Notes under the pieces: model-generated | The model's input: only the letters and a program-made list of their open reading frames with translations | What the model was told of the DNA's origin: nothing | The model's database searches: none | NCBI GenBank assembly: GCA_964411925.1 | Contig: CAYPNI010000005.1 | Span: 1 to 62,802 of the forward strand | Source: an uncultured Nitrospirales bacterium | GTDB lineage: Bacteria > Hydrogenedentota > Hydrogenedentia > Hydrogenedentales > GCA-2746185 | DNA: 62,802 bases | Reading direction: 5' to 3' | Translations under genes and position numbers: made by a program | Shown: positions 1-62,802 of the stretch, piece after piece | Numbering within the stretch: position 1 is the stretch's first letter | Layout of the letters: the number at the start of each line of letters is the position of its first letter

Positions 1-2
1 CC

Positions 3-93
<91 letters not shown>

Positions 94-193
94 TATTGCC
101 AATTAACTCGTGCGGGAAACGTCAGTTTGTAGTGGCGGCCAGATACATGATGCACTGAGTCGGGCCGATGCGCATCCCAAGGAGGATTGTCTC

Positions 194-1492
194 ATGAGCC
201 AAAAGATTTCACGGCGCGGGTTTCTTGCCCGCGCAGCGGCGGCCGCCACCGCACCGCTAATCCTTCCCGCTTGCGCACACGTTCGAAGGACTACCGTCGC
301 GCCGTCGGAACGCATCACCGTCGCGGGAATCGGGCTCCGAAGCCGGGGTTTCCACGATCTCCGTTGGTTGATGAGCAAAGACGACGTGCAATTCGTTGCG
401 ATCTGCGATGTGCAGAAGCGAGAGCGCGACCGGATCAAGGCCCATGTCGACGAAGCGTACGGGAACTCCGACTGCGACCAATACACGGACATGCGCGAGA
501 TGCTGGAGCGCGACGACATCGACGCGGTGCTCATCGCTACCGGCGACCGCTGGCACGCGCCGGCGTCCATCCTGGCGATGCGCGCCGGGAAAGACGTCTA
601 CACGGAGAAGCCGTCGTGCATGACCGTCGAAGAGGGCCGTGCCGTCGTGGAGACGGCGAAGAAACACCGCCGCATCTACCAGACCGGCACGCAGCGCCTC
701 AGCGAAGAGCATCACGCGTTCTGCTACCAGATGGTCCAGTCGGGTCGTATGGGCGACGTGCACACGGCCTACGCGCACATCGCGCCGTGGGATGCTGCCA
801 AGATGAAGCGAAACGTGCTCCCGGCCCAGGAACAACCCCCGAAAGACATCGTCGATTGGGATGCCTGGCTGGGTCCCTGCCCGTGGCGGCCCTACAACGA
901 GAAATACGTGAATGGCGAGTGGCGCGGCGATTACGACTTTCACACGAGTTGCATCGGCGAATGGGGCGCCCACACGTTTGCCCAGGCCCAGTACGGGTTG
1001 GGACTGGAAGACACATCGCCGGTGAAATACGAGTATGTCGACAATGATTCCGGTGACGGCATGGTCTGCACGTTTGCCAATGGAAAGAGGCTGATCCTCT
1101 CCCGCGGCGATAAGTACTGGCACGGGTCCTGTGGTGAACGATTCGTGAGCGAGCGTGGGTGGGTCGGCGCGGCGGACAACTATACCCGGGCCGAAGCGTC
1201 GTCGCCCGAATTGCTGGAAAACTACAGCCAGGTGATCAACGAGTACGTCGAGAGGACGGGCCGTTCGCTCGACCACATGCAGGATTTCCTGGATTGCGTG
1301 CGGTCGCGCAAACAGACCGTGGCCAATCCGAGCATGATGCACCGATCGATGACGACCGTCCACTGCGCCAATGTCGCGATGTGGCTCGAACGGGATGTGG
1401 AGTACAACCCAAAGAAGGAGCGCTTCGTCGGCGACGAAGAAGCAAATGCGTTGCTCTCACGCGAAAAGCGAAAACCGTGGGACTTCGTCTGA
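194..1492 (+). CDS. Gfo/Idh/MocA family oxidoreductase with Tat signal peptide
   Basis: GGAGGA RBS at 181-186 before ATG 194; SRRGFL twin-arginine motif; GIGLRSRG Rossmann start, DAVLIATGDRWH, GKDVYTEKP and YQTGTQR family motifs. Confidence 0.9.
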   Translation: MSQKISRRGFLARAAAAATAPLILPACAHVRRTTVAPSERITVAGIGLRSRGFHDLRWLMSKDDVQFVAICDVQKRERDRIKAHVDEAYGNSDCDQYTDMREMLERDDIDAVLIATGDRWHAPASILAMRAGKDVYTEKPSCMTVEEGRAVVETAKKHRRIYQTGTQRLSEEHHAFCYQMVQSGRMGDVHTAYAHIAPWDAAKMKRNVLPAQEQPPKDIVDWDAWLGPCPWRPYNEKYVNGEWRGDYDFHTSCIGEWGAHTFAQAQYGLGLEDTSPVKYEYVDNDSGDGMVCTFANGKRLILSRGDKYWHGSCGERFVSERGWVGAADNYTRAEASSPELLENYSQVINEYVERTGRSLDHMQDFLDCVRSRKQTVANPSMMHRSMTTVHCANVAMWLERDVEYNPKKERFVGDEEANALLSREKRKPWDFV

Positions 1493-1738
1493 GCCGTTCG
1501 CGGGAAACGGCCCGAGCCTAGGAGACGTCGTCGCCTGTTCTTGTACATGCCGCAAATCGCCTGCTCTCACTCGAGATTTCCCTGTTGCCTGGAACAAACT
1601 CCCCGATACCCGATCCATAATCCCCTGTTAATTTTAGGAGAGATTCCGGGAACCAACGGCGCAAGACCGGGGGCGAAGGGAGGTTGCCAGGCTAAGGTCT
1701 GAAACTTTCAATCGGTATTCGCCGATACTTCTCTGTAT

Positions 1739-1804
1739 TTTCCCTGATAGCAGGGAATTGGACCGTAGAGAAAAGTTCGTCGATGACTCGCAACACCGCC
1801 ATCC
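1739..1804. repeat. Intergenic ~66-bp direct repeat, copy 1 (TTCCCTG-N4-CAGGGAA palindrome plus tRNA-3'-like tail); att-like scar
   Basis: TTTCCCTGATAGCAGGGAATTGGACCGTAGAGAAAAGTTCGTCGATGACTCGCAACACCGCCATCC aligns with 9903-9967 at 54/66 positions (one gap, by hand). Perfect inverted repeat TTCCCTG/CAGGGAA at 1740-1757. Ends in CCGCCAT, identical to tRNA-Ser 88-94. Confidence 0.8.
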
Positions 1805-1936
1805 AGTCACCTCATCGCGAGCAGTCGCCGGGTTGGGGATTGAGTAACGTCTAAATTCTTGACGACCACCGGCTTTTTATCGTTATCCCGTCCTGATAGG
1901 GTAGTTGACTCAACTGAGAAGTAATACGCTTGGGCC

Positions 1937-4900
1937 ATGCGTTCTCAAGACTCGATCGCGGACGAATTCGGCGCCTCCCGGGAGCGGGTTCTTACTCTGG
2001 TGTTTACAGATCTCGCGGGATCGACCGCGCTCAAGTCTGAGCTGGGGGATCGCGCCGTCGCGGGGCTCCTTGCGCGGCACCGGGCTCACATCGAACAACT
2101 GGCTGCGGCACGCGATGGACGGGTGATCGACTGGGCTGGCGACGGCTGTTTCCTGACTTTTGAAACGTCGAGCGCGGCGGTCTTGTTCGCGTTGGCATTG
2201 CAGCAAGTTCACGCGACGGAATCCGATCTGCCGGGCGTACGCATTGGAGTTCATCTCGGGGAAATTACGGAGTCATCGCCGCGCGGAGGAGGTGCGACTC
2301 GGGTCGAAGGTCTCGCGGTCGATCTCGCCGCCCGCGTATGTTCATTGGCTCGCCCCAGCCAAGTGTTGATGTCCTCCTTCGTGTTCAACAATGTTCGCCA
2401 ACGAATACGCGGTGAAAACCTGGGGATCGCCATCGCGTGGCGCGCGCATGGACCGTACGAACTAAACGGATTCGACGATCCTTTCGAGATCTGCGAGGCG
2501 GGGATCGTCGGAATCGCTCCGCTCGAACCACCGGTTGGCGGCGAGAAGGCGCATCGAGCGGTGACACCGGGCGAGGAAGACTCGTTTGGCTGGCGCCCGG
2601 CGGTCGGACTCAATGTACAACGCCGTGATCACTGGGTGCTCGAGGAACAGCTCGGCCAAGGTGGATTCGGCGAAGTGTGGCTTGCGGTACATGCGAAGAC
2701 ACGGGCAAAGCGAGTATTTAAGTTCTGCTTCGAGCCTGAGCGCGTGCGCGCACTCAAGCGTGAGGTAGTCCTGTTTCGCCTGCTCAAAGAAACTCTTGGC
2801 AACCGTACCGACATTGCACAGATTGTTGATTGGGATTTTGAACACACTCCGTACTTCATCGAATCGGAGTACACCGAGGGCGGTGATCTGCGCGTCTGGG
2901 CCGCCGCACAGGGCGGACTGGATCAGGTTCCACTCGGGACGCGTCTCGAACTGATCGCGCAAGTCGCCGTGGCGCTTGCCGCCGCCCACAGCGTTGGAGT
3001 GTTGCACAAGGACATAAAGCCCGCAAACGTGCTCATCAGCGATTCGGACGGAAGTTCCGCCCCTCGCGTAGTGCTCACGGACTTCGGCATCGGACTCATT
3101 ACAGATCCGGCGGCGCTGGCTGCGCGCGGAATTACGGCGGTTGGCCTGACGCTCACGCTTTCCGGCGCCTCGACGTCGGAGACGGGGGCGGGTACCCGGT
3201 TGTATGTCGCGCCCGAGTTGCTGGAGGGCAAACCCGCGACGACGTTGAGCGACATCTACTCCGTAGGCGTGGTCTTGTATCAAATGGTCATTGGCGATTT
3301 CACGCACGCGATTGGCACGGGCTGGGAACGGGATGTAGCCGACGAGTTATTGCGCGAGGATATGGCCGCCTGCCTGGACGGCGATCCCGCCCGCAGGCTG
3401 CGCAGCGCGGGTGAGCTCGCAGAGCGTCTGCGCACTCTAAAGTCGCGGCGCGCCGAACGGCACGCACGGCGAGAGATCGAGCGGCAAGCCGAGCATACCC
3501 GCCGACGCCGACGGCAACTTTCGTTCATCGTGGGTGTAGTCTCGGCCATCGCAATTATGGCCGGTCTGTTTTCCTGGCAATTGTACCGGCGGGCCGAGAG
3601 CGAGCGTGGCCTCAACCTCGAAGCACAGGCCGCGCGGAGTGCCGCCGAACAGCAGTTGTACTACGCCCAAATTCAACTTGCCGCGAGCCAGATCGGCCAG
3701 GGTCGTCTGGAGAGCGCGATTCTCGCGCTCGAGAATTCACCCGCGGCTCACCGTAATTGGGAATGGGGTTACCTGGTCCATCTTGCGTTCTCCGATCTAC
3801 TGGCTCCACGCCAATCGACGCCGGCGACCGATGTGGCCACGGTGAATTCCGCGGAGCTATGGCGTGGCTCCCGTGCGGTGAACGCTACCTCCTGGCGCGA
3901 ACACGCCACCGAGATCAACATGATTCATCTGCCGGACGAAGGTACCGTGTTCAGTGTGTCGGACGACGGCACGCTGCGCGCTTGGGATCTGGTCACTGGA
4001 AAATTGGTGCGCACATTCGGCGATGGAAACGACGCCCTTTTCTGCGTCGACTACCACGCTGGAACTGACCGCGTCACGGCGGCAGGATTCGACGGGATTC
4101 TTTACGTCTGGGACGCGAAGACGGGCAACGTACTGTGTGCGGAGGAGGTGCCCGCATCCAGTGCTATTTTCGATGTCGCGATCGATCCGGCTGGCAGAAG
4201 GATTTACACGGCGAGCACCGGTATGGTCGGGGTGTTTGACCTTGAAGAAAAAGCCTTTCTGAAACCTTTTGGTTGCGATGGCGTCGTGTCCGATCTGGCA
4301 ATCGATGCTGAAGGACGCCGACTGACCGCGGTCTCGCTAAATGGCCACGTCATGTCCTGGGATGCGGAATCGCGGGTCCCGGGAACTGTCGTGCGCAATC
4401 CCGGTGTAGAGAATTCGACTTCTGCGATTTTCAGCCCCGGGTTGGATTTGATCCTGTCCGGATTACCGGATGGAAACGCAGTCCTCTGGGACGCACGAAC
4501 CGGCGATGTGAAGTGCAAAATCGCCGGCAAGGTTCCACCGATTACTCACGTCGCATCCTTCAGTCCCGATAGCGCGGCTGTTGCTGTGCCCGATGGACGC
4601 AACGGCGCGGCGGTCTACGAAACCGAGACCGGAGTTCTGCTTGCCCGGCTAGAAGTCCCCGATGACGGAATTCGCTCAGTTGCGTTTCATCCGAAGGGGC
4701 GGCAGGTGCTCGTCGGCGGCGTACAGGGGACGTTGCGTGTGTGGGAACCAGCATCCCAGGATTTGGGGATCGATTCCAACGTCCTGCGAGGTCATACCGA
4801 CACGATCTACTTCGCTGCGTTCAGTCCTGACGGCCGTCGGCTCGCGTCAGCCTCTTTCGACCATACGGTACGGGTGTGGGATGTCGAGACCGGGCGCGAG

Positions 4901-5902
4901 ACAGCAGTTCTCGACGAGCACCCTACGGAAGCCCTTCACGCCACTTTCTCAACCGACGGCCGTTATCTCCGCACGCAGGGCACCGATCACACTGTGCGGG
5001 TCTGGGATGCGCATCGCTTCGACCTTCTGCACACGATTGTCGCCGACCCCGAGCATCAATGGGCCATCGCATCGCAGCGCATCCGTGCTGTCGACATGAT
5101 GGGAGGGGCGGCGATGTTGGGCACCATGATCGATCCGTCGTCCTCCAGAATCAGCGTGAACCTCCGCGACAGTCTGGGCATTTACGACTGCGCCTCCGGC
5201 AAACAGGTCGCCGATTTTCACCGTGACGGATTCCGCGCGGGCTTCCAAGCCTTCAGCCCTGACGGCCGCATTGTCGTTTCCACTTCGACCGGCACCGACG
5301 TATGGGCCATCGACGCGGCGACCGGGTCTCTGCTTCATCAATTCGAAGGACACACCGGACCGGTAACCATGCCCTCCGTTTCACCCGATGGCCGCCGGGC
5401 CGTAACGGGCAGTTTCGACAAGTCGATCCGTGTGTGGGACCTCATCAACGGAGGTGAGCTTCGCAAGTTCGAAGGCCACCAGGCTTTTGTTGTGACCGCG
5501 CGTTTCGATGCGAGCAGCACACACGTGCTCAGCTCCTCTGGCGATGGCACGGCGCGCATCTGGGACATTGAATCAGGCAAGGAAGTGGCGCGCCTCTCTG
5601 GTCATGGCGGTATGTTGATCAACGCAGACTACAGCCCCCGCGGAGATCGCATTCTCACCTACGGATGGGACAACACCGCCAAGGTGTGGGACACCAGCGG
5701 CCGCGAACTCGTCACGATCCCGATGCCGAAAGGGATCGTGCACGGCATCTGGAGCCCGGACGGCCATACGCTGGCGCTCAGCGGCACGGACGGCCGCCTG
5801 CACCTCGTGCGTGCGCTTCCCTGGGAGAATTTTGGTCAGGAATACAACGGCGAACACTGGCTTAGAAACGCGATCGCACAGTGGGTCCAGGAGAGAGAAT
5901 GA
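1937..5902 (+). CDS. Multidomain membrane receptor: class III nucleotide cyclase + Ser/Thr protein kinase + TM helix + WD40 beta-propellers
   Basis: Cyclase motifs FTDLAGST, AGDG, RIGVHLG, AVDLAAR; kinase motifs GQGGFGEVW, HKDIKPAN, DFG, APE, SDIYSVG; TM segment LSFIVGVVSAIAIMAGLFSW; many GH..(F)SPDG..(S)xDxTxRVWD WD40 repeats. Confidence 0.9.
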   Translation: MRSQDSIADEFGASRERVLTLVFTDLAGSTALKSELGDRAVAGLLARHRAHIEQLAAARDGRVIDWAGDGCFLTFETSSAAVLFALALQQVHATESDLPGVRIGVHLGEITESSPRGGGATRVEGLAVDLAARVCSLARPSQVLMSSFVFNNVRQRIRGENLGIAIAWRAHGPYELNGFDDPFEICEAGIVGIAPLEPPVGGEKAHRAVTPGEEDSFGWRPAVGLNVQRRDHWVLEEQLGQGGFGEVWLAVHAKTRAKRVFKFCFEPERVRALKREVVLFRLLKETLGNRTDIAQIVDWDFEHTPYFIESEYTEGGDLRVWAAAQGGLDQVPLGTRLELIAQVAVALAAAHSVGVLHKDIKPANVLISDSDGSSAPRVVLTDFGIGLITDPAALAARGITAVGLTLTLSGASTSETGAGTRLYVAPELLEGKPATTLSDIYSVGVVLYQMVIGDFTHAIGTGWERDVADELLREDMAACLDGDPARRLRSAGELAERLRTLKSRRAERHARREIERQAEHTRRRRRQLSFIVGVVSAIAIMAGLFSWQLYRRAESERGLNLEAQAARSAAEQQLYYAQIQLAASQIGQGRLESAILALENSPAAHRNWEWGYLVHLAFSDLLAPRQSTPATDVATVNSAELWRGSRAVNATSWREHATEINMIHLPDEGTVFSVSDDGTLRAWDLVTGKLVRTFGDGNDALFCVDYHAGTDRVTAAGFDGILYVWDAKTGNVLCAEEVPASSAIFDVAIDPAGRRIYTASTGMVGVFDLEEKAFLKPFGCDGVVSDLAIDAEGRRLTAVSLNGHVMSWDAESRVPGTVVRNPGVENSTSAIFSPGLDLILSGLPDGNAVLWDARTGDVKCKIAGKVPPITHVASFSPDSAAVAVPDGRNGAAVYETETGVLLARLEVPDDGIRSVAFHPKGRQVLVGGVQGTLRVWEPASQDLGIDSNVLRGHTDTIYFAAFSPDGRRLASASFDHTVRVWDVETGRETAVLDEHPTEALHATFSTDGRYLRTQGTDHTVRVWDAHRFDLLHTIVADPEHQWAIASQRIRAVDMMGGAAMLGTMIDPSSSRISVNLRDSLGIYDCASGKQVADFHRDGFRAGFQAFSPDGRIVVSTSTGTDVWAIDAATGSLLHQFEGHTGPVTMPSVSPDGRRAVTGSFDKSIRVWDLINGGELRKFEGHQAFVVTARFDASSTHVLSSSGDGTARIWDIESGKEVARLSGHGGMLINADYSPRGDRILTYGWDNTAKVWDTSGRELVTIPMPKGIVHGIWSPDGHTLALSGTDGRLHLVRALPWENFGQEYNGEHWLRNAIAQWVQERE

Positions 5903-7686
5903 TGCGCGTTCGATACTCGATCGTCGTAGTGCTGGCCTGCGGTTACCTCCTCACCGCTTGCGCGCATCTCGAATCGCTCCCGAAATCCTCCGGCCCCGAC
6001 GTCCCGCACGTCGAATCGGGTCTGTCTCGCGCAGATCTCGAAACCTTTTACGAACTGCCCATGGGCACGGGCATCTTCGAGTTCCACGGGTTTATGGCCA
6101 TTCGCGATCCGAAGACCGGTGAACTGTTCGCAAAAAACCTCGAACGTTTTGGATTTCTTGCGGATCCGGATTCACCTACTGGCCTTCCCGTTGGGATGAC
6201 CGTCGAGCGGCCGGCCGGCGTGCCTTTTGAGATGATCGGACTCAATTGTGCCGCGTGTCACACGGCCGAGTTCCGTTACAACGGTCAATCGTTCCGCGTG
6301 GACGGCGCGCCGAACCGCATCGATCTTTTCGCGTTCAAGCAGGACCTTGTGAACGCCGCCGAGCATACACTGCACCATCCCGAAGCCGGTTTTGTGCTGT
6401 TGTTACAAATGGCACACGACCATGCATCCACCAAGAAACTGCTTCGCGAAGTAGAAAGCCGTGATGAATTGCTTGAACAAGGGGACTTGGGCAAGGCACT
6501 GTCGGATGAAATCAACATGGTGGTAGAGCGCGATTCGCAAGCCCACCAAAATGCGGACGTTGCGTTGCCTGAGTTTGCATACTCGACCGACAACTCGGCA
6601 GCGCATCTGGCCGGGTTGAACGCGCGCGATGGCGGGCCGCTCGATCAGGATGATCCCAAGCGCCGCCATCGCCACGTGGAAGACACGCTCGACGAGTGGG
6701 AACGCAACGTACGACTCTTCTCGAGCTGGGTACACATCGTCAAAGCGAATCTTCGTACACCGGCCGGGATGACGCCTCCGGGACCGGGCCGCGCCGACGC
6801 ATGGGGTGCGGTGCGAAACGTGCTGTTCGATCAACGGCCCCTGACGGCGCCCGCCTCGATCCCGCCGATTTGGGGTGTGGGTTCGTACGAGTGGTTTCAG
6901 TGGAACGGCACGACCAATACCAACGTACAGCGCGGTATCGCAGCGGCGATCGGCGCCGGCGCCTATTTCGACAGACGGACCGGCGAGTCTCCGATCAGGG
7001 TGGACAATATCTTCAGACTCGAAGGTCTGGCGACGGCGATGCACCCACCTCGCTGGCCTGATGTGTTTCCTGCTATCGACGCGACCAAGGCCGACCGCGG
7101 CCGCGTACTCTACGAGGCGAAATGCGCTCGCTGCCACAACGCCTCGACGACTACCGAAGGTGGCCTGATACGGTTCCCTGAATATACGGTCGAAGAGACG
7201 GGCACCGATCCCAACTATGTCCGCAATTTCGCTGAGCCAGCAGGCGATCAGTCCTATGTGTCGCGGCTCGGAGAGTTCATGGGGAAGATGGAGGAACAGT
7301 ATTACCGGGCTCACACGGTGTCGGCGGCGACGCGCGCAGAGTGGGAGCCCGCGTCGCGCCGTCCGGGGCAGTGGCGCGCACCCCTCTCATATCCGGCACG
7401 TTCCCTGGCGGGTGTGTGGTCGACGGCGCCCTACTTGCACAATGACTCAGTACCCACGCTCCACGATTTGCTCTTGCCGGCACAACAACGACCCGCGCGG
7501 TTCTACACGGGCTCGCGTGAGTTCGATCCGCAGCGCGTCGGCTATCTTTCGGACGCTGGTGCGCCGGGGGCAAGCTTTGAATTCGACACCGGCCTGTCGG
7601 GAAATTCAAATGCAGGACATGACTACGGCAGCGAACTGTCCGATGCCGAGCGCTGGGACCTGATTGAATACCTGAAGACGCAGTGA
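5899..7686 (+). CDS. Di-haem cytochrome c, RoxA/cytochrome c peroxidase-like, predicted lipoprotein (paralogue 1)
   Basis: ATG 5899 overlaps upstream TGA (ATGA coupling); lipobox LTAC; CXXCH motifs CAACH (6247-6261) and CARCH (7123-7137); PGRADAWG and WSTAPYLHNDSVPTL motifs typical of the RoxA/MauG-CCP fold. Confidence 0.82.
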   Translation: MMRVRYSIVVVLACGYLLTACAHLESLPKSSGPDVPHVESGLSRADLETFYELPMGTGIFEFHGFMAIRDPKTGELFAKNLERFGFLADPDSPTGLPVGMTVERPAGVPFEMIGLNCAACHTAEFRYNGQSFRVDGAPNRIDLFAFKQDLVNAAEHTLHHPEAGFVLLLQMAHDHASTKKLLREVESRDELLEQGDLGKALSDEINMVVERDSQAHQNADVALPEFAYSTDNSAAHLAGLNARDGGPLDQDDPKRRHRHVEDTLDEWERNVRLFSSWVHIVKANLRTPAGMTPPGPGRADAWGAVRNVLFDQRPLTAPASIPPIWGVGSYEWFQWNGTTNTNVQRGIAAAIGAGAYFDRRTGESPIRVDNIFRLEGLATAMHPPRWPDVFPAIDATKADRGRVLYEAKCARCHNASTTTEGGLIRFPEYTVEETGTDPNYVRNFAEPAGDQSYVSRLGEFMGKMEEQYYRAHTVSAATRAEWEPASRRPGQWRAPLSYPARSLAGVWSTAPYLHNDSVPTLHDLLLPAQQRPARFYTGSREFDPQRVGYLSDAGAPGASFEFDTGLSGNSNAGHDYGSELSDAERWDLIEYLKTQ

Positions 7687-7721
7687 GCGGATACCGATCG
7701 CATGAAATGCGGAGACCATCG

Positions 7722-9653
7722 ATGAACGGCAAATGGACCTTCAATTCCTGCGCAGGTGGCATGATTGCCGCAGTGCTGACTACGATCGTTATCGGCGGTT
7801 GCGTTACGCCCGATCCCGGAACTGCACTCGCGCGCGACTTTCAGCTCGTAGATACGCGGAACGGTCTGTCCGACGCCGACCGTGACGCCTTCTATCACAT
7901 CAGCGAGGGCAGCGAACTCGCACCGCTGTCACTGTTCCAACTCTTGTACGTCATAAACGGCAAGCGCCTGTCGGACTGGCTCGAGGGCTTCGGCTTCATT
8001 CCTGATCCGCAAAACGAGCATGGGTTACCGGTCGGCTTTTCGGTGTCTCAGTCGCGCGCGCACGGCATCAGAATGGTGGGCATCAATTGCGCTGCATGTC
8101 ACGTCACCGACATCCATTTCCAGGGCAAGCGCATTCGGGTCGACGGCGCGCCCAATCAGGTCGACATCGTTCGTTTTTATCGCGATCTGGCCGATCATTC
8201 TCTCGCGATTGCGCAGTCGGCGGACCGCGTGTTCAGTCTGTTCCGCCATTCGGAACCCAAGCACGACGTCTCGCGAGATTTTATTGAACACATCTCGTCG
8301 CTCGATGATCTCAGGGCTGACAGCGAGTACGGCCGGCAAATGGCTGAACGCCTTGGACCGGTGCTTGCGGCCGAGGAGCGGAACGTTGCGGCCGGCGTGG
8401 CGGCGAGCGGACACGATTACGTTCACGACGTCCTGACCGGGAAACGTCTCGAACAGGACCCCGAGGCAATCGCGACGCATACCGCCAGTCTCATCGCGGT
8501 TCCGCCTGCGCCGGGCCAGGCGTTACACACGGCCTTAGGATCGGATCACCGAGCGGCGGCTTCGCACGTTTTCGAGGACTTCGGATCGTTTGCGCGCCTT
8601 TTGCATGCCCAGGTCGCCTATCTGCGTCGCCTCAAAGACATTGTCGATGAGATGACTATACAGACCGGCCCTGGCCGCATCGACGCCTTCGGCATCGTCC
8701 GCAATCTTTTGTTCATACCCAAAAACGAAGTATTTCCCATCGACGCGCCGGTCTCCATCCCCCATCTGTGGGGACTCCAGGACGTTCACTGGCTGCACTG
8801 GAACGCAAACACAAACTCCGTAGTACAACGAAACATTGCACAAGCGCTCGGCACCGGCGCCTACCTGGACATGGACACGTGGGAAACGACTGTCGAAATC
8901 GAAAACCTTGACGCGCTCGAGAAACTCAGTCAGAAGATCGAAGCGCCGAAGTGGCCGGAGGATCTCTTCGGCCCGATCGATCAGCAGGCCACCGCACGGG
9001 GCCGCGTGATCTACCAAGCGCTTTGCGCCCAGTGTCACGACGCCGTCAAACGCACTGAGCCGCTAATCGATTACGAGCTCTTCGGGCTGGCGGACAGCAA
9101 GGTGGCAGAGAATAAACGGGTGGATACCGACTCCAACTACGCTCACAATTTCGACATCCCCGTCGGCGACCGGCCATTCCCGCTCGCCGTACAGGATGTA
9201 GTGGGTAAATTGGAGGATCACTACTACGACAGGCACGCCATCTCCAAGTCGACCAGCGACGAATGGAAGGGCGCGCATCGGCACAACGTGGAGTGGCGGA
9301 CTCCACTGAGCAAAAATAACACGACCGATCCGGTGCATCCGGTGTATCCGGCGCGTCCCCTGGCAGGCGTGTGGGCGACCGCGCCCTACCTGCACAATGG
9401 GTCGGTACCGTCCCTCTACGCGCTTCTTACCCGCTACGAGAGATATTTCGACGAGGAGGACAAGACCTTCCACGTAGGACATCGCGAATTCGATCCGGTC
9501 CATGTTGGCTACGCGAGTCACGCGGATGACGATATTGCGTCTCATCGATTCGACACAACCCTGCCTGGAAATTCGCCTCGGGGCCACCTCTTTGGCGTGG
9601 ATCTATCGGAACGAGACAAGATGGATCTCGTCGAGTTTCTGAAGACTCTTTAA
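7722..9653 (+). CDS. Di-haem cytochrome c, RoxA/cytochrome c peroxidase-like, predicted lipoprotein (paralogue 2)
   Basis: GGAG RBS before ATG 7722 (alternative GTG 7683 overlaps upstream stop); lipobox-like IGGC; CAACH (8088-8102) and CAQCH (9024-9038); GPGRIDAFG and WATAPYLHNGSVPSL; collinear with paralogue 1. Confidence 0.82.
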   Translation: MNGKWTFNSCAGGMIAAVLTTIVIGGCVTPDPGTALARDFQLVDTRNGLSDADRDAFYHISEGSELAPLSLFQLLYVINGKRLSDWLEGFGFIPDPQNEHGLPVGFSVSQSRAHGIRMVGINCAACHVTDIHFQGKRIRVDGAPNQVDIVRFYRDLADHSLAIAQSADRVFSLFRHSEPKHDVSRDFIEHISSLDDLRADSEYGRQMAERLGPVLAAEERNVAAGVAASGHDYVHDVLTGKRLEQDPEAIATHTASLIAVPPAPGQALHTALGSDHRAAASHVFEDFGSFARLLHAQVAYLRRLKDIVDEMTIQTGPGRIDAFGIVRNLLFIPKNEVFPIDAPVSIPHLWGLQDVHWLHWNANTNSVVQRNIAQALGTGAYLDMDTWETTVEIENLDALEKLSQKIEAPKWPEDLFGPIDQQATARGRVIYQALCAQCHDAVKRTEPLIDYELFGLADSKVAENKRVDTDSNYAHNFDIPVGDRPFPLAVQDVVGKLEDHYYDRHAISKSTSDEWKGAHRHNVEWRTPLSKNNTTDPVHPVYPARPLAGVWATAPYLHNGSVPSLYALLTRYERYFDEEDKTFHVGHREFDPVHVGYASHADDDIASHRFDTTLPGNSPRGHLFGVDLSERDKMDLVEFLKTL

Positions 9654-9902
9654 TCTCGTATATTGCTGCTGACCGGTATCTTCTTGAACCCTCACGCCGG
9701 GGCGGTATCGAGTGCAGGTCTCTCCGATCTCGAAGCAGATTTCCCTTACACGTATGTTCATTTCCCTGCTAGCCGAACTCAAACTTCCTGACTAATCTGA
9801 AAACGAGTGCTGATCCCGGGCAGGGCAATCGCTGGGCCGGAGGGCGGATGCTAGGGAATGCTGACGAACTTCAAAACGACAATGCCCAATAATCTCCCGT
9901 GC

Positions 9903-9967
9903 TTTCCCTGAAGGCGGGGGATTGAACGTAGAAAAAAGTTCATCGATGGCTCCCAGCACCGTCATCC
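9903..9967. repeat. Intergenic ~66-bp direct repeat, copy 2 (more degenerate palindrome)
   Basis: TTTCCCTGAAGGCGGGGGATTGAACGTAGAAAAAAGTTCATCGATGGCTCCCAGCACCGTCATCC, same orientation as 1739-1804 and 8164 bp downstream. Confidence 0.8.
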
Positions 9968-10235
9968 GTTTGCACCCGCCCATCTAACAATCACTCCCCC
10001 AGGGAACCGGGCCGGGAAATCCTCCCGAAGTCGCGACAAAGGGCCGTCCCGCACACCAGGCCACCTCGGCCGAGGGCCGAGTTACCGTCGCAGCTCGACC
10101 CCACTACTTCATACTGTGTCTAGGTGTAACTAGAGTTATAGACTTTGAGTATCACGACAGGATAGATTGGCGTGCAACGTCGAATCGCTGCGCCAGACCA
10201 GCGTCCTTTGCGCTAACCAAGAAAACGTTCTATAC

Positions 10236-12407
10236 ATGAGCGAGACAGAGAATCGGCCCCTCCGTGCCCGCGCGGCGATTCCATTCCTACTCTTGCTGAT
10301 TTGGGGCGCGGCCATTTTTGTGTCCGCGGCGTATCTCCGGTTCCACCGGATTACCGAGGAAGGTGTCACGGAGGAAGACTCGGTCGGCTACTATCTCATT
10401 GCTCTCCTGTGGCTCGATGGCGACTATAACCTGTGGTGGGATCAGTTCTATCGCCCGGTCGTATACGGCCTGAACGCCCTTGCGCTTCACGTGATTGGAA
10501 TCAACGATTTTTCGCTCAAGGTGTTCAGTGGCGCATGCGACGTACTGACCATCGCGCTCCTGATTTGCATCGGCAAACAGCTCTCCGGGCGCTACCTTTG
10601 CGGACTGCTCGCCGCCCAACTTTACGCGGTTCTTCCCTTCGTGGTTCGATACGCTCGAACCGCGATGCCGCATGCCCTGTCGACCCTTCTCGTCGCGGCG
10701 GCGGTGGCAGCGTTCTGCGTGGACCGAACCCGCAGACTCGTTTTCCCTCTCCGCCTGGTCTGTGACGGCGTATGCGGCATGCTCGTCTCACTCGCAGCGC
10801 ACACCCACGGGGAACTTGCCTTGCTCGGCCCGGGATTCTTCGCGACCCAGTGTTGCGAGGAACTCCCGTCAACGTTGCGTTGGCGCGCCAGGCTGGGCCG
10901 GCTTTTCTGCCGGGGATTTGCGCTAACGCTTGGGTTCGCGATCCCGTGCGTCGTCGGGGCCCTGCTTCTAGGGGTCGAGCGCGTCGAAAAAGTATTCAAG
11001 GCTGAGTTCGGCGCGACGACATCTACGCCGGCGTACGTAGAGAGGTCGCCCCTGATCTCGACGCCGGCGCGAATTTTCACGGTGTCTTCGGACCTGCTCT
11101 ACCACAACTCGTGGGTACTTCCGGCATTTATCCTGATGCCCATCATGGGATGGATCGCCGCAAAATCGAGATACGGCCGGCAGGCGCCGCTCGCAGGTGT
11201 CGCGCCGTTTGTCCTTGTGGCGACGTACGTACTGGCTTTTCCGCTGACCATCGGATTGTTCGAAGCGTCTTACGTCCGGGTGTTCATGCCGATGCTACCG
11301 CTGATCTTTCTCGCGTTCGCATGCGGCGTGTGGCAGTCGACGGATGTCGCGCGGGGATCGATAGGCCGCGCGGCGTTCGCCGTCATCGTCGTTGTGATTA
11401 CGCTCGCCACCCCCAATGGACTGTTCAAGCCGAATTTCTTCAAGTCGGAAGCGGACTTCCGAACGAGCCGGTTCCGGACTGTGTACAACGCGATCGGCGA
11501 TCGGGTGACCCCAGAGAACAAGCTGCTGATCGTTCCCGCGGCAGCGAATTCCAATGCGGGATATCAGCTCCCGTTCTATTTCGGCAAAAACGCGGTGTTT
11601 CTTTCCTCGCTTGAGCGCCGGGAACCTTACACTCAGGACTTGCTCGTGTCGACCATCGAGACTGAAAAGTTCTCGTACATTTTCGAGTCGTTGAGAATCG
11701 ACCCTGTGTTCGCCATTGCGAACTGGCACCGTACTCCGGACAGTCTGCGCTGGTTCCGCGGAATGGACATGAAGGACTATTCCGTCGAGGCGGAACAACA
11801 GCTCGTCCGGCAAGGCTTGGCCGCCGCGGATGCGCACGTATTGACAACGACGCCATGGGGGACCATCTACAGCCGGAACAAGCGAACGGTGTTCCCGAAC
11901 AGCGATTTCGCGTCCGGGACACTGGATCACTGGCACTCCGAAGGCCTGGATGAACTCTTTTCACCCGCCACCCTGCCGCTTAAGGAATATGAAAAGACGC
12001 GAGTCCTGCGATCCCCGATGACACTTCGCGGGCCGGTGGTGCTGAAAGGACCTGACGTCAAGCGGCGATACGCGATCGACACTCGGGCGGAAAGCCTGAC
12101 GGGAAAGGCCGCTGCGGAGAAGCACGGGCGCGCGAACCTGGTGGGCGAACTCGTTTCGGACGTGTTCTACATCGAGGAGCCGGTAATCGGCTTTCGGATC
12201 GCCGGCTCGGGTGACATCACCAATGTCCACGTTGCGCTCAAACTGGATGATCTGGAGTATCGGACGTCGACCGCCGGGCGGGACTTCGCTTGCGCGGAGT
12301 GGAACGTCTCCGAGCACGTTGGTATGCGGGCCCAGATCATCATTCGGGACACAGACCCGCGGCAAAACCGGGGCATTGCGGTTGCAGGTTTTTACTACGT
12401 CTTCTAG
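10236..12407 (+). CDS. GT-C fold (ArnT/PMT-like) membrane glycosyltransferase with C-terminal periplasmic beta-sandwich
   Basis: About 11 hydrophobic segments; acidic loop TEEDSVGYY after TM1; FYRPVV and RYARTAMPHA ArnT-like features; soluble C-terminus NSDFASG...GELVSDVFYI...IGFRIAGSG...WNVSEHVG. Alternative TTG start at 10167. Confidence 0.65.
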   Translation: MSETENRPLRARAAIPFLLLLIWGAAIFVSAAYLRFHRITEEGVTEEDSVGYYLIALLWLDGDYNLWWDQFYRPVVYGLNALALHVIGINDFSLKVFSGACDVLTIALLICIGKQLSGRYLCGLLAAQLYAVLPFVVRYARTAMPHALSTLLVAAAVAAFCVDRTRRLVFPLRLVCDGVCGMLVSLAAHTHGELALLGPGFFATQCCEELPSTLRWRARLGRLFCRGFALTLGFAIPCVVGALLLGVERVEKVFKAEFGATTSTPAYVERSPLISTPARIFTVSSDLLYHNSWVLPAFILMPIMGWIAAKSRYGRQAPLAGVAPFVLVATYVLAFPLTIGLFEASYVRVFMPMLPLIFLAFACGVWQSTDVARGSIGRAAFAVIVVVITLATPNGLFKPNFFKSEADFRTSRFRTVYNAIGDRVTPENKLLIVPAAANSNAGYQLPFYFGKNAVFLSSLERREPYTQDLLVSTIETEKFSYIFESLRIDPVFAIANWHRTPDSLRWFRGMDMKDYSVEAEQQLVRQGLAAADAHVLTTTPWGTIYSRNKRTVFPNSDFASGTLDHWHSEGLDELFSPATLPLKEYEKTRVLRSPMTLRGPVVLKGPDVKRRYAIDTRAESLTGKAAAEKHGRANLVGELVSDVFYIEEPVIGFRIAGSGDITNVHVALKLDDLEYRTSTAGRDFACAEWNVSEHVGMRAQIIIRDTDPRQNRGIAVAGFYYVF

Positions 12408-12460
12408 CGGAGTTCTTCGGGCTGTCGTTACAACTCGACTCCCGGCGATTTGTTAGCAGA

Positions 12461-13744
12461 TCAGCGTTGCATGGACCCCGTTTTGAGGTCGAACCGGTGC
12501 GAGACCTGTCCGAAGGAGTCGTACCACGCCGCACACCCCCGCGCGAAGTAGTGGAACACGATCGAGCGACGGGTCCGCTGCATGTTGGTGCGCGGCGATC
12601 CTTCGTGCGCGAGGTTCGAGTGCCACACGAGCACATCACCCGCCTTGGGTAGATAGGCCACTTTCTTTGGATAGTGAGCGGCGAGATCGGATTTGAGCCG
12701 CTCGAAGTACTTGTCGTAGTAGGAGCCGATGCGGTCCAGACGCTTACCCGCCTGCTCCACGCCCAGCGTGTGCGTATAGACCACGGGCAGGCGGTGGCTT
12801 CCCGGGTGATACATGACAGGACCGGAATCCGGCTGAATGTCCTCCAGCGGATACCACACGCCGACCATGAATCCCTCCGGGAATGGCGTCAGGTGGATCG
12901 TGTCCTGGTGCACGCCTTGTTGGCTGCCGTTCACGAACGTCAGGGACTGGCACGGCGCGGGCGCGGAACCGAAGATGCAGTGCAGGATGTTCATCATCGG
13001 CGGATACGCCCAGAGAATGTGCGCGGGTACGCTTTCCAGGTGCATCCCGCGGATCCGCTGCTGGTCGTCTACCGCGCCATCCTTGAGTTTCTTGCTGATG
13101 TCCTGGTTGATGCGCATGATCAAGTCAGGCGGAACAAACTTCTCGATGATTAACGCGCCTTCGTCGATGAACTGGTGGAACGCCTTCTCCAGGGACGGAT
13201 CGATGCCGAACTTCGCCAGCATGGATGTCACCCGCTCGTGCGCGTCTGGTTCGTCCACCCAGGGACGGACCTCGCAGCCCTCGAAGGGGAAATCCCGGGC
13301 GTCGAGCGGCTCTTTCATGAGCACCTTCGATCGATCCCAACCGCGAATGTGCTTGGCAACCCCCTGGGCGACTTCGTCGGAGTTGTCCACGGTGAGCGGC
13401 AACGAAGACTCCTTGGCGACTTCGCCGGAGTTCGACCGCAAGCGAAGCTTGACCGTCGCCGGGCCGTTGTCCAGCATGAACGTGTTGATGATCGTGCGGT
13501 ATTCCTCGGCGTCGCCCGTGCCGTTGGAGAACGTATGAATCGTCGTCCATTCGCCGTTGTTGACGGAACATTCGAGTACGCCGTCTTTGAACCGGGCGGC
13601 GCCGAACAGCGGCAACAGCGCCGTGACGTTCGTGCGTTCCCGGGGTAGGCTGACATGGAACGTTGGCTTGTAGGGATCCATGATCGTACGCTTCAGCGCC
13701 TCCCACCTTGTCATTGGCCGAGATCGACCCGGGGTTTGGTTCAT
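12461..13744 (-). CDS. Phytanoyl-CoA dioxygenase (PhyH) family Fe(II)/2-oxoglutarate dioxygenase with N-terminal Ig-like segment
   Basis: HQDT (HxD) motif, VGVWYPLED, PGSHR, GDVLVWHSNLAHEGS (distal His) and RRS 2-oxoglutarate-binding motif. Confidence 0.85.
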   Translation of the reverse strand: MNQTPGRSRPMTRWEALKRTIMDPYKPTFHVSLPRERTNVTALLPLFGAARFKDGVLECSVNNGEWTTIHTFSNGTGDAEEYRTIINTFMLDNGPATVKLRLRSNSGEVAKESSLPLTVDNSDEVAQGVAKHIRGWDRSKVLMKEPLDARDFPFEGCEVRPWVDEPDAHERVTSMLAKFGIDPSLEKAFHQFIDEGALIIEKFVPPDLIMRINQDISKKLKDGAVDDQQRIRGMHLESVPAHILWAYPPMMNILHCIFGSAPAPCQSLTFVNGSQQGVHQDTIHLTPFPEGFMVGVWYPLEDIQPDSGPVMYHPGSHRLPVVYTHTLGVEQAGKRLDRIGSYYDKYFERLKSDLAAHYPKKVAYLPKAGDVLVWHSNLAHEGSPRTNMQRTRRSIVFHYFARGCAAWYDSFGQVSHRFDLKTGSMQR

Positions 13745-13832
13745 TGAACTTGCGCCCTTAGATCGCCTGCTTGAGATTGCGTCCGGTCCCTGAGTTCAGG
13801 AGCGGACCCGGGATTAAACACAGCCCCGCAGT

Positions 13833-14825
13833 CTATCCCTTACGTAGAACTGAGTCAATGGCCGCGCGCTCCGCATCGGACAGCGGGCCGAGAGACAAAC
13901 CGGCGATATTCTCGTCCAACTGCCCCACGCGGCTGACGCCGATGAGGGCGCTCGAGATTCGTGCGTTGCCCAGCACCCAGGCCAGCGCCATCTGTGCAAG
14001 GGTGCGATTGTTCGCCTTGGCCAGTTCGTTCAGCGCGCGCGCCTTGTCAATGGCCGCCTGCGTGACTGCGGACTCGGGGAGCGTGCCTTCGCGTCGGGCC
14101 GCGCGCGAATCCTTGGGGACGCTCTCGAGATACCGGCTGGTCAGAAGGCCCTGCGCCAACGGCGAGTAGGCGACGATCCCCACGTCTTCGAGTTCGGGGG
14201 CCCGAAGCAGGCCGCCCTCGATGTCGCGCCGAAAGAGCGAATAGTTCGCCTGAATGACCGTCAGCGGACTTCCGAGACTTTGCAGAATCCGTCGCATCTC
14301 AATGGACTTCGCGACGTCGTAGTTGCTAATCCCGAGATACAGCGCCCGGCCCGTCCGCACGATGTAGTCCATCGCCGCGCACGTTTCCTCCAGCGGCGTA
14401 TCCGCGTCGTACCGGTGGCTGTAGAAAATATCGACGTACTCGAGCCCCATTCGCTTCAGCGACCGATCCAGGCTCGTAATCAGCGCCTTGCGCGATCCGC
14501 CCTCGCCGTACGGTCCGTGCATGAGACGGAATCCCGCCTTTGTCGCGATCAACAGTTCGTCGCGGTAGGCACCGAGTTCGCCCGAGAGAATTCGTCCGAG
14601 CGTCAGCTCGGCCGCGCCGCCCGGCGGGCCGTACCCGTTCGCCAAGTCGAAATAGGTGATGCCGCGATCGAACGCACGGTGCACGAGATCGGCCGCGTTC
14701 TTCGGATCGTCTGTGCCGCCGAAGTTGTTCCAGAACCCGAGCGAAAGGGCTGAAAAGCGCAGGCCGCTCCCGCCGCTCCGGCGGTATTGCATGGCCGAAT
14801 ATCGGTCGTTGGCGAACGGCACCAT
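13833..14825 (-). CDS. Aldo/keto reductase (YghZ/MgrA-like, Kv-beta subfamily)
   Basis: YRRSGGSGLRFSALSLGFWNNFG, FDLANGYG, IATKAG, DIFYSHR, YLGISNY, AYSPLAQGLLT; GGGAGA RBS upstream of ATG 14825 (ORF-track N-terminal extension not supported). Confidence 0.9.
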   Translation of the reverse strand: MVPFANDRYSAMQYRRSGGSGLRFSALSLGFWNNFGGTDDPKNAADLVHRAFDRGITYFDLANGYGPPGGAAELTLGRILSGELGAYRDELLIATKAGFRLMHGPYGEGGSRKALITSLDRSLKRMGLEYVDIFYSHRYDADTPLEETCAAMDYIVRTGRALYLGISNYDVAKSIEMRRILQSLGSPLTVIQANYSLFRRDIEGGLLRAPELEDVGIVAYSPLAQGLLTSRYLESVPKDSRAARREGTLPESAVTQAAIDKARALNELAKANNRTLAQMALAWVLGNARISSALIGVSRVGQLDENIAGLSLGPLSDAERAAIDSVLRKG

Positions 14826-14979
14826 CGAGTCTCCCGGTCGATCTGAATGCGGCGGGGTGCGCCGGCGCCGCATGAGCGCGCATCGTACCAGATTCGAGGC
14901 CATGGGCCGGTTGATGTATGCTTTCGGACTTTCGCCGCGGTGTGCGATCTGAAGAACGCAGACGACGAGGGAGATCCGC

Positions 14980-15963
14980 GTGTCCATACTGGTGACCGGC
15001 GGCGCGGGCTACATCGGCAGCGCGATCCTGGAACGGCTCGTCGCTGACGGGGAATCCGTGGTTTGCCTGGACAACTTTTCGACGGGCCATCGCGATGCGG
15101 TTTGCGGCGGCGTCGAACTGGTCGAGGGATCAATCCTCGATGGACCATGCGTGCTGGACACGTTGCGCCGGTTTGACGTGGAAACGGTCATTCATTGCGC
15201 GGCGCTCTCCATCGTCGAGGAGTCGAATCGAGCGCCCTTGGCCTATTTCGAGAACAACGTCGCCGGAGCGCACGTTGTCCTGAAAGGAATGGTCGAATGC
15301 GGCGTCACGCGATTCGTCCTGAGTTCGACCGCAGCGGTCTACGGAAATCCCATCGAAGTCCCCATACGCGAGAATCATCCGATCGCGCCGCTTAACGCCT
15401 ATGGCCGATCCAAACGCATGATCGAGGAAATGCTGGAATGGCACGGGCGCGCGTACGACTTCTCGTACGTTTCGCTGCGCTACTTCAACGCTGCCGGGGC
15501 CACCATCGAGCACGGGGAGGACCACAATCCCGAGACCCATCTCATCCCCATTGTGCTCGACGTAGCGCAGGGCAGGCGAACCAGCATTCAGATATTTGGA
15601 AACGACTATCCGACGGCAGACGGCACCTGCGTTCGCGACTACATCCACATCTCCGACCTTGTCGATGCGCACGTCCGGTCGGTCGCGCATCTGCGGGCGG
15701 GAAACCCATCAGAGGTGTTCAACCTCGGGACCGGTTCGGGCCACTCCGTGCTCGAAGTCGTGCAAGCGGCCGAACGGGTCACCGGCCGCCGGGTACCGCA
15801 CGAAGTCGCTCCGCGCCGATCCGGCGACGCGGCCTCGCTCGTGGCGTCGCGGGACAAAGCGATGGATCGGCTTGGCTGGTCACCCAGCCGGAGCGCTATT
15901 GCAGAAGTGCTCGTTGACGCGTGGCGCTGGAAGCAGGTCCATCCGAACGGCTATACGCGCTAA
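14980..15963 (+). CDS. galE: UDP-glucose 4-epimerase
   Basis: GAGGAG RBS, GTG start; ILVTGGAGYIGS, SSTAAVYG, YGRSK (YxxxK), LRYFNAAGA, GEDHNPETHLIP, DGTCVRDYIH. Confidence 0.95.
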   Translation: MSILVTGGAGYIGSAILERLVADGESVVCLDNFSTGHRDAVCGGVELVEGSILDGPCVLDTLRRFDVETVIHCAALSIVEESNRAPLAYFENNVAGAHVVLKGMVECGVTRFVLSSTAAVYGNPIEVPIRENHPIAPLNAYGRSKRMIEEMLEWHGRAYDFSYVSLRYFNAAGATIEHGEDHNPETHLIPIVLDVAQGRRTSIQIFGNDYPTADGTCVRDYIHISDLVDAHVRSVAHLRAGNPSEVFNLGTGSGHSVLEVVQAAERVTGRRVPHEVAPRRSGDAASLVASRDKAMDRLGWSPSRSAIAEVLVDAWRWKQVHPNGYTR

Positions 15964-15983
15964 GACCGCGACTCGTGCGCGGC

Positions 15984-17153
15984 TCACGTCTGCGCGCGGC
16001 TCACCGCTGCTCGGGCAGACCGGTGGTTCCTGCCGGCGGCGCGGGATCGCTGCATCAACGTTTCGACGATGGTGTCCATACGTGCGACGTAAGAATCAAA
16101 CGTCGCGATCGGCGCGATGTGTTCCTTGAGCCGAGTGTGATCGCGCCCCGACCGCAACACCTCGCCGATCTTCGCCTGAAAGGCGTCCCAGTCACCGATG
16201 GGAACGTAGTATGCCCCGTCTCCGCTGGTTTCCCGGACGACCGGCAAATCGAACGCAATGCACGGAACGTTGCAATACTGGGCCTCGACAGGCGGGTAGC
16301 CAAAGCCTTCGAAAAAGGAGGGGAAAAGGACAAGCTTTGACCTTTTGATTTCGCGAAATTTCTCGACGTCCGATAGCTTGGTTTTAATTTCCAGCCGGAT
16401 GCCAAACGCGTCAGCTTCCACTTGCCACCGGTCGAACTCTGGTGGCGTCGCCTGTTTCGAACCGACGATGAACACCATCGTGTAGCCGCGGAGCGCCTCG
16501 CAAAACAGTTTGTTCGCCTGCGTCGAACCTTTGTGCGCGTCCTGGGCGAAGAAACGTCCGAAGAGCAAGACGCGGTTCTCAGGTTTCACGCCGGTCACAG
16601 TGTCGGCAACGCGGCTGTTGATCGAGGGATAGCAGGCGGTATGGATTGTCTCCGGACCGATATCGTCAAAGTATTCCCGGGCATACCTCACGCTCTCTTC
16701 CGCGCTCGAGATGATCATGTCCGCATATCCACACATGCGTTTCCAGCCGGTGTAGACATGGGGACTCCGGGGGCTCGGCGAGAGTGCGTTGTACCAGTTG
16801 GGCGTCTCGAAATTGAGTGTCGCCAGCCGAGCCTTGCGGCTTACAGCGAACGCCTTGATTCGCATGAAAAAGCTCGGGTCGACGTTCAGGTGCGGGACCA
16901 GAATAACGATGTCAAAATCGCGGAGGGGCAGTCCCGTGCGGAAGTCACGCGTCAGGCAGATTTTGATGCGCCGGTGGTCCGGATACGACCGAAAATCCGA
17001 CATAAAGACCGGCCTGGCGTTTGTAACATAGGTAACGTGGTGTCCGCCGGCGGACAGCGCTTCGGCCATCATCCATGCGTGATAGCGGCCGCCCGAGTAT
17101 TCGTTCGGCGAATTCCACCCCACGATGGCGATTCTCTTAGTGGATTGACTCAA
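15984..17153 (-). CDS. Glycosyltransferase family 4 (GT-B)
   Basis: N-terminal SGG motif; C-terminal FPSFFEGFGYPPVEA (E-x7-E) and AFDLPVVRE typical of GT4. Confidence 0.85.
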   Translation of the reverse strand: MSQSTKRIAIVGWNSPNEYSGGRYHAWMMAEALSAGGHHVTYVTNARPVFMSDFRSYPDHRRIKICLTRDFRTGLPLRDFDIVILVPHLNVDPSFFMRIKAFAVSRKARLATLNFETPNWYNALSPSPRSPHVYTGWKRMCGYADMIISSAEESVRYAREYFDDIGPETIHTACYPSINSRVADTVTGVKPENRVLLFGRFFAQDAHKGSTQANKLFCEALRGYTMVFIVGSKQATPPEFDRWQVEADAFGIRLEIKTKLSDVEKFREIKRSKLVLFPSFFEGFGYPPVEAQYCNVPCIAFDLPVVRETSGDGAYYVPIGDWDAFQAKIGEVLRSGRDHTRLKEHIAPIATFDSYVARMDTIVETLMQRSRAAGRNHRSARAAVSRAQT

Positions 17154-17355
17154 CCTCGAATCGATTCCGTGCGTGGCCGCTGTTGAATGGATTGCAGCAC
17201 CTTCGGCATCGCGATGCCGCCACTCCAGTTAAGGCCACGGATATCCCGTACCGCTTCCCCCGCGCCGGAAGCGTAGCACCAGATTGTTGGAATATCCAGC
17301 GAAATCGGAAGCGAATTCGAGTTTTTTCAATATATACCTACAACAGGCGGAATGC

Positions 17356-18294
17356 CTACCCGGCGCGAATAGCGTCGATGAAAGCGACGGCGCCCGCCGA
17401 TGCGCAGCGGTCGGCGTGGGGGAGGATGTCGGCGTCGTCGATGTCCGTCTTCACCCAGCCCTGTCCGGGCACCACCTTGTACACGAGCGTCGTGTACTCG
17501 AAACCGTGGAGGGAGTCCGCGAGCCGGAGCAGCCGCGGCTTGTCGAAGGTGTAATAGATCGGTTTGCCGGGCTGCTGGTAGAGGTAGAGCAGTTCGAACG
17601 GACCGAAGGGCACGGACGTGAGCAGCCGGCCGCCGGCCTTCACCATGCGCGCCACGCTTTTCAGGCCTTCGATGGCGAAGCGCTCGGGATCGCCGATCTC
17701 GCCGTCGAACTCGGCCGGCGCGCCGCCGTAGCGCGTATTGTCCATCCCCACGTGCTCGATCGTGCTGAGGCACGTCACCAGGTCGAACCCGAGCGTCTCG
17801 GGAAGCCGCAGCCGGCGGATGTCCGAGAGGACGTAGACCATGTTTTCGGTGTAGGCCGGTTTTTCGAGCGACGGATTGACGAGCCAGATCATCTGCGCCA
17901 ATTGACTCACGTATTTCGCGATCAGGGAATTATTCAGTACGCAGCCAACGTCGAGCACGTGCAAGTTCGGATGCTTCGACGCCTCGATGATGGCCTCGAG
18001 CGCCACCGGATACTCGATGCATCGTTCATCCAGCGTCGCGAGTTCCGCACGGCGGAAGATGGCCGGGTCGATGCGCCGCGCGTTGTACACGGATTCCATC
18101 AACGGCGGGATGAGTCGATCCTTTAGCGCGAGAAACTCGGGACGGAATCCGCGCAATTGCGCGCCTGCTTCACGCCGGTTGAGCGGGTCGCGTGCGCGCG
18201 TATCCGTGAGCGCGCTCAACGCAGTACTTCCGATTCTCGCGGCGCCGAGTGCGCCGCCGGCCCGGCGGAGCTTTCGCGCAATGCGTCTGAACAA
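17356..18294 (-). CDS. Class I SAM-dependent methyltransferase (DUF268-like)
   Basis: ERCIEYP, VLDVGC, FDLVTCLSTIEHVG...RYG, LKAGG-like VKAGGRLLTSVP; probable TTG start at 18294 after AAGGAGGAGG, overlapping the 3' end of the WbsX gene. Confidence 0.72.
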   Translation of the reverse strand: MFRRIARKLRRAGGALGAARIGSTALSALTDTRARDPLNRREAGAQLRGFRPEFLALKDRLIPPLMESVYNARRIDPAIFRRAELATLDERCIEYPVALEAIIEASKHPNLHVLDVGCVLNNSLIAKYVSQLAQMIWLVNPSLEKPAYTENMVYVLSDIRRLRLPETLGFDLVTCLSTIEHVGMDNTRYGGAPAEFDGEIGDPERFAIEGLKSVARMVKAGGRLLTSVPFGPFELLYLYQQPGKPIYYTFDKPRLLRLADSLHGFEYTTLVYKVVPGQGWVKTDIDDADILPHADRCASAGAVAFIDAIRAG

Positions 18295-19391
18295 ACCTCC
18301 TCCTTCAACACTTCGAGAAACGCGCGCCCGTATTTCAGATCCGGCTCGATGTAGTTTCCCTCGGCCCATTCGTTCCACGACTTGAGGAAAACAATGCGGT
18401 GTTCCCGCGGCTTGTGCATGACACGCGCCAGCACGTTGCGCACATGCTCGCGAAAGACCTCGGGCGTGAAATCCGTGAGAATCATCGCGGACTTTCCCGA
18501 GCGCGGGGAATTATCCCACCCCGCAACGATGCTGGGGTAGTGACAGTCATCCATCGGAAAATCCGGATACTTGGGTCCGTGCATATACGGCACGGAGTCC
18601 GCGTAGCGGTAGGCGTGCACGGGCCAGCCGAGGAGGTTTCGTAGGTAGGGGCGCAGCTTGTCGTCCCGGCGGACCCACTTCAGAATGCTCTGGTGCGCCC
18701 AGTTCGCTCCGTCGAATCCGTGCTTGTGCGCGTCCCAATCGTCCTTCTGGTAGGCGATGATGTGCAAGCCGGGCAGCCCCTCCTTGGCCGCCAGCTCGCG
18801 CCATAAGTCCACGAACTGCCGCGAATTGGGCATGTTCTCCGGCCGGAACAACATGAACAGCGGTTTGCCGTCGATGCGCAGATAGCGCGGGTCGGTGAAC
18901 ATCGGCAACAGGTAGTAGAAGTGCTTCGTGTAGTCATCGACGCCGGGATAGGTCTGCTCCATCAGCATGCGGTCGGCCGCGCCATGCCAGATGCCCGTCC
19001 AGCTCTCGTTCGCCCACGCGACACAGTACGGAAAGTCCGGCTCACCCGAACGGACGACCTCCTGCAACGGGCGTTCAATGAGCAGCTTGCCGCCGAACCA
19101 GTAGTGCCAGTAGCAAAACGCTTCGACGCCATGCGCGCGGGCCATCTCCGCCTGCGCGGCGCGCGTCTCCGGCACGCGCAGATCGTAGAACCCGAGGTCT
19201 GCGGGGACCCGCGGCTGGTAATGCCCCGGGAAGAGCGGCCGAGCGCGGGCGACATTCGTCCATTCCGTAAACCCCTGTCCCCACCACGCGTCGTTCTCCG
19301 GAATGGGGTGGAATTGGGGCAGGTAATTCGCGATGACGCGGGCTTTGGGGACGTTCACAGCGGACGGTTTCACGACTGCGGAATATGGCAC
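18216..19391 (-). CDS. WbsX-like glycosyltransferase (GH99-like TIM-barrel domain)
   Basis: ANYLPQFHPIPENDAWWGQGFTEWTNV, LGFYDLR, FCYWHYWF, WANESW and SWNEWAEGNYIEPD are strongly diagnostic. Confidence 0.93.
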   Translation of the reverse strand: MPYSAVVKPSAVNVPKARVIANYLPQFHPIPENDAWWGQGFTEWTNVARARPLFPGHYQPRVPADLGFYDLRVPETRAAQAEMARAHGVEAFCYWHYWFGGKLLIERPLQEVVRSGEPDFPYCVAWANESWTGIWHGAADRMLMEQTYPGVDDYTKHFYYLLPMFTDPRYLRIDGKPLFMLFRPENMPNSRQFVDLWRELAAKEGLPGLHIIAYQKDDWDAHKHGFDGANWAHQSILKWVRRDDKLRPYLRNLLGWPVHAYRYADSVPYMHGPKYPDFPMDDCHYPSIVAGWDNSPRSGKSAMILTDFTPEVFREHVRNVLARVMHKPREHRIVFLKSWNEWAEGNYIEPDLKYGRAFLEVLKEEVCSDALRESSAGPAAHSAPRESEVLR

Positions 19392-19502
19392 GATGCAGCC
19401 GGGGCATGCAAGCCGTTTTCCGAATCTGTGTAGCGCCGAACCCGATCGGTGCGCGCGCTCTTACGCCTCACGATGGCGGCCAATGCGTCCGGGCCCAAGC
19501 GC

Positions 19503-21584
19503 TCACTCCGGTATCGCGAAGATTTCGAAGGAATTAAATCGTAGCTCGGTTTCAGCATCGGCCGGGTCTATCCGAAGCGTCGCGGCGGGAGAGAGGTCCG
19601 GGAATGCAAACGAGAGGTAGTTCTCGCCGGCTTGCAGCTTCTGTGCGACGCTGTTTTTCTCGGAGTACGACTCTTCGTCCGCGCGTTTGTAGAAGACCTG
19701 GAACGAGGTCGGCGCGGCGCTCGTGATAATCGCCCTCAGAAAGAGGATTTCGCCTGGATTAACACTGAGATTGGGCGTGAAGAAGATCGGATCGGGGCCG
19801 GAGGAATCGAGGTATAGCGCATTGTCCGCCACGCGGAATTCGACGTAGATATTCCGCTGGAGTTGCGTCAGATCGGTCGAGGCATCGATCGAATAGACCA
19901 ACCGTCCGGCATCCTGGATGCGCTTGACGCGATCGCTGGGCCCCCACAGTTCCGATGCTCCGTCGCTCCAGACCATCTCCCACGCGCCGGCACGCCCCCG
20001 CGGATCGTTAATAACCGTGTGCAGCGTGCGGAAGCTTTCCCCGAACATCTCGGCGTACCCGTGATCGAAGAGGATGAAATCGGGATGGGTCTCTTCTATC
20101 ACACGGAGATGATCGGTCTCCCTGTGCCGAGCTTGAATCGCGACGAACTTACCCGCGTGCCCATAACTTAGGATTTCGGGTGTAGCGCCATACACGACCG
20201 GGTTGTCGTCGTCCTCAGCGAAAACGCGTTTCGCGGCGGCCGCACGGTAGTCCTTGTAGTTCACCCTTCGAATTTCATTCAGTTCGATTGCGGCACCCGC
20301 GATTAACGCAAGAACCACCGCAAAGATGGACCAATAGGCCCACGAGATGCGCTGGATTCGGAAGGAAACCAGCGAGCGGAGCATGAAGCCGATGGCGTAC
20401 GCGCCGGGCAGGGCGAGCGCCGGGGCGGCCGGCCAGACCTGGCGCTCCTGCACGGATATGCCCGGCAAAACCAATACGTACACGCCAATCCAGGACGCGA
20501 TCACGGCGGCGGCGACGCGGTCGCGCCGTCTGGCGAGGATTACCACGCCCAACGCCAGGGGCCAGAACCCGAGGATGTTGAAATCCTTGTCTTCCAGGAA
20601 TCGGTAGGTTACGAGATACACGCCTTCGAAGTAATTCGCGACGTATTGCCGGCGATTCTCCCAGATCACCGCGAGCGCGCTCTTCCCGGTTTTCACGGGC
20701 GAAGACGGATCCTGGGTGAATTCAAAGCGTCTTGCCCAGTCGTCCCCATCCGGAAACGGCCCCATCAGAATTCCGTCGTAGACGATGTACGTCGTGTACG
20801 AAGGCCTGAACGGTTCTACGCCGAGCTTGTCTCGCATAGACGCGGCGTTAGCGCTGGTATACGCCGCATTCCCCAGCGCGTACAGTGCGATCGCGATCAC
20901 GACGGCGGTCCACGTCAACGCGAGGCGACGGTGCGGCGGCCGCTGGGTTCCACGGAGACCAAAATGCGCCCACGTCAACGCCGCCGCGAGAAGGAGTGCA
21001 TGAAAAACCGCCGGACCGCGGATCGCCATGGCGATCGCCAGGGTCGGGATTCCGAGGATGAGCCACCACAGTCGCCCCTGTCGCCAGTACATGGCGATCA
21101 GGGACACTCCCACAATACTGAACAGAATAAACGCGCTTTCGCTCTCTGCCCGGAGTGTCTGATCGATGATGGATGAGGAGGTCGCGACGACGCCCGCCGC
21201 AGCCAACCGGTCGAATACGGTTCCGCCCATGGCGAATACGAGCAACGCCGCCGCAGGCACGATCAGGACGCTGCACACCATCGAGAGGGCGGCGGCCGTT
21301 TGCGCCCAGCCCTTCCCGGTGAATTCAACGAGCAACCCCAACGCGGTCGCAAGTCCGTATTGATTGACGCGGAGGGACAGTCTGGCTTCATTGGGAGTCC
21401 CTGTGAGATCGGTCCATGCTTTACTGAGGACGTACAAATCCCCGGTCACACCCACCGGATCGCTGTTTGCCCAGCGTTGGATCCGCGCGAAAACGGCAAA
21501 CACCAACAGCAGGGCCGCTAAAATCCAGATCAGGTAGATGGAGCTTCGTCGCAGCGCTTGCTCCCACGATCCCGCCAACTTCAT
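19503..21584 (-). CDS. GT-C-like multi-pass membrane glycosyltransferase with C-terminal periplasmic beta-sandwich
   Basis: About 11 TM segments, acidic residues in first loop (SDPVGVTGD), ESESAF ArnT-like motif; C-terminal LYLDSSGPDP...SEKNS...GEN...LRIDP domain. Confidence 0.55.
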   Translation of the reverse strand: MKLAGSWEQALRRSSIYLIWILAALLLVFAVFARIQRWANSDPVGVTGDLYVLSKAWTDLTGTPNEARLSLRVNQYGLATALGLLVEFTGKGWAQTAAALSMVCSVLIVPAAALLVFAMGGTVFDRLAAAGVVATSSSIIDQTLRAESESAFILFSIVGVSLIAMYWRQGRLWWLILGIPTLAIAMAIRGPAVFHALLLAAALTWAHFGLRGTQRPPHRRLALTWTAVVIAIALYALGNAAYTSANAASMRDKLGVEPFRPSYTTYIVYDGILMGPFPDGDDWARRFEFTQDPSSPVKTGKSALAVIWENRRQYVANYFEGVYLVTYRFLEDKDFNILGFWPLALGVVILARRRDRVAAAVIASWIGVYVLVLPGISVQERQVWPAAPALALPGAYAIGFMLRSLVSFRIQRISWAYWSIFAVVLALIAGAAIELNEIRRVNYKDYRAAAAKRVFAEDDDNPVVYGATPEILSYGHAGKFVAIQARHRETDHLRVIEETHPDFILFDHGYAEMFGESFRTLHTVINDPRGRAGAWEMVWSDGASELWGPSDRVKRIQDAGRLVYSIDASTDLTQLQRNIYVEFRVADNALYLDSSGPDPIFFTPNLSVNPGEILFLRAIITSAAPTSFQVFYKRADEESYSEKNSVAQKLQAGENYLSFAFPDLSPAATLRIDPADAETELRFNSFEIFAIPE

Positions 21585-21747
21585 GGATCAACCCGACTCC
21601 CCAACAGCGTGGCGCCTTTGCAACCGTCCCCTAGTTGGATGGCCGATCCTCGAAATCGGTTACAAATCCTGTTGTCGCCTGGATCGGACCCCTGCGTCTC
21701 GAGATCGCGCCTATGTCGGCCGGCCTCGGAAGTGCGTGAATCAGACA

Positions 21748-23673
21748 TCATGGCTTGACGACAGTTATCGCCCGTGTCTCCTCAGCCAGTATCTGACCGG
21801 CGGCGTCAATCGCCCGAATTTTCACGTGAGCCGGCATCGATTGCGTGTCGATCTCGACCACGGAGTCGAATCCTGGCATGACGTCACGGTACTGGGGGAA
21901 ACTGCGGTAGACGTCGCCTCGGGAGAGCGGATATCGTGCGGTTGCAATCCGTGCGGCATCATCCCAAATCTCGACACTGGCAACGGAATGAGGTGACACT
22001 ACCCATCCCCTGGAGGATATCCGTCCGGAAGGCGTGGCTTCGACGGCCACGTTTATCAGCGTCGGATAGTCCTTCGAGATTGGGGAAATTGAGTGCTCCA
22101 GGGACTTATTGAAGAGGACGTTGGGTTTTCCTCCCGGATACTCCCCCGGTTCGACGATGCGCATCCGTCCCGCCGCGACATCGTCCCGGTCAATCCCGTC
22201 GAACTGATACTCGCTGGGTTCTCGAACATAGACTCTCTGCGTTCCCCGGCTAAACAGGTATCGCCGGGGGTGCCAACCCTGCTCGATCTTGAATTCGTAT
22301 CCTTGTTCAATGAAGTACAGCGGTAGCAGTTGGTAGAACGCCTTGAAGAGCCAGCTGGCCCCGGGTGCTTCCTTCGTGATGAACAGGAAATCGATTTCCT
22401 CGGACTCAACCAATTGCACGACGCGCCGCATGAATGCGGATCGCAGATACGGATCCATGGGTTTGTTGCTCTGCCTCACACTACGGTAGACGCTCAGGTA
22501 CTTTCCGTACTGCCGCATGTTGTCGTGTGTGTACACCGCCCGCGGACTGGACGTCACGCGTACGAATGGCGTCTTGGACGTCAATTCGATCGCCATGAAC
22601 AGATGGAACAGGCTGATCGCGCACAGGAAGACGGCGAGGGCGCCTGCTGCGAGGGGTCGATGCAGCGACCTTAGGTGCTCGACAAATTGAAGATGAAATA
22701 TCGGGGCCAGGACGAGGAACGGAAGCAAATACTTCGGGGACGTCAGGTCCCTGATTCCATAGAGCAAGAGCAGAATCGTTAGTCCGGTAATCACTGTTCC
22801 AACGGTTCGAAACCTCGCGGCTTGCCAGAGAAGGTAGACGCCATAGATCGCCAGCAGCGCCATCATCGGCAGAGGCATGGAGCTAAGGAGCATGTTCAGT
22901 CGCCAACGCCAGTCCTGCAGGCGATCTGCATACTGACCTTGAATGCGAATGATCTCCCACAGTTCGGCGAACGGAAACAGGCCCACGACCCATGCGAAGA
23001 AGAGCGTCCCGCAGACGCCGAGGACGAAAATCAATCCATTCGAGATTCTTCGGTCTGGAAATCCAGCGATCCTCCACAGGAGAAACGGAGCCCCAAGGGC
23101 AAAGTCGAACCGGAACAAGACACTTGCTGCGAACACCTCCGCCACCAGGACGACCGACATCGGCCTGAGACCGGATTCTCCGTTCCGCGGTCGCGACAGG
23201 AAGACCGCAAACAGAAACATGCACATTCCGTAAACTGACGAGTTTGGGTATAGCATGGTCATAATGACCTCTTGCTGGGAGGCCACAACGATCAGTCCTG
23301 CACCGACGAATACGAGACTATGCGTAATTCGATAGATGAAAGCGGCGTAGAGACAAATCGTCAATGCGCCAAACATCGCGGGGAGAAGATATAGCGCCGT
23401 GACGCTACCCGTTAGGTTGAAAACCCAGAAGTACAAGGCGTGCGTCAGCGGCTGGTGTGCGAAGTTGTATAGGGAGAAATCCCCTGTTCTGCCCGCCGGA
23501 AGATTGATGCCGCCGGCAATCAGTTCGAGCGCATCTTGCTCGTAGAAACCTCGGTCGCCGTACGTGGCCAACAGTACGAACGAAAACACGAACAGATGAC
23601 CATGGGAGATCAAAAGGACGCTGCGCCGCCTTGTTGTTGGCGCTTCGATGGCCGCAGTTGGCAACTGGTTCAT
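21748..23673 (-). CDS. GT-C-like multi-pass membrane protein with C-terminal Ig-like domain
   Basis: About 10 TM segments, EQD acidic motif after TM1, AHQPL loop, SPKYLLPF; C-terminal RGWVV...VEIWDD...RGDVYRSFPQY...PGF Ig-like module. Upstream ATG 23778 is an alternative start. Confidence 0.5.
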   Translation of the reverse strand: MNQLPTAAIEAPTTRRRSVLLISHGHLFVFSFVLLATYGDRGFYEQDALELIAGGINLPAGRTGDFSLYNFAHQPLTHALYFWVFNLTGSVTALYLLPAMFGALTICLYAAFIYRITHSLVFVGAGLIVVASQQEVIMTMLYPNSSVYGMCMFLFAVFLSRPRNGESGLRPMSVVLVAEVFAASVLFRFDFALGAPFLLWRIAGFPDRRISNGLIFVLGVCGTLFFAWVVGLFPFAELWEIIRIQGQYADRLQDWRWRLNMLLSSMPLPMMALLAIYGVYLLWQAARFRTVGTVITGLTILLLLYGIRDLTSPKYLLPFLVLAPIFHLQFVEHLRSLHRPLAAGALAVFLCAISLFHLFMAIELTSKTPFVRVTSSPRAVYTHDNMRQYGKYLSVYRSVRQSNKPMDPYLRSAFMRRVVQLVESEEIDFLFITKEAPGASWLFKAFYQLLPLYFIEQGYEFKIEQGWHPRRYLFSRGTQRVYVREPSEYQFDGIDRDDVAAGRMRIVEPGEYPGGKPNVLFNKSLEHSISPISKDYPTLINVAVEATPSGRISSRGWVVSPHSVASVEIWDDAARIATARYPLSRGDVYRSFPQYRDVMPGFDSVVEIDTQSMPAHVKIRAIDAAGQILAEETRAITVVKP

Positions 23674-23963
23674 TCGGTCGTCCGATACTGGTGCTCTGAA
23701 TCCGGTCGCGTCAGCGCCGTGGCGGGGGGCGCCATGGGGCTGAAAACGCCACGGGATTATGGCAAATGCGAGGTCCAATAGGACATTGGCTTTTGCGGCT
23801 CCCGTCGGACAATAACACCTATGGTTTCAGGCACTTAGGGTGGCCGATCCTCCGCCCCTCGAATTGATAATCGAAATTGGCTGTGACAAATCCAGCCGCT
23901 CCTGACACTAATACGACGCGGATCAACGCGCCGACCGTACACGGTCTGACATGAGGAGAAATC

Positions 23964-24818
23964 GTGATGACGAAAGCACTTTCAGTCTTGGTTCTTGCGG
24001 TTGCGGTTTTGCTGGCCTGCGGAGTCGCCTCCGCGCAGACGCATACCGGAAACGTGACGATTACCGGACAAGCCATCGTCCTGCAATCCAACGGGAACGG
24101 CAACGTCGTGCCCGGAAACTTCATCGTTGGCGGTACGAATCCCAAGCAGTTCTACTGGGACGGCATCAACCGCTGGCAGTTCAATTCTCCATTGAAGGTA
24201 ACGGGCGATCTCGAGGCGAACCTCGTCCGCACTGGCGTATCGGCGAACACGGGCGTCACTGACATCTACATGGTCTTCGGCAACCAGGCAACCGGAAAAT
24301 TCATCCGTTGGCGCGCGCCGAACAATCGCTTTGAAACGAGTTCCAGCCTGCAGATCGAGGGCACGGGCACGGTAAACATTCTGGAGATCACGGGTGGCTC
24401 GGATTTCGCCGAGGACTTCAACGTGAACGATTCGAGCGATGTCGAACCCGGCACGGTGGTAGTCATCGACGCGGAGAACGCGGGCCAGCTCAAGGTCAGC
24501 CAGACGGCCTATGACCGCACGGTCGCGGGAATCGTAAGCGGCGCGGGCGGGCTGAGTGTCGGGATGCGCATGGGCCAAAAGGGCACCGTGGCGGACGGCG
24601 ATCATCCGGTGGCGCTTTCGGGCCGGGTCTACTGCAAGGTGGACGCGACGCTGGCCGCGGTCGCCCCGGGCGATCTGCTGACGACGTCGAACACGCCGGG
24701 CCATGCGATGAAGGTGCTCGACCACGCGCAGGCGACGGGCGCCATTATCGGTAAGGCGATGACGCCACTCGCGCAGGGCGAGACGGGCCTTGTGCTGGTG
24801 TTGGTCTCCCTGCAGTAG
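23964..24818 (+). CDS. Secreted fibre-like protein with C-terminal Peptidase G2-like intramolecular chaperone/autocleavage domain
   Basis: GAGGAG RBS; Sec signal ending ASA-Q; two W-x4/5-R(W/F)-x4-L-x-(V/I)-x-G beta repeats; SDFAE at 24399-24413 followed by EPGTVVVID...VAGIVS...VALSGRV.CKVD...PGDLLTTS..PGHAMK...IIGKA. Confidence 0.6.
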   Translation: MMTKALSVLVLAVAVLLACGVASAQTHTGNVTITGQAIVLQSNGNGNVVPGNFIVGGTNPKQFYWDGINRWQFNSPLKVTGDLEANLVRTGVSANTGVTDIYMVFGNQATGKFIRWRAPNNRFETSSSLQIEGTGTVNILEITGGSDFAEDFNVNDSSDVEPGTVVVIDAENAGQLKVSQTAYDRTVAGIVSGAGGLSVGMRMGQKGTVADGDHPVALSGRVYCKVDATLAAVAPGDLLTTSNTPGHAMKVLDHAQATGAIIGKAMTPLAQGETGLVLVLVSLQ

Positions 24819-24837
24819 TTCCGAGTTGGACGCATCG

Positions 24838-24872
24838 CGCTGAGGGAGGCGTAGAAGACGCCTCCTTCAGCG
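24838..24872. terminator. Strong 15-bp GC-rich stem-loop downstream of the fibre gene (no U-tract); terminator or RNA-stabilising hairpin
   Basis: CGCTGAGGGAGGCGT-AGAAG-ACGCCTCCTTCAGCG with one G-U pair. Confidence 0.45.
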
Positions 24873-24962
24873 TCGGACAGTTGAATGGTATAGCTCGAGC
24901 GATGGACGATTCGGGCGATCGTTAGACGCGCGGCGGTCCTATCCCGTACATTGATAACACGT

Positions 24963-25562
24963 ATGCCAGCCGACTCCGCGCAAAATCGCACCGATCGCGA
25001 GTTGGTCAGCGCGACGCTCGCAGGCGACCGGACGGCGTTCCGAGTCATTGTCGAGCGCCACGGCACCATCGTGCTGGCGTACCTCATCCGGCACACGGGA
25101 TCGGCCGCTGTTGCTGAAGACCTGGCGCAAGAGGTCTTCCTCGCGGCCTACCAGCACCTGGGCCGGCTACGCGATCCGGACACGCTCCGGTCGTGGCTGG
25201 TCGGCATCGGCCGGAACAAGGTGCGCGAGTGGCGCCGGGCGGTTCGCAGAGACACCGGGGCCGTTCCCGCCGATCCTTCGTTCGAGGCCGCCGACGCACA
25301 GCCGGGTCCGGACGAGCGCGCGTCGCGGCGTGAGACGTTCTCCGTCGTCACCGAGATCGTGAACGGCATGAGCCCGAAGTACAAACCGGTCGTGTGGATG
25401 CGGCTGGTGGAAGAGTTGTCGTTTCGTGACATCGCGGAGCGATTGAATGTGAAGGAAGGCACCGCGCGCATGCGGTTCGGCCGCGGCGCATCGATTTTGC
25501 GAAAGTCGTTGAGGCGGCGAGGCTTCGGCACGGATACAGTAGGCGGAACCAGCGATGAATAG
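24963..25562 (+). CDS. ECF-family RNA polymerase sigma-70 factor
   Basis: DRELV...GDRTAFRVIVERH, AEDLAQEVFL, LRSWLVGIGRNKVREW (region 2); LSFRDIAERLNVKEGTARMRFGRG (region 4.2 HTH). Confidence 0.93.
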   Translation: MPADSAQNRTDRELVSATLAGDRTAFRVIVERHGTIVLAYLIRHTGSAAVAEDLAQEVFLAAYQHLGRLRDPDTLRSWLVGIGRNKVREWRRAVRRDTGAVPADPSFEAADAQPGPDERASRRETFSVVTEIVNGMSPKYKPVVWMRLVEELSFRDIAERLNVKEGTARMRFGRGASILRKSLRRRGFGTDTVGGTSDE

Positions 25563-26082
25563 CCACGACGAATACAGCGATTCAATCGGCGACACCGGCG
25601 AGGCAACGTCACCTGAATGGGCGTCCGTCCTCGACGCGGTTCGCGCCGAGAGACTCTCGCTCGAAGCCATGAACGCGCGCGTCGTCCAGCGTGTCATGTC
25701 GAATCTTCAGTTCGTAGACGCCCCGCATCCGACGGCCGCGTCCCCTCGATCGCGCGCTGCCGTCTGGCGATACGCCGGCGCGTTTTCGGCCGCGTGCGGA
25801 GTCGTTCTCGCCGCCGGGCTCATTGCGTCCCGTTCGCCCGAACCGAGCGGGGGTGAAGTACCGCTCGTCATTGAATCCGCCAAGGTCCGGGTTCCACAAG
25901 ATCCGGGCGTCATCCAGCTCAAACCTGCGCCCGACACACAGTCGCTCCAGCAGGCGCTTGAAGCGCTTCCGGACGGCAGCCGCGTAGACCTCCAAGCGGT
26001 CGAGTTGCGCGGTGGCTTCGTCTTCAGGAAGCCGATGACGATCGTCAGTCAAAACGGTACAACCGTCATAGGCCGTAGTTAG
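25555..26082 (+). CDS. Putative single-pass anti-sigma factor ending in a beta-helix N-cap-like segment
   Basis: Overlaps the sigma gene stop; central TM (AGAFSAACGVVLAAGLIA); C-terminal SLQQALEALPDGSRVDL...FRKPMTIVSQNGTTVIG. Confidence 0.6.
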   Translation: MNSHDEYSDSIGDTGEATSPEWASVLDAVRAERLSLEAMNARVVQRVMSNLQFVDAPHPTAASPRSRAAVWRYAGAFSAACGVVLAAGLIASRSPEPSGGEVPLVIESAKVRVPQDPGVIQLKPAPDTQSLQQALEALPDGSRVDLQAVELRGGFVFRKPMTIVSQNGTTVIGRS

Positions 26083-26271
26083 CACCCGCGAAACCTTCCT
26101 CACCCCCGGTTCGTGTTCCTCCCTTGAATCACACCTGATCCGGCCCCCGGTCTGCCAAGCCGCTCCTCGATCCGCGGACCCAGTGCAACAAGCTTGCGGA
26201 GATATATAGGGCGCAAAGTACGCGCACTGGTTCCCGGTAGACCGAGCTCGCGTGAGCAGGAGAGCCTACGA

Positions 26272-26982
26272 ATGACATTGCCCAGCATTCCTTCGGGCAC
26301 GACGAGCCGCGAGTACCTCCGGATCGGTGGTGGATATGGCGTTGGCGCAGTGGGGAGCTCCCCGGCCGGCGGCGCGGACATCGACCGGGCAGGCAACGTC
26401 GCCGCCGATGGCGACCTGACCATCGACGGCATGGTTTCGGCCGGCGCCGGCTTGACGTTTGCCGGCGCCTTCTCGCGCGGTCCGGGCGGGGTGGACAAGA
26501 CCTGGCAGGTCGCGCTGAGCGCGACCGACTTCTGGCCGGACGCGACCCTGGGGCCCACGGGTCCCGTGTTGACCGTGTTTTCCGATAATCGGTTCGAGGC
26601 GCAGGCGCTGACGTATGCCGACGCGACTGCCAACCGTGCGTATGCCGTGCTGTTCCTGCCACCGGACTTCGACGGAAGTCCGCTGCGCTTTTCGGTGTAC
26701 TGGACTTGCACCACCGGCGGCGCGTCCGGGTCCGTCGTGTGGACCATTGGAGGCGTCTCGGCAGGAGACACCGAAGACATTACCGGGGCACCCTCGGTGA
26801 CGTACTACGCGGTCAGCGACGCGCTCACGGCGGTCGGTCGCTTGCAGATTGCAGACATCACCTACAGCGCGCCGGCCGCCAAACCGACACTGTGGTTTCA
26901 GTTGTTGCGGGATGGGCCGCACGCGTCCGACACGCTGAATGCAGCAGCCAAACTAATCGGCGTACGCGTGTCGTACGCGTGA
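26272..26982 (+). CDS. Hypothetical protein resembling phage virion (tail/fibre) beta-sandwich proteins
   Basis: AGGAG RBS; Gly-rich beta N-terminus; C-terminal LFLPPDFDG...FSVYWT...GSVVW...FQLLRDG...DTL.AAAKLIGVRVSY, recalled from uncharacterised phage structural proteins (no search run). Confidence 0.5.
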   Translation: MTLPSIPSGTTSREYLRIGGGYGVGAVGSSPAGGADIDRAGNVAADGDLTIDGMVSAGAGLTFAGAFSRGPGGVDKTWQVALSATDFWPDATLGPTGPVLTVFSDNRFEAQALTYADATANRAYAVLFLPPDFDGSPLRFSVYWTCTTGGASGSVVWTIGGVSAGDTEDITGAPSVTYYAVSDALTAVGRLQIADITYSAPAAKPTLWFQLLRDGPHASDTLNAAAKLIGVRVSYA

Positions 26983-26997
26983 AAAGGGAGAGATGAC

Positions 26998-27204
26998 GTG
27001 GCCAGAGAAGTCGATATTCTGGGATTTTTGAGCGCGCGGCGCGTGCACGATACCGAGGCGTTGCGGTTGCAGCTTCGCGTCAACGACGCCGTGACGGATG
27101 AGGAAAAGTCCGCGCTGCGCGTGCGGCTTGAGGATCACCTGCTCGCGCCGCCCGACCCCGGTGAGTTTGCGAAGGCAGAGGCGCCAGTCGATCAACGCGC
27201 GTGA
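26998..27204 (+). CDS. Small hypothetical protein (68 aa), cotranscribed with the phage-like gene
   Basis: AAAGGGAG RBS, GTG start 15 bp after the upstream stop; charged helical composition. Confidence 0.55.
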   Translation: MAREVDILGFLSARRVHDTEALRLQLRVNDAVTDEEKSALRVRLEDHLLAPPDPGEFAKAEAPVDQRA

Positions 27205-27303
27205 AGAAAGCGCGAATCGACGCCAGTATCGTAGCGCCGCCGTCCCGGCGGCAACCGACGACGTCGCTAACCACATGTGACGACGCCGCAATCGTGAATC
27301 GCA

Positions 27304-30294
27304 CTAGCTGATTCTGCATTCCGGCAACGCCTTGGCGAGTTCGGCGCGGACGTCGTCCCCGATCTGCGGGGGCAGCCAGATGCGCCGCGCATTCCTCAGC
27401 GCAGCGAGTTGCCGTACGCCGGCCGGCGTGATGTTCGTGTCGCGTAAATCAAGCGTGCGAAGCCCATCGAGATGCAGGATGTGAGCGACCTGGCTGTCGC
27501 CGATCGCCGCGGGACGCAGGTGCAGGCTCTGCAAATCGTTCGCGCTGAGCCGGGCAAGCGGCGACAAGTCGTCCTTCCACTCCGGGTAGACCACGAGCAT
27601 GAGCTCGCGGTTCGCCGGAACCTGCACCGCCCCGCGCGCAGGACCGAGCTCGACCCAGTTCCAGATGGGCAGGTCCCATGCCCGCACCATCAGCAGGCCC
27701 ATGGCGCGGTCCGGGAACTGCACGCTGCGCGCGCCGGGCGAAGCCGTGCGGGTCGCAGCAGTGCTCACGGCCGGCGCGGCGTCTATCCGGACGCTGGTGT
27801 TCGGCAGCGCGCGCGCAAGACGCGCCCGGGCGTCCCCGTCGAGTTGCGCTGGGAGAACGATATCGCGCAGGGACCGCAGGCGCATGAGCGTACGTATCGA
27901 AGTCGCCGAAATCGGCACGCGACGAAGATCCAGCGTGCGGAGTCCGGCGAGTCCGCCCAGATTCTCAAGTTGAACGTCGGTGACGGGAGATCCCGCGAGC
28001 GTCACCGACTGTAGATCGGCCGGATCGAGTGCTCGAAATGCCGACAGATCGTTCGCGGCCGCCGGATCGAGTTGGAGGTAAAGTTCTTTGGCGGCTTCGA
28101 TTGACACCGCGCCTCTCGCCGGTCCGAGATCGACCCAGTCCCACTGTTTGCTGTCCCAGTCCCGCACGAGGAGCTTGCCGAGCGACCGTCCCTCCGGAAA
28201 TTGAACGACGCGCGGACCCGGCGGCGAAGCAGCAGCGGGTTCGGCTGCAGCCGGCTGTTCGTCGTCCGGCAGGCGGAAGCCAAGCCGGTCATGAAGAATG
28301 CGCGCGATCTCGCCCGACATGCGCGTGATGTCGAATCCCTTCGCGGAGCGCGCCCGCGCGTTGTCGCCGAGCCGCTTGCGCAACGCGTCATCGTGCACGA
28401 GCCGGTTTACCGCCTGTGCGAATGCGCCCGCGTTCATCTCCTCCACGACGACGCCGCAATCGTCGCCGATGAACTCGTGCGCGCCCCCCGCGTCACGAAA
28501 CGCGATGACCGGACTGCCCAGGTACGCAGTTTCCATAACGACGAGAGGGAACGGGTCGTCGCGCGAGGTCATAGCCTCGATGTCGAACGCCGCGAGAAAC
28601 GGGAACGGATTGTCCTGCGGGCCCGGCGCGTGCACGCGATCGGCGATGCCTCGCCGGGCGGCTTCCTTGAGCAGGTCCTGGTGATTGGGACCATGTCCAA
28701 TCCACGCGAAGTGCACCGGGCGGGCCTTGTCTTCCGTCGCAAGAACCTGTTGCGCCATTTCAATGAACACGTCCCAGCCCTTGCGCTCATCGATTCGTCC
28801 GCAATTGCCCACGAGAATCGCGTGTTCGGGTACGCCCAACTGCTTGCGTGCCTCCGCGGCCGAGTTGTCGGAGACGCTGCGCCGCAATCGATCGAAATCG
28901 ATCGCGCCGTAGACCACTTCGACACGGTCGTCGGGGATTCCATGGTTCTTCACGAGGTTTTTCTTGACCGCCCCGGAACACGCGATGTGCAGAAACGACC
29001 TTTCGACGAGCGTCTTCCGCGCCGCGTCGTCGAGCATCGAGAGAAACCACTGCAATTCGTGGACGTGGACGACCACAGGCGCCTTGGACTTCAGGAACTC
29101 GATTACGTCGGCGTTCGACGTCGTGTTCGAATACACCACGTCCGGCGCCCATTCGGCGACGGCCCTGCGAATGGCGTCCTGGTGCGCGCCGGCGCGCTTG
29201 TTCTTCGGGTCCGGCCAAAACACGTCCGTCGGCGCGACGGCCTGGAAATCCGGCAGCATCGTGCCGTTCGGCTCGCGCACGATCACGCGGCAATTCCATC
29301 CGTAACGGTGCACGAACTCCTGAACGAGGCTCAGGAGCAGCACTTGCGCGCCCAGCCGGCCCACGTCGTGCGAGATGATGAGAATGCGCGGCGCGCCGTC
29401 GGCGGGGGCCGCCGGTGCATTCCCAAACAGGCCGGCGAAGTCGCACCGTTCGAACACGTCGAGCTTGCTGTTGATGCCCGCGTTGAAGATCCTTCGCCCG
29501 CGCGATTCGTACACCTGTCGCGCTTTCGCGTATCCCTCTTCCATGTAATCGACGACCGGCACGCCAATGACGTCGCCCACTCTGTAGTAGTCGTCTTTCA
29601 TGTGCAGGCCGCGAACAAGGTGGATGTTGTCTTCGGTGATGGTGATCTTGCACGGCGGAAACAGCCGTGGGAGTTCGCCGTAGTTGTGATCGATCCCGAT
29701 GACATACACGGGATCGCATCCGAGGTGAAACGCTAGCTGCAACCCGATGTAGGTCACCGTGCTCGCGAGATGCACCTGGTGCGGGAAATCCTCGGAGAAC
29801 TGCGGAAAGAGCGTTTGCAGGAACTGTGCGTCCAAGTTCCGCACGTTCATGAAGCAGGTTTCGTCGTCCGCGGGAAACGCGTACGCGTTGTGCAGGCCGC
29901 TGAGCTTTGTCGTTCCGTGAACCGTCGGAATGTCGTGCCGGCGCAGCTCCGTTTGCTCGATGTCTTCGAACAGCAGATACGAGACCTTCCAGCCCCACTC
30001 ATCAAAGTTGGTGTAGATGCCGTTGCAGCCGATCGTGATCTCGTCCTTCAACACGGAGAGATCCATCTGCTTGAGGCTCGGGCCGTTTCCCAGGACGAAG
30101 CAACGCCGGCCCTTGTACTTGTTCCGCCAGCTCTCGAGCCGGTCGCGGTAGCCCGGCACTCGGCGGACAATCGGCCGTAATCCGCGCCGCCCGAGCGCGA
30201 GCCGTGTGTGAAACCGGTAGCGGGCGAGAAGCAGGCGCAGATACCCCAGCGGGCGCTCGCTGCGCGGAAACGACTCAGTCCAGACGATGGGCAT
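27304..30294 (-). CDS. Multidomain glycosyltransferase: DUF115/Maf-like (MptE-like) + GT4 + two tandem LRR-containing modules
   Basis: RCFVLGNGPSL...IGCNGIY and VYVIGIDHNY (DUF115); HVHEL, GRIDERKG, TSRDDPFPLVVMETAYLGSPVIAF (GT4); duplicated C-terminal module with LRTLDLR LRR motifs. GAGG RBS before ATG 30294. Confidence 0.8.
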   Translation of the reverse strand: MPIVWTESFPRSERPLGYLRLLLARYRFHTRLALGRRGLRPIVRRVPGYRDRLESWRNKYKGRRCFVLGNGPSLKQMDLSVLKDEITIGCNGIYTNFDEWGWKVSYLLFEDIEQTELRRHDIPTVHGTTKLSGLHNAYAFPADDETCFMNVRNLDAQFLQTLFPQFSEDFPHQVHLASTVTYIGLQLAFHLGCDPVYVIGIDHNYGELPRLFPPCKITITEDNIHLVRGLHMKDDYYRVGDVIGVPVVDYMEEGYAKARQVYESRGRRIFNAGINSKLDVFERCDFAGLFGNAPAAPADGAPRILIISHDVGRLGAQVLLLSLVQEFVHRYGWNCRVIVREPNGTMLPDFQAVAPTDVFWPDPKNKRAGAHQDAIRRAVAEWAPDVVYSNTTSNADVIEFLKSKAPVVVHVHELQWFLSMLDDAARKTLVERSFLHIACSGAVKKNLVKNHGIPDDRVEVVYGAIDFDRLRRSVSDNSAAEARKQLGVPEHAILVGNCGRIDERKGWDVFIEMAQQVLATEDKARPVHFAWIGHGPNHQDLLKEAARRGIADRVHAPGPQDNPFPFLAAFDIEAMTSRDDPFPLVVMETAYLGSPVIAFRDAGGAHEFIGDDCGVVVEEMNAGAFAQAVNRLVHDDALRKRLGDNARARSAKGFDITRMSGEIARILHDRLGFRLPDDEQPAAAEPAAASPPGPRVVQFPEGRSLGKLLVRDWDSKQWDWVDLGPARGAVSIEAAKELYLQLDPAAANDLSAFRALDPADLQSVTLAGSPVTDVQLENLGGLAGLRTLDLRRVPISATSIRTLMRLRSLRDIVLPAQLDGDARARLARALPNTSVRIDAAPAVSTAATRTASPGARSVQFPDRAMGLLMVRAWDLPIWNWVELGPARGAVQVPANRELMLVVYPEWKDDLSPLARLSANDLQSLHLRPAAIGDSQVAHILHLDGLRTLDLRDTNITPAGVRQLAALRNARRIWLPPQIGDDVRAELAKALPECRIS

Positions 30295-30366
30295 GCCCGA
30301 CCTCAGCGACGTCCAGGGCCACGGCAACTCTGGCGCGGGCCCTCGGCCGTTCTCGCCGGGAAACCG

Positions 30367-32490
30367 TCAATTCGCGGACTCCCAGTTCCGGTTTCGTCCC
30401 CAGATGATGAGGCTGTACGGATCCTGCACGTGCGTGATCGGCCGCGGCCCCGCCGATTCGCCGAAATTGAACGCCTTCTGCAGGTGGTAGTCGAAACCGG
30501 CACCCTCGAGGATTCCCAGAATTTTTACGAGCCGTCCTTCTTCCATGCCCGCGCCATGGTGATACTCGATGAACAGGCTGCGTACGCGCTTGAGTTGGTT
30601 TCGGCTCTCCTCGAGCACCGCGTCTTCCGCGCCCTCGATGTCGAGCTTGAGGAAGTCCACGGGCCGATCGAGATAGTTGCTGAGTGTCCTCTTCTCGACT
30701 TTGATCTCGCTCAGCGTGTCGCCCATCTCGTGCCGGCGCTTGGTCAGCGTGTTCGCAAGCGGATACTCTTCGGAAACGTAAAACACGGCCTCGCCCTCGT
30801 CACCGGACAGTGCGTAAGGCAGCACTTCGACATCGGCGAATTCGTTGCGTTTCGCGTTTTCCTCGGACAATTTGCGCAGCGCGGGTACCGGCTCGAACGC
30901 CGTGATCCGGGCGCCGGGATAGAGCGTCTTGAAGTAGTAGATCGCCATGCCGAAATTCGCACCGCAATCGAGCACGTACGGCGACTCGGAGTCGCTCTCG
31001 AAGTAGTACTCCTCGTTCAAGAGGATCTCGTGGATGAGCGTCCAGAGCGAGAAATCGTCCGTGTACCGCATTTCGCCGTGGGCGAGCATCGCGACCTTGT
31101 CCTTAGCGATGACGCGCAACAGGGCTTCGCGCACGTCTCTCGGGCGATTGAGCTTCCACGCGGTCTCTTCCAGGAGTTCTGCGAATTGGGGGCGGTTCGT
31201 GTTCACCACCGGCGCGATTCGTTGCCACGTGTCGCGAAACGCCTGGATCGCGCGTACGCGGTCGCTGTCCGGGGAGTCCGCGAGCAGCCGTTTGGTCGTG
31301 CCTCGTCCGCGGAGAAAACCGTGCACGAAACGGTCGCTCGCCTGCGCGAGCGCGATGAAATCCGGCTGGGCGGACAGCGCCTCGATCGCGACGCCGTGGT
31401 TGGCGATGTTGAGCAGCATCCGCGGCGACCGCCGAAACGCGTCCCGGATGTCGGAGTTCGACGCCCAGCGCTCGAACAACGAATCGTTATGGGCGGTGTG
31501 CTGGATGACGCTCTCCAGAGAATTGAGACGTCGAAGCACGTCCGGCGTGCGTGCGATCGTCTCGATCGTGCGCCCGTGGCTGAGGATTCTTCCGAGGATG
31601 ACTTGATCGGCGAGCGTCTTCTCGAAGACGCGCTCGTGCCCGAGCAGTTTCGTCAGCAGTGTGTCATCGGCCAGCAGCGTCTGAAACGCGCGCCCGTGCG
31701 ACAACACACGCACCAGCGTCGGTGCGTCGCTCATGAGCTTGTCAAACACACGCTGGTTGCCCAGAGTCTTTGTCAGCAGCGTATCGTCCGTGGTCAGTTT
31801 CTGAAACGCCGCTTCCGCCGAAAGCAGACGCAGGAGGAACTCGCCGTTGCGCAGAATCGCGTCGAACGTCTCCTTCTTGCCCAAGAGTGCTGCGAGTTGT
31901 TGGTGATCGCCGATCAGCCGGTTGAGCACCTCGGGATGGGAGACGACACGCTCCAGCAGCCGATCGTCCGCGAGCAGCCGATCGATGGCGAGTTCGTGGC
32001 CGAGTACGCGATTGAGAAACTCGTCGTCGCCGAGCAGGTCTTCGAGCAACCGCTCGTTCTGAAGGAACAGCCGCTTTACCAGGCCCGGAGTCGCGATGTG
32101 ATCGAGGAAGTCCCGGTCTGCGGTCAGTCCCCGCCAAACGCCGCGGTTGTTCTTCACTGAATCGATCACGGCCGGGTGGCTCTCGGCCTGCTTGAGCGCG
32201 GAATGGTTGCCGAGGGCGTAGCTCACGAATTCCTTACGAAGCAGGATCGTGTCGGCGAATTGCGGATCGCCCAGAAGCCGCTGTAGGAGCGAATCGTCCG
32301 TCAGCATGGCGCGAAACGTAAGAAACACGGCCTCATTCTGCCGCAGGCGCATCGGCAGAAGTTCACTCTCGAGGATGCGGATCAGGATGTGCTCGTCGCA
32401 GCCGATGCGGACCGCGGCGCGCGACAGGAACCCGTTGGACGCGATGGCGCGCCCGAGCCGTTCGCGCGTTTTTCGGAGTGGATGTGCCAT
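30367..32490 (-). CDS. FkbM-family methyltransferase with long N-terminal 10-aa helical repeat array
   Basis: C-terminal VLDCGANFG, AFEP, LPYAL, VDFLKLDIEGAE; N-terminal units such as LLGDDEFLNR/VLGHELAIDR/LLADDRLLER. ATG 32490 follows the wzt stop. Confidence 0.85.
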   Translation of the reverse strand: MAHPLRKTRERLGRAIASNGFLSRAAVRIGCDEHILIRILESELLPMRLRQNEAVFLTFRAMLTDDSLLQRLLGDPQFADTILLRKEFVSYALGNHSALKQAESHPAVIDSVKNNRGVWRGLTADRDFLDHIATPGLVKRLFLQNERLLEDLLGDDEFLNRVLGHELAIDRLLADDRLLERVVSHPEVLNRLIGDHQQLAALLGKKETFDAILRNGEFLLRLLSAEAAFQKLTTDDTLLTKTLGNQRVFDKLMSDAPTLVRVLSHGRAFQTLLADDTLLTKLLGHERVFEKTLADQVILGRILSHGRTIETIARTPDVLRRLNSLESVIQHTAHNDSLFERWASNSDIRDAFRRSPRMLLNIANHGVAIEALSAQPDFIALAQASDRFVHGFLRGRGTTKRLLADSPDSDRVRAIQAFRDTWQRIAPVVNTNRPQFAELLEETAWKLNRPRDVREALLRVIAKDKVAMLAHGEMRYTDDFSLWTLIHEILLNEEYYFESDSESPYVLDCGANFGMAIYYFKTLYPGARITAFEPVPALRKLSEENAKRNEFADVEVLPYALSGDEGEAVFYVSEEYPLANTLTKRRHEMGDTLSEIKVEKRTLSNYLDRPVDFLKLDIEGAEDAVLEESRNQLKRVRSLFIEYHHGAGMEEGRLVKILGILEGAGFDYHLQKAFNFGESAGPRPITHVQDPYSLIIWGRNRNWESAN
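31276..32307 (-). repeat. About 34 tandem 10-aa (30-nt) coding repeats with 20- and 40-aa super-periods
   Basis: Consensus h-h-small-(D/H/N)-x-x-h-h-x-(R/K). A 120-nt DNA echo is visible: 31651-31690 vs 31771-31810 (GTCAGCAG...TC...CTGAAACGC). Confidence 0.85.
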
Positions 32491-32516
32491 ATCGAGTGAA
32501 ATTATTCCTGCGAGCC

Positions 32517-33818
32517 TTACATGATCAACTGCTTCTGCATGGGCGCCTCGACCGTGTACTCGCAACGCAGGTCGACGAGTTCCCACGTCAGCTTGTTGGG
32601 CGCGGTAACCACGAACTGATGGACGATGCCCCGCCACAAGTAACTCTTCCCTTCGTGGATCGGCATCACTAGAACGTATTCGCCGGGATTCAGATTGAAA
32701 TCCGGAATGCGCACCGTGCACCGCACGGTACCTTCGTGGATGTCCTTGAGCAGGTCGCCGTTCAGCGTCGATACGGCCGCGATGCGCAGTCCGTCCTTGC
32801 TGTAGATCACCAGGCTCACGTTCAGATCGGTGACCCGTTTGAGCGGCGTGAACGAGTAGCGCAGCTCCACTTCGTCGTGCACGCGCACCGAGGTCGTCTC
32901 GTTGCCGTCGACCATGAACGAGAACTCGAGATCCGTGACCCGGTCGAAGTCGGTGTACATGACGTCGTAAATCGATTCCGAAGCCGCCAGCGATGCCTTC
33001 TTGCGCATCGCTTCCGTGTTCGATTCCTGCAACACCTTGAGCCGTTTGAGTTGGTCCTCGGAATCTTTATTGAGGTAGTCGAGGTAGTTCTTGACCACGT
33101 CTGCCGCCTTGCCGATCTCGACGCACCGGCCCTTCTCCAACCACAGCGCCCGCTCGCAAATCTGCACGATGTTGGTGTGGTTATGCGAGACCATGACGAA
33201 GGCAACGCCGGCTTGTTTCAGCTCGTGCAGCTTCGCGAAGCATTTGTTCTGGAACGCAAAATCGCCGACGGCGAGTATCTCGTCGATGAGCAGGATGTCC
33301 GGTTTGAGGCTGATCGCCACAGAGAACCCCAGGCGCGCGCTCATGCCGGAGCTGTACGTGCCTACGGGGCTGTCGATGGCGTCCTGCAGCTCGGAGAATT
33401 CGATGATCTCCGCAACGAGATCGTCGATCGCCCCGCGCGTGAGGCCCATCAACGACGCTGAGTTATAGATGTTGTCGCGGCCGGACAACGCCATGTTGAA
33501 CCCCGCGGAGAGGTTGATCAACGCCTGAACCCGCCCGTCCATGATAATCGTGCCACGGTCCGGTTTGAGCAGTCCGTTCATCATCTTGAGCATCGTCGTC
33601 TTGCCCGAACCGTTGCGGCCGATGAGTGCGAACGAGTCGCCCTTCTCCAGGTGAAACGACACGTCATCGACCGCAAAGAACTCGTCCTTGCGCAGATTGC
33701 CACGCGCGACTTTGCCGAAGATTTCGCGGATCAAGTCGGCCGCGCCGTAGTTCAGGTGCGCGTGAGGATTGCGCGAGAAGCGCTTGCTGACGTGTTCGAC
33801 AATGACGACGGGTTTCAT
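32517..33818 (-). CDS. wzt: Polysaccharide export ABC transporter ATP-binding protein with C-terminal Wzt_C-like domain
   Basis: FFAVDDVSF, GRNGSGKTT (Walker A), YSSGMSARLGF (signature), LLIDEILAVGD (Walker B), VSHN; C-terminal beta domain ending in LNPGEY. Confidence 0.93.
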   Translation of the reverse strand: MKPVVIVEHVSKRFSRNPHAHLNYGAADLIREIFGKVARGNLRKDEFFAVDDVSFHLEKGDSFALIGRNGSGKTTMLKMMNGLLKPDRGTIIMDGRVQALINLSAGFNMALSGRDNIYNSASLMGLTRGAIDDLVAEIIEFSELQDAIDSPVGTYSSGMSARLGFSVAISLKPDILLIDEILAVGDFAFQNKCFAKLHELKQAGVAFVMVSHNHTNIVQICERALWLEKGRCVEIGKAADVVKNYLDYLNKDSEDQLKRLKVLQESNTEAMRKKASLAASESIYDVMYTDFDRVTDLEFSFMVDGNETTSVRVHDEVELRYSFTPLKRVTDLNVSLVIYSKDGLRIAAVSTLNGDLLKDIHEGTVRCTVRIPDFNLNPGEYVLVMPIHEGKSYLWRGIVHQFVVTAPNKLTWELVDLRCEYTVEAPMQKQLIM

Positions 33819-33826
33819 CGCGGACG

Positions 33827-34663
33827 TCAATTCCTGTGCGAGAGAATCGGCACCGACAGGTGAAAGGTGATCGACCCCACAATGAATATCAGGGCGAACA
33901 CCGCGGCGCGAATCGCGAGTCCCGGGGCCTGGTCGAGCACGCCCGAGTTGGCGAGTTTCCGCAGGCTGTCCATCGTGACGGCGATCGGGTTGATGGCGTT
34001 CATCCAGACCCAGGGGATCGGCCACATCACCGGGGAGAGGTAGCGCAACGGCATCACCACCAGCCGAATGGCCCGCTGGACGTCGTTGTAAATCACGCTG
34101 AACGGGGCCAAGAGCACGCCGATCGCCAGGCCCGGCAGCGCCAGCAGGGGAAAGAGGGCGACAAACGCGAGAAACCCGGGGATGGAAAACGATTCACGCA
34201 ATATCAACAGCGAGAAGCCGAGCAGGATGCCGATGCGGAAAATGGAGAAGAAACCGACGCGATAGATACACGAAAGCACCAGGGCCTCCGGCGGAATGCG
34301 CAACTGCGAGATCAGACTCTGCGAATTTCGAATCAATGCGACCGAGAACAGGATGCTTTCGATAAACGTCTGGTAGAGCAGCACGCCGTAGATAACGTAG
34401 AGCGCCATCGGCATGCCGAGATTGCCGACATCGATGATTCCGCGGCGCATCAAGAAGTAGAAAATGCCGGCGAGGACGAGCGGGTCCGCGAAATCCCAGA
34501 AAACGCCGAACGCGGACCGCGTGTATTCCGCCTTGATGTCCTTGATGAATAGCCGCCACGCCATGTAGCGGGAGGATACGAAACCCTTGAAGACGGTCCG
34601 GAACAGGCGTCGGCCGTGCCGTACCTGGGACTCGGCCGTGTAAACGTGGTGGGTACCGGTCAT
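33827..34663 (-). CDS. wzm: Polysaccharide export ABC transporter permease
   Basis: DIKAEYTRSAFGVFWDFADPL, PPEALVLS, YNDVQR...RYLSPVMWP, INPIA; six TM segments; directly upstream of wzt. Confidence 0.92.
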   Translation of the reverse strand: MTGTHHVYTAESQVRHGRRLFRTVFKGFVSSRYMAWRLFIKDIKAEYTRSAFGVFWDFADPLVLAGIFYFLMRRGIIDVGNLGMPMALYVIYGVLLYQTFIESILFSVALIRNSQSLISQLRIPPEALVLSCIYRVGFFSIFRIGILLGFSLLILRESFSIPGFLAFVALFPLLALPGLAIGVLLAPFSVIYNDVQRAIRLVVMPLRYLSPVMWPIPWVWMNAINPIAVTMDSLRKLANSGVLDQAPGLAIRAAVFALIFIVGSITFHLSVPILSHRN

Positions 34664-34716
34664 GCAGGGCGCTCAGCCAGAATCCGGGTGATAATCCATC
34701 AAAACCAAGGCCCGCC

Positions 34717-34725
34717 AGCTTACCA
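34717..34725 (-). promoter_or_regulatory. Possible extended -10 promoter (TGgTAAGCT) for wzm-wzt
   Basis: Minus strand reads TTGACGGAAAAATGGTAAGCT about 55 nt upstream of the wzm ATG; TGn plus TAnnnT match, but the TTGACG is at a non-canonical 9-bp spacing. Confidence 0.3.
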
Positions 34726-34826
34726 TTTTTCCGTCAAGTATTTCAGCATGGAACACGTGTGGCGGCCGGTTCGCTTCCAGCCGAGATAGGCGGTCGCACG
34801 GTCCTCAGCGTGCCCGTGCAACGTCG

Positions 34827-36788
34827 TCAACGCGTGTCGCGATTCGCGTCGATCTGCGAGCTGGTGACTACGAGCGTCGGCAGATCGATGCCTCGCGTCG
34901 TGACCGTGAACTGGCCGGCACCGTCCCGGGCCAGCTGTACGCCGCCGGGTCCGGCCTCGTACGTGTGTGTATGAAGGACGTGCGTGCCGTCTGCGGAATT
35001 GAACGCGATCGTCCAGGGCTCGGGGATGCTGAGCGAGAGTATCGTCACACGGTCCGTGTGTTCGCGGTCGAGTTCCTTGACTTCGCCGACGGCGATGAAC
35101 TGGCGCGGCTCGGCGGGCTCCTGCGCGTATCGCAAATGAAAGAACCGCCGGCCGGGGTCCGGGTTCTCCTTCAGGAAGCCGTGCAGGAACATCCACTGGC
35201 CGAATACCCAGATCCGCCGCCCCGTCTTCGCCCGGATGTACTTGGCCCAGTACGTTTCGCCGATGTACGACTCCTTGATGAGGTGCCCGCCCTGAAAGTC
35301 CCAGAGGTGGTAGTAGGGGTTGTATACAGCCCCCCAGAGGTCCGGCGAGAAAATGACTTCGCCCTCGGGGATACTCTGGAAGACCTCCGATTCCAGGAAT
35401 CGATCCATCGCGACCCATTTCTGATGCTGCATGCCCAGCATTTTGGTGGTGTAGTGATTGGAAAAGTCCGTGATGACGCTGACGAACGCCACAGCGAATG
35501 CGGCAGTCGTAAGCGCAAGCGCGCGAACGATTCGGCTCGTGTGGTGCGCGAGATGATGCATCGGCGCCCATAAGACCGAAGCCAGCAACAGCGCGACGCC
35601 GTACCCCGCGAGGTAGGTCATGTGCGTGCCGATCCATTCACGGTTCAGCGCGTAGTTCTGGTAGAGCAGACTGAAACTCAGAAGCGCGTTCGGTATCAGC
35701 GTGAGGAGAATGGCAATCGACACGGTGGCCATGAGCATGCCACGGGGCATCGGCTGGCTCCGTCGCAGTATCAGCACGCAGAGTCCGGCGAACACCATCG
35801 CGCGAAGGGCCCACGCGGCGCGCATGTCGCCCCGGATGTACGAAGCATCCGAGGAGCGGGCGGCGAACCCCGGCGCATAGTGGTCGTAGATCGTTCGAAT
35901 CTTGTCGTCGAAGAAGAAGTACGCCGGGAAGGCCGAGCGCGTCAAAACGAAAATCGACTCTGCGTACCGCGGAACACTCAATGCATCCGATTCGAAGGTG
36001 TTGCCCGCGTATTGGGATGGATGCTCCGCACGGTAGGCGAGCGTCGCGCCGACGTAGGCGACGACGATCAGGGTGAAGGGCGCGAGGGGCAGGAACATTT
36101 TCGGGCGGAAGCCCTCCGCCTTGCGGCGCACGTTCGCCACGAGCAACGCGACATGCACGAGCGCGTACAGCGAGAAGGTCTCGTGCACGGGTACGGCGAG
36201 CGCGAAAAACGCGGCGCTCGGAACGAGCCACGGGACGCGTCTGGACTGTAAGTATTCGTGGAAGCAGAACAGCGAGAGCGCTACGCACAGCATCCCCACA
36301 TGCTTGTACACGAAGTAGCCGGTTAACGCGGAATGGTTGCCGCCGAACTGCAACGACAACAGGTACATCATCAGCGCGAACTGCGCAAAGGAACCCGCGC
36401 GCGTGATCCGGGCGATAACCGCGTAGAACACGAGCGCGTTCAACACGAGCGCACTGATCGTGACCACCTTGTAGTAGACGAAGCCCTGGCTGAGAAACGG
36501 CAAAATCCACAGCACGCCGTCGTAGTAGTAGTGCCAGCGGCCCTGAAGCTGGGCGAGTTTGGGCAGCCATGCGAAATAGCTCGGCTCGGTCCAATACCGA
36601 ATCGCCATGAACATGCTGTCGTGATCGGCGAAGCCGGTCTGAAGCAGCGGGTAATACGTCAGGACGAAGAGCGCAATGAAGCCAGGAATGGCGAGTTGAC
36701 CGAGACGATCGGTCGGGACGGGTTCGGCCCGGGTCGGTGCCGAGTGCAATTCCGCTTGATGACGGGGATCGGGGGGCTCGAGGGTCAT
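34827..36788 (-). CDS. GT-C-like (GtrII-like) multi-pass membrane protein with periplasmic C-terminal domain
   Basis: About 11 TM segments; DHD acidic motif after TM1, QGRW loop, HET motif; long soluble C-terminus. Alternative GTG start at 36806. Confidence 0.55.
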   Translation of the reverse strand: MTLEPPDPRHQAELHSAPTRAEPVPTDRLGQLAIPGFIALFVLTYYPLLQTGFADHDSMFMAIRYWTEPSYFAWLPKLAQLQGRWHYYYDGVLWILPFLSQGFVYYKVVTISALVLNALVFYAVIARITRAGSFAQFALMMYLLSLQFGGNHSALTGYFVYKHVGMLCVALSLFCFHEYLQSRRVPWLVPSAAFFALAVPVHETFSLYALVHVALLVANVRRKAEGFRPKMFLPLAPFTLIVVAYVGATLAYRAEHPSQYAGNTFESDALSVPRYAESIFVLTRSAFPAYFFFDDKIRTIYDHYAPGFAARSSDASYIRGDMRAAWALRAMVFAGLCVLILRRSQPMPRGMLMATVSIAILLTLIPNALLSFSLLYQNYALNREWIGTHMTYLAGYGVALLLASVLWAPMHHLAHHTSRIVRALALTTAAFAVAFVSVITDFSNHYTTKMLGMQHQKWVAMDRFLESEVFQSIPEGEVIFSPDLWGAVYNPYYHLWDFQGGHLIKESYIGETYWAKYIRAKTGRRIWVFGQWMFLHGFLKENPDPGRRFFHLRYAQEPAEPRQFIAVGEVKELDREHTDRVTILSLSIPEPWTIAFNSADGTHVLHTHTYEAGPGGVQLARDGAGQFTVTTRGIDLPTLVVTSSQIDANRDTR

Positions 36789-36990
36789 CGCGTGGGGCTG
36801 CCCCACTCAGTACTCACGTTGAATCCTTGGATTGCAGCATACGCGAAATCGGGTTTTCAAGGGTCCGGGGGCCGCCCGGCTTACGACTCGCCGGCCGCCG
36901 AGTTCGCGTTCGCGCGACACGGTTGAAGTGGCGAGAGTGTACAGTAGTCTCGTCGGATCGACGGACCCAAGAAGAGGGTAGGCGTTTCCC

Positions 36991-38691
36991 ATGCACGAAG
37001 TTTCGCTGATGCCGCTGCTGGTATTGCTGATGAGCGGCGTGATTGGCGCTGGGGTAGCCACGGTATTGCGCCAAAGCCCCATCCTCGGATTTCTGGTTGC
37101 CGGCATGACGATCGGCTCGCACGGTTTCGGCCTCGTTCACGAGAACGAGTGGACCGCGCTTGCCGCGGAAATCGGCGTCTGCTTTCTACTGTTCGACATC
37201 GGGCTGCACCTCTCACTGCCGAGGCTGTGGGCGGCGAAGAAGGACCTGCTGGGCACGGCCCCGCTCCAGATCCTCCTGACGGGCGTATTGCTCGGCGCGC
37301 TCGCGTTCGCGTTCACGCGGGACGGCATGGTCGCGTTTCTGATCGCGTCCGGGCTCGTGCTGTCGTCCACCGCGGTCGCGCTGCAAGTGTTGCGCGAGCA
37401 GGGCGACGGCAACACGCCGATCGGGCGCAGTGCGGCTTCCGTGCTTATTGTGCAAGACCTCTTTGTCATCGGCCTGCTCGTTGCGCTGCCGTCCCTGCGG
37501 TCCGAGTCGGGATCGATCGCCGGCCCGGTATTGCTCGCGCTGGGAAAGATGATCGCTGCGTTCGCCGTGATCGCCGTGGCCGGGCGCTGGCTTTTGCAAC
37601 CGCTCTTCAAGACACTGGCCGGCGTAAACAATTCAGACATGTTCACCGGCGCGAGTTTACTGGTGATTCTCGGCGTGTCGTTCGGTGCGGCGGAGGCGGG
37701 CCTCTCGATGTCGCTGGGCGCGTTCCTGGCCGGGCTGGCCCTTTCCGAGAGCCGTTTCGCGCACCTCGTCCGGATGGAGATTAACCCGTTCCGCGGCCTG
37801 TTGCTCGCGCTGTTCTTCCTCACGATCGGCATGAGCATGGACGCGCGCACGATGATTGAGTACGCGTTGCCGCTGTTAGGCATCGTTGCGATTGTGGTGC
37901 TCGTGAAACTCGCCGGGACCTATGCCGCATACCGGCTGATGCACTACGACCGGGTGTTTTCCGTGCGTGTGTCGTTCGCGCTGGCGCAAGCGAGCGAGTT
38001 CACTCTGGTGCTCATGGCCTGGGGCCTTGCCGAGGGTCTCGTCGATGCGCGGGACTTTCAGGTGCTGTCCGCCGCCGTGGGGATTACGATGGCATTGACT
38101 CCGCTGCTCAACTCGACGGGCCGCTGGCTCATCGAACGCCGCGAGTACCGGACCTGCGAACAGAAGAGCCGGATTTTCATTACCGAGGAGGCCACGGTAT
38201 TCGTGGTCGGCTTTGCAGGATTCGGCCAACGCCTGACCGATCGGCTTAAGGTTTCGGGAATCCGTACCACGGGTTTCGACAACGACCGCGCGCGGGTGGC
38301 CGAGGCGCGCGCGAGCGGGTACGACGTCGAATACGGAGATCCGTCCCGGCCCCGCGCGTTGAGCATGGCCTCGCGCGGCCAGGCCCGCGCGGTCATCGTG
38401 CTGTCGGAAAGCGAGGAAGTGGCGATCACGGTCGTCACGAGCATCGCGGAGATGAAGACGATCCCGCTTTTCGCGGCAACAAGCACCTACGGGTTATTCG
38501 AGACGCTCAACCAGATCATCCCCGATCGCGTGTACATGAAGAACGACGCGTCATTGCCCGAATTGCTCACCGCGTTGAGCCAGGCGATCGGCGCGGAGAT
38601 TGTCCTGCCGCGCAGTACGGACGCCGACAGCGCCGGGACGCCGCCGCTCGACGAGATGGCGGGCAACACGCTTCAGCTGGGCAAGGCTTGA
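36991..38691 (+). CDS. CPA2 family cation:proton antiporter (KefB/KefC-like) with TrkA_N/KTN domain
   Basis: SPILGFLVAG, AEIGVCFLLFDIGL, LSSTAVAL, QDLFVI, LGAFLAGLALSES.F, FRGLLLALFF, QASEF; C-terminal VVGFAGFGQ and YGDPSRP. Confidence 0.9.
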   Translation: MHEVSLMPLLVLLMSGVIGAGVATVLRQSPILGFLVAGMTIGSHGFGLVHENEWTALAAEIGVCFLLFDIGLHLSLPRLWAAKKDLLGTAPLQILLTGVLLGALAFAFTRDGMVAFLIASGLVLSSTAVALQVLREQGDGNTPIGRSAASVLIVQDLFVIGLLVALPSLRSESGSIAGPVLLALGKMIAAFAVIAVAGRWLLQPLFKTLAGVNNSDMFTGASLLVILGVSFGAAEAGLSMSLGAFLAGLALSESRFAHLVRMEINPFRGLLLALFFLTIGMSMDARTMIEYALPLLGIVAIVVLVKLAGTYAAYRLMHYDRVFSVRVSFALAQASEFTLVLMAWGLAEGLVDARDFQVLSAAVGITMALTPLLNSTGRWLIERREYRTCEQKSRIFITEEATVFVVGFAGFGQRLTDRLKVSGIRTTGFDNDRARVAEARASGYDVEYGDPSRPRALSMASRGQARAVIVLSESEEVAITVVTSIAEMKTIPLFAATSTYGLFETLNQIIPDRVYMKNDASLPELLTALSQAIGAEIVLPRSTDADSAGTPPLDEMAGNTLQLGKA

Positions 38692-38704
38692 CGCTGCCCC
38701 GCGA

Positions 38705-39490
38705 CTAGTCTTCGCCGCCGCGCTTCTTGTATACGCGGACGTAGTCGATGATGAACTCGTCGGGCAGCACCATGTTGTGGATTTCTTCTTCCTGCGGCGG
38801 CTCCATGCTCAGGATCAGGTATTCATCGATCTGGGAGATGCCGATGGTGACTTCGTAGAACTTGTACCCGTCGACATAGAACACGTACCGGTCCGGCGTC
38901 CACTCGAGTGCGAAGAGGTGGAATCCCTCGCTCACCCCTTCGAGGTAGCTTTGCATGCCGCGCGTCGTCTGTTGATTGGGTCCGTACGCCCAGTGGACGT
39001 TGTGCGAGACGATGTCGGTGCCGAGTTTCCTGAAAAACTCGACGATGTCGATTTCCGCGCCGAATCGCGCCGGGTCTTCCCCGTCGGAGATGCTGGGCGA
39101 CTGAATCCAGAACGCGGCCCAGATCCCGCCGCCGCGCTGCAATTGCGCGCGGCATTCGAAGTAGCCGTACTTCGTCATGAAGCGTCCCTGCGTGCCGACC
39201 ATACCGACGAGGATTGCGTTCTCCTTCCTGAACGCTTTCAGTTTGAGAAAGCCTTCTTCGACTGCGATAGCTTCGGGGGAGACCCTGCCCAGCGCCCGCG
39301 GCCCCTCGCCTCGAATCGCCCATTTGGTGTCGTCGAGAACATTGCCCGCGAATTGGTCCTCCCAGAACAATTCGTACCCCAGGCGTTCGGGTGTGAACTG
39401 TTCCGGAGACATCGGTCCCTGCGCCTTCCGCTGCGCGTGAACGGGGACAGCCAATAGCGCCGCCGCAACTGCAAGTATCAACGATTTCAC
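38705..39490 (-). CDS. Secreted glycoside hydrolase family 16
   Basis: Signal peptide ending VHA-Q; WEDQF, KYGYFECR, WAAFW, catalytic EIDIVE, FHLFALEWTP...FYVDG. GAGG 9 nt before GTG 39490. Confidence 0.9.
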   Translation of the reverse strand: MKSLILAVAAALLAVPVHAQRKAQGPMSPEQFTPERLGYELFWEDQFAGNVLDDTKWAIRGEGPRALGRVSPEAIAVEEGFLKLKAFRKENAILVGMVGTQGRFMTKYGYFECRAQLQRGGGIWAAFWIQSPSISDGEDPARFGAEIDIVEFFRKLGTDIVSHNVHWAYGPNQQTTRGMQSYLEGVSEGFHLFALEWTPDRYVFYVDGYKFYEVTIGISQIDEYLILSMEPPQEEEIHNMVLPDEFIIDYVRVYKKRGGED

Positions 39491-39668
39491 TGGTTCCAAC
39501 CTCGCGTTGTCAGCGCACCATAGCACTGGCCGCGGGGTTTCGGCGACCTGTAATTCGTTGATGCTAGAATCGTCGGTCCCTCGCGGCCGGACGCGTGAAT
39601 CGGCATCCACACTTCGGCCTGCGGGAGGTGCTCCACCGAATTCGGATTCTCCAACAAGGACTGGTCTC

Positions 39669-40676
39669 ATGCACAAATCGCTCGATCGGCGACTCGAAGC
39701 GATTCGAGATAATCCAGGATCGACCGAATTCATCATCGCCGACGCCAAAGACGCGGATATGGCGTTTGGCATCGCCGCCACGGGCACCAACCCTGACGGC
39801 AGTCACCCGTCGCTGGCCACATTTCGCGACAAGATTCGGGCCGTCGTCGATCAGGGCATCGTGGACATCGTCATTATGTCCGCATCGACCAATGAGCTCC
39901 TCGCGCAGGACGAACGCATCTTCGAGGGCTCGACGGTCACGCCTGCCGCCCGGGCCAACGACACGAGTGACATCTGGCTCGCGCGCAACGGCGCGTATGG
40001 CGGCGCTCCATCGAAACCATTCCGCACTGCGACGATCGACCACATCCAGTGCGGCGAGAGATCTTGCACCGCCGAGCAACGCGCGGCCGGGACCAACCTC
40101 GGCCTGTACTCGATGACCTTCAATAACGATGTGGAGCATGATCACGCGACGCTCGAGGCGTTTGGCCGCTTCCGGATCGAAGCGGAACAAAAAGATTTCA
40201 GATACTTTCTCGAGGTCTTCGCGCCCAACGTGGCCGGGGCGGTCCCTCCCGCGGAGGTTGGCGCGTACCTGAACGACCAGATCGTCCGCGCGCTGGCCGG
40301 CGTCACGCGCGCGGGACGTCCGCTGTTTCTCAAGATTCCGTACACGGGGCCGCGCGCGCTCGAGGAATTGGTCGCGTACGACCCGGCGCTCGTGCCCGGC
40401 ATCCTCGGCGGCGCGTCGGGCACGACCATGGACGCATTTACGCTGCTCGCCAAAGCCAAACAGCACGGCGCCCGCGCCGCACTGTTCGGCCGGAAGATTA
40501 ACAACGCGGAGGATCAGCTCCTGCTGATCGCGCTTCTGCGCCGGGTCGCCGACGCGGAAATCACCGCCGCAGACGCCGTCCGCGCCTACCACGACGGGCT
40601 GAAGAAACGCGGCGTGGCGCCGATTCGCCCGCTCGACGCCGACAGCCGGATTACGGCGCAGGAACTATTGCTGTAG
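39669..40676 (+). CDS. Conserved hypothetical protein, probable class I aldolase-like TIM barrel
   Basis: FIIADAKDADMAFG, DIVIMSAS, RANDTSDIW, YFLEVF, FLKIPY (candidate Schiff-base Lys), LGG, ALFGRKI. Confidence 0.55.
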   Translation: MHKSLDRRLEAIRDNPGSTEFIIADAKDADMAFGIAATGTNPDGSHPSLATFRDKIRAVVDQGIVDIVIMSASTNELLAQDERIFEGSTVTPAARANDTSDIWLARNGAYGGAPSKPFRTATIDHIQCGERSCTAEQRAAGTNLGLYSMTFNNDVEHDHATLEAFGRFRIEAEQKDFRYFLEVFAPNVAGAVPPAEVGAYLNDQIVRALAGVTRAGRPLFLKIPYTGPRALEELVAYDPALVPGILGGASGTTMDAFTLLAKAKQHGARAALFGRKINNAEDQLLLIALLRRVADAEITAADAVRAYHDGLKKRGVAPIRPLDADSRITAQELLL

Positions 40677-40903
40677 TCGACACGACGGAAAGTCGCGTTC
40701 GGCCAATTGTTGGTATCGAAGTGGCCGCATTTTGTGATGCCAATGGGGCCCCTCTCCAGCACGTGGCGATCGCCCGCAACAACTCGCTATGCTTGCGTGG
40801 CGCGTCAAGAAGCGTCCCGGGGCGGCTTCACGATCGCGCACCGCTGAGTTCTGCGCCCGCCCGACGGCTGCCACCCGGTGCGTTTCAAACTGGCGAGACG
40901 ACC

Positions 40904-41560
40904 TTGGTCTACTTTTACAAACTGTCAAAACTCTATGCGGCCTTGCTCAGGCTTCTCGGATACGAGCGAGGCATCAGTCGTTTCCTCGATCGGCTACCGC
41001 TGCGAGAATTCGAGGGCGGCCGCATACTGGACGTCGCCTGCGGCAGCGGCGTGGTCGGCCTGCATTTGCTGCAGAGGTTCGATCGCTCGACGCTCCTCGC
41101 CACGGACCTGCAGAAAAACTTTCTGCAAGAAACCCGTGCGAATGCCGTGCTGCGCGGAATCGACCTCAGCCGGGTTTCGGTTGCGAAGTCGGACCTGACC
41201 GAGCCCACCAAGGTCTCGTGCCCGGATGGAGCCGAGCGGACGCTCAAGGATGCGTCGTTCGACATCGTCAGTGTGGGCGGGGCGCTCGGTTACGCCGAAG
41301 ATGTCGAGCGCACGGCGCGCGAATTGATCCGGCTCGTCAAGCCGGGCGGATACTTCATCAACGTCGAAATGAACACGGGAATTATGGGCCGGTTCGTCGC
41401 GTGGCTGTACTCTTACCGGCCGTTGCCTCTTGCGTCGCTGCAACGCATCGCGTCGGAAGGGGGCCACGAACTCTCGCTCATCCGGCTTTCGGTGCGCGAG
41501 TTTCCGGCCAACCTCACGCGAATCGGCATTGTCGTGCACGTCAGCCCGGCGACAGGGTGA
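40904..41560 (+). CDS. Class I SAM-dependent methyltransferase
   Basis: ILDVACGSG motif I, ATDL, DASFDIV, LVKPGG. Start uncertain (TTG 40904 or GTG 40721). Confidence 0.8.
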   Translation: MVYFYKLSKLYAALLRLLGYERGISRFLDRLPLREFEGGRILDVACGSGVVGLHLLQRFDRSTLLATDLQKNFLQETRANAVLRGIDLSRVSVAKSDLTEPTKVSCPDGAERTLKDASFDIVSVGGALGYAEDVERTARELIRLVKPGGYFINVEMNTGIMGRFVAWLYSYRPLPLASLQRIASEGGHELSLIRLSVREFPANLTRIGIVVHVSPATG

Positions 41561-41592
41561 ATTCAGGCGGCGGGGCCGCGGAGCAAACGTCC

Positions 41593-42942
41593 ATGACGAA
41601 TCAGTCTGAATCTCGCCGGCGGACATCGCGCCGCTCGTTCCTCAAACAGGCCGCCGCCGGGGCCGCTGCGTCTCTCCTATTGCCGCGATGGAGCCTGGCC
41701 GCGCCGCCGACAGGCCGGCTGCAACACGCGTGCATCGGCGTCATGGGCATGGGGCGCAGCGATCGGGGCGAAATCGACGCGAGCGGCCTGGTAGACATCG
41801 TCGCGCTGTGCGACATCGACCAGCGTTCGCTCGACGAAGCCGCGAAGGCGCATCCCGGCGCGCGGCTCTATCGCGACTTTCGCGAAATGTTCGACGCGGA
41901 AGGCGATCGGATCGACTCGGTGAACATCGCGATTCCCGATCACATGCACGCTCCCGCCGCGATGATGGCGATCCTGGCGGGGAAGCACGTCTACTGCCAG
42001 AAACCGCTCACGCATGACGTGTACGAGGCCCGGCAGCTTACGCTGGCGGCGCGCGAGGCGGGCGTCGTCACGCAGATGGGAATTCAGATCCACGCGCACG
42101 ACTTCTACCGCACCGCGGTCCAGTGGCTGCAGGAGGGCGCCATCGGCAAAGTCGCCGAGTGGCACTCGTGGAGCAGCGCAAGCTATTCGCGCGAGGACGG
42201 CATGCGCCCGCCCGGCGCGGACCCGATCCCCGATACCGTCGATTGGGACCTGTGGCTCGGCTCGGCGCCCGAACGGCCCTACAAGGACGCGATCTACCAT
42301 CCCTTCGAGTGGCGGCGCTGGCGCGACTTCGGCACCGGCGCGACCGGCGACTTCGGCTGTCACATTTTCGACCCGGTGTTCACGGCACTCGGCATGGGCG
42401 GGCCGCTGACCATACGCGCGCAGGTCGAGAGCGAACACGACGAAGTCTGGCCCGCGTGGGCCATCTATGAGTACGAGTTCGCCGGCACGCAGTTGACAAC
42501 CGGGAAGACCATCCGGGCGACGTGGAGCGATGGCGGCCGCAAACCGGACAAACGCCTGTCGCCGCACCTGGCCGACGACTACGAGTTGCCCAACAGCGGC
42601 ACGATGTTCGTCGGGGAGGACGGCACGCTGATCCTCCCGCACATCGCGCATCCCGAGCTTCATCCCGCCGGGAAGTTCGCGAATTTCCCCCGGCCCGCGC
42701 TCGAGCCCCGCAACCATTACCACGAATTCGTCCATGCCGCGCTTGGAAACGGCCAGACAGGCGCCGGGTTCGACTTCTCAGGGCCGCTGGCGGAGGCGGT
42801 GCTGCTTGGCAACGTCGCCGGCCGGTTTCCAGGTAAGCGGCTCGAGTGGAACGCGGACCGGCTCCGGTTCGAAAATGGCCGCGACGCGAACGACTGGCTG
42901 CGGCGGAAATATCGCCGGGGCTGGAAGACGCGCGGCTTGTAA
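41593..42942 (+). CDS. Gfo/Idh/MocA family oxidoreductase with Tat signal peptide
   Basis: SRRSFLK Tat motif; IGVMGMG, IAIPDHMHA, GKHVYCQKPL, VTQMGIQ, WDLWLG, GDFGCH. Confidence 0.92.
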   Translation: MTNQSESRRRTSRRSFLKQAAAGAAASLLLPRWSLAAPPTGRLQHACIGVMGMGRSDRGEIDASGLVDIVALCDIDQRSLDEAAKAHPGARLYRDFREMFDAEGDRIDSVNIAIPDHMHAPAAMMAILAGKHVYCQKPLTHDVYEARQLTLAAREAGVVTQMGIQIHAHDFYRTAVQWLQEGAIGKVAEWHSWSSASYSREDGMRPPGADPIPDTVDWDLWLGSAPERPYKDAIYHPFEWRRWRDFGTGATGDFGCHIFDPVFTALGMGGPLTIRAQVESEHDEVWPAWAIYEYEFAGTQLTTGKTIRATWSDGGRKPDKRLSPHLADDYELPNSGTMFVGEDGTLILPHIAHPELHPAGKFANFPRPALEPRNHYHEFVHAALGNGQTGAGFDFSGPLAEAVLLGNVAGRFPGKRLEWNADRLRFENGRDANDWLRRKYRRGWKTRGL

Positions 42943-42963
42943 TGGCCGCGCAGGGAGCGCGCG

Positions 42964-43365
42964 ATGCGGCGCAGGATCCGAAAGCCCGACCCCGAACGGC
43001 AGAAGGCGCTGCTCGATAAGATTCGCAAGCAACAGGCCGAGCGCGCGGCGGGCTACCGCGAGCAGGCGCTGAACCTGCTGCCGCACGTCTGCGGCCGTTG
43101 CGGCCGGTCGTTCTCCGGGAAAAACCTCAAAGAGCTCACGGTCCACCACAAGGACCACGATCACCTCAATAATCCGCCCGACGGCAGCAACTGGGAGTTG
43201 CTTTGCACATATTGTCACGTGGACGAACACCAAAAGTCGGCGGCGAGCGGATATCACACTGCGTCGTCGCGCGATGCGCACTCCGACGGCGATCTTGAGA
43301 ACCGGCCCTTCCAGGGCTTGATCGCGCCGGCCGAGGCGGACGAGGACGATCCGCCGTCCGGCTAG
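42964..43365 (+). CDS. yajD: YajD-family HNH nuclease
   Basis: YREQAL.LLP.VCGRCGR.F...NL.ELTVHH.DH.H.NNP.DGSNWELLC.YCH.DEH matches the YajD pattern. Confidence 0.85.
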   Translation: MRRRIRKPDPERQKALLDKIRKQQAERAAGYREQALNLLPHVCGRCGRSFSGKNLKELTVHHKDHDHLNNPPDGSNWELLCTYCHVDEHQKSAASGYHTASSRDAHSDGDLENRPFQGLIAPAEADEDDPPSG

Positions 43366-43446
43366 ACACGTTCGGCCCGGTTCGGATATTTTCCGGCTCG
43401 TGCGTCACGCGACCTCTCATCCACAACCCGGCGGCGGCAACCGGCC

Positions 43447-44634
43447 ATGACAAACACCGATGGCAAGCCTTGCGGCCCACTCGTGGGTGTTCGCGTGCTC
43501 GATTTCTCGAGTTTTATCGCCGGGTCCTACGCTGCGCAGTATCTCGGCGATCTCGGCGCGGACGTGATCAAGATTGAATCGCTGCAGGGCGATGCGGCGC
43601 GCTTCTGGGGGCCGTTTCTCGCCGGCGAGAGCCGGTTTTTCCAGGGTTGGAACCGCAGCAAGCGCAGCATCGCCGTGGATCTGCAGAGCGCGGCGGGCCG
43701 CGAGGTGCTGTATCGCTTCGCGCGCGAGGCGGACATCGTGGTGGAGAATTTCCGGCCGGGCGTGGTCGCGAAACTCGGCATCGACTACGATTCGCTCAAA
43801 AAACTCAACCCGCGGCTCATCTATCTTTCAATCACGGCGTTTGGAACCGTCGGCCCGTATGGGAATCGGCCCGGCTACGACCCGATCCTGCAGGCACTCA
43901 GCGGCGCCGCGAAGGGCAACCTCCGGTATTGCGCGAGTGTCGGCATCTGTTCGGTCGCAATCTCCGACTTTGGTTCCGCACTCATTGGCGCGAGCGGCCT
44001 GCTCGCCGCGCTCTATCATCGAGAGCGTACGGGTGTTGGGCAGCGCGTCGAGACGTCGTTGCTCCAGGCCGCGATGGCGCTGCAGTCGCACATGTTCATC
44101 AAGGCGCTCGAACGCGAGGAGGAGCCGCCCTTCGGAATCTTCCCCTACAACTTTTACGAGACCGAGGACGACATCATCTTTCTTGCCATCGGCACCGACC
44201 GGTTCTGGCAGCTACTGTGCGAAGGCATCGGCGCGCCGGAACTCGCCGCCGACCCGCGCTACAAGACGAATCCGCAACGCGTCGAGTGCAAAGAGGAACT
44301 GACGCGGGCCATCGTGGAAAAACTCAAGACGCGCACCACGAAAGAATGGGAGAGCATTCTGCTCGCCAAAGGCGTCCCGTGCGCGCCCGCGCAGACGTAC
44401 GAAGAGTTTTTCGAGGATCCGCAGGTCGCCGCGATGAGCATGGCGCACATCGTCGAGCATCCGAAAATCGGGCCCATGAAGGTCTCCGGCGTGCCGGTGC
44501 ATATGAGCGAGACCCCCGGGGCCGTCCAATGCGCCCCGCCGACACTGGGGCAGCATACGGACGAATTGCTGAGCGACGTGGGATACACGCCGAACGACAT
44601 TGCCAGACTGCGGCGGGAGGGCGCGGTGAGATGA
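43447..44634 (+). CDS. CaiB/BaiF family III CoA-transferase
   Basis: GVRVLDFS..IAG, LGADVIKIE, NRSKRSIAVDL, VENFRPG, GYDPILQA, ISDFG, PTLGQHT. Confidence 0.93.
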   Translation: MTNTDGKPCGPLVGVRVLDFSSFIAGSYAAQYLGDLGADVIKIESLQGDAARFWGPFLAGESRFFQGWNRSKRSIAVDLQSAAGREVLYRFAREADIVVENFRPGVVAKLGIDYDSLKKLNPRLIYLSITAFGTVGPYGNRPGYDPILQALSGAAKGNLRYCASVGICSVAISDFGSALIGASGLLAALYHRERTGVGQRVETSLLQAAMALQSHMFIKALEREEEPPFGIFPYNFYETEDDIIFLAIGTDRFWQLLCEGIGAPELAADPRYKTNPQRVECKEELTRAIVEKLKTRTTKEWESILLAKGVPCAPAQTYEEFFEDPQVAAMSMAHIVEHPKIGPMKVSGVPVHMSETPGAVQCAPPTLGQHTDELLSDVGYTPNDIARLRREGAVR

Positions 44635-46922
44635 TGCGGCGCGGGACAAGGACAGCGGCTACGCTTGGATTGTGGGCCGCACTTTGCGCGGGTAGCGCCG
44701 CAGCATCGCATCCGGAATGGATGCCGGTGGAGGAAGGCGAACCGCGCGCACGGATCATCGTTGCGGACGACTGCGCCGCGGCGGAGCGCTTCGCCGCCGA
44801 GGAACTGCAGCGCTGGTTGCGCGAGATGAGCGGCGCCGAGATCCCGATCGTTTCCGCCCGGCGACTCTCGCGCCGGGGCGACATCCTGATTGGGGGCGCG
44901 GCCGTTTCGAAGGGCCGCACGCGCGCCATTGACATCGAAGCGCTCGGCGACGAGGGATACGCGGTTCGCTCGCGGCGCGGGCGCGTGGTCATCGCGGGCG
45001 CCAGTCCGCGCGGAACGCTCTACGGCGTCTACGCGTTGTTGGAGGAGGACCTGGGCTGCCGCTGGTTCTCGCCGGACGTGAGCACGATCCCGCGCACATC
45101 GACTATCGCCGTGCCCGCGCCGCATCACACGCATGTACCCGCGCTCGAATACCGCGAGCCCTTCACGCGCGACTGCCAGGACGGCGACTGGGCGGCCCGC
45201 AACCGGATGAACAGCAGCGCGGCGAGCCTGGAGGAGCGGCACGGCGGCAAGGTGACGTACTTCGGCTTTGTGCACACCTTCGAGTCGCTCGTGCCGCCGG
45301 ATACGTATTTCGACGAGCATCCGGAATACTTCTCGCTCGTGAACGGCAAGCGGCTCAAGGTCCGCTCGCAGTTGTGCACGACGAACGAGGACGTGATTCG
45401 CATCATCACCGAGGAAGTCCGCAAACGCATGCGCGAGCATCCCGAGGCGCGAGTGTTCTCCGTGTCGCAGAACGACTGGTACAACTACTGCGAGTGCGAC
45501 CGCTGCACGGCCATGGCCGAGGCGGAGGGATCGCAGATTGCCCCGGTCCTGCACATGGTCAATCGCGTGGCGGACGCCGTGCGCGACGAGTTTCCCGACC
45601 AGCTCATCGACACGCTCGCCTACCAGTGGACGCGCAAACCGCCGCGCACGATGCGCCCCGCGCCGAACGTCGTCGTGCGCCTGTGCAGCATCGAGTGTTG
45701 CTTCGCGCATTCGTTCGAGGCCTGCGACAGCGCCGAGAACCGCGCGTTCGTCGAGGACGTCAAAGGCTGGTCGACGATGTGCGACCGGCTCTGGGTCTGG
45801 GACTACGTTACGAGTTTCGGACACTACCTGACCCCGTTCCCGAATCTACGCGTGCGCGGCGACAACATCCGCTTTCTCGCGGCGCACAACGTCACCGGGA
45901 TTTTCGAGCAGGACGTGTACACGACGCGGAACGGTGAGCTGTCGGGCCTGAGCGGGTACATGGGCGCGAAGCTGCTGTGGAACCCGGACTACGATGACAA
46001 CACCGCGATGACGGAGTATCTCGGCTGCGTGTACGGTTCCGCCGCGAAACCGATCCGCGAGTACATCGACCTCATTCACGACTTTGTCGAACGAGAGAAC
46101 GTGCATGTGATGATCTGGGCGGGACCGTCGGAACCCTACCTGACGGATGAGCTGCTCGAGCGCGCGGATCGCCTGTGGGACGACGCGGAACGGCTGGCCG
46201 CGGGCGACGGCGCGGACGTGCTCGCGCGCGTGCAGACCGCGCGGCTCAGCGTCGATTACGCGATCATCGAGCGCGCGCGGCAGCGCGGCGACCGGCCGTA
46301 TCGCGTGGACCACGCGACGTACACCGTCACGCCGGACCCGGCGTTTCGCGCACGGACGGACCGCTTCTTTGCCGTCGGTGAACGCAGCGGGATTGAGAGC
46401 CTGCGCGAATCGAGCCATACGCTCGCGGACTACGGCAAATTGATCGCTCCGATGATGAGCGAGGTGACGCTCGAGCCGCGCGGCGCGGCCAAGGTGGGCG
46501 AACTGAAACCCGGGCTGCGGTATGAATACTACGAGCTGGCGCTCGACGCGGAGCCGGACTTCGGCGCGATGACACCGGAAACCAGGGGCATCACGCCGGT
46601 CGTTTCGCTGGAACCGTCGCCCACGCGCGATCCGATGGCGCTGCAATTCCACGGATATTTCCTCGCGCCGGCGGACGGCGTCTACACCATGGGAACATTT
46701 TCCAACGACGGCAGCATGGTCTACATTGGCGATACGCTGGTCGTGGACAACGGCGGCAAGCACAGCGCGCTCGGCCAATCGGGGTTCATCGCGCTCAAAC
46801 GCGGATTTCATCCGCTGCGGCTGACGTACTTCGAGAGCGGCGGGAGCGAGGCCCTCGAATTCTATTTTGCGGGTCCCGGCATCGAGCGGCAACTGGTGCC
46901 CGCGTCGGCGCTCTGGCATTAA
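44631..46922 (+). CDS. Secreted DUF4838-domain protein with N-terminal GH20b/alpha-glucuronidase-like and C-terminal PA14 domains
   Basis: ATGA coupling to the upstream stop; signal peptide; RGTLYGVY.LLE..LGCRW, HPEYFSL, QLCTTNE, SQNDW, LAYQWT, VWDY; PA14 motifs SNDGS..YI, DNGG.H, LTYFE.GG. Confidence 0.85.
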   Translation: MMRRGTRTAATLGLWAALCAGSAAASHPEWMPVEEGEPRARIIVADDCAAAERFAAEELQRWLREMSGAEIPIVSARRLSRRGDILIGGAAVSKGRTRAIDIEALGDEGYAVRSRRGRVVIAGASPRGTLYGVYALLEEDLGCRWFSPDVSTIPRTSTIAVPAPHHTHVPALEYREPFTRDCQDGDWAARNRMNSSAASLEERHGGKVTYFGFVHTFESLVPPDTYFDEHPEYFSLVNGKRLKVRSQLCTTNEDVIRIITEEVRKRMREHPEARVFSVSQNDWYNYCECDRCTAMAEAEGSQIAPVLHMVNRVADAVRDEFPDQLIDTLAYQWTRKPPRTMRPAPNVVVRLCSIECCFAHSFEACDSAENRAFVEDVKGWSTMCDRLWVWDYVTSFGHYLTPFPNLRVRGDNIRFLAAHNVTGIFEQDVYTTRNGELSGLSGYMGAKLLWNPDYDDNTAMTEYLGCVYGSAAKPIREYIDLIHDFVERENVHVMIWAGPSEPYLTDELLERADRLWDDAERLAAGDGADVLARVQTARLSVDYAIIERARQRGDRPYRVDHATYTVTPDPAFRARTDRFFAVGERSGIESLRESSHTLADYGKLIAPMMSEVTLEPRGAAKVGELKPGLRYEYYELALDAEPDFGAMTPETRGITPVVSLEPSPTRDPMALQFHGYFLAPADGVYTMGTFSNDGSMVYIGDTLVVDNGGKHSALGQSGFIALKRGFHPLRLTYFESGGSEALEFYFAGPGIERQLVPASALWH

Positions 46923-46935
46923 CGCGCGGGTTTCG

Positions 46936-46971
46936 ATGGACGGTATGGACGGAATGGACACGATGGACTGG
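46936..46971 (+). repeat. Four tandem 9-bp ATGGACNNN units (in-frame Met-Asp-X) at a gene start
   Basis: ATGGACGGT ATGGACGGA ATGGACACG ATGGACTGG; ATGs at 46936, 46945, 46954 and 46963. Confidence 0.85.
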
Positions 46972-48273
46972 CCCGTACGGTTGACGCGCCGACGGTTTTT
47001 GAAAGGCGCGCTCGCGGGCGCGGCGGGGCTCGCGTTCACGCCCGCCCGCCGTGCATCGGCCGCGCGCGTCGGACCGAACGACACGGTGCGGCTCGCGCTG
47101 ATCGGCTGCGGCGGCATGGGCCGCGCGCACGCATACTCGCTGGCGTTCCAGGACGGCTGTGAACTCGCCGCGATCTGCGATGTACACACGGGGCGCTACG
47201 AAGAGGTTGTCAAGAACGTCACCACAATCTACACCGAGCAGCGCGGCATGAAGAACCGGAAGCCGCGCGGATTCCAGGATTTCCGCCGCGTCCTCGATCG
47301 GCACGATATCGACGCGGTGTTCCTTGCCACGCCCGATCACTGGCACGCGATCATGACCATCATGGCGTGCCAGGCCGGCAAGGACGTGTACGTCGAAAAA
47401 CCCGCCTCGACGACGGTGCAGGAGGGCCGCGCGATGGTCGAGGCCGCGCGGCGTTACGGCCGGGTGGTGCAAGTCGGCACGCAGCAACGGTCGATGCCGG
47501 TCTTCCACGAAGCGATGAAGATCATCCACAGCGGGGTGCTGGGTCCGATCACCACCGCGACCGCGTGGATCGGCACGAACTTCATCGGCGAGACGATGAC
47601 GACTGCGCCGGTACCCGAGGGACTCGACTGGGACCTCTGGCTCGGCCCCGCGGCGGACGCGCCGTACTCGCCCGAGCGATTCGGCGCGTTTCGCGGCTGG
47701 CACGAGTACGCGCGCGGCGGCGAACTGACCAACTGGGGCGTGCACCTCGTCGACATCCTGCATTGGGGCATCGGCGAAGACGCGCCGCTCAGCGTGCAGG
47801 CGGTCGGCGGCAACTACATCGCCGGCGGCGGCGCGGACAACTACGAAGTCGTCGACGCGCTGTTCGAGTATCGCGGCTGCACGCTCACCTGGGAACAGCG
47901 GCACACGAATTCGCACGCGGGCCTCGGCTATGGCATGAAATTCCAGGGACCGAACGGGCATCTCGCATGCGATCGCGGGCGGATGATGGTCGAGCCGGAG
48001 AAACTCGGCATCGGCACCGTGATGTTCCCGCCGGAAGTGACCTGGGCGGACAAGAACCATCACCAGAATTTCTTCGACTGCGTGCGCACCCGCCGCCGGC
48101 CCGCGGCGGACATCGAGCAGGGCCACCGCTCCACCACAGCCGTGCTGCTCGCGGGCATCGCACTGAAGTGCAACCGATCGCTGCAATGGGACGCGGCGCG
48201 CGAAGCGTTCATCAACGACCCGCAGGCCAACCGCCACCTCTCGCGCACCTACCGTGCGCCGTGGCATCTGTAG
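46936..48273 (+). CDS. Gfo/Idh/MocA family oxidoreductase with Tat signal peptide
   Basis: TRRRFLK Tat motif; IGCGGMG, ATPDHWH, GKDVYVEKP, VQVGTQQRS, WDLWLGP, TNWGVHLVD. The start could be any of four in-frame ATGs. Confidence 0.92.
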   Translation: MDGMDGMDTMDWPVRLTRRRFLKGALAGAAGLAFTPARRASAARVGPNDTVRLALIGCGGMGRAHAYSLAFQDGCELAAICDVHTGRYEEVVKNVTTIYTEQRGMKNRKPRGFQDFRRVLDRHDIDAVFLATPDHWHAIMTIMACQAGKDVYVEKPASTTVQEGRAMVEAARRYGRVVQVGTQQRSMPVFHEAMKIIHSGVLGPITTATAWIGTNFIGETMTTAPVPEGLDWDLWLGPAADAPYSPERFGAFRGWHEYARGGELTNWGVHLVDILHWGIGEDAPLSVQAVGGNYIAGGGADNYEVVDALFEYRGCTLTWEQRHTNSHAGLGYGMKFQGPNGHLACDRGRMMVEPEKLGIGTVMFPPEVTWADKNHHQNFFDCVRTRRRPAADIEQGHRSTTAVLLAGIALKCNRSLQWDAAREAFINDPQANRHLSRTYRAPWHL

Positions 48274-48279
48274 GCCGGA

Positions 48280-50352
48280 ATGCGCGCGATGTCTCGACTC
48301 GCGATTCTCGCGGCGGCGTTTTCATTGGCCATCTCCGCCCACGCACAGCGTCATGGCGATTTGCTGGGAATGCTGCGGAGCGGCGACGCCAAACAGCGCG
48401 CGCTTGCGCGCCAATTGTTGCCGCGCGAAAACGTCGAAATCGTCCATGACGTCTTGCCCGTGCTCGCGCACGAGAACGAAGCGATCTGGCGGACGGCGTC
48501 GAACGTGCTTGCCGATTTCGCGAACGAGGTTTCATCGCCGGGGCGCGAGGCGGACCGGCGCCATGTCGCGCACGAAATGCTCGCGCGGCTCGCCGCGAGT
48601 CCGGGCCGGGACGAAGCGGCCCGGCTCCTGAATCTCGTTCATCTCGTGTTGCCGGACGGCGCGGACGTCGCGCCAATCGCCGCATACCTGAGCGACGAAT
48701 CGCTTCGCATGAACGCGCGCGACGCGTTGCAGCTCGCGGGGACGGCCGAGTCATGCGCGGCACTCCGATCGGCCCTTCCGGCTGCGCAAGGGACGTTCGC
48801 GCTGGCGCTGATGGATTCGCTGCGATTGTTGCGTGATCCAGACGCGGTAGACGTGCTCGCAGCGCGATTGGACGATCCCGACCCTGCGATACGTGCCGGC
48901 GCAGCGCGCGCGCTCGCGTGGACCGGCGACGCCGACCTCGTTGACCGGTTTCAGCGCGTCGTTAAGAACGCGCCCGGCGATCAGTACGTCGAATCCGGGG
49001 ACGCGCTGCTGGCGCTGGCGGACGCCATGATGGCCAACGGCGGCCAGTTCGACCGCGCGCTCGAGGTGTACCGGTGGGCGCTCGACAACCTGGACGGGCC
49101 GGTACTCCGCGGCGCGGCGATCGCGGGCCTGGGGCGCCATGGAGACGAGCGCGTGGTGCCGTCGATCGTGGACGCCGCGCGCAACGGCGACTCGGGCGTG
49201 CTGGACCACGCGGCGCTCGAGGCGCTCGCCGTGCTGCAAGGCGAAGCGGCGAGCAAGGCGCTGTTAGCGGCACGTGACGAACTGTTCAAACAATTCGGCG
49301 CCTCGGTGTACAGCGTCTACGGGCGGCGAGGCGACGCGGTGTTCACCCCGCTGCTGACTGACGCCCTTACGACGGGCGACATGTACGCGAAGCATGTCTC
49401 CGCACTCGCGCTGCTGGACTCGAATCGCGCGGACGGCGTTCGCGCGGTCGCGCATTACGCGCTCGAACTCGATGACGAACCGCGCGCGCAATTCATCGAC
49501 GCATTGGAGCTCAAGGCGGCGGCGTATCGCCGGGACGGTCGCGCCGACGCGGCCGGCGCGGCCTACGCCGGACTGTATCGCCTCGCGTCCACCGACCAGG
49601 CGCGGCGTTTCGCGCTCGACGGCATGATGCGTTTCCCGACGGACGACGCCTTCGAAATCGTGAAGGACTTCGTCGATCAGGACGATTTCGCCTCGTTTCC
49701 CGTGCCCTTTCTCGCGGGAATCGCGCGCGCGTTGCGCGATGCGAACCGCACTGAGGAGGCCGCACGCGTGCTCGACGCGCTGTTGCCACGTCTCGCAACG
49801 CCGGAGGACGTCCGCGCGTTTCTGGAGACTGCGCGCGCTGCGGGTACGCAGGCGGCGGCCGAACTCGGATTCGTCCTTGACTGGCGCGTCATTGGACCGT
49901 TCCCGTGGTCGGCCGCGGCTGGTTTTGGTGAGAACCCTATCGGAGCGCCCGAAGTGGACACGGCCTCGATGCTGCGGGCGGGCGATGGAACCGAACGGAG
50001 CTGGATCCCCGCGCGCGGGAGTGATGTTGACGGTCTCGTCAATTTGATCGGAGTGCTGGGCGAACACTCCAACGCCGCGGCGTACGCATATGCCGAAGTC
50101 GTCGCAGCTGAGGCGGGTGACTACGTATTGCGGCTTGGCAGCGACGACGGCGTCAAGGCGTGGATCAACGGCGTAGTTGCACACGAGCATCACGTCGACC
50201 GGGGTCTGGTCGCCGATCAGGATCAGGCGGCCATCAAGCTGAACGCCGGCACGAACCGGCTGTTGCTCGAAATCACGCAGGGCGGGGGCGGATGGGCCTT
50301 TTGCGCGCGGGTGACTCGGCCCGATGGGACGCCCGTCCCGGTATCGAAATAG
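48280..50352 (+). CDS. Secreted HEAT-repeat protein with C-terminal carbohydrate-binding-like beta-sandwich
   Basis: Signal peptide ending AHA-Q; HEAT-PBS repeats (DPDPAIRAGAARAL, LRGAAIAGLGRHG); C-terminal WRVIGPF...AYAYAEV...LRLGSDDGVKAWING...LNAGTNRLLLEI. Confidence 0.7.
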   Translation: MRAMSRLAILAAAFSLAISAHAQRHGDLLGMLRSGDAKQRALARQLLPRENVEIVHDVLPVLAHENEAIWRTASNVLADFANEVSSPGREADRRHVAHEMLARLAASPGRDEAARLLNLVHLVLPDGADVAPIAAYLSDESLRMNARDALQLAGTAESCAALRSALPAAQGTFALALMDSLRLLRDPDAVDVLAARLDDPDPAIRAGAARALAWTGDADLVDRFQRVVKNAPGDQYVESGDALLALADAMMANGGQFDRALEVYRWALDNLDGPVLRGAAIAGLGRHGDERVVPSIVDAARNGDSGVLDHAALEALAVLQGEAASKALLAARDELFKQFGASVYSVYGRRGDAVFTPLLTDALTTGDMYAKHVSALALLDSNRADGVRAVAHYALELDDEPRAQFIDALELKAAAYRRDGRADAAGAAYAGLYRLASTDQARRFALDGMMRFPTDDAFEIVKDFVDQDDFASFPVPFLAGIARALRDANRTEEAARVLDALLPRLATPEDVRAFLETARAAGTQAAAELGFVLDWRVIGPFPWSAAAGFGENPIGAPEVDTASMLRAGDGTERSWIPARGSDVDGLVNLIGVLGEHSNAAAYAYAEVVAAEAGDYVLRLGSDDGVKAWINGVVAHEHHVDRGLVADQDQAAIKLNAGTNRLLLEITQGGGGWAFCARVTRPDGTPVPVSK

Positions 50353-50361
50353 CGACCGCCG

Positions 50362-51723
50362 TTAAATCCCCGACAGGTAGCCGAGTTCACCGGTGCTGTC
50401 GCCCAGCGTGTCCGCGGGCACGCCCATGCGATCGAGCAACGAGACGTAAAGATTCGTCATCGGCGTCTCGAGCGGATAACGCACATGGCGGCCCGGCGTG
50501 ATCGTGCCGCAGCCCCGTCCCGCGATCAGCACAGGCAAGTCGTCATGGAGATGCGAGTTTCCGTCGCTGAGGCCGCTGCCGTAAATCAGCATGCAATGGT
50601 CGAGCAGCGTGCCGTCGCCGTCGGGTGTGGACGCCAGTTGATCGAGAAAATACGCGAACTGCTCCATGTGGTGTCTGTTGATCGCGCGGATTTTCGCGAC
50701 CTTTTCCGGATCCTTGAGGTGATGCGAGAGTTCGTGGTGCCCGCCCTCCGCCCCGATCTCGGGATACGATCGGTTGCTGCCTTCGCCGCCGATCATGAAC
50801 GTCACAACGCGCGTCTGGTCGGTCTGAAGCGCGAGCACCTGCATGTCATACATGAGCCGGGCGTACTCGACGAATTCTTTCGGCACGCCGTCGGGCGTCT
50901 CACCCACCGGCCCGCGCGATTCCGCCGCGAGGTTCTCCGCGAACTCGATCCGTTTTTCGATCTTGCGCACGGAGTACAGGTATTCGTCGAGTTTGCCGCG
51001 ATCGGTCGGGCCGAGCTTGCGCATGAGCCGCTGCGTGTCATCCGACACGAAGTCGATGATGCTCTTGCGGTACGCGCGGCGGCGGGCGATGTCCGCGGCG
51101 CTCTCGTCTCCGCGCGACGCGCCGAACAACCGCTCGAAGACGTGCCGCGGGTTGTGCTCGGGTGGGTTGGGCGTCTGCGGCGTGCGCCACGAGATGCTGT
51201 TGCTGTACGCGCAGCTATAGCCCGAGTCGCACGAGCCCGCCTGCCGCCCCGGTTCGCACGTCAATTCGAGCGACGCGTAGGGCGTTGCGTCCTCGAGCGC
51301 TGCTGCGGCGATCTGATCGACGGATATGCCGCACTGAATGTCCACCCCGGCCGTCTTCTTCGGGTGCACGCCGGTGAGATACGACGCCGCGGCGCGCGCG
51401 TGGTCCCCCGCGCCGTCGCCGAGCGCCCGGCCGTTGTTGTGCGTAAGTCCGCTCAGGACCAGGATGTTCTCACGGTGGTTCGCGAGCGGAGCAAGCGTCG
51501 GCGGCAGTTCAAACGCCGCGCCCTCGGCCGCGGGAAGCCAGTTCTCCATCGCGACGCCGTTCGGCACGTAGGTGAACGCCATGCGCAGCGGGGATTTCGG
51601 GACTGCGGACGTCGGCGCCGCGAACGCGGGCGTCATCGCGTCGAGCAGCGGCAGGGATAGCGCCGCGCCCACTCCGCGCAGGAACGTCCGCCGATCCAGC
51701 TTGCCGCCCGTAATCGGTTTCAC
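50362..51723 (-). CDS. DUF1552 (HXXSHH) domain protein
   Basis: RRTFLRG.GAALSLPLLDAM, YVPNG, SVDQIAA, GYSCAY...ISW, HHELSHH, YGSGLSDGN.H..DLP; GTG overlaps the upstream TGA. Confidence 0.92.
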   Translation of the reverse strand: MKPITGGKLDRRTFLRGVGAALSLPLLDAMTPAFAAPTSAVPKSPLRMAFTYVPNGVAMENWLPAAEGAAFELPPTLAPLANHRENILVLSGLTHNNGRALGDGAGDHARAAASYLTGVHPKKTAGVDIQCGISVDQIAAAALEDATPYASLELTCEPGRQAGSCDSGYSCAYSNSISWRTPQTPNPPEHNPRHVFERLFGASRGDESAADIARRRAYRKSIIDFVSDDTQRLMRKLGPTDRGKLDEYLYSVRKIEKRIEFAENLAAESRGPVGETPDGVPKEFVEYARLMYDMQVLALQTDQTRVVTFMIGGEGSNRSYPEIGAEGGHHELSHHLKDPEKVAKIRAINRHHMEQFAYFLDQLASTPDGDGTLLDHCMLIYGSGLSDGNSHLHDDLPVLIAGRGCGTITPGRHVRYPLETPMTNLYVSLLDRMGVPADTLGDSTGELGYLSGI

Positions 51724-53681
51724 GCCTCGCCTTTCCCATCGCCGCGCCGCATCTGGAACGGCATGCTTTCGACCACGCCGAGCACAATCCGCGAGAAGCG
51801 GTAGTCGTCCTCCGCGACGTCCCGCGCAATCTCCTCGAGGGCCGGGCGGTCGTACCGCTCCAGCCCGCGGCCCAACGCGTACGTGAGCAGTTTCTCCGCC
51901 AAAGTATGGACGAACGCGTCCTTGTGTTCCAGCAAAATCGACCGCAGCTCGCTCGGGCCATTGAACTGTTCGCCCGTCGGCAGCGTGCCCGAGGCGTCGA
52001 TGGGCGCGGAGCCTTCTGTTTCGCGCCAACGGCCGATCGCGTCGAAGTTCTCGAGGCCGAACCCAAGCGGATCCATCCGCGCATGGCACGACGCGCACCC
52101 GGGGTCGGCGCGATGCTGCACGAGCCGCTCGCGCACGGAGCGGGCCTCCTTCTTCGAATCCTCCGGAAACGCGGGGACGTCCGCGGGCGGTGGCGGCGGC
52201 GGTGTGCCGAGCAGGTTCTCGAGGATCCACTTGCCGCGTAACACGGGCGACGTACGAGTCGGGCGGCCGGTCAATGTGAGCAGGCTCGCCTGCGTGAGGA
52301 TGCCGCCGCGCTGCGTCCCCTCGAGCGATACGCGGCGAAACTCGTCGCCCGTCACCCCCTCGATGCCGTAGAGCTTGGCGAGTCGCTCATTGATGAACGT
52401 GTACTCCGAGTCGAGGAACTCCAACAGGCTGCGGTCCTCATTGACGATTGCGGCGAAATACAACTCGGTCTCGTCGCGCATCGCATCTTTCATTTTCGAG
52501 TCAAAGCCAGGGAAGACATCGCCGTCGCGGTAGGCCAGCGGAAGATTGCGCAATTCCAGCCATTGGCCCGCGAAGTTCTCGACGAACCGCGCGGACTTCT
52601 CGTCCGCGAGCATGCGGCGCGTCTGCGCCTGCAGGATCGCCGGATCGCTCAAGCGTCCCCCGCGCGCCAGTTCGAACAGCTCGCCGTCCGGCATCGAACT
52701 CCACAGGAAGTAGGACAAGCGCGACGCGAGTTCGTACTCGCCGACGGGGTGCGCGGCGTCCGGATTTTCCGGCGAGGCGTCGTGTTCGATGCGGAACAGG
52801 AACTGCGGCGAGACAAGCATCGCTTCGACGGCGAGGCGCATGCCCTCTTCAATCGGCCCACCATCCGCCTGGACGAGCTCGACGAACGACACCAACTCAG
52901 ATGTTTCTCGCCGCGTAACCGGCCGGCGGTATGCGCGCTCCGCGAGTGGGCGCAGGACGTTGCGCGCGCATGCTGGCGTATGCCCGCCGGTCACGTGGCC
53001 GCACGTGAAGACGCGCGCGTAGCGCTCTGCCGCCCCATCTTCACCTGCCGAGTCCAGCGGCACGGCGTCTTCTGCGATGCGTTCCGCCGCCGCGAAATAC
53101 TTCTCCATCAACAGCGGCGACATCGTCAGCACGTCGGCTATCGTGTCGAATCCATACCCGGAGTCATCCGTTGGAAATATCGAAGTCGCGTCGAACTCCA
53201 CATCCAACAGGTCGAAGACCGTGTTCGTGTATTCGACTCGATTGAGCCGGCGCGCCGTTACGCGGCCCGGGTCCGGCTTGACGCTGGCCGCGACGCGCGT
53301 CAGTTCGACTTCGATTCGGCTGACGACTTCCGCGACGAATTCCTCGTCCGGCCGAGCTTCGTCCTCAGGCGGCATTGCGCCGCGCTTGAGCATGTCGAGC
53401 ACAGATTCCCAGACGGCTTCGGATTCAAGCGTGGGGTCGGCCTTGGCGTGTTCGACGAGATCGAGTCCAGCCTTCGGCGTCTGGCCTTTGTGGCACTTCG
53501 AACAACTCTCCTCGACAAACGCGCCGAGGAGCTCGGGAAACGTCTCGACGGCAGCGTGCGGCGCCGCGGATTCGGCACGGTGACGGTTCGAGGTCACGCT
53601 TGCACAGCCGAACAGCAGTCCCGCCGCGCCCATGGCCATAACCCATCCTGGTATGCGGCGTCTGAAAAATGGCGTATTCAC
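51720..53681 (-). CDS. DUF1592/DUF1588-type (PSD domain) planctomycete cytochrome c lipoprotein
   Basis: Lipobox LFGC; CSKCH and CASCH haem motifs; RRLNRVEYTNTV.DLL, ASRLSYFLWSSMPD, FAGQWL.LR, RGGILTQASLL, TSPVLRGKWIL, LLTYALGR. Confidence 0.9.
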   Translation of the reverse strand: MNTPFFRRRIPGWVMAMGAAGLLFGCASVTSNRHRAESAAPHAAVETFPELLGAFVEESCSKCHKGQTPKAGLDLVEHAKADPTLESEAVWESVLDMLKRGAMPPEDEARPDEEFVAEVVSRIEVELTRVAASVKPDPGRVTARRLNRVEYTNTVFDLLDVEFDATSIFPTDDSGYGFDTIADVLTMSPLLMEKYFAAAERIAEDAVPLDSAGEDGAAERYARVFTCGHVTGGHTPACARNVLRPLAERAYRRPVTRRETSELVSFVELVQADGGPIEEGMRLAVEAMLVSPQFLFRIEHDASPENPDAAHPVGEYELASRLSYFLWSSMPDGELFELARGGRLSDPAILQAQTRRMLADEKSARFVENFAGQWLELRNLPLAYRDGDVFPGFDSKMKDAMRDETELYFAAIVNEDRSLLEFLDSEYTFINERLAKLYGIEGVTGDEFRRVSLEGTQRGGILTQASLLTLTGRPTRTSPVLRGKWILENLLGTPPPPPPADVPAFPEDSKKEARSVRERLVQHRADPGCASCHARMDPLGFGLENFDAIGRWRETEGSAPIDASGTLPTGEQFNGPSELRSILLEHKDAFVHTLAEKLLTYALGRGLERYDRPALEEIARDVAEDDYRFSRIVLGVVESMPFQMRRGDGKGEA

Positions 53682-53865
53682 GAAACCAGTATGCCATGCG
53701 TGGGCTGGGATTGGGAGCGTTGGCCGGCCGATGAGCCCCCGCCTCGAGGATCCGTCGCGCGGTTCGAACACCCGGCCACGCGCATTCCCGGCGCGCTGTA
53801 CAACGCGCGAATTTCCCCGTAGGATGGTTCGCTGGGCGCGAATTCGACCCGAAGGGAGGTCTCCA

Positions 53866-54705
53866 GTGCTGGGCAAACGCGAGCACGCGGCGGCGTTACT
53901 CCTCTTCGCGTTGCTGATGACGTCGGTGCCGATGGGCCTCGCGTCCGCGCAGACTCCTGGGTTTCCACAAGGCGGGCCCACGCCGCCAACGTCTTCGGCG
54001 GGTGGCGCGGATCCCGCCGCCGAGATGTTGCGCCGGCAAATGGAACTGCAGGAGAAGTTGGTGCTCGAGCGCATGCGACGGGATGCCGAGAACAAGAAAG
54101 CCGAGCCAGCCGCCGAAGAAGCCAAAGAACCGGAGAAGCCCGCTCAGACTGCGCCTGAAGAAGCGCCTAAGCCCAAGGAAGCGCCGCCGCCGGCGCCGAA
54201 GCCCGAGGGACCGACGCTCAACGAGACGCTGAAGTGGATCAAAAGCCGGTGCCGGCCCGTGGACGATGCCACGGAACCCAACTGGGCGAAGCCGCATGTG
54301 ACGGAACTCGTCGAAAAGCTTTCGTACCTCAAGTCGTACACAGGCAAGAGCTGCGTCGTGCAACAGGACCAAATCGGCGAGAACACGGTCAACGTTTACA
54401 CGTTTGAATTCGAACTGCCTCAGTTAGACGCGTCTGCCGTGAAGATCGCGCAGGTCGACGCGTCGCCGGATGCGCCGTGGACGGTCGCTATCGAAACCCG
54501 GTCAGCCGAGGCCACGATCAAACAATCAGCGCGTTTCAGCTTCGCCGACGCGAGCGAGGACGAACAGCCGGCTGCAACGGTATCCATGGTCGCGTCCGTT
54601 GTGGTGGCGCAAGTTCAGGACAAGGATTCCGCGGATCGGCTGGCCGATGCCTGGCGGCACGCGATTACGCTCGCGGGGGGCGCGGCGAACCGGGAACTGT
54701 TCTGA
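53866..54705 (+). CDS. Secreted hypothetical protein with coiled coil and Pro/Glu/Lys-rich linker
   Basis: GGGAGG RBS before GTG 53866; signal peptide ending ASA-Q; PEK-rich linker followed by a TLNETLKWI globular domain. Confidence 0.6.
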   Translation: MLGKREHAAALLLFALLMTSVPMGLASAQTPGFPQGGPTPPTSSAGGADPAAEMLRRQMELQEKLVLERMRRDAENKKAEPAAEEAKEPEKPAQTAPEEAPKPKEAPPPAPKPEGPTLNETLKWIKSRCRPVDDATEPNWAKPHVTELVEKLSYLKSYTGKSCVVQQDQIGENTVNVYTFEFELPQLDASAVKIAQVDASPDAPWTVAIETRSAEATIKQSARFSFADASEDEQPAATVSMVASVVVAQVQDKDSADRLADAWRHAITLAGGAANRELF

Positions 54706-54714
54706 TCGCGCGAC

Positions 54715-57249
54715 TTAGCGGTTGCCCGCCGGCCCGGTCAAACCATCGAGGGTCGGTGCGTCGAACCCGAAGCCCGAGGCGGCGGATCGAAACGCGGGCT
54801 CGGTACGGATCGCGTCCCACCACGGCGCGCTCAGGCACAGCATGCTCCACGACCATCCCGCCGATACCGATTCGTTCAGCCACTTCACCGCGTTGGGCGT
54901 GTCGCCAAGCGCTGCGTAGAGCGCGGACAGTTCGGCTTCGAAACCGAACTCGGCGGGTGCGCGTTTCAATACCTCATTGAGGATCTTCTTAGCCGTGTCC
55001 GTGTCGCCCGACGCGGCGAGACACTGACTCAAGACGCACAGTGCCGCCAGGCGCCGCCCGCTCGCGTCGACCCACTGAGTCGCGACCGCGACGGCTTCAT
55101 CGCCCTGGCCAAGCTGCCGGTAACACTGCGCGCGCAAGAGAACCACGAAATCGTTTGGCGAATCTCCATCCGAGATTTGTTCCAATAGCGTGAGCGCCTG
55201 CCCGTACTCCCCAAGCGCCATGTGACCGTACGCGAGCTGCATCCGTGCCGAATCGGAAAGCGGATCGATATCGAGCGCCTTGCGCGCGTACCCGATGCCG
55301 TCGCCGACCCGGCCCGAGTTGATGAGCGCATTCGCGTAGTCTTCGTACGCCGGTGCGTAGCCGGGATCGAGTTCCATTGCCCGCTGAAGAGGTTCGAGCA
55401 CTCTTGCGGGGTCCGCCCCGGCCATCGACGCGGTGCCCAGGGCCGCGTGCGCGGGCGCCGATGTTCCGTCAATCTCAACCGCGCGAGTCGCCTGTTCGAT
55501 CGCCCTTCGATAGGCCGCGCGTGAAGGCATGATCCGGCGGACTGCGGACGAAATGTACGCCTCCGCGAGAGCGGCCACCGGCGGAGCAAACGCGGGATCG
55601 AGCTGTGCCGCGCGGGCGAAGTATTCAATGGCCCGTTGGATGTCCTCTGGAGCGCCTTGGCGCCAAAGACTGCGGCCGCGCAGGTAGGCATCGAACGCTT
55701 CCGGCTCGATATCCGCGTCGGACCGAATCGCGCCGCTTTCCTCCTCCGTAACCGCCGCGCGAATCTCATTGGCGATGTCCAAAGCGATTTCGGCCGTTCC
55801 GGCGGGCAGTTCTTCTCGTTCGACTTCGTATGTTTTTTCCCAAACGCGATCGCCGTTCGATCCGCCGATGAGTGCGATTCGCACGTTGATGCGGCGCTCA
55901 CTGGCGGTTATCGCGCCCTCGACTAGCGCCTCTACGTCCAACTCCCGGGCAATTTCGCCCGCGCGGCCATTCGAATCCTCATACTTCGCAGCCGAACGCC
56001 GAGACACGATGCTCAATGATCGAACACGCGAGAGTCGATCGACAATAGAGTCCGCCAACCCTTCCCCGAGATACTCGTCGACGGGTTCACCCAGGCTCGC
56101 GAACGGCAGGACCGCAAGCCGCGCAAAACGTTGCGGCGCGACGGCGGCGGGCTCAGGCGCGGTCACGGGCGCGGCCTCGGTCACGGCAATCTGATCGCGG
56201 AGTGGTGGCGACTGTTCCGGCGCCGGAGACACCGGCGCGGCGCCCAGAAAACGGTAGCCGGCGTACGCCCCGGCCGCGACGAACGCGATGGCGCCGATGA
56301 CGGCGAACGGGAGCAGGAACGACTTCGACGCCGTACGCTGGGGTGTATCGGCGACCGTTGCGCGCGGCAACGAGCGGATCGCCTCTAACCGTTCCAGTAC
56401 CTCGCGCATGCTGCCCGGCCGTTGCGCGGCATTTTTCTGCAGGCATGCCTTCAGCAGGTCCACGAGCGGTCGCGGTGTTGAGTTCGGCAGCAGCGCCCAG
56501 TCCGGCTCTGCCTGGAGAATCGCCGCGAGCGAATCCACCAGCGTCGTCCGCGCGAACGGCAACACGCCCGTGAGTGCCTCGTACAAGCTGCATCCGAAGG
56601 CCCAGATGTCGCTTCGCTCGTCCAGCAGCCCGCCTCGCGCCTGCTCCGGGCTGAAGTACGCGGGCGTGCCCACGATGACGCCCGCCGTCGACTGAACAAG
56701 CATTTGGCTCGTCGGCGCGTTCGGGTCAACGGCGGCCGCGGGTCCCGCGGCTGGCTGCATCGTCGTCGCGATGCCGAAGTCGAGGAGCTTCGCCAGAGAG
56801 CTCTCGGACACGACGATGTTGCTCGGCTTGATGTCGCGATGGATGACCCCCGCCTCATGCGCCGCGATCAATCCCCGCGCGACGTCGCAGAAGAGTTTCA
56901 GCGCGGTGTCGAGCTCGAGCGGCCCTTGCTTAATCAGGCCGGCGAGGTCTCTGCCGCGGAGCAGTTCCATCACCAGCAGGTATGCCCCGTCGACGCGTTC
57001 GAGGCTGTGGATCGTCGCGATGTTGGCGTGGTTCACCGAGGCCAGCAGGCGCGCCTCGCGCTCGAACCGCGCAATCTGTTTCGGGTCGGACGAGATCGAT
57101 TCGGAGATGAACTTGATCGCCACTTCCCGGCCGAGCTTGAGGTCCCGTGCGCGATACACCTCGCCCATGCCGCCGGCGCCGATGAAGCCGGTGATTTCGA
57201 ATCCACCGACCTTCGTACCGATCTGGATCGTGCTCGCAGGTTGACTCAA
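54715..57249 (-). CDS. Ser/Thr protein kinase with TM helix, TolB-like/FlgO-like alpha-beta domain and TPR repeats
   Basis: GAGGMGEVY, VAIK, HRDIKPSN, DFG, YFSPE, SDIWAFG; TM; RLAVLPF...YLGEGLAD; AFDAYLRG...TPRs. Probable TTG start at 57249 (GTG 57291 alternative). Confidence 0.92.
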   Translation of the reverse strand: MSQPASTIQIGTKVGGFEITGFIGAGGMGEVYRARDLKLGREVAIKFISESISSDPKQIARFEREARLLASVNHANIATIHSLERVDGAYLLVMELLRGRDLAGLIKQGPLELDTALKLFCDVARGLIAAHEAGVIHRDIKPSNIVVSESSLAKLLDFGIATTMQPAAGPAAAVDPNAPTSQMLVQSTAGVIVGTPAYFSPEQARGGLLDERSDIWAFGCSLYEALTGVLPFARTTLVDSLAAILQAEPDWALLPNSTPRPLVDLLKACLQKNAAQRPGSMREVLERLEAIRSLPRATVADTPQRTASKSFLLPFAVIGAIAFVAAGAYAGYRFLGAAPVSPAPEQSPPLRDQIAVTEAAPVTAPEPAAVAPQRFARLAVLPFASLGEPVDEYLGEGLADSIVDRLSRVRSLSIVSRRSAAKYEDSNGRAGEIARELDVEALVEGAITASERRINVRIALIGGSNGDRVWEKTYEVEREELPAGTAEIALDIANEIRAAVTEEESGAIRSDADIEPEAFDAYLRGRSLWRQGAPEDIQRAIEYFARAAQLDPAFAPPVAALAEAYISSAVRRIMPSRAAYRRAIEQATRAVEIDGTSAPAHAALGTASMAGADPARVLEPLQRAMELDPGYAPAYEDYANALINSGRVGDGIGYARKALDIDPLSDSARMQLAYGHMALGEYGQALTLLEQISDGDSPNDFVVLLRAQCYRQLGQGDEAVAVATQWVDASGRRLAALCVLSQCLAASGDTDTAKKILNEVLKRAPAEFGFEAELSALYAALGDTPNAVKWLNESVSAGWSWSMLCLSAPWWDAIRTEPAFRSAASGFGFDAPTLDGLTGPAGNR

Positions 57250-57460
57250 GATCGTTTCCCGGCTCGCGATACGCTGTCCGAACGTGCGCAATCCGCACCC
57301 GGGCAGAGTCTAGCAAACGATGGGGGAGGGGAACGCCCCTGACCCGGGCGGGCGTGGCGGCGCAGTCCTCGGGCCCCCGGGGTCGTCCCGGACCGCTGAA
57401 GTACGAGGTCCGGCGTCAAGCCCCGCACACAAAAACGCAGGCGGCGCCGCAGCCGGAGTC

Positions 57461-58261
57461 CTAAGACTCCAATGTAATCTTCGAGAAATCCGGCGCGCGT
57501 TTCTCCATGAATGCGGACACCGCCTCGCGCACGGCCGGGCCCTTCTGCAATCCGCCGATGATCTCGTTTTCGCGGCGACGCGCGCGTTGTACGCCGTCGA
57601 GGCGTGCGTCGAGCAGCAGTTTTTTCGTGCCCACGAGCGACGTAATTGGCATCGCGGCGATTTGTTCGGCGATCCTGCGTGTCTCCTCCGCGAGCGAGCC
57701 GTCGGGCACGCTGCGCCACGCTATGCCCGTGCGTACGGCGTCGAACGAACTCATCCAGGTCCCCGTGTAGAGCAGGTGTGACGTTTCCTGCCAGCCGATG
57801 GCCTGCGGGAACAGGTAGCTGCTGCCCGCCTCCGCGGAGATCCCCAGGCTGACGAACGGCGCGCGCAGTTTCGCGCCCTCGGCGATCAGGACGAGGTCGC
57901 AATGCAGCAGCATCGTGATTCCGATCCCGATGCCGATCCCGTTGACCGACGCGATGAGTGGCTTGGGGAACTGCTGGAGCACGTCCATGAACGGCTGGAA
58001 CCCGTGCACGGTGCCGTCTTCGTACACCGGGGGGTTGCCGAGTTCGGCCAGGTCCTGCCCCGCCGAGAACGCGCGCCCGGCCCCCGTGATCACGACCACG
58101 GCAATCGTCGGCGACGCCGCCGCGTCCCGCAACGCGGCGGCCACCGCGTCGTACTGCGCGTCGTTGAACGCGTTTAGCTGGTCAGGACGGTTCAGCGTCA
58201 GCATGCGCACGCGCCCGGCGTCCTCGATTTTCAAAATGTCCGTTCCGTTCGATTTGCTCAC
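57461..58261 (-). CDS. Enoyl-CoA hydratase/isomerase (crotonase) family protein
   Basis: LTLNRP...NAF, AFSAGQDL, PKPLIASVNG.GIG.G, PF..LG...EAGSS, EAVSAFMEKRAP.F; GAGGG RBS; GTG overlaps the upstream TGA. Confidence 0.93.
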   Translation of the reverse strand: MSKSNGTDILKIEDAGRVRMLTLNRPDQLNAFNDAQYDAVAAALRDAAASPTIAVVVITGAGRAFSAGQDLAELGNPPVYEDGTVHGFQPFMDVLQQFPKPLIASVNGIGIGIGITMLLHCDLVLIAEGAKLRAPFVSLGISAEAGSSYLFPQAIGWQETSHLLYTGTWMSSFDAVRTGIAWRSVPDGSLAEETRRIAEQIAAMPITSLVGTKKLLLDARLDGVQRARRRENEIIGGLQKGPAVREAVSAFMEKRAPDFSKITLES

Positions 58262-59127
58262 GCGATTGCCCTCACTCGTTCGGGATGCCCCGACCACGTC
58301 CACGCCATCGTCGGCCGCGACAGCCCCAGCATAACGCCGCCGAGCGCCGGCGGATGCAGCCACATCTGGTCAGCGGATTGGTCCGCACCACGGCCGGCCG
58401 GCCGATCGACGGTAATCCCCGTGCCGCGCTCGTTCGCCCGCGCTTCGATGCCCAGCATGTCGGCGGTCTCGGCGAAGCACATATAAAACGAATCGCGCTG
58501 TCGCGCGAAGTACCGTCCCATCGTCGTCTGGTCCGTCGTCGGGCAGATCACCTCGAAGCGGTGCAGGCCCTCCGGTGAGAACAGCGTGAGCACGCCGTCG
58601 TACGCGAACTTGTCCGAGGCGATCGGCACGAAGTTACCCTCGTTCAGGCCGAACAATTGCGCGAATTTCGACGCGATACCTTGTGGATTTTCCGCGAGCA
58701 AGGTGACCTCATAGAGAAAGTCGATGCGCCCGACCGCCGGCCGATCCGCGTGCGCGCTCAGCACCAGCGGCGTCTCGGCGCCCAGCGCCGGCTTCGCGTT
58801 CAGAAACGCATGCCCGCCTTCGACGGTGACTTCGATGCCTGCCTTGCGCAGCGCCGCGACTTCGCGGTCGAAGTCGTCGGTCGAGATCCCGCCCGCGAAG
58901 AGATGGGCCCGGCCGCGCTTCTTCAACGCCGCGTCGATGGGCCCCGCGCCGTCGGGTTCGAGAAACTCGACGAGGCCGCGTCCGAGACGATACGCCGTCC
59001 GCTTCGCCGCGAGTGCGCGCACGGTCCCGCGCGAGTCGAATTCCGCGCCGAGTATCCCGGCCCATCCGCGCGCGGCTTCTTCCGCATCCGGCGTCGCGAT
59101 CTGAATCCGGTCGATGGTCTTCAACAC
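58258..59127 (-). CDS. VOC/glyoxalase-like two-domain protein
   Basis: IDRIQIATPD, VEFLEP.G.GP, IDFLYEVT, FEVICP, WLHP..LGGVMLGLS; GGAGG RBS. Confidence 0.7.
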   Translation of the reverse strand: MLKTIDRIQIATPDAEEAARGWAGILGAEFDSRGTVRALAAKRTAYRLGRGLVEFLEPDGAGPIDAALKKRGRAHLFAGGISTDDFDREVAALRKAGIEVTVEGGHAFLNAKPALGAETPLVLSAHADRPAVGRIDFLYEVTLLAENPQGIASKFAQLFGLNEGNFVPIASDKFAYDGVLTLFSPEGLHRFEVICPTTDQTTMGRYFARQRDSFYMCFAETADMLGIEARANERGTGITVDRPAGRGADQSADQMWLHPPALGGVMLGLSRPTMAWTWSGHPERVRAIA

Positions 59128-59149
59128 GGGCGGCGCGCCTCCGCGTGGG

Positions 59150-60190
59150 TTAATCGATCGTCCATGCCCAGTGCGTGTCCCCGGCGTCCATTCGAGCCGC
59201 GACCCGCAGCCGCAAACGGCGATTGTGCGCCGCGACCATACCCTCGAACAACCCGTTCCAGATATCGAAGGCCGCGGGGTGCAGGCCGTCGCGGTTGGGC
59301 ATGAGATTCCACGTACTCTGGCGCACCACGAGGGCGCCGCCGTCATCGAAGACGCCCGTGTCGTCGCCTTGGGCCCGGCCCAGCCCCTCCATCAGCCGCG
59401 CGAACGAACCGGCCGAGTCGTCCGCCGCCGCCAGCAACGCCGCCGACTCGCGGTAGTACTGCAATCCAATGAGGCGCGCCGTAGTCCGCCCGAGATTGGC
59501 CGCCTCCTCCGGGCCGAACAGCGCGATCGCCTCCGGGATGACGTTGCGCACGTACTCCATCGCGTAATTGCGCAGCGCTTTCCGCACGCGTTCCTCGGGC
59601 CATGATCGCGTGTCCAGCTTCGGGGCCTGCGCCGGGTCGAATGGGGGAGATTCCTCGCCGGGCGCGAACCGCAGACGCTCGTCTGCCGTTAGCTCCCGGT
59701 CGTACTCCATGAAGTAGCCCTCGAGCCCCGGCTGGCCGTCAACCGTCTGCTTTGTGCACACGAACCCGAGCCGCGGATTGCCGAGCGAGACGCCGTTGTG
59801 CGCGTGCCACCCGTACATCATCTGCCGCGACACCCTGGACGGGATGCCGCAGATCGCCGTGCCGTCCCAGATCCACCGCGGCGGCGGGTAGCGCACCCAC
59901 GCCTTGGTGTCCGACTCGTACATGTACTCGACGTTCACGTCGCCGATCTGGTTCGAGAGGTAGTGATACTGCGCGCACTTCACCGCGTCCGGCAGGTGGC
60001 CCAGCCCGAGTTTTTCGATTCCGGGCAGAAGCGTCTTCTGTTGCTGGCGGCGGAACAGCCGGAAGACGAGCGCAGCCGCGTCGTCCGCGCCGCGAGTAAC
60101 CACCGTGCGCAGGATCAGGCCGGTCAGAAACCGGTGATACAAGTTCTCGACGGCTTTGTATCCGCGCACGATGGACGAGGAGTCAGTCAT
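59150..60190 (-). CDS. Conserved hypothetical protein (possible duplicated V4R/ATC-hydrolase-like fold)
   Basis: Ordered protein-like ORF heading the operon: QYHYLSN.IG, KAWVRYPPPRW, GTAICGIP, GWHAHNGVSLGNPRLGFVCT, DGQPGLEGY. Confidence 0.7.
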   Translation of the reverse strand: MTDSSSIVRGYKAVENLYHRFLTGLILRTVVTRGADDAAALVFRLFRRQQQKTLLPGIEKLGLGHLPDAVKCAQYHYLSNQIGDVNVEYMYESDTKAWVRYPPPRWIWDGTAICGIPSRVSRQMMYGWHAHNGVSLGNPRLGFVCTKQTVDGQPGLEGYFMEYDRELTADERLRFAPGEESPPFDPAQAPKLDTRSWPEERVRKALRNYAMEYVRNVIPEAIALFGPEEAANLGRTTARLIGLQYYRESAALLAAADDSAGSFARLMEGLGRAQGDDTGVFDDGGALVVRQSTWNLMPNRDGLHPAAFDIWNGLFEGMVAAHNRRLRLRVAARMDAGDTHWAWTID

Positions 60191-60261
60191 ATTGGATTCG
60201 AGTACACTGGGCGACATTCGAAGGCGACGGGCGATCTAATCAGACCCGGGGCGGGATTTCA

Positions 60262-61992
60262 ATGAACGTGGCGCGCGCGATCATGGGTATCGTTCTCGGA
60301 CTGGCATCGGCTTCCGTCTTCGCCGCGCAGCCGAACGTCATCCTGATCATGACCGACGACCAGGGCTACGGCGATTTCGGCGTGACGGGAAATCCGGTCA
60401 TCGCGACGCCGCATCTCGACGCGATGGCGGCGCGCAGCGTGTGGATGCGCACGTTCTACGTCAGCCCGGTGTGTTCGCCGACGCGCGCGAGCCTGTTGAC
60501 CGGCCGCTACAACTACCGCACGCGCTGCATCGATACGTTTATCGGCCGCTCGATGATGGAGCCGTCCGAGGTCACGCTGGCCGAGGTGCTGCGCGATGCG
60601 GGTTATGCGACGGGCATCTTCGGCAAATGGCACCTTGGCGACTCCTACCCGATGCGCGCCATGGACCAGGGTTTCGAGGAGTCGCTCGTGCATCGCGGCG
60701 GCGGCCTTGCGCAGCCGGCCGACCCGCCCGAGAACTTCGCGCGCTACGTGAACCCGGTCCTCATGCACAACGGCGAGCCGGTGAGGACGGAAGGGTTCTG
60801 CACGGACGTCTACTTCGGCGCGGCGATGGACTGGATCGCGCAAAAACGCACCGCCAACCGGCCGTTCTTCGCGTACATCGCGACGAATGCGCCGCACACG
60901 CCGCTGCACGATGTACCGATTTCGATGCGCGCGCGGTACGAGCAGGCAGACTTCAGCGCGATTCTCCCCAGCGGGCATACGCCGACACAGCGCGAACAAC
61001 TTGTGCGCATCGCCGCGATGATTACGAACATTGACGACAACGTGGGACGGTTGTTCGCGCGTCTCGATGCGCTGGGCATCACGGACGACACGCTCGTCAT
61101 CTTTCTGAACGATAACGGCCCGCAACAGCGGCGGTTCAACGGCCCGTTTCGCGGGCTCAAGTCGGAGGTGTACGAGGGTGGCGTACGGTCGCCTTTCTGG
61201 ATGCACTGGCCAGGCACGCTCGAAGAGGGATACCGACGCGACGAACCGGTCGCGCACATCGACGTGTTGCCGACAATCCTCGAGGCCTGCGGCGTCGATG
61301 CGCCGGCGGGCGTGCAGCTCGACGGCCGTAGTTTCTGGGGGATTGTTACCGGAAAATCGAACGATTGGCCCGAGCGGCCAATCGTCCTCCAAACGCATCG
61401 CGGCGACGTGCCCGTGCGAAACCATCAGTTCATGATTCGCCAGGGACCGTGGAAATTGCTCCACGCATCCGGATTCGGTCGCGAAAGTTTCAGTTCGGCG
61501 CCGGGACTCGAGTTGTACGACCTCGCGTCGGATCCCGGCGAGACCACTAACGTGATCGGCTCGCATCCCGCGATAGCGGCGCAACTGCACGCCGAGTATC
61601 TCGCATGGTTCGACGACGTGTCATCGACCCGGCCGGACAACTACGCGCCGCCGCGCATCTGCATCGGGACGCCGCACGAGAACCCGACCGTGCTCACACA
61701 ACAGGACTGGCGCGGCGCGCCGTGGAACACCTGGGGCGCGGCCGGTGCGTGGATGGTTACGATCGAGCCGGGGAGTTACAACCTAAATGTGCGACTCAAA
61801 CCGATTTCCGAGCCGGGCGTCGTGGAGGTACGCATCGGGGACACATTCGTGTCGGCGGTCATTGGGCCGAATGCGAATCGCTGCGTGTTCGAGCACGTCG
61901 AGCTACACGGCGGCGACGTCGAAGTGCGCGGCGTGGTCCGGTATGGCGACCGTGAACGTGGCGTGCATCAGATCGAGATCGAGAAACGGTGA
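60262..61992 (+). CDS. Secreted arylsulfatase (formylglycine-dependent sulfatase family)
   Basis: Signal peptide; PNVILIMTDDQGYGD, CSPTRASLLTGR (CxPxR), GKWHLG, PHTP, FLNDNG, YEGGVRSP. Confidence 0.95.
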   Translation: MNVARAIMGIVLGLASASVFAAQPNVILIMTDDQGYGDFGVTGNPVIATPHLDAMAARSVWMRTFYVSPVCSPTRASLLTGRYNYRTRCIDTFIGRSMMEPSEVTLAEVLRDAGYATGIFGKWHLGDSYPMRAMDQGFEESLVHRGGGLAQPADPPENFARYVNPVLMHNGEPVRTEGFCTDVYFGAAMDWIAQKRTANRPFFAYIATNAPHTPLHDVPISMRARYEQADFSAILPSGHTPTQREQLVRIAAMITNIDDNVGRLFARLDALGITDDTLVIFLNDNGPQQRRFNGPFRGLKSEVYEGGVRSPFWMHWPGTLEEGYRRDEPVAHIDVLPTILEACGVDAPAGVQLDGRSFWGIVTGKSNDWPERPIVLQTHRGDVPVRNHQFMIRQGPWKLLHASGFGRESFSSAPGLELYDLASDPGETTNVIGSHPAIAAQLHAEYLAWFDDVSSTRPDNYAPPRICIGTPHENPTVLTQQDWRGAPWNTWGAAGAWMVTIEPGSYNLNVRLKPISEPGVVEVRIGDTFVSAVIGPNANRCVFEHVELHGGDVEVRGVVRYGDRERGVHQIEIEKR

Positions 61993-62089
61993 CAGAATGA
62001 CTTGATTCTGATCCACGGGTTTAGAGGGTGCTGAAAAACACTGTCAGCCCGCAGTTGGGTAATTCGAGCTGCGATCTTACCGCGCCCGC

Positions 62090-62437
62090 TCATCGGCCAA
62101 GCACGATATCGATCCCGTTGAGGATCTGCGCGAAGAGTTTTGACGGGACGCGCCCCACGCGCTCGACAAGAAACGAACGGTCGATGCTGACAAGTTGGGA
62201 GGCATTCGCAACCGAATCCTTGGGAAGGCCCGTCGTCTTCGCCCGCAGCAGCGTGTTTCCCGGAGCGTCGGCCCAGACTAAGTTGCTCGTCAGCGGCACG
62301 CACACGACCGTCGCGATTCGGCTCCGGTTCAGTGGGTCGCCCTGAACGATTATTACCGGGCGGCGAAACCCGGGTCCCGAACCGGCCGGGTCCGGTAATT
62401 CAGCCCACCAGATCTCCGTCTGGTTGACGTCTACCAC
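62090..62437 (-). CDS. mazF: Type II TA toxin, PemK/MazF family endoribonuclease
   Basis: EIWWAEL.DP.GS.PG.RRPVIIVQ.D..NRSRI.TVVCVPLTSNL, DSVANASQL..IDR..L.ERVG. Confidence 0.92.
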   Translation of the reverse strand: MVDVNQTEIWWAELPDPAGSGPGFRRPVIIVQGDPLNRSRIATVVCVPLTSNLVWADAPGNTLLRAKTTGLPKDSVANASQLVSIDRSFLVERVGRVPSKLFAQILNGIDIVLGR

Positions 62438-62670
62438 TCGGTGCGCTCGAGCGTCCGCCGCGCGGCCGCAGCAATAAACACGTCGGGCGCGGTTTCATCC
62501 AGCCGCTCGATCACCTGGTTCATACCCAGCGTCACCTCGTCCGGCGCATGCCGCGCGAGGTACTCGGCAAGCGCCTCGGAGTAAAGCTGGCTGCGGGATT
62601 TGTGAGTCCGTTTCGCCTGGCGCTCGGCTTCATCGAACAGGTCATCGGGCAGCGATATCGCCGTTTTCAT
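62431..62670 (-). CDS. Type II TA antitoxin with ribbon-helix-helix (CopG-like) domain
   Basis: MKTAISLPDDLF...SRSQLYSEAL.EYL RHH pattern; overlaps the toxin start by 7 nt. Confidence 0.9.
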   Translation of the reverse strand: MKTAISLPDDLFDEAERQAKRTHKSRSQLYSEALAEYLARHAPDEVTLGMNQVIERLDETAPDVFIAAAARRTLERTEW

Positions 62671-62676
62671 ACCGAT

Positions 62677-62705
62677 AGTATAACCGAGTTATCTTCCGCG
62701 TGCAA
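62677..62705 (-). promoter_or_regulatory. Sigma-70 promoter of the TA operon (TTGCAC-17-TATACT), leaderless geometry, with overlapping inverted-repeat operator
   Basis: Minus strand TTGCAC gcggaagataactcggt TATACT atcggt ATG; inverted repeat ATAAC-N3-GTTAT at 62680-62692. Confidence 0.75.
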
Positions 62706-62719
62706 GCCGTAAGTCCCCG

Positions 62720-62802
62720 CTACCGGCGCATCAGCCACACCTCGGACACGAGCGTGCCCCAGCCGCCGGTGTTGCGCCAGATGGACACGTCCGAGGCGAG
62801 CC
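62720..62802 (-). CDS. 3' end of an unidentified gene truncated by the window edge
   Basis: Open frame ...LASDVSIWRNTGGWGTLVSEVWLMRR* ending in TAG at 62720-62722. Confidence 0.45.
   Translation of the reverse strand, partial: LASDVSIWRNTGGWGTLVSEVWLMRR

Follow-up and report, generated by a model that had tools for sequence, protein, structure and literature searches.

We report here a receptor gene, encoding a cyclase, a Ser/Thr kinase, a single transmembrane (TM) helix and a WD40 ectodomain, which is genomically coupled to the gene of a RoxA-like di-haem protein (dh1). The receptor-dh1 pair is kept across different genomic contexts, and the ectodomain subtype and the presence of the di-haem gene vary together. 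In the best reading, to which we give a probability of about one half, the three-gene operon that the pair forms with a second di-haem gene (dh2) in a planctomycete-type genome would be an enzyme-coupled transmembrane sensor, perceiving lipid oxidation in the periplasm and equipped with kinase and cyclic-nucleotide outputs. The analysis covered a stretch of 62,802 nt (hereafter, the window) and loci with homologous genes. No published description of this receptor/di-haem system was found in the literature, and the always-linked receptor and enzyme point to an undescribed way of sensing extracellular lipid oxidation.

The receptor gene is located at 1937..5902 on the + strand and encodes a 1321 aa protein, in which ORF, profile matches and model place cyclase, kinase, TM helix, stalk and double WD40 propeller in that order. 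An earlier note on this DNA had described one polypeptide of this length with a class III cyclase and a Ser/Thr kinase N-terminal to one TM helix and followed by WD40 repeats, and the ORF, the Pfam matches and the hydropathy profile confirm it. The class III nucleotidyl cyclase homology domain (aa 18-152; 1988..2392, + strand) is recognised by Guanylate_cyc (PF00211) above the gathering cut-off (E-value = 8.4e-7, 29.2 bits against 21.9). Sequence comparison with the PDB gave Rv1900c/LipJ (1YBT) as the nearest solved structure (E-value = 1.5e-18), with Ma1120 and Rv1264 among the further matches. The metal-binding aspartates D25 and D69 and the transition-state arginine R133 align with the Rv1900c motifs and are invariant across 20 homologues. 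The canonical substrate-specifying Lys (or Glu) and the transition-state Asn are absent from the receptor cyclase in this alignment, D65 and D129 being found there, and activity and substrate of the domain are therefore uncertain. Rv1900c is also off-consensus at both sites, where it has N and H in the alignment, so, judging from sequence, the receptor may still be an active cyclase; in Rv1900c the cyclase has a lipase-like hydrolase domain as its fusion partner, whereas that of the receptor is joined to a kinase and a receptor. The Hanks-type Ser/Thr kinase domain (aa 235-456; 2639..3304, + strand) matches Pkinase (PF00069) with 99 bits (E-value = 3e-28). It bears the full motif set, invariant in the 20 homologues, i.e., the G-loop G240-G245, the VAIK lysine K262, the alphaC glutamate E276, H357-K358-D359, N364, D382-F383-G384 and A425-P426-E427. 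Since the Arg of HRD is replaced by Lys (HKD), the kinase is of the non-RD type. By its sequence the cyclase-kinase head is generic, common to many paralogues, and in the sensor reading both of its outputs would be active.

The only strong hydrophobic window of the protein is predicted to form a single N-in/C-out TM helix (aa 527-548; 3515..3580, + strand; KD 2.28). Its flanks carry seven K/R on the N-terminal side against three on the C-terminal side, with RRRRR just before the helix. The positive-inside rule and the need of the head for ATP predict that the WD40 region is extracytoplasmic rather than cytoplasmic, in agreement with the topology first proposed, and planctomycetal STK-WD40 proteins are predicted with the same WD40-outside arrangement (PMC11032199). 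With one TM helix between kinase and WD40, and the WD40 outside by prediction, the receptor belongs to the membrane-spanning STK type with a periplasmic WD40 array. The ectodomain (aa 549-1321; 3581..5899, + strand) comprises a stalk helix, a helical bundle bearing the motif RNWEWGY, and two WD40 propellers in tandem, and was assigned through its AF2 model and BLAST to the rare subtype that co-occurs with di-haem genes. WD40 and beta-propeller profile models span about aa 650-1290, and the AF2 model of aa 549-1321 (pLDDT 89.4, pTM 0.82) consists of the stalk helix, the small bundle and about 14-15 blades, which make up a tandem double propeller. Foldseek matches of this model are the tandem WD40 propellers 2ymu, Pwp2/Utp21 and Apaf-1.

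The dh1 gene (5899..7686, + strand) encodes a 595 aa periplasmic di-haem c protein, predicted to be membrane-tethered, which profiles, clade and fold assign to the receptor-coupled clade of the RoxA-like/NF040606 family. Its haem-binding motifs CAACH (aa 117-121; 6247..6261, + strand) and CARCH (aa 409-413; 7123..7137, + strand) are invariant in alignment A1. The ORF of dh2 spans 7683..9653, and alignment with the orthologue of locus L172 makes ATG 7722 the likely start. From there (7722..9653, + strand) it encodes a putative second di-haem lipoprotein of 643 aa, an accessory paralogue of the dh2-type clade by profiles and alignment, 35% identical to dh1, in which inspection of the sequence located the haem motifs CAACH and CAQCH (8088-8102 and 9024-9038, + strand). 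Candidate lipoboxes were recognised by inspection only (LLTA-C21 in dh1, VIGG-C27 in dh2), and orthologues carry a lipobox or an uncleaved signal anchor. Both proteins match NCBIfam NF040606, "di-heme cytochrome c peroxidase" (363 and 359 bits, cut-off 150), and PF21419, RoxA-like_Cyt-c, which bears out the RoxA-like identity claimed for them, their periplasmic location being a prediction. Two CxxCH motifs, a mass of about 60-70 kDa, the PYLHN-SVP His and a C-terminal GH, with the motifs invariant in A1, likewise place them in the RoxA-like/NF040606 family; the RoxA/FadCcp-like family numbers about 4,700 cluster representatives. Two narrower assignments were rejected. Scores with the RoxA/RoxB/RoxC rubber oxygenase equivalogs reach only 38-63 bits (cut-offs 900-1000), and for the MauG/MbnH family TIGR04039 gives 18 bits for dh2 (cut-off 363) and no match for dh1, while the fold match to MauG has an E-value of 0.17.

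The stop codon of the receptor overlaps the start of dh1 (ATGA, 5899-5902). Coupling to both di-haem genes had been claimed initially; it holds for this first junction, but the start of dh2 at 7722 leaves a likely 35-nt spacer after dh1 instead of an overlap. No convincing terminator was found between the module genes, and together with the overlapping stop and start and the common strand this describes a translationally coupled operon, for which co-transcription is predicted. Just 5' of the receptor ATG lies a conserved leader or promoter-proximal segment (1873..1920, + strand), with 87.5% identity over 48 nt to 5077-5124 of L001, the same position in an orthologous locus that is 82% identical; the rest of the intergenic region upstream of the receptor is not conserved in comparison with L001. 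The three-gene module is flanked by a 66-nt direct repeat, with its left copy at 1739..1804 and its right copy, 82% identical, at 9903..9967 (both + strand), the latter 3' of dh2 and 5' of the next + strand gene. Across the 62.8 kb, the 21-mer core of the repeat is present in two copies only. Within the 62,802-nt window there is no lipoxygenase or lipase gene.

All five other loci found with the same ectodomain subtype (L001, L002/3, L004/5, L169 and L172, the last two having been located via their di-haem genes) have a dh1-type gene directly downstream of the receptor. Over the six loci, window included, this order is retained with junctions ranging from a 34-nt overlap to an 11-nt gap, while the flanking genes vary over at least four contexts (GFO/IDH/MocA; Band_7; sulfotransferase; RF-1/MaoC; lipoxygenase). 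No di-haem gene directly follows any of the 43 complete receptors in which this head is joined to a different WD40 or TPR ectodomain. With the count restricted to fetched loci where the receptor gene is complete and followed by 1.5 kb or more of sequence, a di-haem gene is present with 4/4 receptors of the subtype in question and with 0/43 of the rest (Fisher p = 5.6e-6). Equally, this receptor is found in none of 80 genome loci that hold other di-haem family members, and every member of the dh1-type clade (44-87% mutual identity) is located directly 3' of this receptor. The ectodomain is where the linked receptors stand apart: in BLAST, linked receptors score 1076, 542, 488 and 487 bits and no other receptor exceeds 271, and of the invariant positions specific to the linked subtype, 82 fall in the ectodomain and 4 in the cytoplasmic half. 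Receptor P0005, with 78% identity in the cytoplasmic half and 28% in the ectodomain, has no di-haem gene. In L002 and L004 no dh2-type gene adjoins the receptor, and that of L169 is located elsewhere, behind a lipoxygenase. The conserved core is thus the receptor with one dh1-type enzyme, the second di-haem gene being optional. The unit is confined to two lineages (window/L001/L172 and L002/L004/L169), so the six loci do not represent six independent events. Linkage of homologous receptors to di-haem genes, on which the earlier note had made its case depend, is accordingly a property of the ectodomain subtype and not of the cyclase-kinase-WD40/TPR architecture as such. The same-subtype linkage and the predicted WD40-outside topology support the functional unit that was proposed, for receptor and dh1-type enzyme, dh2 falling outside its core.

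The linkage could also reflect co-expression only, the receptor sensing an unrelated periplasmic cue and the di-haem enzymes being co-transcribed cargo or regulatory targets that make no contact with the ectodomain. Such contact is so far only proposed, paralogous receptors function without di-haem partners, and a neighbouring kinase is lacking for most of the di-haem family. Set against this are the 1:1 pairing of ectodomain subtype and dh1-type clade over an interchangeable cytoplasmic head, the tight or overlapping junctions at every locus, and the fact that other receptor kinases likewise adjoin di-haem genes, and we regard co-expression alone as rather unlikely. These other kinases, all unrelated to the window receptor, are a kinase-TM-WD40 receptor in L174, a kinase-TM-TPR receptor in L170 and a divergently placed receptor kinase in L057, with WD40, TPR or no recognised domain in their C-terminal regions.

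Concerning the chemistry, genes directly downstream of di-haem family members encode catalase-related haem proteins at 23 loci and P450s at 10 loci, a lipoxygenase adjoins the di-haem gene in L052 and L169, and family members are found fused with Lipase_3, with catalase-related domains or with a second di-haem module. By guilt by association, this suggests fatty-acid or lipid (hydro)peroxide chemistry for the RoxA/FadCcp-like family. Of the ligands first considered for the propeller, a lipid or oxidation product is thereby supported, indirectly, through the neighbours and fusions of the family; a polymer gains no such support. The di-haem proteins might instead be true peroxidases or haem sensors of H2O2 or organic peroxides, not oxylipin synthases, and report their redox state to the receptor as envelope oxidative stress. 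The NCBIfam family name (di-haem cytochrome c peroxidase) would fit, as would L002 and L004, where a DinB/MDMPI_N-like gene and a glutamate-cysteine ligase come next after the di-haem gene in the same orientation, and the role of PA2078 in removing a toxic hydroperoxide (PMC4496055). We nevertheless consider this improbable, as the proteins are of the 60-70 kDa RoxA-like and not the 35-40 kDa bCCP type, the thiol genes occur in one sub-lineage only, and the lipoxygenase, lipase, P450 and catalase-related neighbours and fusions suggest substrate-specific lipid chemistry.

MauG carries out the post-translational oxidation of pre-methylamine dehydrogenase, and dh1 might similarly oxidise a residue of the receptor ectodomain or of another protein, yielding a cofactor or cross-link required for sensing. 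The bCCP/MauG superfamily has protein-modifying enzymes encoded beside their substrates (see also PMC6405878), and MauG is the second-best fold match, albeit below significance. Yet the sequences fall in the RoxA-like branch, where the RoxA models score, with an MbnH trace for dh2 only, and among the 82 positions of the ectodomain that mark the subtype there is no Trp and only one Cys, three His and four Tyr, which makes a maturation role quite improbable. An anti-phage defence or other kinase-based immune system has a negligible probability, as the PADLOC/NCBIfam matches to mad6, PD-T4-6 and PglW are confined to the generic kinase domain (aa 226-522) and far under the family cut-offs, PADLOC has no match for the di-haem proteins, and a periplasmic sensor architecture is unusual for immune systems.

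Linkage, ectodomain specificity, recurrence beside other receptor kinases, the enzyme family and the topology favour the lipid-oxidation sensor as the best reading. Alone or together with dh2, dh1 would work on the outer side of the inner membrane, where it would oxidise an unsaturated lipid or fatty acid, or turn over its hydroperoxide. The propeller would read out this action, most likely by docking of the di-haem enzyme itself as co-sensor, or else by binding its product. Signalling would then run inward, a changed geometry of the receptor dimer switching the dimer-dependent cyclase and the kinase together; if so, this would be a rare case in which one receptor signals through phosphorylation as well as through cyclic nucleotides. 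More tentatively, and well short of even odds, the tandem WD40 propeller could serve to dock a c-type di-haem oxygenase. Receptor and enzyme would in that case be the first system of receptor kinase and cyclase in bacteria to perceive oxylipins or envelope lipid oxidation, and RoxA-like di-haem proteins would be general periplasmic co-sensors for the WD40/TPR receptor Ser/Thr kinases of Planctomycetota and Verrucomicrobiota, large families that are ligand-orphan. A specific di-haem enzyme co-varying with a specific ectodomain offers such ligand-orphan kinases a concrete, testable partner and would extend the poorly studied RoxA/FadCcp-like family into signalling, while the comparative evidence for its handling of fatty-acid or lipid (hydro)peroxides is increased.

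The reaction known from characterised members of the RoxA/FadCcp-like family is the oxygenation of unsaturated hydrocarbon chains. Among solved structures, RoxA (4b2n) alone matches dh1 significantly (sequence E-value = 1.2e-12, fold E-value = 1.2e-8), and the two align at the C-terminal GH (dh1 H574 = RoxA H641) and the PYxHN motif. They are nevertheless far apart, with 21% identity, a TM-score of about 0.35 and 63 bits against the NCBIfam RoxA cut-off of 1000, and RoxA is a secreted enzyme acting on polyisoprene without receptor coupling, whereas dh1 is receptor-coupled and, by prediction, membrane-tethered. Also comparable are PA2077 (10S-dioxygenase) and PA2078 (7,10-diol synthase) of P. 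aeruginosa, "FadCcp", RoxA-related tandem di-haem enzymes of roughly 65 kDa that make 10-hydroperoxy- and 7,10-dihydroxy-oleate (PMC4496055) and whose oxylipins serve as signals, the gene of the oxylipin quorum-sensing regulator OdsR adjoining the enzyme genes (PMC6377657). Judged from the features described in PMC4496055, both pairs are tandem, periplasmic, RoxA-related paralogues of about 65 kDa with two CxxCH each and PY[LF]HN-SVP; both have a sensor or regulator gene beside them, and the products can signal, as may those of dh1/dh2. Unlike PA2077/PA2078, dh1 and dh2 are predicted to be tethered by a lipobox or signal anchor, the haem motifs lie 292 aa apart instead of 245, and the sensor encoded next to the enzymes spans the membrane, joining cyclase and kinase to a WD40 ectodomain, rather than being a cytoplasmic LysR regulator. 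On the side of the receptor, Apaf-1 also combines a tandem double WD40 propeller (Foldseek E-value about 1e-33) with a c-type haem protein partner, cytochrome c; as a eukaryotic protein of the cytosol whose output is a NOD ATPase, it offers an analogy only, docking in the receptor/di-haem pair being proposed. PknD of M. tuberculosis, a kinase-TM-beta-propeller protein, shares with the receptor the cytoplasmic Hanks kinase, the one TM helix and the extracytoplasmic propeller sensor. Planctomycetota and relatives encode membrane Ser/Thr kinases of the same plan by the tens to hundreds, with WD40 or TPR arrays as periplasmic repeat or propeller sensor, and no ligand or partner is known for these (PMC11032199). 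No cyclase is mentioned in that paper, and the receptor described here adds to their plan an N-terminal cyclase and a specific operon partner.

The receptor gene (1937-5902, + strand) encodes a 1321-aa protein in which profile searches located a Guanylate_cyc domain at aa 18-152 (E-value = 8.4e-7, over the gathering score) and a Pkinase domain at aa 235-456. There is a single strong hydrophobic helix (aa 527-548), preceded by RRRRR and flanked by seven K/R residues on its N-side vs three on its C-side, and WD40 and beta-propeller models match the remainder of the protein beyond it. The AF2 model of the ectodomain (aa 549-1321; pLDDT 89.4, pTM 0.82) comprises approximately 14-15 blades in addition to a long stalk helix and a small bundle of helices, with the tandem double propellers of 2ymu, Pwp2/Utp21 and Apaf-1 as top structural matches. 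The profile matches, the one helix and the double propeller bear out the 1321-aa cyclase-kinase-TM-WD40 receptor proposed in the earlier note. Because both the cyclase and the kinase need nucleotide triphosphates, this head is predicted to be cytoplasmic and the propellers periplasmic, and an equal topology has been predicted for planctomycetal STK-WD40 proteins (PMC11032199). Concerning the kinase, alignment showed all Hanks motifs to be invariant across 20 homologues; the HRD arginine is replaced by lysine (H357-K358-D359) and the kinase is therefore non-RD. In the cyclase domain, all 20 homologues retain the metal-binding aspartates D25 and D69 and the transition-state arginine R133. D65 replaces the canonical substrate-specifying Lys and D129 the canonical Asn, and Rv1900c, whose cyclase domain (Rv1900c/LipJ, 1YBT) is the nearest solved relative (E-value = 1.5e-18), likewise departs from the canonical residues at both positions in the alignment. 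Judged by its residues, the domain is kept as though it were functional.

The stop codon of the receptor and the start codon of the first di-haem gene, dh1, share the ATGA at 5899-5902. Alignment with the L172 orthologue (a partial contig) places the start of the second, dh2, probably 35 nt past the dh1 stop, therefore probably only the receptor-dh1 junction overlaps; the overlap behind the translational coupling proposed in the earlier note for both di-haem enzymes stands for dh1 and probably not for dh2. The three-gene module is flanked exactly by two copies of a 66-nt direct repeat (1739-1804 and 9903-9967; 82% identical), around which weaker similarity reaches about 130 nt and whose 21-mer core occurs just twice in the 62.8 kb. 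Each copy lies upstream of a + strand gene, namely the receptor operon and a gene past the di-haem genes that encodes a large PMT_2-like membrane glycosyltransferase (10167-12407). Folding of the repeat is not significant (z-scores -0.5 and -1.1) and Rfam gives no match; the repeat was not found in the closest orthologous locus (L001) and could represent either a regulatory element common to both genes or a scar of recombination. A Rfam search of the operon and its flanks gave no match except a tRNA at the window start (3-90), and promoter and terminator scans gave sites no more numerous than in shuffled sequence. In L012 (12904-15300), a gene that bears the same PMT_2-like label follows a PhzF gene behind an unrelated di-haem gene of Planctomycetales. 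In the window, the next genes encode a PhyH-family dioxygenase (12461-13744) and, at 13833-14987, an aldo-keto reductase. Beyond them, up to 36806, lies a cluster of polysaccharide or O-antigen type that encodes an NAD-dependent epimerase/dehydratase, glycosyltransferases (GT1 and WbsX), an MptE-like/GT4 protein of 1007 aa, an FkbM methyltransferase and a Wzt-type ABC ATPase. Planctomycetota-typical content is also present (PSD/PSCyt, DUF1552, sulfatase, STK-TPR gene), with a DUF1552/PSD-PSCyt gene pair at 50362-54125 (- strand) and a second receptor-type Ser/Thr kinase with TPR repeats at 54715-57291 (- strand).

Both di-haem proteins, dh1 (5899-7686, 595 aa) and dh2 (7722-9653, 643 aa from the ATG at 7722), harbor two CxxCH motifs, begin with a putative lipobox segment and are 35% identical to each other. 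Each scores approximately 360 bits with NCBIfam NF040606, "di-heme cytochrome c peroxidase" (cut-off 150). Orthology to RoxA was rejected, as the RoxA/B/C equivalog models give 38-63 bits vs cut-offs of 900-1000. RoxA (4b2n) is the sole PDB sequence match and the only significant fold match of the dh1 model (pLDDT 79.9; E-value = 1.2e-8); MauG came second in the fold search, at a non-significant level. An exhaustive HMMER search sized the family at 4,735 cluster representatives, 1,140 of them at E ≤ 1e-30. Only one representative is near dh1 (49% identity, 619 bits; runner-up 425 bits), and the receptor-coupled clade is therefore rare.

More than 100 homologues share the full-length receptor architecture at 33-47% identity, and one reaches 82%. 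A dh1-type gene directly downstream links receptor and di-haem protein in six loci, window included, which represent two lineages only: L001 (receptor 82% identical, two di-haem genes) and L172 (receptor C-terminus 81%, dh1 80% and dh2 77% identical) with the window, and L002/3 and L004/5 (one di-haem gene each) with L169, where two di-haem genes lie downstream and a divergent lipoxygenase is followed by a third. Junctions range from a 34-nt overlap through an 11-nt gap, and the flanking genes vary. The receptors P0021, P0037, P0101 and P0005 are unlinked, as are 80/80 metagenome loci with cyclase-kinase heads among the matches listed. Among the loci examined in which the gene is complete and followed by 1.5 kb or more of sequence, a di-haem gene follows 4/4 receptors of the linked ectodomain subtype vs 0/43 others (Fisher p = 5.6e-6, kinship ignored; L169, one of the four, was found via its di-haem gene). 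The linkage anticipated for homologous receptors thus holds for the subtype (L001, L002/3, L004/5, L169, L172), but a general linkage of cyclase-kinase-WD40 receptors to di-haem genes is rejected by those 43 complete paralogues.

All members of the dh1-type clade (window dh1, L001 dhA, L172, L002, L004, L169 dhA and L169 dhB; 44-87% mutual identity) are located directly behind a receptor. The dh2-type clade (41-81%) unites window dh2, L001 dhB, a partial gene of L172 and the third di-haem gene of L169, which lies after the lipoxygenase on the strand opposite to the receptor operon; no dh2-type gene was found near the receptor in L002 and L004. With dh1 always behind the receptor and dh2 displaced in L169 and missing there in L002 and L004, the core is the receptor with dh1, and dh2 is accessory.

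On the receptor side, sequence comparison indicates that the ectodomain is the variable separating linked from unlinked receptors. In BLAST with aa 641-1321, linked receptors score 1076, 542, 488 and 487 bits, and no other exceeds 271. Between the unlinked P0005 (L171, 2106-6089) and the window receptor, identity is 78% for the cytoplasmic half and drops to 28% for the ectodomain, which suggests ectodomain exchange upon a conserved signalling head. Of the positions that never vary among the five linked receptors yet are rare among 28 paralogues, 82 fall in the ectodomain vs 4 in the cytoplasmic half, and 6/6 sampled heads lacking WD40 carry TPR arrays. These observations, along with the locus counts, make the head a generic output module and the ectodomain the specialised part.

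Other receptor kinases also neighbor di-haem genes. In L174 (2917-8502) a gap of 43 nt separates the family member P0130 from a downstream gene for a 1220-aa kinase-TM-WD40 protein that has no cyclase (kinase 35% and ectodomain 28% identical to the window receptor), in L170 (5297-11174) P0131 precedes a kinase-TM-TPR protein, and in L057, a Verrucomicrobia MAG (7178-11443), an 832-aa kinase adjoins the di-haem gene divergently. Gene order differs among the three and their kinase domains are unrelated to that of the window receptor; no receptor-kinase neighbor was found at L173, L012, L022 and L017. General presence of a cyclase-kinase-WD40 receptor beside di-haem family members is rejected (0/80 genome loci among the matches listed; L009-L088, from Pseudomonas, Nitrosomonas, Acidobacteriota and others). 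In this sample, a catalase-related haem protein of about 380 aa lies directly downstream on the same strand in at least 23 loci, mostly Pseudomonas (e.g., L073, 11686-12852), and a cytochrome P450 in at least 10 (Nitrosomonas, Leptospirales, Rhodothermales and several gammaproteobacteria; e.g., L045, 10890-12170). Such pairs resemble uncharacterised cassettes of two enzymes for lipid peroxides. In L052 (Ca. Albibeggiatoa) the di-haem gene is followed by a lipoxygenase; in L169 the lipoxygenase (PF00305, E-value = 8e-65) and the dh2-type gene behind it lie at 351-3959 (- strand), divergent from the receptor-dh-dh operon. The di-haem module also occurs fused within one polypeptide, its partner being Lipase_3 in P0138, P0258 and P0294, a catalase-related domain in P0240, P0246 and P0280, and a second di-haem module in P0149 and P0155. 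Since lipases, lipoxygenases, catalase-related proteins and P450s are classic families of fatty-acid hydroperoxide metabolism, gene association suggests that the family acts on unsaturated lipids and the peroxides derived from them.

Our main reading, at a probability of roughly one half, is that the operon encodes an enzyme-coupled periplasmic sensor of unsaturated lipid or lipid-peroxide turnover. In this scheme dh1, with or without dh2, would work at the membrane on an unsaturated lipid or a lipid peroxide, the propeller would read the state or the product of the enzyme, and the dimeric head would turn that reading into phosphorylation and cNMP. Docking of the di-haem enzyme itself is tentatively favoured over binding of a small product, because WD40 and TPR arrays serve as scaffolds for protein binding. 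That receptor and di-haem genes are co-expressed and their products never touch is unlikely. We regard as improbable that the di-haem proteins are a peroxide or redox co-sensor, a role consistent with the family name and with the same-strand DinB/MDMPI_N-like (93% identical between loci) and glutamate-cysteine ligase (81%) genes downstream in L002 (14111-16378) and L004 (13984-16253), which hint at a tie to thiol redox defence. MauG-like maturation of the ectodomain is doubtful, given the affiliation of dh1 and dh2 with the RoxA branch and zero subtype-specific Trp. Anti-phage defence is rejected, the PADLOC matches being confined to the kinase domain.

Under the lipid-turnover sensor reading, an orphan receptor class gains a testable partner. 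Its components have been described separately, namely receptor Ser/Thr kinases with periplasmic WD40 arrays (PMC11032199) and RoxA-like and FadCcp enzymes (PMC4496055), and the cyclase-kinase-WD40 combination already carries a name in JGI annotations. In the literature we found no account of a conserved operon that pairs a di-haem enzyme with one particular ectodomain subtype, and none in which di-haem proteins recur beside receptor kinases. Along with RoxA, we count PA2077/PA2078 of P. aeruginosa as characterised relatives, compared by published description only; a PA2077-like protein (CAGCH ... PYFHNGSVP) was not found among the comparison loci. PA2077 and PA2078 are tandem, RoxA-related periplasmic di-haem enzymes of about 65 kDa that convert oleate to the 10-hydroperoxide and then to the 7,10-diol (PMC4496055). 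The resulting oxylipins are autoinducers, and their sensor, OdsR, is encoded beside the enzymes (PMC6377657).

Follow-up and report, generated by a model that had tools for sequence, protein, structure and literature searches.

Self-cleaving intramolecular chaperones are textbook devices of phage fibres. One of them, the chaperone of the pre-neck appendage protein gp12 of the Bacillus phage phi29, is classified as Pfam PF11962 and MEROPS family G2 (PDB 3SUC series). To our knowledge, among cellular, exported self-cleaving chaperones only the S74-type ones on the fibres of one predatory bacterium have been studied. The combination of an exported, phage-type fibre and a chaperone that cleaves itself is documented in Bdellovibrio bacteriovorus (S74 type; PMC10769870), where the mosaic adhesive trimers (MAT) are Sec-signal-bearing, phage-like trimeric fibres, 13 of 21 of which end in an autoproteolytic chaperone with demonstrated self-cleavage (Caulton et al. 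2024, PMC10769870). Here, the C-terminal domain of a fibre-like protein encoded in the window (the whole 62,802-nucleotide stretch of DNA that was analysed) is identified by sequence comparison as related to the phi29 gp12 G2 chaperone, though divergent and more compact, and as a domain in which the Asp and Glu of the catalytic positions are present. The features of the locus are collected in Table 1.

Table 1. Features of the fibre locus, with positions numbered from the first nucleotide of the window
Feature	Position	Strand	Basis or remark
CTGTGACAAATCC element, candidate promoter or operator	23881..23893	+	~75 nt upstream of fibre start; three-sequence alignment
Fibre precursor gene	23964..24818	+	284 aa from GTG 23964, or 283 aa from ATG 23967
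Predicted Sec signal peptide, residues 1-24	23964..24035	+	Read from sequence; cleavage ASA|QTH; orthologues
Predicted mature N-terminal part, residues 25-146, ~122 aa, beta-rich	24036..24401	+	Low-confidence model, 4 orthologues
Repeat 1, KQFYWDGINRWQFNSPLKVTG, residues 61-81	24144..24206	+	Weak repeat statistics
Repeat 2, KFIRWRAPNNRFETSSSLQIEG, residues 112-133	24297..24362	+	Weak repeat statistics
Predicted autocleavage motif GGS|DFAEDF, residues 144-152	24393..24419	+	Predicted scissile bond S146-D147
Compact Peptidase_G2-like C-terminal domain, residues 147-284 (D147-Q284), 138 aa	24402..24815	+	Sequence, profile, fold
16-bp hairpin, candidate terminator, attenuator or mRNA stabiliser	24837..24873	+	-36.9 kcal/mol, z -5.6
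ECF sigma factor, 203 aa	24951..25562	+	Sigma70_r2, r4_2; same position in L002, L003
Putative single-pass anti-sigma factor, 175 aa	25555..26082	+	Same C-terminal end in L002, L003
Partner module, anti-sigma residues 130-173	25942..26073	+	Peptidase-derived HMM, E 2.7e-5

The open frame that the earlier note had read at 23964-24818 is intact, with a GC3 of 0.80 that is like that of the adjoining genes. Given that the sequence-collection record of the fibre protein has 283 aa, translation may start at ATG 23967. Residues 1-24 (MMTKALSVLVLAVAVLLACGVASA, followed by |QTH) are Sec-signal-like, the AxA-Q(T/V)H cleavage site is kept in four full-length orthologues (P0003-P0006), and a comparable hydrophobic start was observed in 86 of the 102 family members with a sufficient N-terminus, in support of the cleavable signal peptide previously claimed. 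A lipoprotein reading of the LLAC sequence in the fibre protein was rejected, given that the Cys is not kept in the orthologues and AxA|Q is. The sequencing runs that contain the stretch are DNA metagenome runs only.

It had also been claimed that a GGS-DFAE sequence at 24402-24413 opens a C-terminal domain of ~140 aa. DFAE is encoded at exactly these positions, and the domain that begins with it comprises 138 aa, has a confident model and has thousands of relatives, well beyond anything that chance would give. Alignment places SDFAE on S691, D692 and E695 of phi29 gp12 (GGNTWS691|D692FAE695YF), residue for residue. Among the relatives, the Asp, Glu and Phe of the motif were retained in 260 of 260, a G-G-small run ahead of the Asp is conserved, and the P1 residue is Ser, Ala, Gly or Cys.

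Pfam Peptidase_G2 was the best match of the fibre protein, with a score of 15.9 bits (E 0.0088) that misses the gathering cut-off of 25 bits; sub-threshold matches to the same model were found in 25 of 88 relatives (best E 3.6e-5). With BLASTP, ITGG-SDFAE was aligned to phi29 gp12 within residues 684-740, with S691, D692 and E695 included (E 0.002). A profile comparison with Peptidase_G2, which the earlier note had proposed as a check, was performed with hhalign between the family profile and a profile of 121 canonical G2 domains, and gave a match (E 7e-5, probability 63%) in which the two domains keep the same order of segments between the motif and the final strand, with 128 aligned columns spanning both domains. 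In this alignment, the ~55-aa insert of gp12 (~741-795) is missing from the fibre domain. Reciprocal HMM searches scored all members, with a median of 11-12 bits, compared with maxima of 7.1 and 1.1 for reversed and shuffled decoys. Homology to the canonical G2 domains, though remote, extends over the whole domain. The earlier identification of a Peptidase_G2-type autocleaving chaperone thus holds as to G2 homology, for which sequence, profile and fold evidence argue, but has to be qualified by the missed Pfam cut-off. A Peptidase_S74 identity was rejected: the fibre protein had no match to PF13884 even at E values up to 10, 96 of 254 motif-matching relatives have Ala or Gly where Ser would be expected at P1, and there is no aligned Lys.

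The AlphaFold model of the C-terminal domain is all-beta and confident, with pLDDT values mostly of 86-98 from residue ~150. Matches to this model in BFVD included entries named 'preneck appendage protein' (TM 0.69-0.71), as well as long phage proteins, which matched at their C-termini. In the PDB, Foldseek matched the model to phage capsid cement proteins, the best solved structures being those of Pam3 (8hdt_G), phiCD508 (9gay_C) and XM1 gp53 (7kmx_a), at 11-16% identity and a TM of about 0.5; phi29 gp12 structures were not among the best 50 PDB matches. Sub-threshold matches to Pfam XM1_gp53_minor_capsid were found in 19 of 88 family members. Given that the gpD head-decoration fold of ECOD includes the G2 chaperone (PMC13397572), the capsid cement matches fit a G2 assignment. 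A PDB sequence search with the fibre protein returned noise only, and a PDB search with the family profile gave no match to the C-terminal domain and matched only Bdellovibrio MAT fibre repeats.

The cement proteins, being uncleaved, also bring in an explanation in which the C-terminal domain would stay uncleaved, as a stable gpD-like (beta-tulip) knob for trimerisation or binding that is itself the functional, partner-binding part, with the variable N-terminus as no more than a spacer or anchor. Such a knob would account for the identity of the best solved-structure matches, for the weak XM1_gp53_minor_capsid matches, for the missed G2 cut-off and for the presence of Ala at P1 in about a third of family members. 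It would also fit the distribution of conservation, in that the median identity across phyla is 67% in the C-terminal domain and 29% in the preceding 140 aa, and the fact that the periplasm has no ATP, whereas release in phi29 is reported as ATP-dependent (PMC13397572). What it would not lead one to expect is that no variation is seen in the Asp, Glu and Phe, which coincide exactly with the gp12 catalytic positions, that the G-G-small run ahead of the Asp is conserved, and that in all of the best 150 representatives listed (150/150) no residue follows the domain, as would be the case for a removable chaperone. The phage relatives described below likewise have the domain at fibre ends, and the uncleaved knob is considered unlikely.

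The family defined by the C-terminal domain is very large: 26,531 representative clusters at 50% identity were obtained at E<=1e-3, and word-index matches to the domain numbered more than 5,594. Members occur in Planctomycetota, Bacteroidota, Verrucomicrobiota, Acidobacteriota, Nitrospirota and other phyla, are mostly chromosomal and signal-peptide-bearing, and have beta-rich fibre repeats ahead of the C-terminal domain; no Pfam model for the family and no literature on it were found. On this evidence, bacterial proteins of many phyla, mostly exported and numbering in the tens of thousands, end in a G2-type chaperone. Cultured carriers include Larkinella soli and Chryseolinea sp. H1M3-3 (locus L014). 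By comparison, searches of phage collections yielded little. A tblastn search of 50,697 phage records with the C-terminal domain and a single-sequence pattern scan of IMG/VR gave no match, and an alignment-based scan of IMG/VR gave two loci only; on two phage contigs, fibre-like proteins without a signal peptide end in this compact domain. The term 'domesticated', applied earlier to the fibre, understates the case, because the family is very large, cellular and nearly absent from phage collections.

The phage-type domain, together with a nearby gene at 26194-26982 that could not be assigned, could be taken to mean that the fibre gene is what is left of a prophage tail-fibre gene in decay, and that its hydrophobic N-terminus arose by chance. 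Such decay is at odds with the intact frame and neighbour-like GC3 described above, with the same synteny in orthologues of other assemblies, with a signal peptide that is conserved family-wide and with the scarcity of the family in phage collections. Neighbours of assignable family are glycan-synthesis or regulatory genes, and those at 19503-23778 and 26194-26982 had no phage-family match. For the latter gene, no match was obtained in Pfam, in PHROGs, in the phage records or in the PDB; being absent from the orthologous loci, it is not counted in the system. The PHROGs search returned nothing useful. A prophage remnant is extremely improbable, given that conserved synteny and a signal peptide kept throughout the family effectively refute it.

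The part of the fibre between the signal peptide and the C-terminal domain is much less widely recognisable, being found in just four orthologues; a region-restricted search with residues 25-141 matched the query protein alone. AlphaFold modelled this part with pLDDT values of 44-89 and strands at residues 63-125, and residues 31-110 were poorly modelled (pLDDT 44-72). Two beta-strand repeats had been described here. Both strings are present, but their likeness is weak, given that the score for repeat 1 against repeat 2 of the fibre protein was reached by 124 of 2000 shuffles; in the four orthologues, the repeat score was reached by 1-20 of 1000 shuffles. GIGT-type repeats that match Bd2133 (8ond, E 2e-10) occur in longer family members and not in the short window protein.

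In the window, the fibre gene is followed by genes for an ECF sigma factor and for a protein with one hydrophobic span, the gene for which overlaps the sigma gene by 8 nt. Given that a Pfam search found no known anti-sigma domain in this 175-aa protein, its naming as an anti-sigma factor rests on position and topology. The fibre/sigma/anti-sigma order is kept in the orthologous loci L002 and L003, and a second order, sigma/anti-sigma/fibre, occurs in Nitrospirales. An ECF sigma gene was found nearby in 2 of 80 species loci, in addition to the window, L002, L003 and L008. A general ECF sigma link of the family was rejected on the basis of the 2/80 figure; the ECF link holds in a sub-clade only. 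Upstream of the fibre gene, the TGTGAC core of the CTGTGACAAATCC element is invariant in the three orthologous loci, as judged from a three-sequence alignment only, and sigma-70 promoter and terminator scans returned 0 sites. The hairpin lies just past the fibre stop codon, between the fibre and sigma genes, and is not followed by a T-run. By eye, GC-rich inverted repeats are present at the equivalent place in L002 and L003.

Analysis of gene neighbourhoods across the family revealed a second kind of partner. Most often, the next gene downstream encodes a secreted peptidase: among 68 same-strand genes in this position, at least 31 encode peptidases, which belong to at least seven unrelated families. 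The L084 fibre, for example, has a trypsin-like partner. Partner proteins end in a shared module of ~55 aa that is beta-helix-cap-like. In Bacteroidota partners, this module is placed just ahead of a T9SS sorting domain. An HMM built solely from the C-terminal 62 aa of the peptidases detected a module ORF in 66 of 81 fibre-gene loci; 53 of the 80 module ORFs lie directly downstream of the fibre gene and 79 of the 80 are on the same strand. When the same HMM was applied to the 362 ORFs of the window, its sole match was the anti-sigma factor, and the anti-sigma factors of L002 and L003 were also matched (E 7.6e-10 and 3.4e-7, respectively). The Nitrospirales anti-sigma factors of the sigma/anti-sigma/fibre order gave no score with this HMM. 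A Foldseek search with a 71-aa model of the module gave no significant match; its likeness to beta-helix lyases (PL6 AlyGC, TMq 0.60) is suggestive only. This pairing of fibre genes with module-bearing genes is absent from the earlier reading, and the downstream peptidase pairing and the shared module are new findings. The tight pairing of fibre genes with secreted peptidases that differ in catalytic class and yet have one small end module in common points to a general mechanism of docking or display. That an anti-sigma factor carries this module as well suggests an input to ECF signalling of a new kind.

Two other explanations of these gene associations were considered. In the first, the C-terminal domain and the partner module would be tags for one envelope export or sorting machine, such that the two share a trafficking route and do not bind each other directly. 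The C-terminal position of both elements, the placement of the module ahead of the T9SS sorting domain in Bacteroidota and the great diversity of the partner payloads are all consistent with sorting tags. It is nonetheless difficult to reconcile with the 138-aa length and the enzyme-like invariant Asp/Glu pair of the C-terminal domain, which are unlike known sorting tags, with the presence of the module on an inner-membrane anti-sigma factor that needs no export tag, and with the neighbouring genes, among which no candidate machine recurs; shared trafficking is held to be quite unlikely. In the second, the fibre would be a mere target or neighbour of the ECF sigma factor, with a role at the cell surface that is related to envelope stress or glycans, and would not be physically linked to the anti-sigma factor. 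ECF operons frequently adjoin members of their regulon, a strong hairpin parts the fibre gene from the sigma gene, and the conserved upstream element suggests that the fibre is regulated separately. Since this leaves unexplained both the anti-sigma module, which is common to the peptidase partners of the wider family, and the recurrence of the fibre with sigma and anti-sigma genes in two gene orders, it is regarded as very unlikely.

The explanation that is, on balance, thought somewhat probable is an exported, self-processing fibre with a G2-type chaperone that is paired with module-bearing partners and that, in the window, feeds an ECF switch. The gene product would be a Sec-exported precursor comprising the signal peptide, the small beta-rich part and the compact G2-type chaperone. 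Following export, the chaperone domain would drive trimerisation of the N-terminal part, after which the S146-D147 bond would be cut by an Asp/Glu mechanism. Release of the fibre probably needs no ATP, because an exported protein has no access to ATP and because the domain lacks the ~55-aa insert of its phage counterpart. The fibre, or its conserved C-terminal piece, may then bind proteins that end in the beta-helix-cap-like module. In most genomes the binding partner would be a secreted peptidase; in the window it would be the periplasmic end of the anti-sigma factor, and the fibre would therefore be an extracytoplasmic input to, or co-regulator of, the adjacent ECF switch, which would sit inside a surface-glycan locus. 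Against this mechanism, the conservation of the C-terminal domain is unusual for a discarded part, phi29 release is reported as ATP-dependent (PMC13397572), and co-occurrence of fibre and module is no proof of contact.

A broader proposal, which is put forward tentatively as a possibility, is that of a widespread, previously undescribed two-part extracytoplasmic system in which a Sec-exported fibre, folded and cleaved by a compact, ATP-independent G2-type chaperone, offers either a cleavage-exposed end or a released trimer as the dock for the ~55-aa module. If true, the module would be fused to many payloads, including peptidases of at least seven families, T9SS cargo and the anti-sigma factor of the window, and assembly of the fibre would serve either to present enzymes on the cell or to control an ECF transcription switch. 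If G2 cleavage works in the periplasm in an ATP-free manner, the domain may also be of use in protein engineering as a means of trimerisation with self-removal.

Comparison with described systems sets this protein apart from each of them. The gpD-like cement proteins (Pam3, phiCD508 and XM1 gp53) differ in being free-standing, uncleaved capsid proteins. We know of no D-x-x-E cleavage motif in gpD-like capsid cement proteins. The protein resembles phi29 gp12 in having its chaperone at the extreme C-terminus behind a beta-rich fibre part, in the common motif G-G-x-S|D-F-A-E-x-F with aligned Asp and Glu, in later colinear blocks (VAGIISGAGG / IIGVISETAG and HPVALxGRVYxKVD / WHVVGLLGQIAVRID) and a final hydrophobic strand, and in a predicted all-beta body that may be of the gpD-like fold class (PMC4690869, PMC13397572). 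It differs from gp12 in that its domain is of 138 aa, compared with ~163, lacks the ~55-aa insert, falls under the Pfam cut-off and would have to act without ATP; in that it has a signal peptide, a chromosomal gene and no part in a virion; and in that its fibre part, at ~122 aa, is very small and contains no beta-helix of the pectate-lyase type.

The signal peptide is shared with the Bdellovibrio MAT fibres, and longer family members have GIGTxxPxxxLxVxG fibre repeats like those in structures of the Bd2133 and Bd1334 type. The MAT chaperone, however, is of the S74 type (Ser-Lys, SDxxxK), whereas that of the window fibre is of the G2 type (Asp/Glu); MATs combine a conserved ~130-aa N-terminal domain with variable tips, whereas the family described here has a variable N-terminus and a conserved C-terminus; and no partner module or pairing with peptidases or anti-sigma factors has been described for MATs. 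The MYRF ICA domain of animals (S74 type; PMC3742440) is also a phage-type self-cleaving trimerisation domain in a membrane-linked transcription switch, but belongs to another chaperone family, and its cleavage frees the transcription factor itself, whereas the window fibre is separate from the sigma/anti-sigma pair, to which any link is inferred. Finally, in comparison with cell-surface signalling ECF systems (TonB-dependent transducer, FecR-type anti-sigma factor and FecI-type sigma factor; PMC9249621), the window has neither a TonB-dependent receptor nor a FecR domain, and the periplasmic part of its anti-sigma factor is a ~45-aa beta-helix-cap-like module that has no Pfam family; in common with those systems, the gene for an extracytoplasmic protein adjoins a sigma/anti-sigma pair, and extracytoplasmic contact with the periplasmic end of the anti-sigma factor is proposed.

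The fibre gene is an uninterrupted frame of 284 residues from its GTG codon, with a GC3 of 0.80 similar to that of adjoining genes. Given that the database entry for the protein has 283 residues, the true start may be the ATG at 23967. The signal peptide proposed in an earlier note on this DNA was supported: the N-terminus, MMTKALSVLVLAVAVLLACGVASA↓QTH, has Sec-type n-, h- and c-regions, and the AxA↓Q(T/V)H cleavage site is retained in four full-length orthologues. Since the Cys is not retained in these proteins, a lipoprotein is disfavored. The DFAE motif lies exactly where that note had placed it, and the domain that follows, expected to be ~140 residues, comprises 138 (D147-Q284). Both strings quoted there as an N-terminal repeat are present, but the repeat is statistically weak, its score being reached by 124 of 2000 shuffles; in four orthologues, the score was reached by 1-20 of 1000. 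A CTGTGACAAATCC element 5' of the gene may be a promoter or operator and is unlike a typical ECF -35/-10 pair.

The top Pfam match of the fibre was Peptidase_G2 (G2), the self-cleaving intramolecular chaperone of the phi29 pre-neck appendage gp12 (E 0.0088; 15.9 bits, under the cut-off of 25), and sub-threshold matches were obtained for 25 of 88 relatives (best E 3.6e-5). BLASTP against gp12 aligned ITGG---SDFAEDF with VTGGNTWSDFAEYF (pairwise E 0.002), placing S146, D147 and E150 on S691, D692 and E695. Profile-profile comparison of the domain family with 121 canonical G2 proteins by hhalign gave an E of 7e-5 (probability 63%) over 128 columns. From the motif to the final hydrophobic strand, via VAGIISGAGG/IIGVISETAG and HPVALTGRVYxxVD/WHVVGLLGQIAVRID, the two profiles align colinearly, and the compact domain lacks ~55 residues of the phage one. 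In reciprocal HMM searches, all members of each family scored (medians 11-12 bits, maximum 26), and reversed or shuffled decoys reached at most 7.1 and 1.1 bits. On these alignments, the C-terminal domain is classed as a compact, divergent G2-type chaperone; the homology to the Pfam family that the earlier note had claimed is thus borne out as very probable, although the cut-off of that family is not reached.

The AlphaFold model of the domain is all-beta (pLDDT mostly 86-98), with a strand beginning exactly at D147. Foldseek returned "preneck appendage protein" (TM 0.69-0.71) and the C-termini of long phage proteins among viral models; against the PDB it returned the phage capsid cement proteins Pam3, phiCD508, XM1 and BB1, phi29 entries being absent from the top 50 matches. 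The domain may instead be a stable, uncleaved gpD-like knob, as the cement-protein matches and its very high conservation would suggest. Since ECOD assigns the G2 chaperone to the gpD head-decoration fold (PMC13397572), these matches also fit the G2 reading, and the phi29 chaperone is described as beta-stranded, in contrast to chaperones of the S74 type (PMC4690869). An uncleaved knob is opposed by the strictly terminal position of the domain (150 of 150 among the matches listed, in proteins of 200-1000 residues) and by its invariant Asp/Glu pair: the motif Asp and Glu, and the Phe two residues after the Glu, are unchanged in 260 of 260 relatives. The P1 residue varies among relatives (Ser 157, Ala 89, Gly 7, Cys 1), which, with Asp and Glu fixed, fits an Asp/Glu mechanism and rules out a Ser nucleophile of the S74 type.

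At 50% identity, 26,531 representative clusters matched the domain profile with E ≤ 1e-3; 7,344 did so with E ≤ 1e-30. Species-level carriers included Planctomycetota/Phycisphaerae, Bacteroidota, Verrucomicrobiota, Acidobacteriota, Nitrospirales, Hydrogenedentota, Sumerlaeota, Cloacimonadota, anammox bacteria and others, and the window DNA itself was found in sand-filter and bioreactor metagenomes. Median identity between random member pairs was 67% in the domain versus 29% in the preceding 140 residues. Of 102 members whose N-terminus could be used, 86 had a signal-peptide-like start, and GIGTxxPxxxLxVxG repeats of longer members match the solved mosaic adhesive trimer (MAT) fibres of Bdellovibrio (8ond, E 2e-10). 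Family gene contexts are chromosomal; no cultured-phage record matched the domain, and IMG/VR contained only two relatives, both without a signal peptide. That the gene is a prophage remnant is effectively ruled out, since its synteny and signal peptide are conserved and its codon usage resembles that of the host.

In the family at large, an immediately downstream gene on the fibre gene's own strand usually encodes a secreted peptidase. Pfam scans of 68 such genes identified Astacin (11), Peptidase_C10 (6), Trypsin and Trypsin_2 (4 each, which may overlap), Reprolysin-like (3), Peptidase_M43 (3), Peptidase_S8 (2) and Peptidase_M4 (2) domains; 8 carried Por_Secre_tail, the T9SS tail, and in two of these (L007, L014) the N-terminal part had no recognised Pfam family. 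These otherwise unrelated peptidases have in common a C-terminal module of ~55 residues (consensus ...P(Y/F)xTxxxGxxxxxxGGxxxIxxGxYxExxxxxKxxTLxAxxGxVxIG, then stop). With an HMM built solely from 33 peptidase C-termini, 66 of 81 fibre loci proved to contain an ORF bearing the module; 53 of 80 such ORFs lay within 300 bp downstream of the fibre gene and 79 on its strand. The same HMM matched the putative anti-sigma protein of two orthologous loci, L002 (E 7.6e-10) and L003 (E 3.4e-7), and that of the window (E 2.7e-5, residues 130-173), the sole match among 362 six-frame window ORFs. Given that the window anti-sigma factor carries the module of the peptidase partners, the window cassette is a variant of the general fibre-plus-partner pair.

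No Pfam family covers the module, which bears a weak resemblance to DUF1565, a beta-helix family, over the first ~45 positions of the latter. The best superposition of its model (helix plus strands, pLDDT 73), which was not significant, was with PL6 beta-helix lyases, at their N-terminal cap. Anti-sigma proteins of three loci with the order sigma/anti-sigma/fibre end in ...PMR(I/L)xVVxGxLRVE..., which by eye resembles the second half of the module; those of L010 and L015 gave no score with the module HMM, and in the main scan that of L008 had no match with E ≤ 1. The domain and the module may alternatively both be sorting tags for one envelope machine.

In the window, the fibre gene is followed by a strong hairpin, an ECF sigma gene and an overlapping gene for the 175-residue putative single-pass anti-sigma protein, all within a glycan-synthesis locus. 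The order fibre/sigma/anti-sigma recurs in L002 and L003, where the 175-residue protein is conserved to its last residues and is thus not truncated. A TTGAAC/TTGAAT element lies between hairpin and sigma gene. An ECF link was found at only 2 of 80 species loci, which are both from Nitrospirales and have the gene order sigma/anti-sigma/fibre, an order shared by L008; the adjacency of fibre and ECF genes may be purely regulatory. Genes at 26194-27204 are missing from L002 and L003 and so probably lie outside the cassette; their products matched nothing in Pfam, PHROGs, phage records or the PDB.

Coordinates of features in the window and in loci carrying fibre-family genes
Feature	Locus	Position	Description
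Membrane proteins	window	21748-23778 and 19503-21584 (-)	two, large, multi-pass, 5' of fibre gene within glycan locus; one weak PMT/GT-C-like match, other without family
CTGTGACAAATCC element	window	23881-23893	~75 nt 5' of fibre start; TGTGAC core invariant in all 3 orthologous loci
Fibre gene	window	23964-24818 (+)	
DFAE motif	window	24402-24413	
Hairpin	window	24837-24873	directly 3' of fibre stop; GC-rich, -36.9 kcal/mol, z -5.6, no T-run
GC-rich inverted repeats	L002; L003	~4700-4740; ~1515-1560	hairpin-equivalent position
Further ORFs	window	26194-27204	262-aa (or 236-aa) protein with Gly-rich beta N-terminus; 68-aa ORF
Anti-sigma genes	L010; L015; L008	3937-4389; 3903-4370; 6478-6951	
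IMG/VR relative	L090	1070-2098	low-GC genuine phage fibre-like protein; compact domain at end, ...AQYADLAERY...; N-terminus Mtd/DUF2793-like (by eye)
IMG/VR relative	L089	3693-4538	high-GC, 281 aa, ADCAEDF; adjoining gene terminase-like (by eye)
Tandem partner genes	L035; L043; L065; L050	5458-9765; 1510-5603; 5479-9295; 3396-5160	2-3 module-bearing genes after one fibre gene
Hybrid sensor kinase/response regulator	L007; L017	2900-6196; 81-2090	GAF and AraC-type HTH; also upstream regions of L021, L026, L033, L041
Small secreted family	L079; L053; L024	2013-2444; 5460-6077; 5481-5852	124-205 aa; 8 more loci

Two further gene families were observed near fibre genes. In Bacteroidota, the hybrid sensor kinase gene lies 5' of the fibre gene on the same strand (17 related genes in 16 loci), often with a ~230-residue ORF between them. 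In Verrucomicrobiota and Planctomycetota, a small secreted family without a Pfam assignment (start ...YAIDWFSIDGGGG...YTLTGTLGQ...) was repeatedly encountered 3' of fibre/partner pairs.

With G2 homology and catalytic residues in place, a mostly exported, cellular family and genetic pairing with module-bearing partners established, the following scheme is proposed. After Sec export, the C-terminal domain would trimerise the N-terminal part and cut at S146↓D147, yielding a mature piece of ~13 kDa and a fragment of ~14.5 kDa; trimerisation and cleavage are each, and equally, reasonably probable. The periplasm contains no ATP. Given that phi29 release is reported to be ATP-dependent (PMC13397572), the compact domain presumably acts without ATP, to which the missing insert may relate. 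The partner module would bind the fibre, most plausibly at a part common to all fibres, either the C-terminal domain or the ...LEITGG(S/A) end, which is conserved and would remain after cleavage; the chances of such direct binding are about even. In the surface-glycan locus of the window, fibre assembly or occupancy would be coupled to anti-sigma stability and through it to the activity of the ECF sigma factor. The scheme as a whole, an exported self-processing fibre with a module partner, here ECF-linked, is slightly favored.

Full-text literature searches returned no description of the compact G2 family, its conservation pattern or the partner module. New aspects are how large and widespread the family is, its conservation pattern, which is reversed (variable at the N-terminus, conserved at the C-terminus), and the module linking fibres to peptidases or an anti-sigma factor; the fibre-partner system may realistically prove to be an envelope device of a new kind. 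Mechanistically, phi29 gp12 is the nearest relative. Biologically, the nearest precedent is provided by the exported phage-like MAT fibres of Bdellovibrio, 13 of 21 of which have a proven self-cleaving S74 chaperone (PMC10769870); exported fibres with autocleaving chaperones are thus not a new idea. Whereas the MAT chaperone is of the S74 type, that of the window family is a compact, apparently ATP-free G2-type version, which is itself new.

What the first reader, a model, noticed from the sequence alone, without database searches (positions are those of the whole stretch)
30367..32490. FkbM methyltransferase with ~34 tandem 10-aa helical repeats next to wzt: candidate new chain-length ruler
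Seen: strict 10-residue periodicity over about 344 aa (LLGDDEFLNR/VLGHELAIDR/LLADDRLLER/VVSHPEVLNR/.../LTTDDTLLTK/TLGNQRVFDK/LMSDAPTLVR/VLSHGRAFQT/LLADDTLLTK/LLGHERVFEK/TLADQVILGR/ILSHGRTIET). Position 4 often alternates D and H/N, and a 120-nt DNA duplication signal suggests recent expansion. The gene lies between wzt and the multidomain transferase. Established: in E. coli O9a-type ABC systems WbdD caps the chain by methylation and its coiled coil acts as a molecular ruler, and Wzt_C recognises the cap. Inference: the same logic with a non-heptad helical solenoid whose unit number could tune polysaccharide length; I know of no described ruler of this repeat type.
Basis: partly seen in the sequence, partly recalled or inferred. 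Interest (0 to 1): 0.82.

Follow-up and report, generated by a model that had tools for sequence, protein, structure and literature searches.

The report
Helical-repeat spacer on a glycan-capping methyltransferase
A predicted sugar-chain-capping methyltransferase sits next to a polysaccharide export pump and carries about 38 short helical repeats where known enzymes of this kind carry a coiled-coil "ruler", so it may measure polysaccharide length with a different kind of rod.

Summary
Window 30367-32490 (minus strand) encodes a 707-aa protein with a C-terminal FkbM methyltransferase. Residues ~32-411 form one unbroken 10-residue register (autocorrelation z = 9-10). The evolutionary unit is a 20-aa pair, hLxDDxLLxR-hLxHGRxFEx. 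AlphaFold2 predicts one 7-9-residue helix per 10-mer. The nearest solved fold is an alpha-helical superhelix from a phage receptor-binding protein.

The gene lies in the order wzm, wzt (with Wzt_C), this gene, then an MptE-like/GT4 transferase. That order recurs in relatives.

The family is rare: 43 hits among 1.84 billion representative proteins. Its N-terminal extension runs from ~300 to ~935 aa. Indels between relatives are multiples of 20 aa, and both ends stay conserved. This fits an open solenoid of variable length.

I found no heptad signal in the cluster, although published terminator systems treat a coiled coil as a hallmark.

"Recent expansion" in this gene is not supported: the 120-nt copies are only 57% identical.

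Best reading: a chain-terminating O-methyltransferase with an alpha-solenoid spacer. The ruler function is plausible but untested. I rate it a new variant of a known kind.

The parts
30367..32490 (-). Whole gene: repeat-bearing FkbM methyltransferase, 707 aa plus stop codon
   Evidence: ORF and translation. The ATG at 32490 lies 26 nt downstream of the wzt stop. The 65%-identical orthologue P0002 sits in the same position in L001.
32401..32490 (-). N-terminal basic segment, aa 1-30 (net charge +6). It is a candidate membrane-proximal anchor or partner-docking peptide. This role is inferred, not shown.
   Evidence: A conserved motif of the type 'R/K...h..RhAhD(E)..L..hL.DP.F' heads most family members. 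Net charge of the first 30 residues is +2 to +9 in the 12 members checked, +3 or more in all but one. Helical hydrophobic moment is 0.26-0.51.
31258..32397 (-). Repeat array, aa 32-411: about 38 ten-residue helix units, equal to about 19 twenty-residue units (consensus LLADDxLLxR-iLSHGRaFEk). Predicted to be an alpha-solenoid.
   Evidence: Autocorrelation z = 9-10. Single register with no indels. One dominant 20-aa phase with 14 units above 3 bits between aa 72 and 391. AlphaFold2 predicts one 7-9-residue helix per 10-mer in two independent runs. Pro and Gly concentrate at positions 3 and 5 of the 10-mer.
31051..31257 (-). Non-repeat helical linker, aa 412-480, conserved across the family
   Evidence: Family alignments show conserved columns: R411, A414, W422, L458, I461, L469 and G472 are invariant among the four sequences of A1, and L469 is nearly invariant across the 19 of A3. 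This is the best-predicted stretch outside the mid-array, with pLDDT 81-87.
30370..31050 (-). FkbM-type SAM-dependent methyltransferase domain, aa 481-707
   Evidence: PF05050 covers aa 508-668 and TIGR01444 covers aa 506-644. Invariant motifs in 19 sequences are D508-x-G510...G514, F532-E533-P534 and D617-x-E619-G620-x-E622. Foldseek matches class I methyltransferases.
32517..33818 (-). wzt: ABC-transporter ATPase with a C-terminal carbohydrate-binding module (Wzt_C at about 32571-32930)
   Evidence: ABC_tran E 3e-19 and Wzt_C E 5e-11. The Wzt C-terminal end is 65% identical to the fragment upstream of the 30%-identical methyltransferase P0003 in L004.
33827..34663 (-). wzm: ABC-2 permease
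   Evidence: PF01061. Same gene order in L001, L006, L085.
27304..30327 (-). Multidomain transferase: MptE-like domain, GT4 domain, and two C-terminal LRR-like modules. Candidate polymerase. The real start is probably the ATG near 30294.
   Evidence: Pfam hits. Orthologues with the same architecture follow the methyltransferase in L001 and L005. Sequence.

Best explanation
The gene encodes the chain-terminating O-methyltransferase of an ABC-transporter-dependent polysaccharide pathway of the O-antigen type.

1. The MptE-like/GT4 protein polymerises the glycan on a lipid carrier at the inner face of the membrane.
2. The FkbM domain methylates the non-reducing end.
3. The Wzt_C module of the transporter recognises the capped end and allows export.

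The 380-residue N-terminal region is an open-ended alpha-solenoid built from 20-aa two-helix units. It holds the methyltransferase away from the conserved basic N-terminus, which I propose docks at the membrane or on the polymerase. Only chains long enough to span the rod would then be capped. The rod would therefore play the part that the coiled coil plays in WbdD and WbbB, with length adjustable in whole 20-aa units.

**Shown:** domain composition, periodicity, gene order, family-wide length variation in 20-aa steps, and predicted one-helix-per-repeat structure.

**Inferred:** terminal position of the methyl group, rod shape and rigidity, the anchoring role of the N-terminus, and dependence of chain length on rod length.
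For: **Catalytic domain and context**
- The FkbM domain has intact SAM and family motifs.
- wzt with Wzt_C lies directly upstream in the window and in L001, L004 (fragment), L005, L006, L085 and L087. That is 7 of 11 repeat-bearing loci examined.
- An MptE-like transferase is nearby in 8 of those 11.
- In published systems a CBM on Wzt marks export that depends on a terminal cap, and the terminator carries the ruler (PMC11231755).

**Solenoid signature**
- The 10/20-aa register is strict over hundreds of residues in every family member.
- The N-terminal extension ranges from 298 to about 935 aa.
- Indels between relatives are exact multiples of 20 aa: 60, 180 and 100 aa for L005 versus P0006, and 20 + 20 aa for the window versus P0002. 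Both flanks stay 54-74% identical.
- L005 shows DNA tandem duplication with periods of 60 and 180 nt.

**Structure**
- AlphaFold2 gives 35-38 short helices, one per repeat.
- Foldseek returns only alpha-solenoids. The best is the CDHS-1 Gp22 superhelix (E 2e-5, TMq 0.43). That structure is built of 5-14-residue helices joined by 1-3-residue loops.
- Viral-library hits are a repeat-containing capsid protein and tail fibres.

**No alternative ruler seen**
- No cluster protein shows a marked heptad signal. Power at period 3.5 is 0.0 in the repeat region, against 45.8 at period 5 and 19.8 at period 3.33.

**Shared module**
- In L006 the large glycosyltransferase P0023 carries the same N-terminal module and about 260 aa of the same repeats. 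This fits the N-terminal end acting as a shared docking site.
Against: - There are no experimental data for any member of the family.
- AlphaFold2 confidence is only moderate (pLDDT 50-87, pTM 0.39-0.50). I could not obtain coordinates, so rod length, straightness and oligomeric state are unknown.
- FkbM enzymes can also methylate internal sugars.
- Four of 11 repeat-bearing loci show no wzt next to the gene, though several of those contigs are short. The relative P0004, whose N-terminus lacks the canonical repeat, lies by T2SS genes rather than wzt.
- Length variation is also expected for a scaffold that has no measuring role.
- The amphipathic character of the N-terminus is modest.
- My heptad test is a crude Fourier scan, not a calibrated coiled-coil predictor.
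Confidence: 0.45

Rival explanations
1. Scaffold, not ruler. The solenoid is a docking platform that assembles the methyltransferase with the polymerase, the transporter or itself. Chain length would be set by other means, such as enzyme stoichiometry or kinetics, and repeat number would drift without functional consequence.
For: - Alpha-solenoids such as ARM, HEAT and PUF are typical protein-binding scaffolds, and they are the remaining Foldseek hits.
- The polymerase carries LRR-like protein-interaction modules.
- P0023 shares the repeat module with the methyltransferase in L006.
- In Klebsiella O2a, chain length depends on the stoichiometry of transporter to biosynthesis complex.
Against: - A binding scaffold with specific partners would be expected to keep a fixed number of units. 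Here the number varies about four-fold while the ends are conserved.
- The presence of Wzt_C argues for a cap-and-export checkpoint of the kind that has so far always come with a ruler.
Confidence: 0.3
2. Ligand-binding groove. The repeats resemble STI1/DP-type short helices and form a groove. The groove binds a hydrophobic or polymeric ligand, either the polyprenol carrier or the growing glycan, and presents it to the methyltransferase.
For: - The repeats give weak Pfam hits to the ubiquilin STI1-like family PF23195 (E 0.03 for the window, 6e-4 for P0003).
- Related 10-aa repeat proteins P0017 and P0022 hit STI1-HOP_DP and XPC-binding.
- Conserved polar residues (D4, D/E5, R16, E19) recur on every unit.
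Against: - The hits are below Pfam thresholds.
- Known STI1/DP domains are compact bundles of 5-6 helices, not arrays of 22-86 helices.
- The conserved D/N/S/H at positions 4 and 14, followed by P or G, looks like helix N-capping, which is a structural feature rather than a binding feature.
Confidence: 0.12
3. Not a terminator. The enzyme methylates internal residues or another substrate, and the location next to wzt is incidental.
For: - FkbM-family enzymes have varied substrates.
- FkbM and MptE/Maf-like genes also occur in flagellin glycosylation islands (papers listed).
- P0004 and some other loci lack an adjacent wzt.
Against: - The wzt(Wzt_C)-methyltransferase adjacency recurs across distant lineages: Sumerlaeia and Nitrospinaceae MAGs, soil metagenomes, and this probably planctomycetal window.
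- The Wzt CBM end stays 65% identical where the methyltransferase has diverged to 30%.
Confidence: 0.1

Closest known systems
WbdD of E. coli O9a/O8 and Klebsiella O3/O5 (terminating methyltransferase or kinase-methyltransferase with a coiled-coil ruler)
   Same: - It is a separate terminator protein, encoded beside a Wzm/Wzt transporter whose Wzt carries a cap-recognising CBM.
- The catalytic domain sits at one end and a long helical spacer in the middle. The other end could serve for membrane or polymerase docking.
- The modification is methylation.
   Different: - The spacer is a 10/20-aa short-helix repeat predicted to be an alpha-solenoid, not a heptad coiled coil.
- The order is reversed: spacer N-terminal, catalytic domain C-terminal.
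- The methyltransferase belongs to the FkbM family and there is no kinase.
- Oligomeric state is unknown. A solenoid could work as a monomer, whereas a coiled coil needs oligomerisation.
- I detected no sequence similarity to WbdD.
WbbB (Klebsiella O12 / Raoultella) and the Klebsiella O4 and O7 terminator proteins
   Same: A terminator module is separated from the polymerase modules by an extended helical element, and export is gated by the CBM. The O4 terminator also has a TPR-like helical bundle before its coiled coil, so helical repeats have a precedent in this protein class.
   Different: - All of those still rely on a coiled coil.
- Their terminating chemistry is beta-Kdo or methyl-phosphate.
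- In WbbB and in the O7 protein the polymerase modules are fused to the terminator.
Gp22 receptor-binding protein of C. difficile phage CDHS-1 (PDB 7qlr)
   Same: It is the best structural match (Foldseek E 2e-5, TMq 0.43). It is a superhelix of many short helices (5-14 residues) joined by loops of 1-3 residues.
   Different: - Sequence identity is only 11%.
- It has no strict 10/20-aa sequence repeat.
- It is L-shaped and dimeric with an inserted hairpin.
- Its function, phage adsorption, is unrelated.
STI1/DP-type short-helix motifs (Hop DP domains, the ubiquilin STI1 region, the XPC-binding domain)
   Same: They share a sequence pattern of about 10-residue amphipathic helices started by D/N-P-type caps. 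Weak Pfam hits link the two.
   Different: - Those are compact 5-6-helix domains that bind hydrophobic clients.
- Here there are 22-86 helices in a strict register.
- The hits fall below the gathering thresholds.

Membership tests
FkbM methyltransferase family (PF05050 / TIGR01444) | Match to the family HMM above the curated cut-off | tested here: met
   PF05050 scores 70.1 bits against a cut-off of 22.7. TIGR01444 scores 94 bits against a cut-off of 37.7.
FkbM methyltransferase family (PF05050 / TIGR01444) | Intact SAM-binding glycine-rich motif and the family's DIEGxE block | tested here: met
   LDCGANFG (D508, G510, G514), FEP (532-534) and LDIEGAE (D617, E619, G620, E622) are invariant in the 19-sequence alignment.
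WbdD/WbbB-type chain terminator with molecular ruler | Encoded with a Wzm/Wzt transporter whose Wzt carries a C-terminal carbohydrate-binding module | tested here: met
   Wzt_C lies directly upstream in the window and in 6 further loci.
WbdD/WbbB-type chain terminator with molecular ruler | Extended coiled coil (heptad periodicity) between the catalytic domain and the membrane/polymerase end | tested here: not met
   Hydrophobicity power at period 3.5 is 0.0 in the spacer, while periods 5, 3.33 and 10 dominate. Pro/Gly or D-P breaks occur every 10 residues. AlphaFold2 gives 7-9-residue helices, not one long helix.
WbdD/WbbB-type chain terminator with molecular ruler | Membrane-associating amphipathic helix and polymerase-recruitment site at the end opposite the catalytic domain | tested here: inconclusive
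   The N-terminal segment is conserved and basic (+2 to +9) with a moderate hydrophobic moment. No binding test was possible.
WbdD/WbbB-type chain terminator with molecular ruler | The terminal residue of the glycan is modified, and spacer length determines modal chain length | not testable with these tools
   This needs glycan chemistry and spacer-length mutants.
Open-ended alpha-solenoid repeat proteins | Tandem helical units in a constant register, with unit number free to vary between homologues | tested here: met
   A single phase holds over 200-650 aa in each protein. Between 4 and 27 units score above 3 bits per protein. The N-terminal extension ranges from about 300 to about 935 aa. 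Indels are multiples of 20 aa. Helices are predicted, not solved, and Foldseek hits are all solenoids.
STI1/DP-like domains (PF17830, PF23195) | Match to the family HMM above the gathering score | tested here: not met
   PF23195 scores 14.5 bits (E 0.03) for the window repeats and 20 bits for P0003, against a cut-off of 27.

The most novel reading that the evidence does not exclude
A previously undescribed type of molecular ruler for polysaccharide chain length. It would be a possibly monomeric alpha-solenoid rod whose length changes in 20-aa two-helix steps. By my estimate from typical solenoid geometry, each step adds on the order of a nanometre or less. Nature offers a ready-made series, with about 4 to 27 clearly scoring units per protein and N-terminal extensions from about 300 to about 935 aa. 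In at least one lineage (L006) the polymerase and the terminator each carry such a rod of different length on a shared N-terminal docking module. The difference between the two rods could then set the distance between the polymerising and capping sites.
Probability: 0.35. Interest if true: 0.85.

Novelty: new variant of a known kind. Interest (0 to 1): 0.7.

Why it matters
Chain-length control in ABC-transporter-dependent glycan assembly is currently explained by coiled-coil rulers. A 2024 study calls the coiled coil a characteristic marker of the strategy.

A terminator that uses a different rod would matter in three ways:
- It would show the ruler principle to be independent of the coiled-coil fold.
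- It would mean that genome searches which use coiled coils as the marker miss such systems.
- It would supply a natural, modular spacer in 20-aa units, useful for testing how spacer length maps to polymer length and for glyco-engineering defined chain lengths.

The repeat itself has no Pfam family and no solved relative, so it is also a new sequence family of alpha-solenoid. The family is confined to poorly studied phyla: Sumerlaeia and Nitrospinaceae MAGs, and probably Planctomycetota for this window.

Tried and rejected
- **DNA-level repeats in the window gene.** Tandem Repeats Finder found none. Seed-based repeats were only short, weak matches. The 120-nt copies are 57% identical. I rejected recent expansion or slippage in this gene.
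- **Word-indexed homologue search.** The full protein returned only 3 relatives. A repeat with a 19-sequence profile returned fewer and was a wasted search. The exhaustive profile search and the genome scan were what revealed the family.
- **Foldseek with the full-length model.** It was dominated by the methyltransferase domain, so I re-modelled the repeat region alone.
- **PDB sequence searches.** Neither the repeat profile nor the methyltransferase domain gave a significant hit.
- **Continuous 10/3 coiled coil or membrane-lying amphipathic helix.** Rejected because of the Pro/Gly/D-P breaks every 10 residues and the predicted short helices.
- **Pentapeptide-repeat beta-helix.** Considered because period 5 is the strongest hydrophobic harmonic. 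Rejected because the motif does not fit and the prediction is all-helical.
- **A second repeat-bearing ORF in the loci.** Only L006 has one.
- **Primary papers on the rulers.** Hagelueken 2015 and Williams 2017 are not held. Statements about them rest on the summary in PMC11231755.
- **Model coordinates.** These are not exposed, so I could not measure rod length or curvature.
Full report
**1. The observation**

The finding's coordinates match a minus-strand gene, 30367-32490, of 707 codons. Its ATG lies 26 nt after the stop codon of the upstream wzt. Pfam places an FkbM methyltransferase domain at aa 508-668 (E 3e-19), and NCBIfam TIGR01444 agrees (E 1e-26).

The N-terminal 480 residues show substitution-matrix autocorrelation peaks at every multiple of 10 residues. 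The z-scores are 9.3, 9.0, 6.9, 10.6, 7.6 and 9.7 for lags 10 to 60, against 300 shuffles. The catalytic half shows nothing comparable.

Written in rows of ten, one register runs without a single insertion or deletion from about aa 22-32 to about aa 411. Hydrophobicity power sits at periods 5, 3.33 and 10, with values of 45.8, 19.8 and 7.6. It is zero at the heptad period of 3.5. The periodicity is therefore real, far beyond chance, and not a coiled coil.

**2. The true unit is 20 residues**

Ten-mers alternate between a 'D type' (h-L-x-D-D-x-L-L-x-R) and an 'H type' (h-L-S-H-G-R-x-F-E-x). A 20-column scoring matrix finds one dominant phase in each protein, with the 10-shifted phase a distant second.

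Across 240 units from 19 proteins the consensus is I/L, L, A/S, D/N, D/E/P, x, L/F, L, x, R/K, L/I, L, S/A, D/H/N, P/G/E, R, A/V/T, F/L/I, E/D, K/R. In the window protein, Pro and Gly fall almost only at positions 3 and 5 of each 10-mer. This is where a helix would break and be N-capped.

**3. No recent expansion in this gene**

Tandem Repeats Finder reports nothing in the gene, and seed-based repeat search gives only weak short matches. The array here is old.

**4. Gene context**

On the same strand and in order lie:
- wzm (33827-34663, ABC-2 permease);
- wzt (32517-33818, ABC ATPase with a C-terminal Wzt_C carbohydrate-binding module);
- the repeat methyltransferase;
- a roughly 1000-aa protein with an MptE-like domain, a GT4 glycosyltransferase and two C-terminal LRR-like modules (27304-30327).

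Further along are a GT4, a WbsX-type glycosyltransferase and a sugar-nucleotide epimerase/dehydratase. Elsewhere the window carries the PSD/PSCyt and DUF1552 pair and large kinase-WD40/TPR proteins. By my knowledge of where these families were defined, this points to Planctomycetota or a relative. That assignment is an inference.

**5. The family**

The word-indexed search found only three relatives.
- P0002 is 65% identical and 657 aa long. It comes from a soil metagenome and sits in the same wzm-wzt(Wzt_C)-methyltransferase-MptE/GT4 order.
- P0003 is 30% identical and 771 aa long. The gene fragment upstream of it is 65% identical to the end of the window's Wzt CBM.
- P0004 has a divergent N-terminus and is not beside wzt.

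A scan of one genome per species found full-length relatives in two Sumerlaeia MAGs and a Nitrospinaceae MAG. These are L005 (1158 aa), L007 (about 1025 aa) and L006 (876 aa).

An exhaustive HMM search with a 40-residue unit profile, run against 1.84 billion representative proteins, gave only 43 hits at E <= 1e-3. Of the 25 I read, about 20 have the same architecture of repeats, linker and FkbM domain, with total lengths of 522-1039 aa. The repeat is therefore rare and almost always tied to this methyltransferase.

Among 11 repeat-bearing loci examined, wzt with Wzt_C lies directly upstream in 7. An MptE-like transferase is nearby in 8.

**6. Length variation**

The segment before the methyltransferase ranges from 298 aa to about 935 aa. 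The 10-aa phase stays coherent within almost every protein.

Between the two Sumerlaeia-type proteins L005 and P0006, the N-terminal 290 aa are 54% identical and the C-terminal 355 aa are 61% identical. The difference of 340 aa lies wholly inside the array, as gaps of 60, 180 and 100 aa. The window protein and P0002 differ by two 20-aa gaps.

In L005 the DNA still shows tandem periodicity, with 60 nt x 14.5 copies and 180 nt x 2.5 copies at 87% identity. Arrays in this family therefore do grow by unit duplication. A fold that tolerates a four-fold change in unit number with conserved ends must be open-ended, meaning a solenoid whose length scales with unit number. This is the strongest sequence-based argument for an elongated spacer.

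**7. Structure prediction**

I ran two AlphaFold2 jobs. One used the full protein with 4 sequences. The other used aa 52-411 with a 13-row in-phase alignment. Both predict one helix of 7-9 residues per 10-mer, joined by 1-3 residues, giving 35-38 helices. Confidence is moderate: pLDDT 50-87, best at aa 190-300, with pTM 0.39 and 0.50.

Foldseek against the PDB with the repeat model returns only alpha-solenoids. The top hit is the receptor-binding protein Gp22 of phage CDHS-1 (7qlr, E 2e-5, TMq 0.43). ARM, HEAT and PUF proteins and designed repeat proteins follow at TM 0.2-0.3. The Gp22 paper describes a right-handed superhelix with three short helices per turn, helices of 5-14 residues and loops of 1-3 residues. 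This matches the local pattern predicted here.

The viral library gives a repeat-containing capsid protein and tail fibres. No PDB chain is similar in sequence. From typical solenoid geometry I estimate roughly 12-18 nm for 38 helices. That figure is my estimate, not a tool result.

**8. Mechanism**

Published work on these pathways is summarised in PMC11231755. It shows that a CBM on Wzt recognises a terminal cap, that only capped chains are exported, and that the capping enzyme sits at the far end of a coiled coil which acts as a ruler. [quoted passage not shown]

The window has the CBM-bearing Wzt and one candidate capping enzyme. No cluster protein shows a marked heptad signal (a crude test). 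The parsimonious reading is that the FkbM domain is the terminator and that the solenoid replaces the coiled coil.

The family's conserved, positively charged N-terminal segment is a candidate for the membrane or polymerase docking end. That would make the arrangement a mirror image of WbdD. In L006 the large glycosyltransferase P0023 begins with the same N-terminal module, about 50% identical over about 70 aa, followed by about 260 aa of the same repeats. This fits a shared docking module, and it is the only such case among the loci scanned.

**9. Rivals**

- The solenoid may be a scaffold with no measuring role.
- It may be an STI1-like groove for a hydrophobic or glycan ligand. The weak Pfam hits to UBQLN1/STI1 families fall below threshold.
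- The enzyme may methylate internal residues.

None of these is excluded. The ruler function itself has no direct evidence.

**10. Verdict**

I judge this a new variant of a known kind: a chain terminator with a spacer, where the spacer is of a new type. My confidence is about 0.45 in the full ruler mechanism. It is higher, about 0.75 each, for 'terminating methyltransferase of a Wzm/Wzt pathway' and for 'open alpha-solenoid'.

Noticed in passing
window 27304-30327 (-): After its GT4 domain, the MptE-like/GT4 transferase has Pro/Ala-rich linkers and two copies of a roughly 130-aa LRR-like module ('VQFPxxxxGxLxVRxWD...LRTLDLR...'). The L005 orthologue has the same LRR hits, and the L001 orthologue has a similar length. 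LRR-like modules on a cytoplasmic glycan polymerase are unusual, and they may be the partner site for the terminator.
   Followed up: partly
L006 12468-15932 (= P0023): A 1154-aa glycosyltransferase in the Nitrospinaceae locus starts with the same N-terminal module and about 260 aa of the same 10/20-aa repeats as the methyltransferase two genes upstream. It is the only locus with two repeat-bearing proteins.
   Followed up: partly
P0017, P0018, P0019/P0030, P0022 (hits): Unrelated proteins carry long runs of about 10-residue short-helix repeats. P0017 has about 40 'NPxxFxxIR' units and hits the STI1-HOP_DP and XPC-binding families. P0018 is a large repeat-rich protein. This suggests a wider, largely unannotated class of 10-residue helical solenoids.
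   Followed up: partly
P0005 (1007 aa): This family member has a second FkbM-type methyltransferase domain after the first (two Methyltransf_21 stretches). That would allow a doubly methylated cap.
   Followed up: no
L085 and L089: Family loci carry DHQ-synthase-like, SDR and CTP_transf_3 (CMP-sugar synthetase family) genes beside MptE-like transferases. This hints that the polymers contain an ulosonic or nonulosonic-acid-type sugar.
   Followed up: no
L007 11222-12709: A Wzy_C (O-antigen-ligase-type) gene directly follows the repeat methyltransferase in one Sumerlaeia MAG. This fits ligation of the product to a lipid or protein acceptor.
   Followed up: no
window 34720-36806 (-): Upstream of wzm, the gene call is ambiguous. 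A 659-aa ORF (34827-36806) overlaps two ORFs in another frame (34720-35637 and 35638-36594). None has a Pfam or NCBIfam hit. L001 has a 594-aa protein with no Pfam hit in the equivalent place.
   Followed up: partly
window 50362-54125 (-), 1937-5902 (+), 54715-57291 (-): A DUF1552 gene sits with a PSD2-5/PSCyt3 gene, a pair typical of Planctomycetota. Two large Ser/Thr kinases are fused to WD40 or TPR arrays. These suggest the taxonomic origin of the window.
   Followed up: no
window 19503-21584 (-) and 21748-23778 (-): Two ORFs of 693 and 676 aa lie on the same strand as the glycan cluster and have no Pfam match.
   Followed up: no
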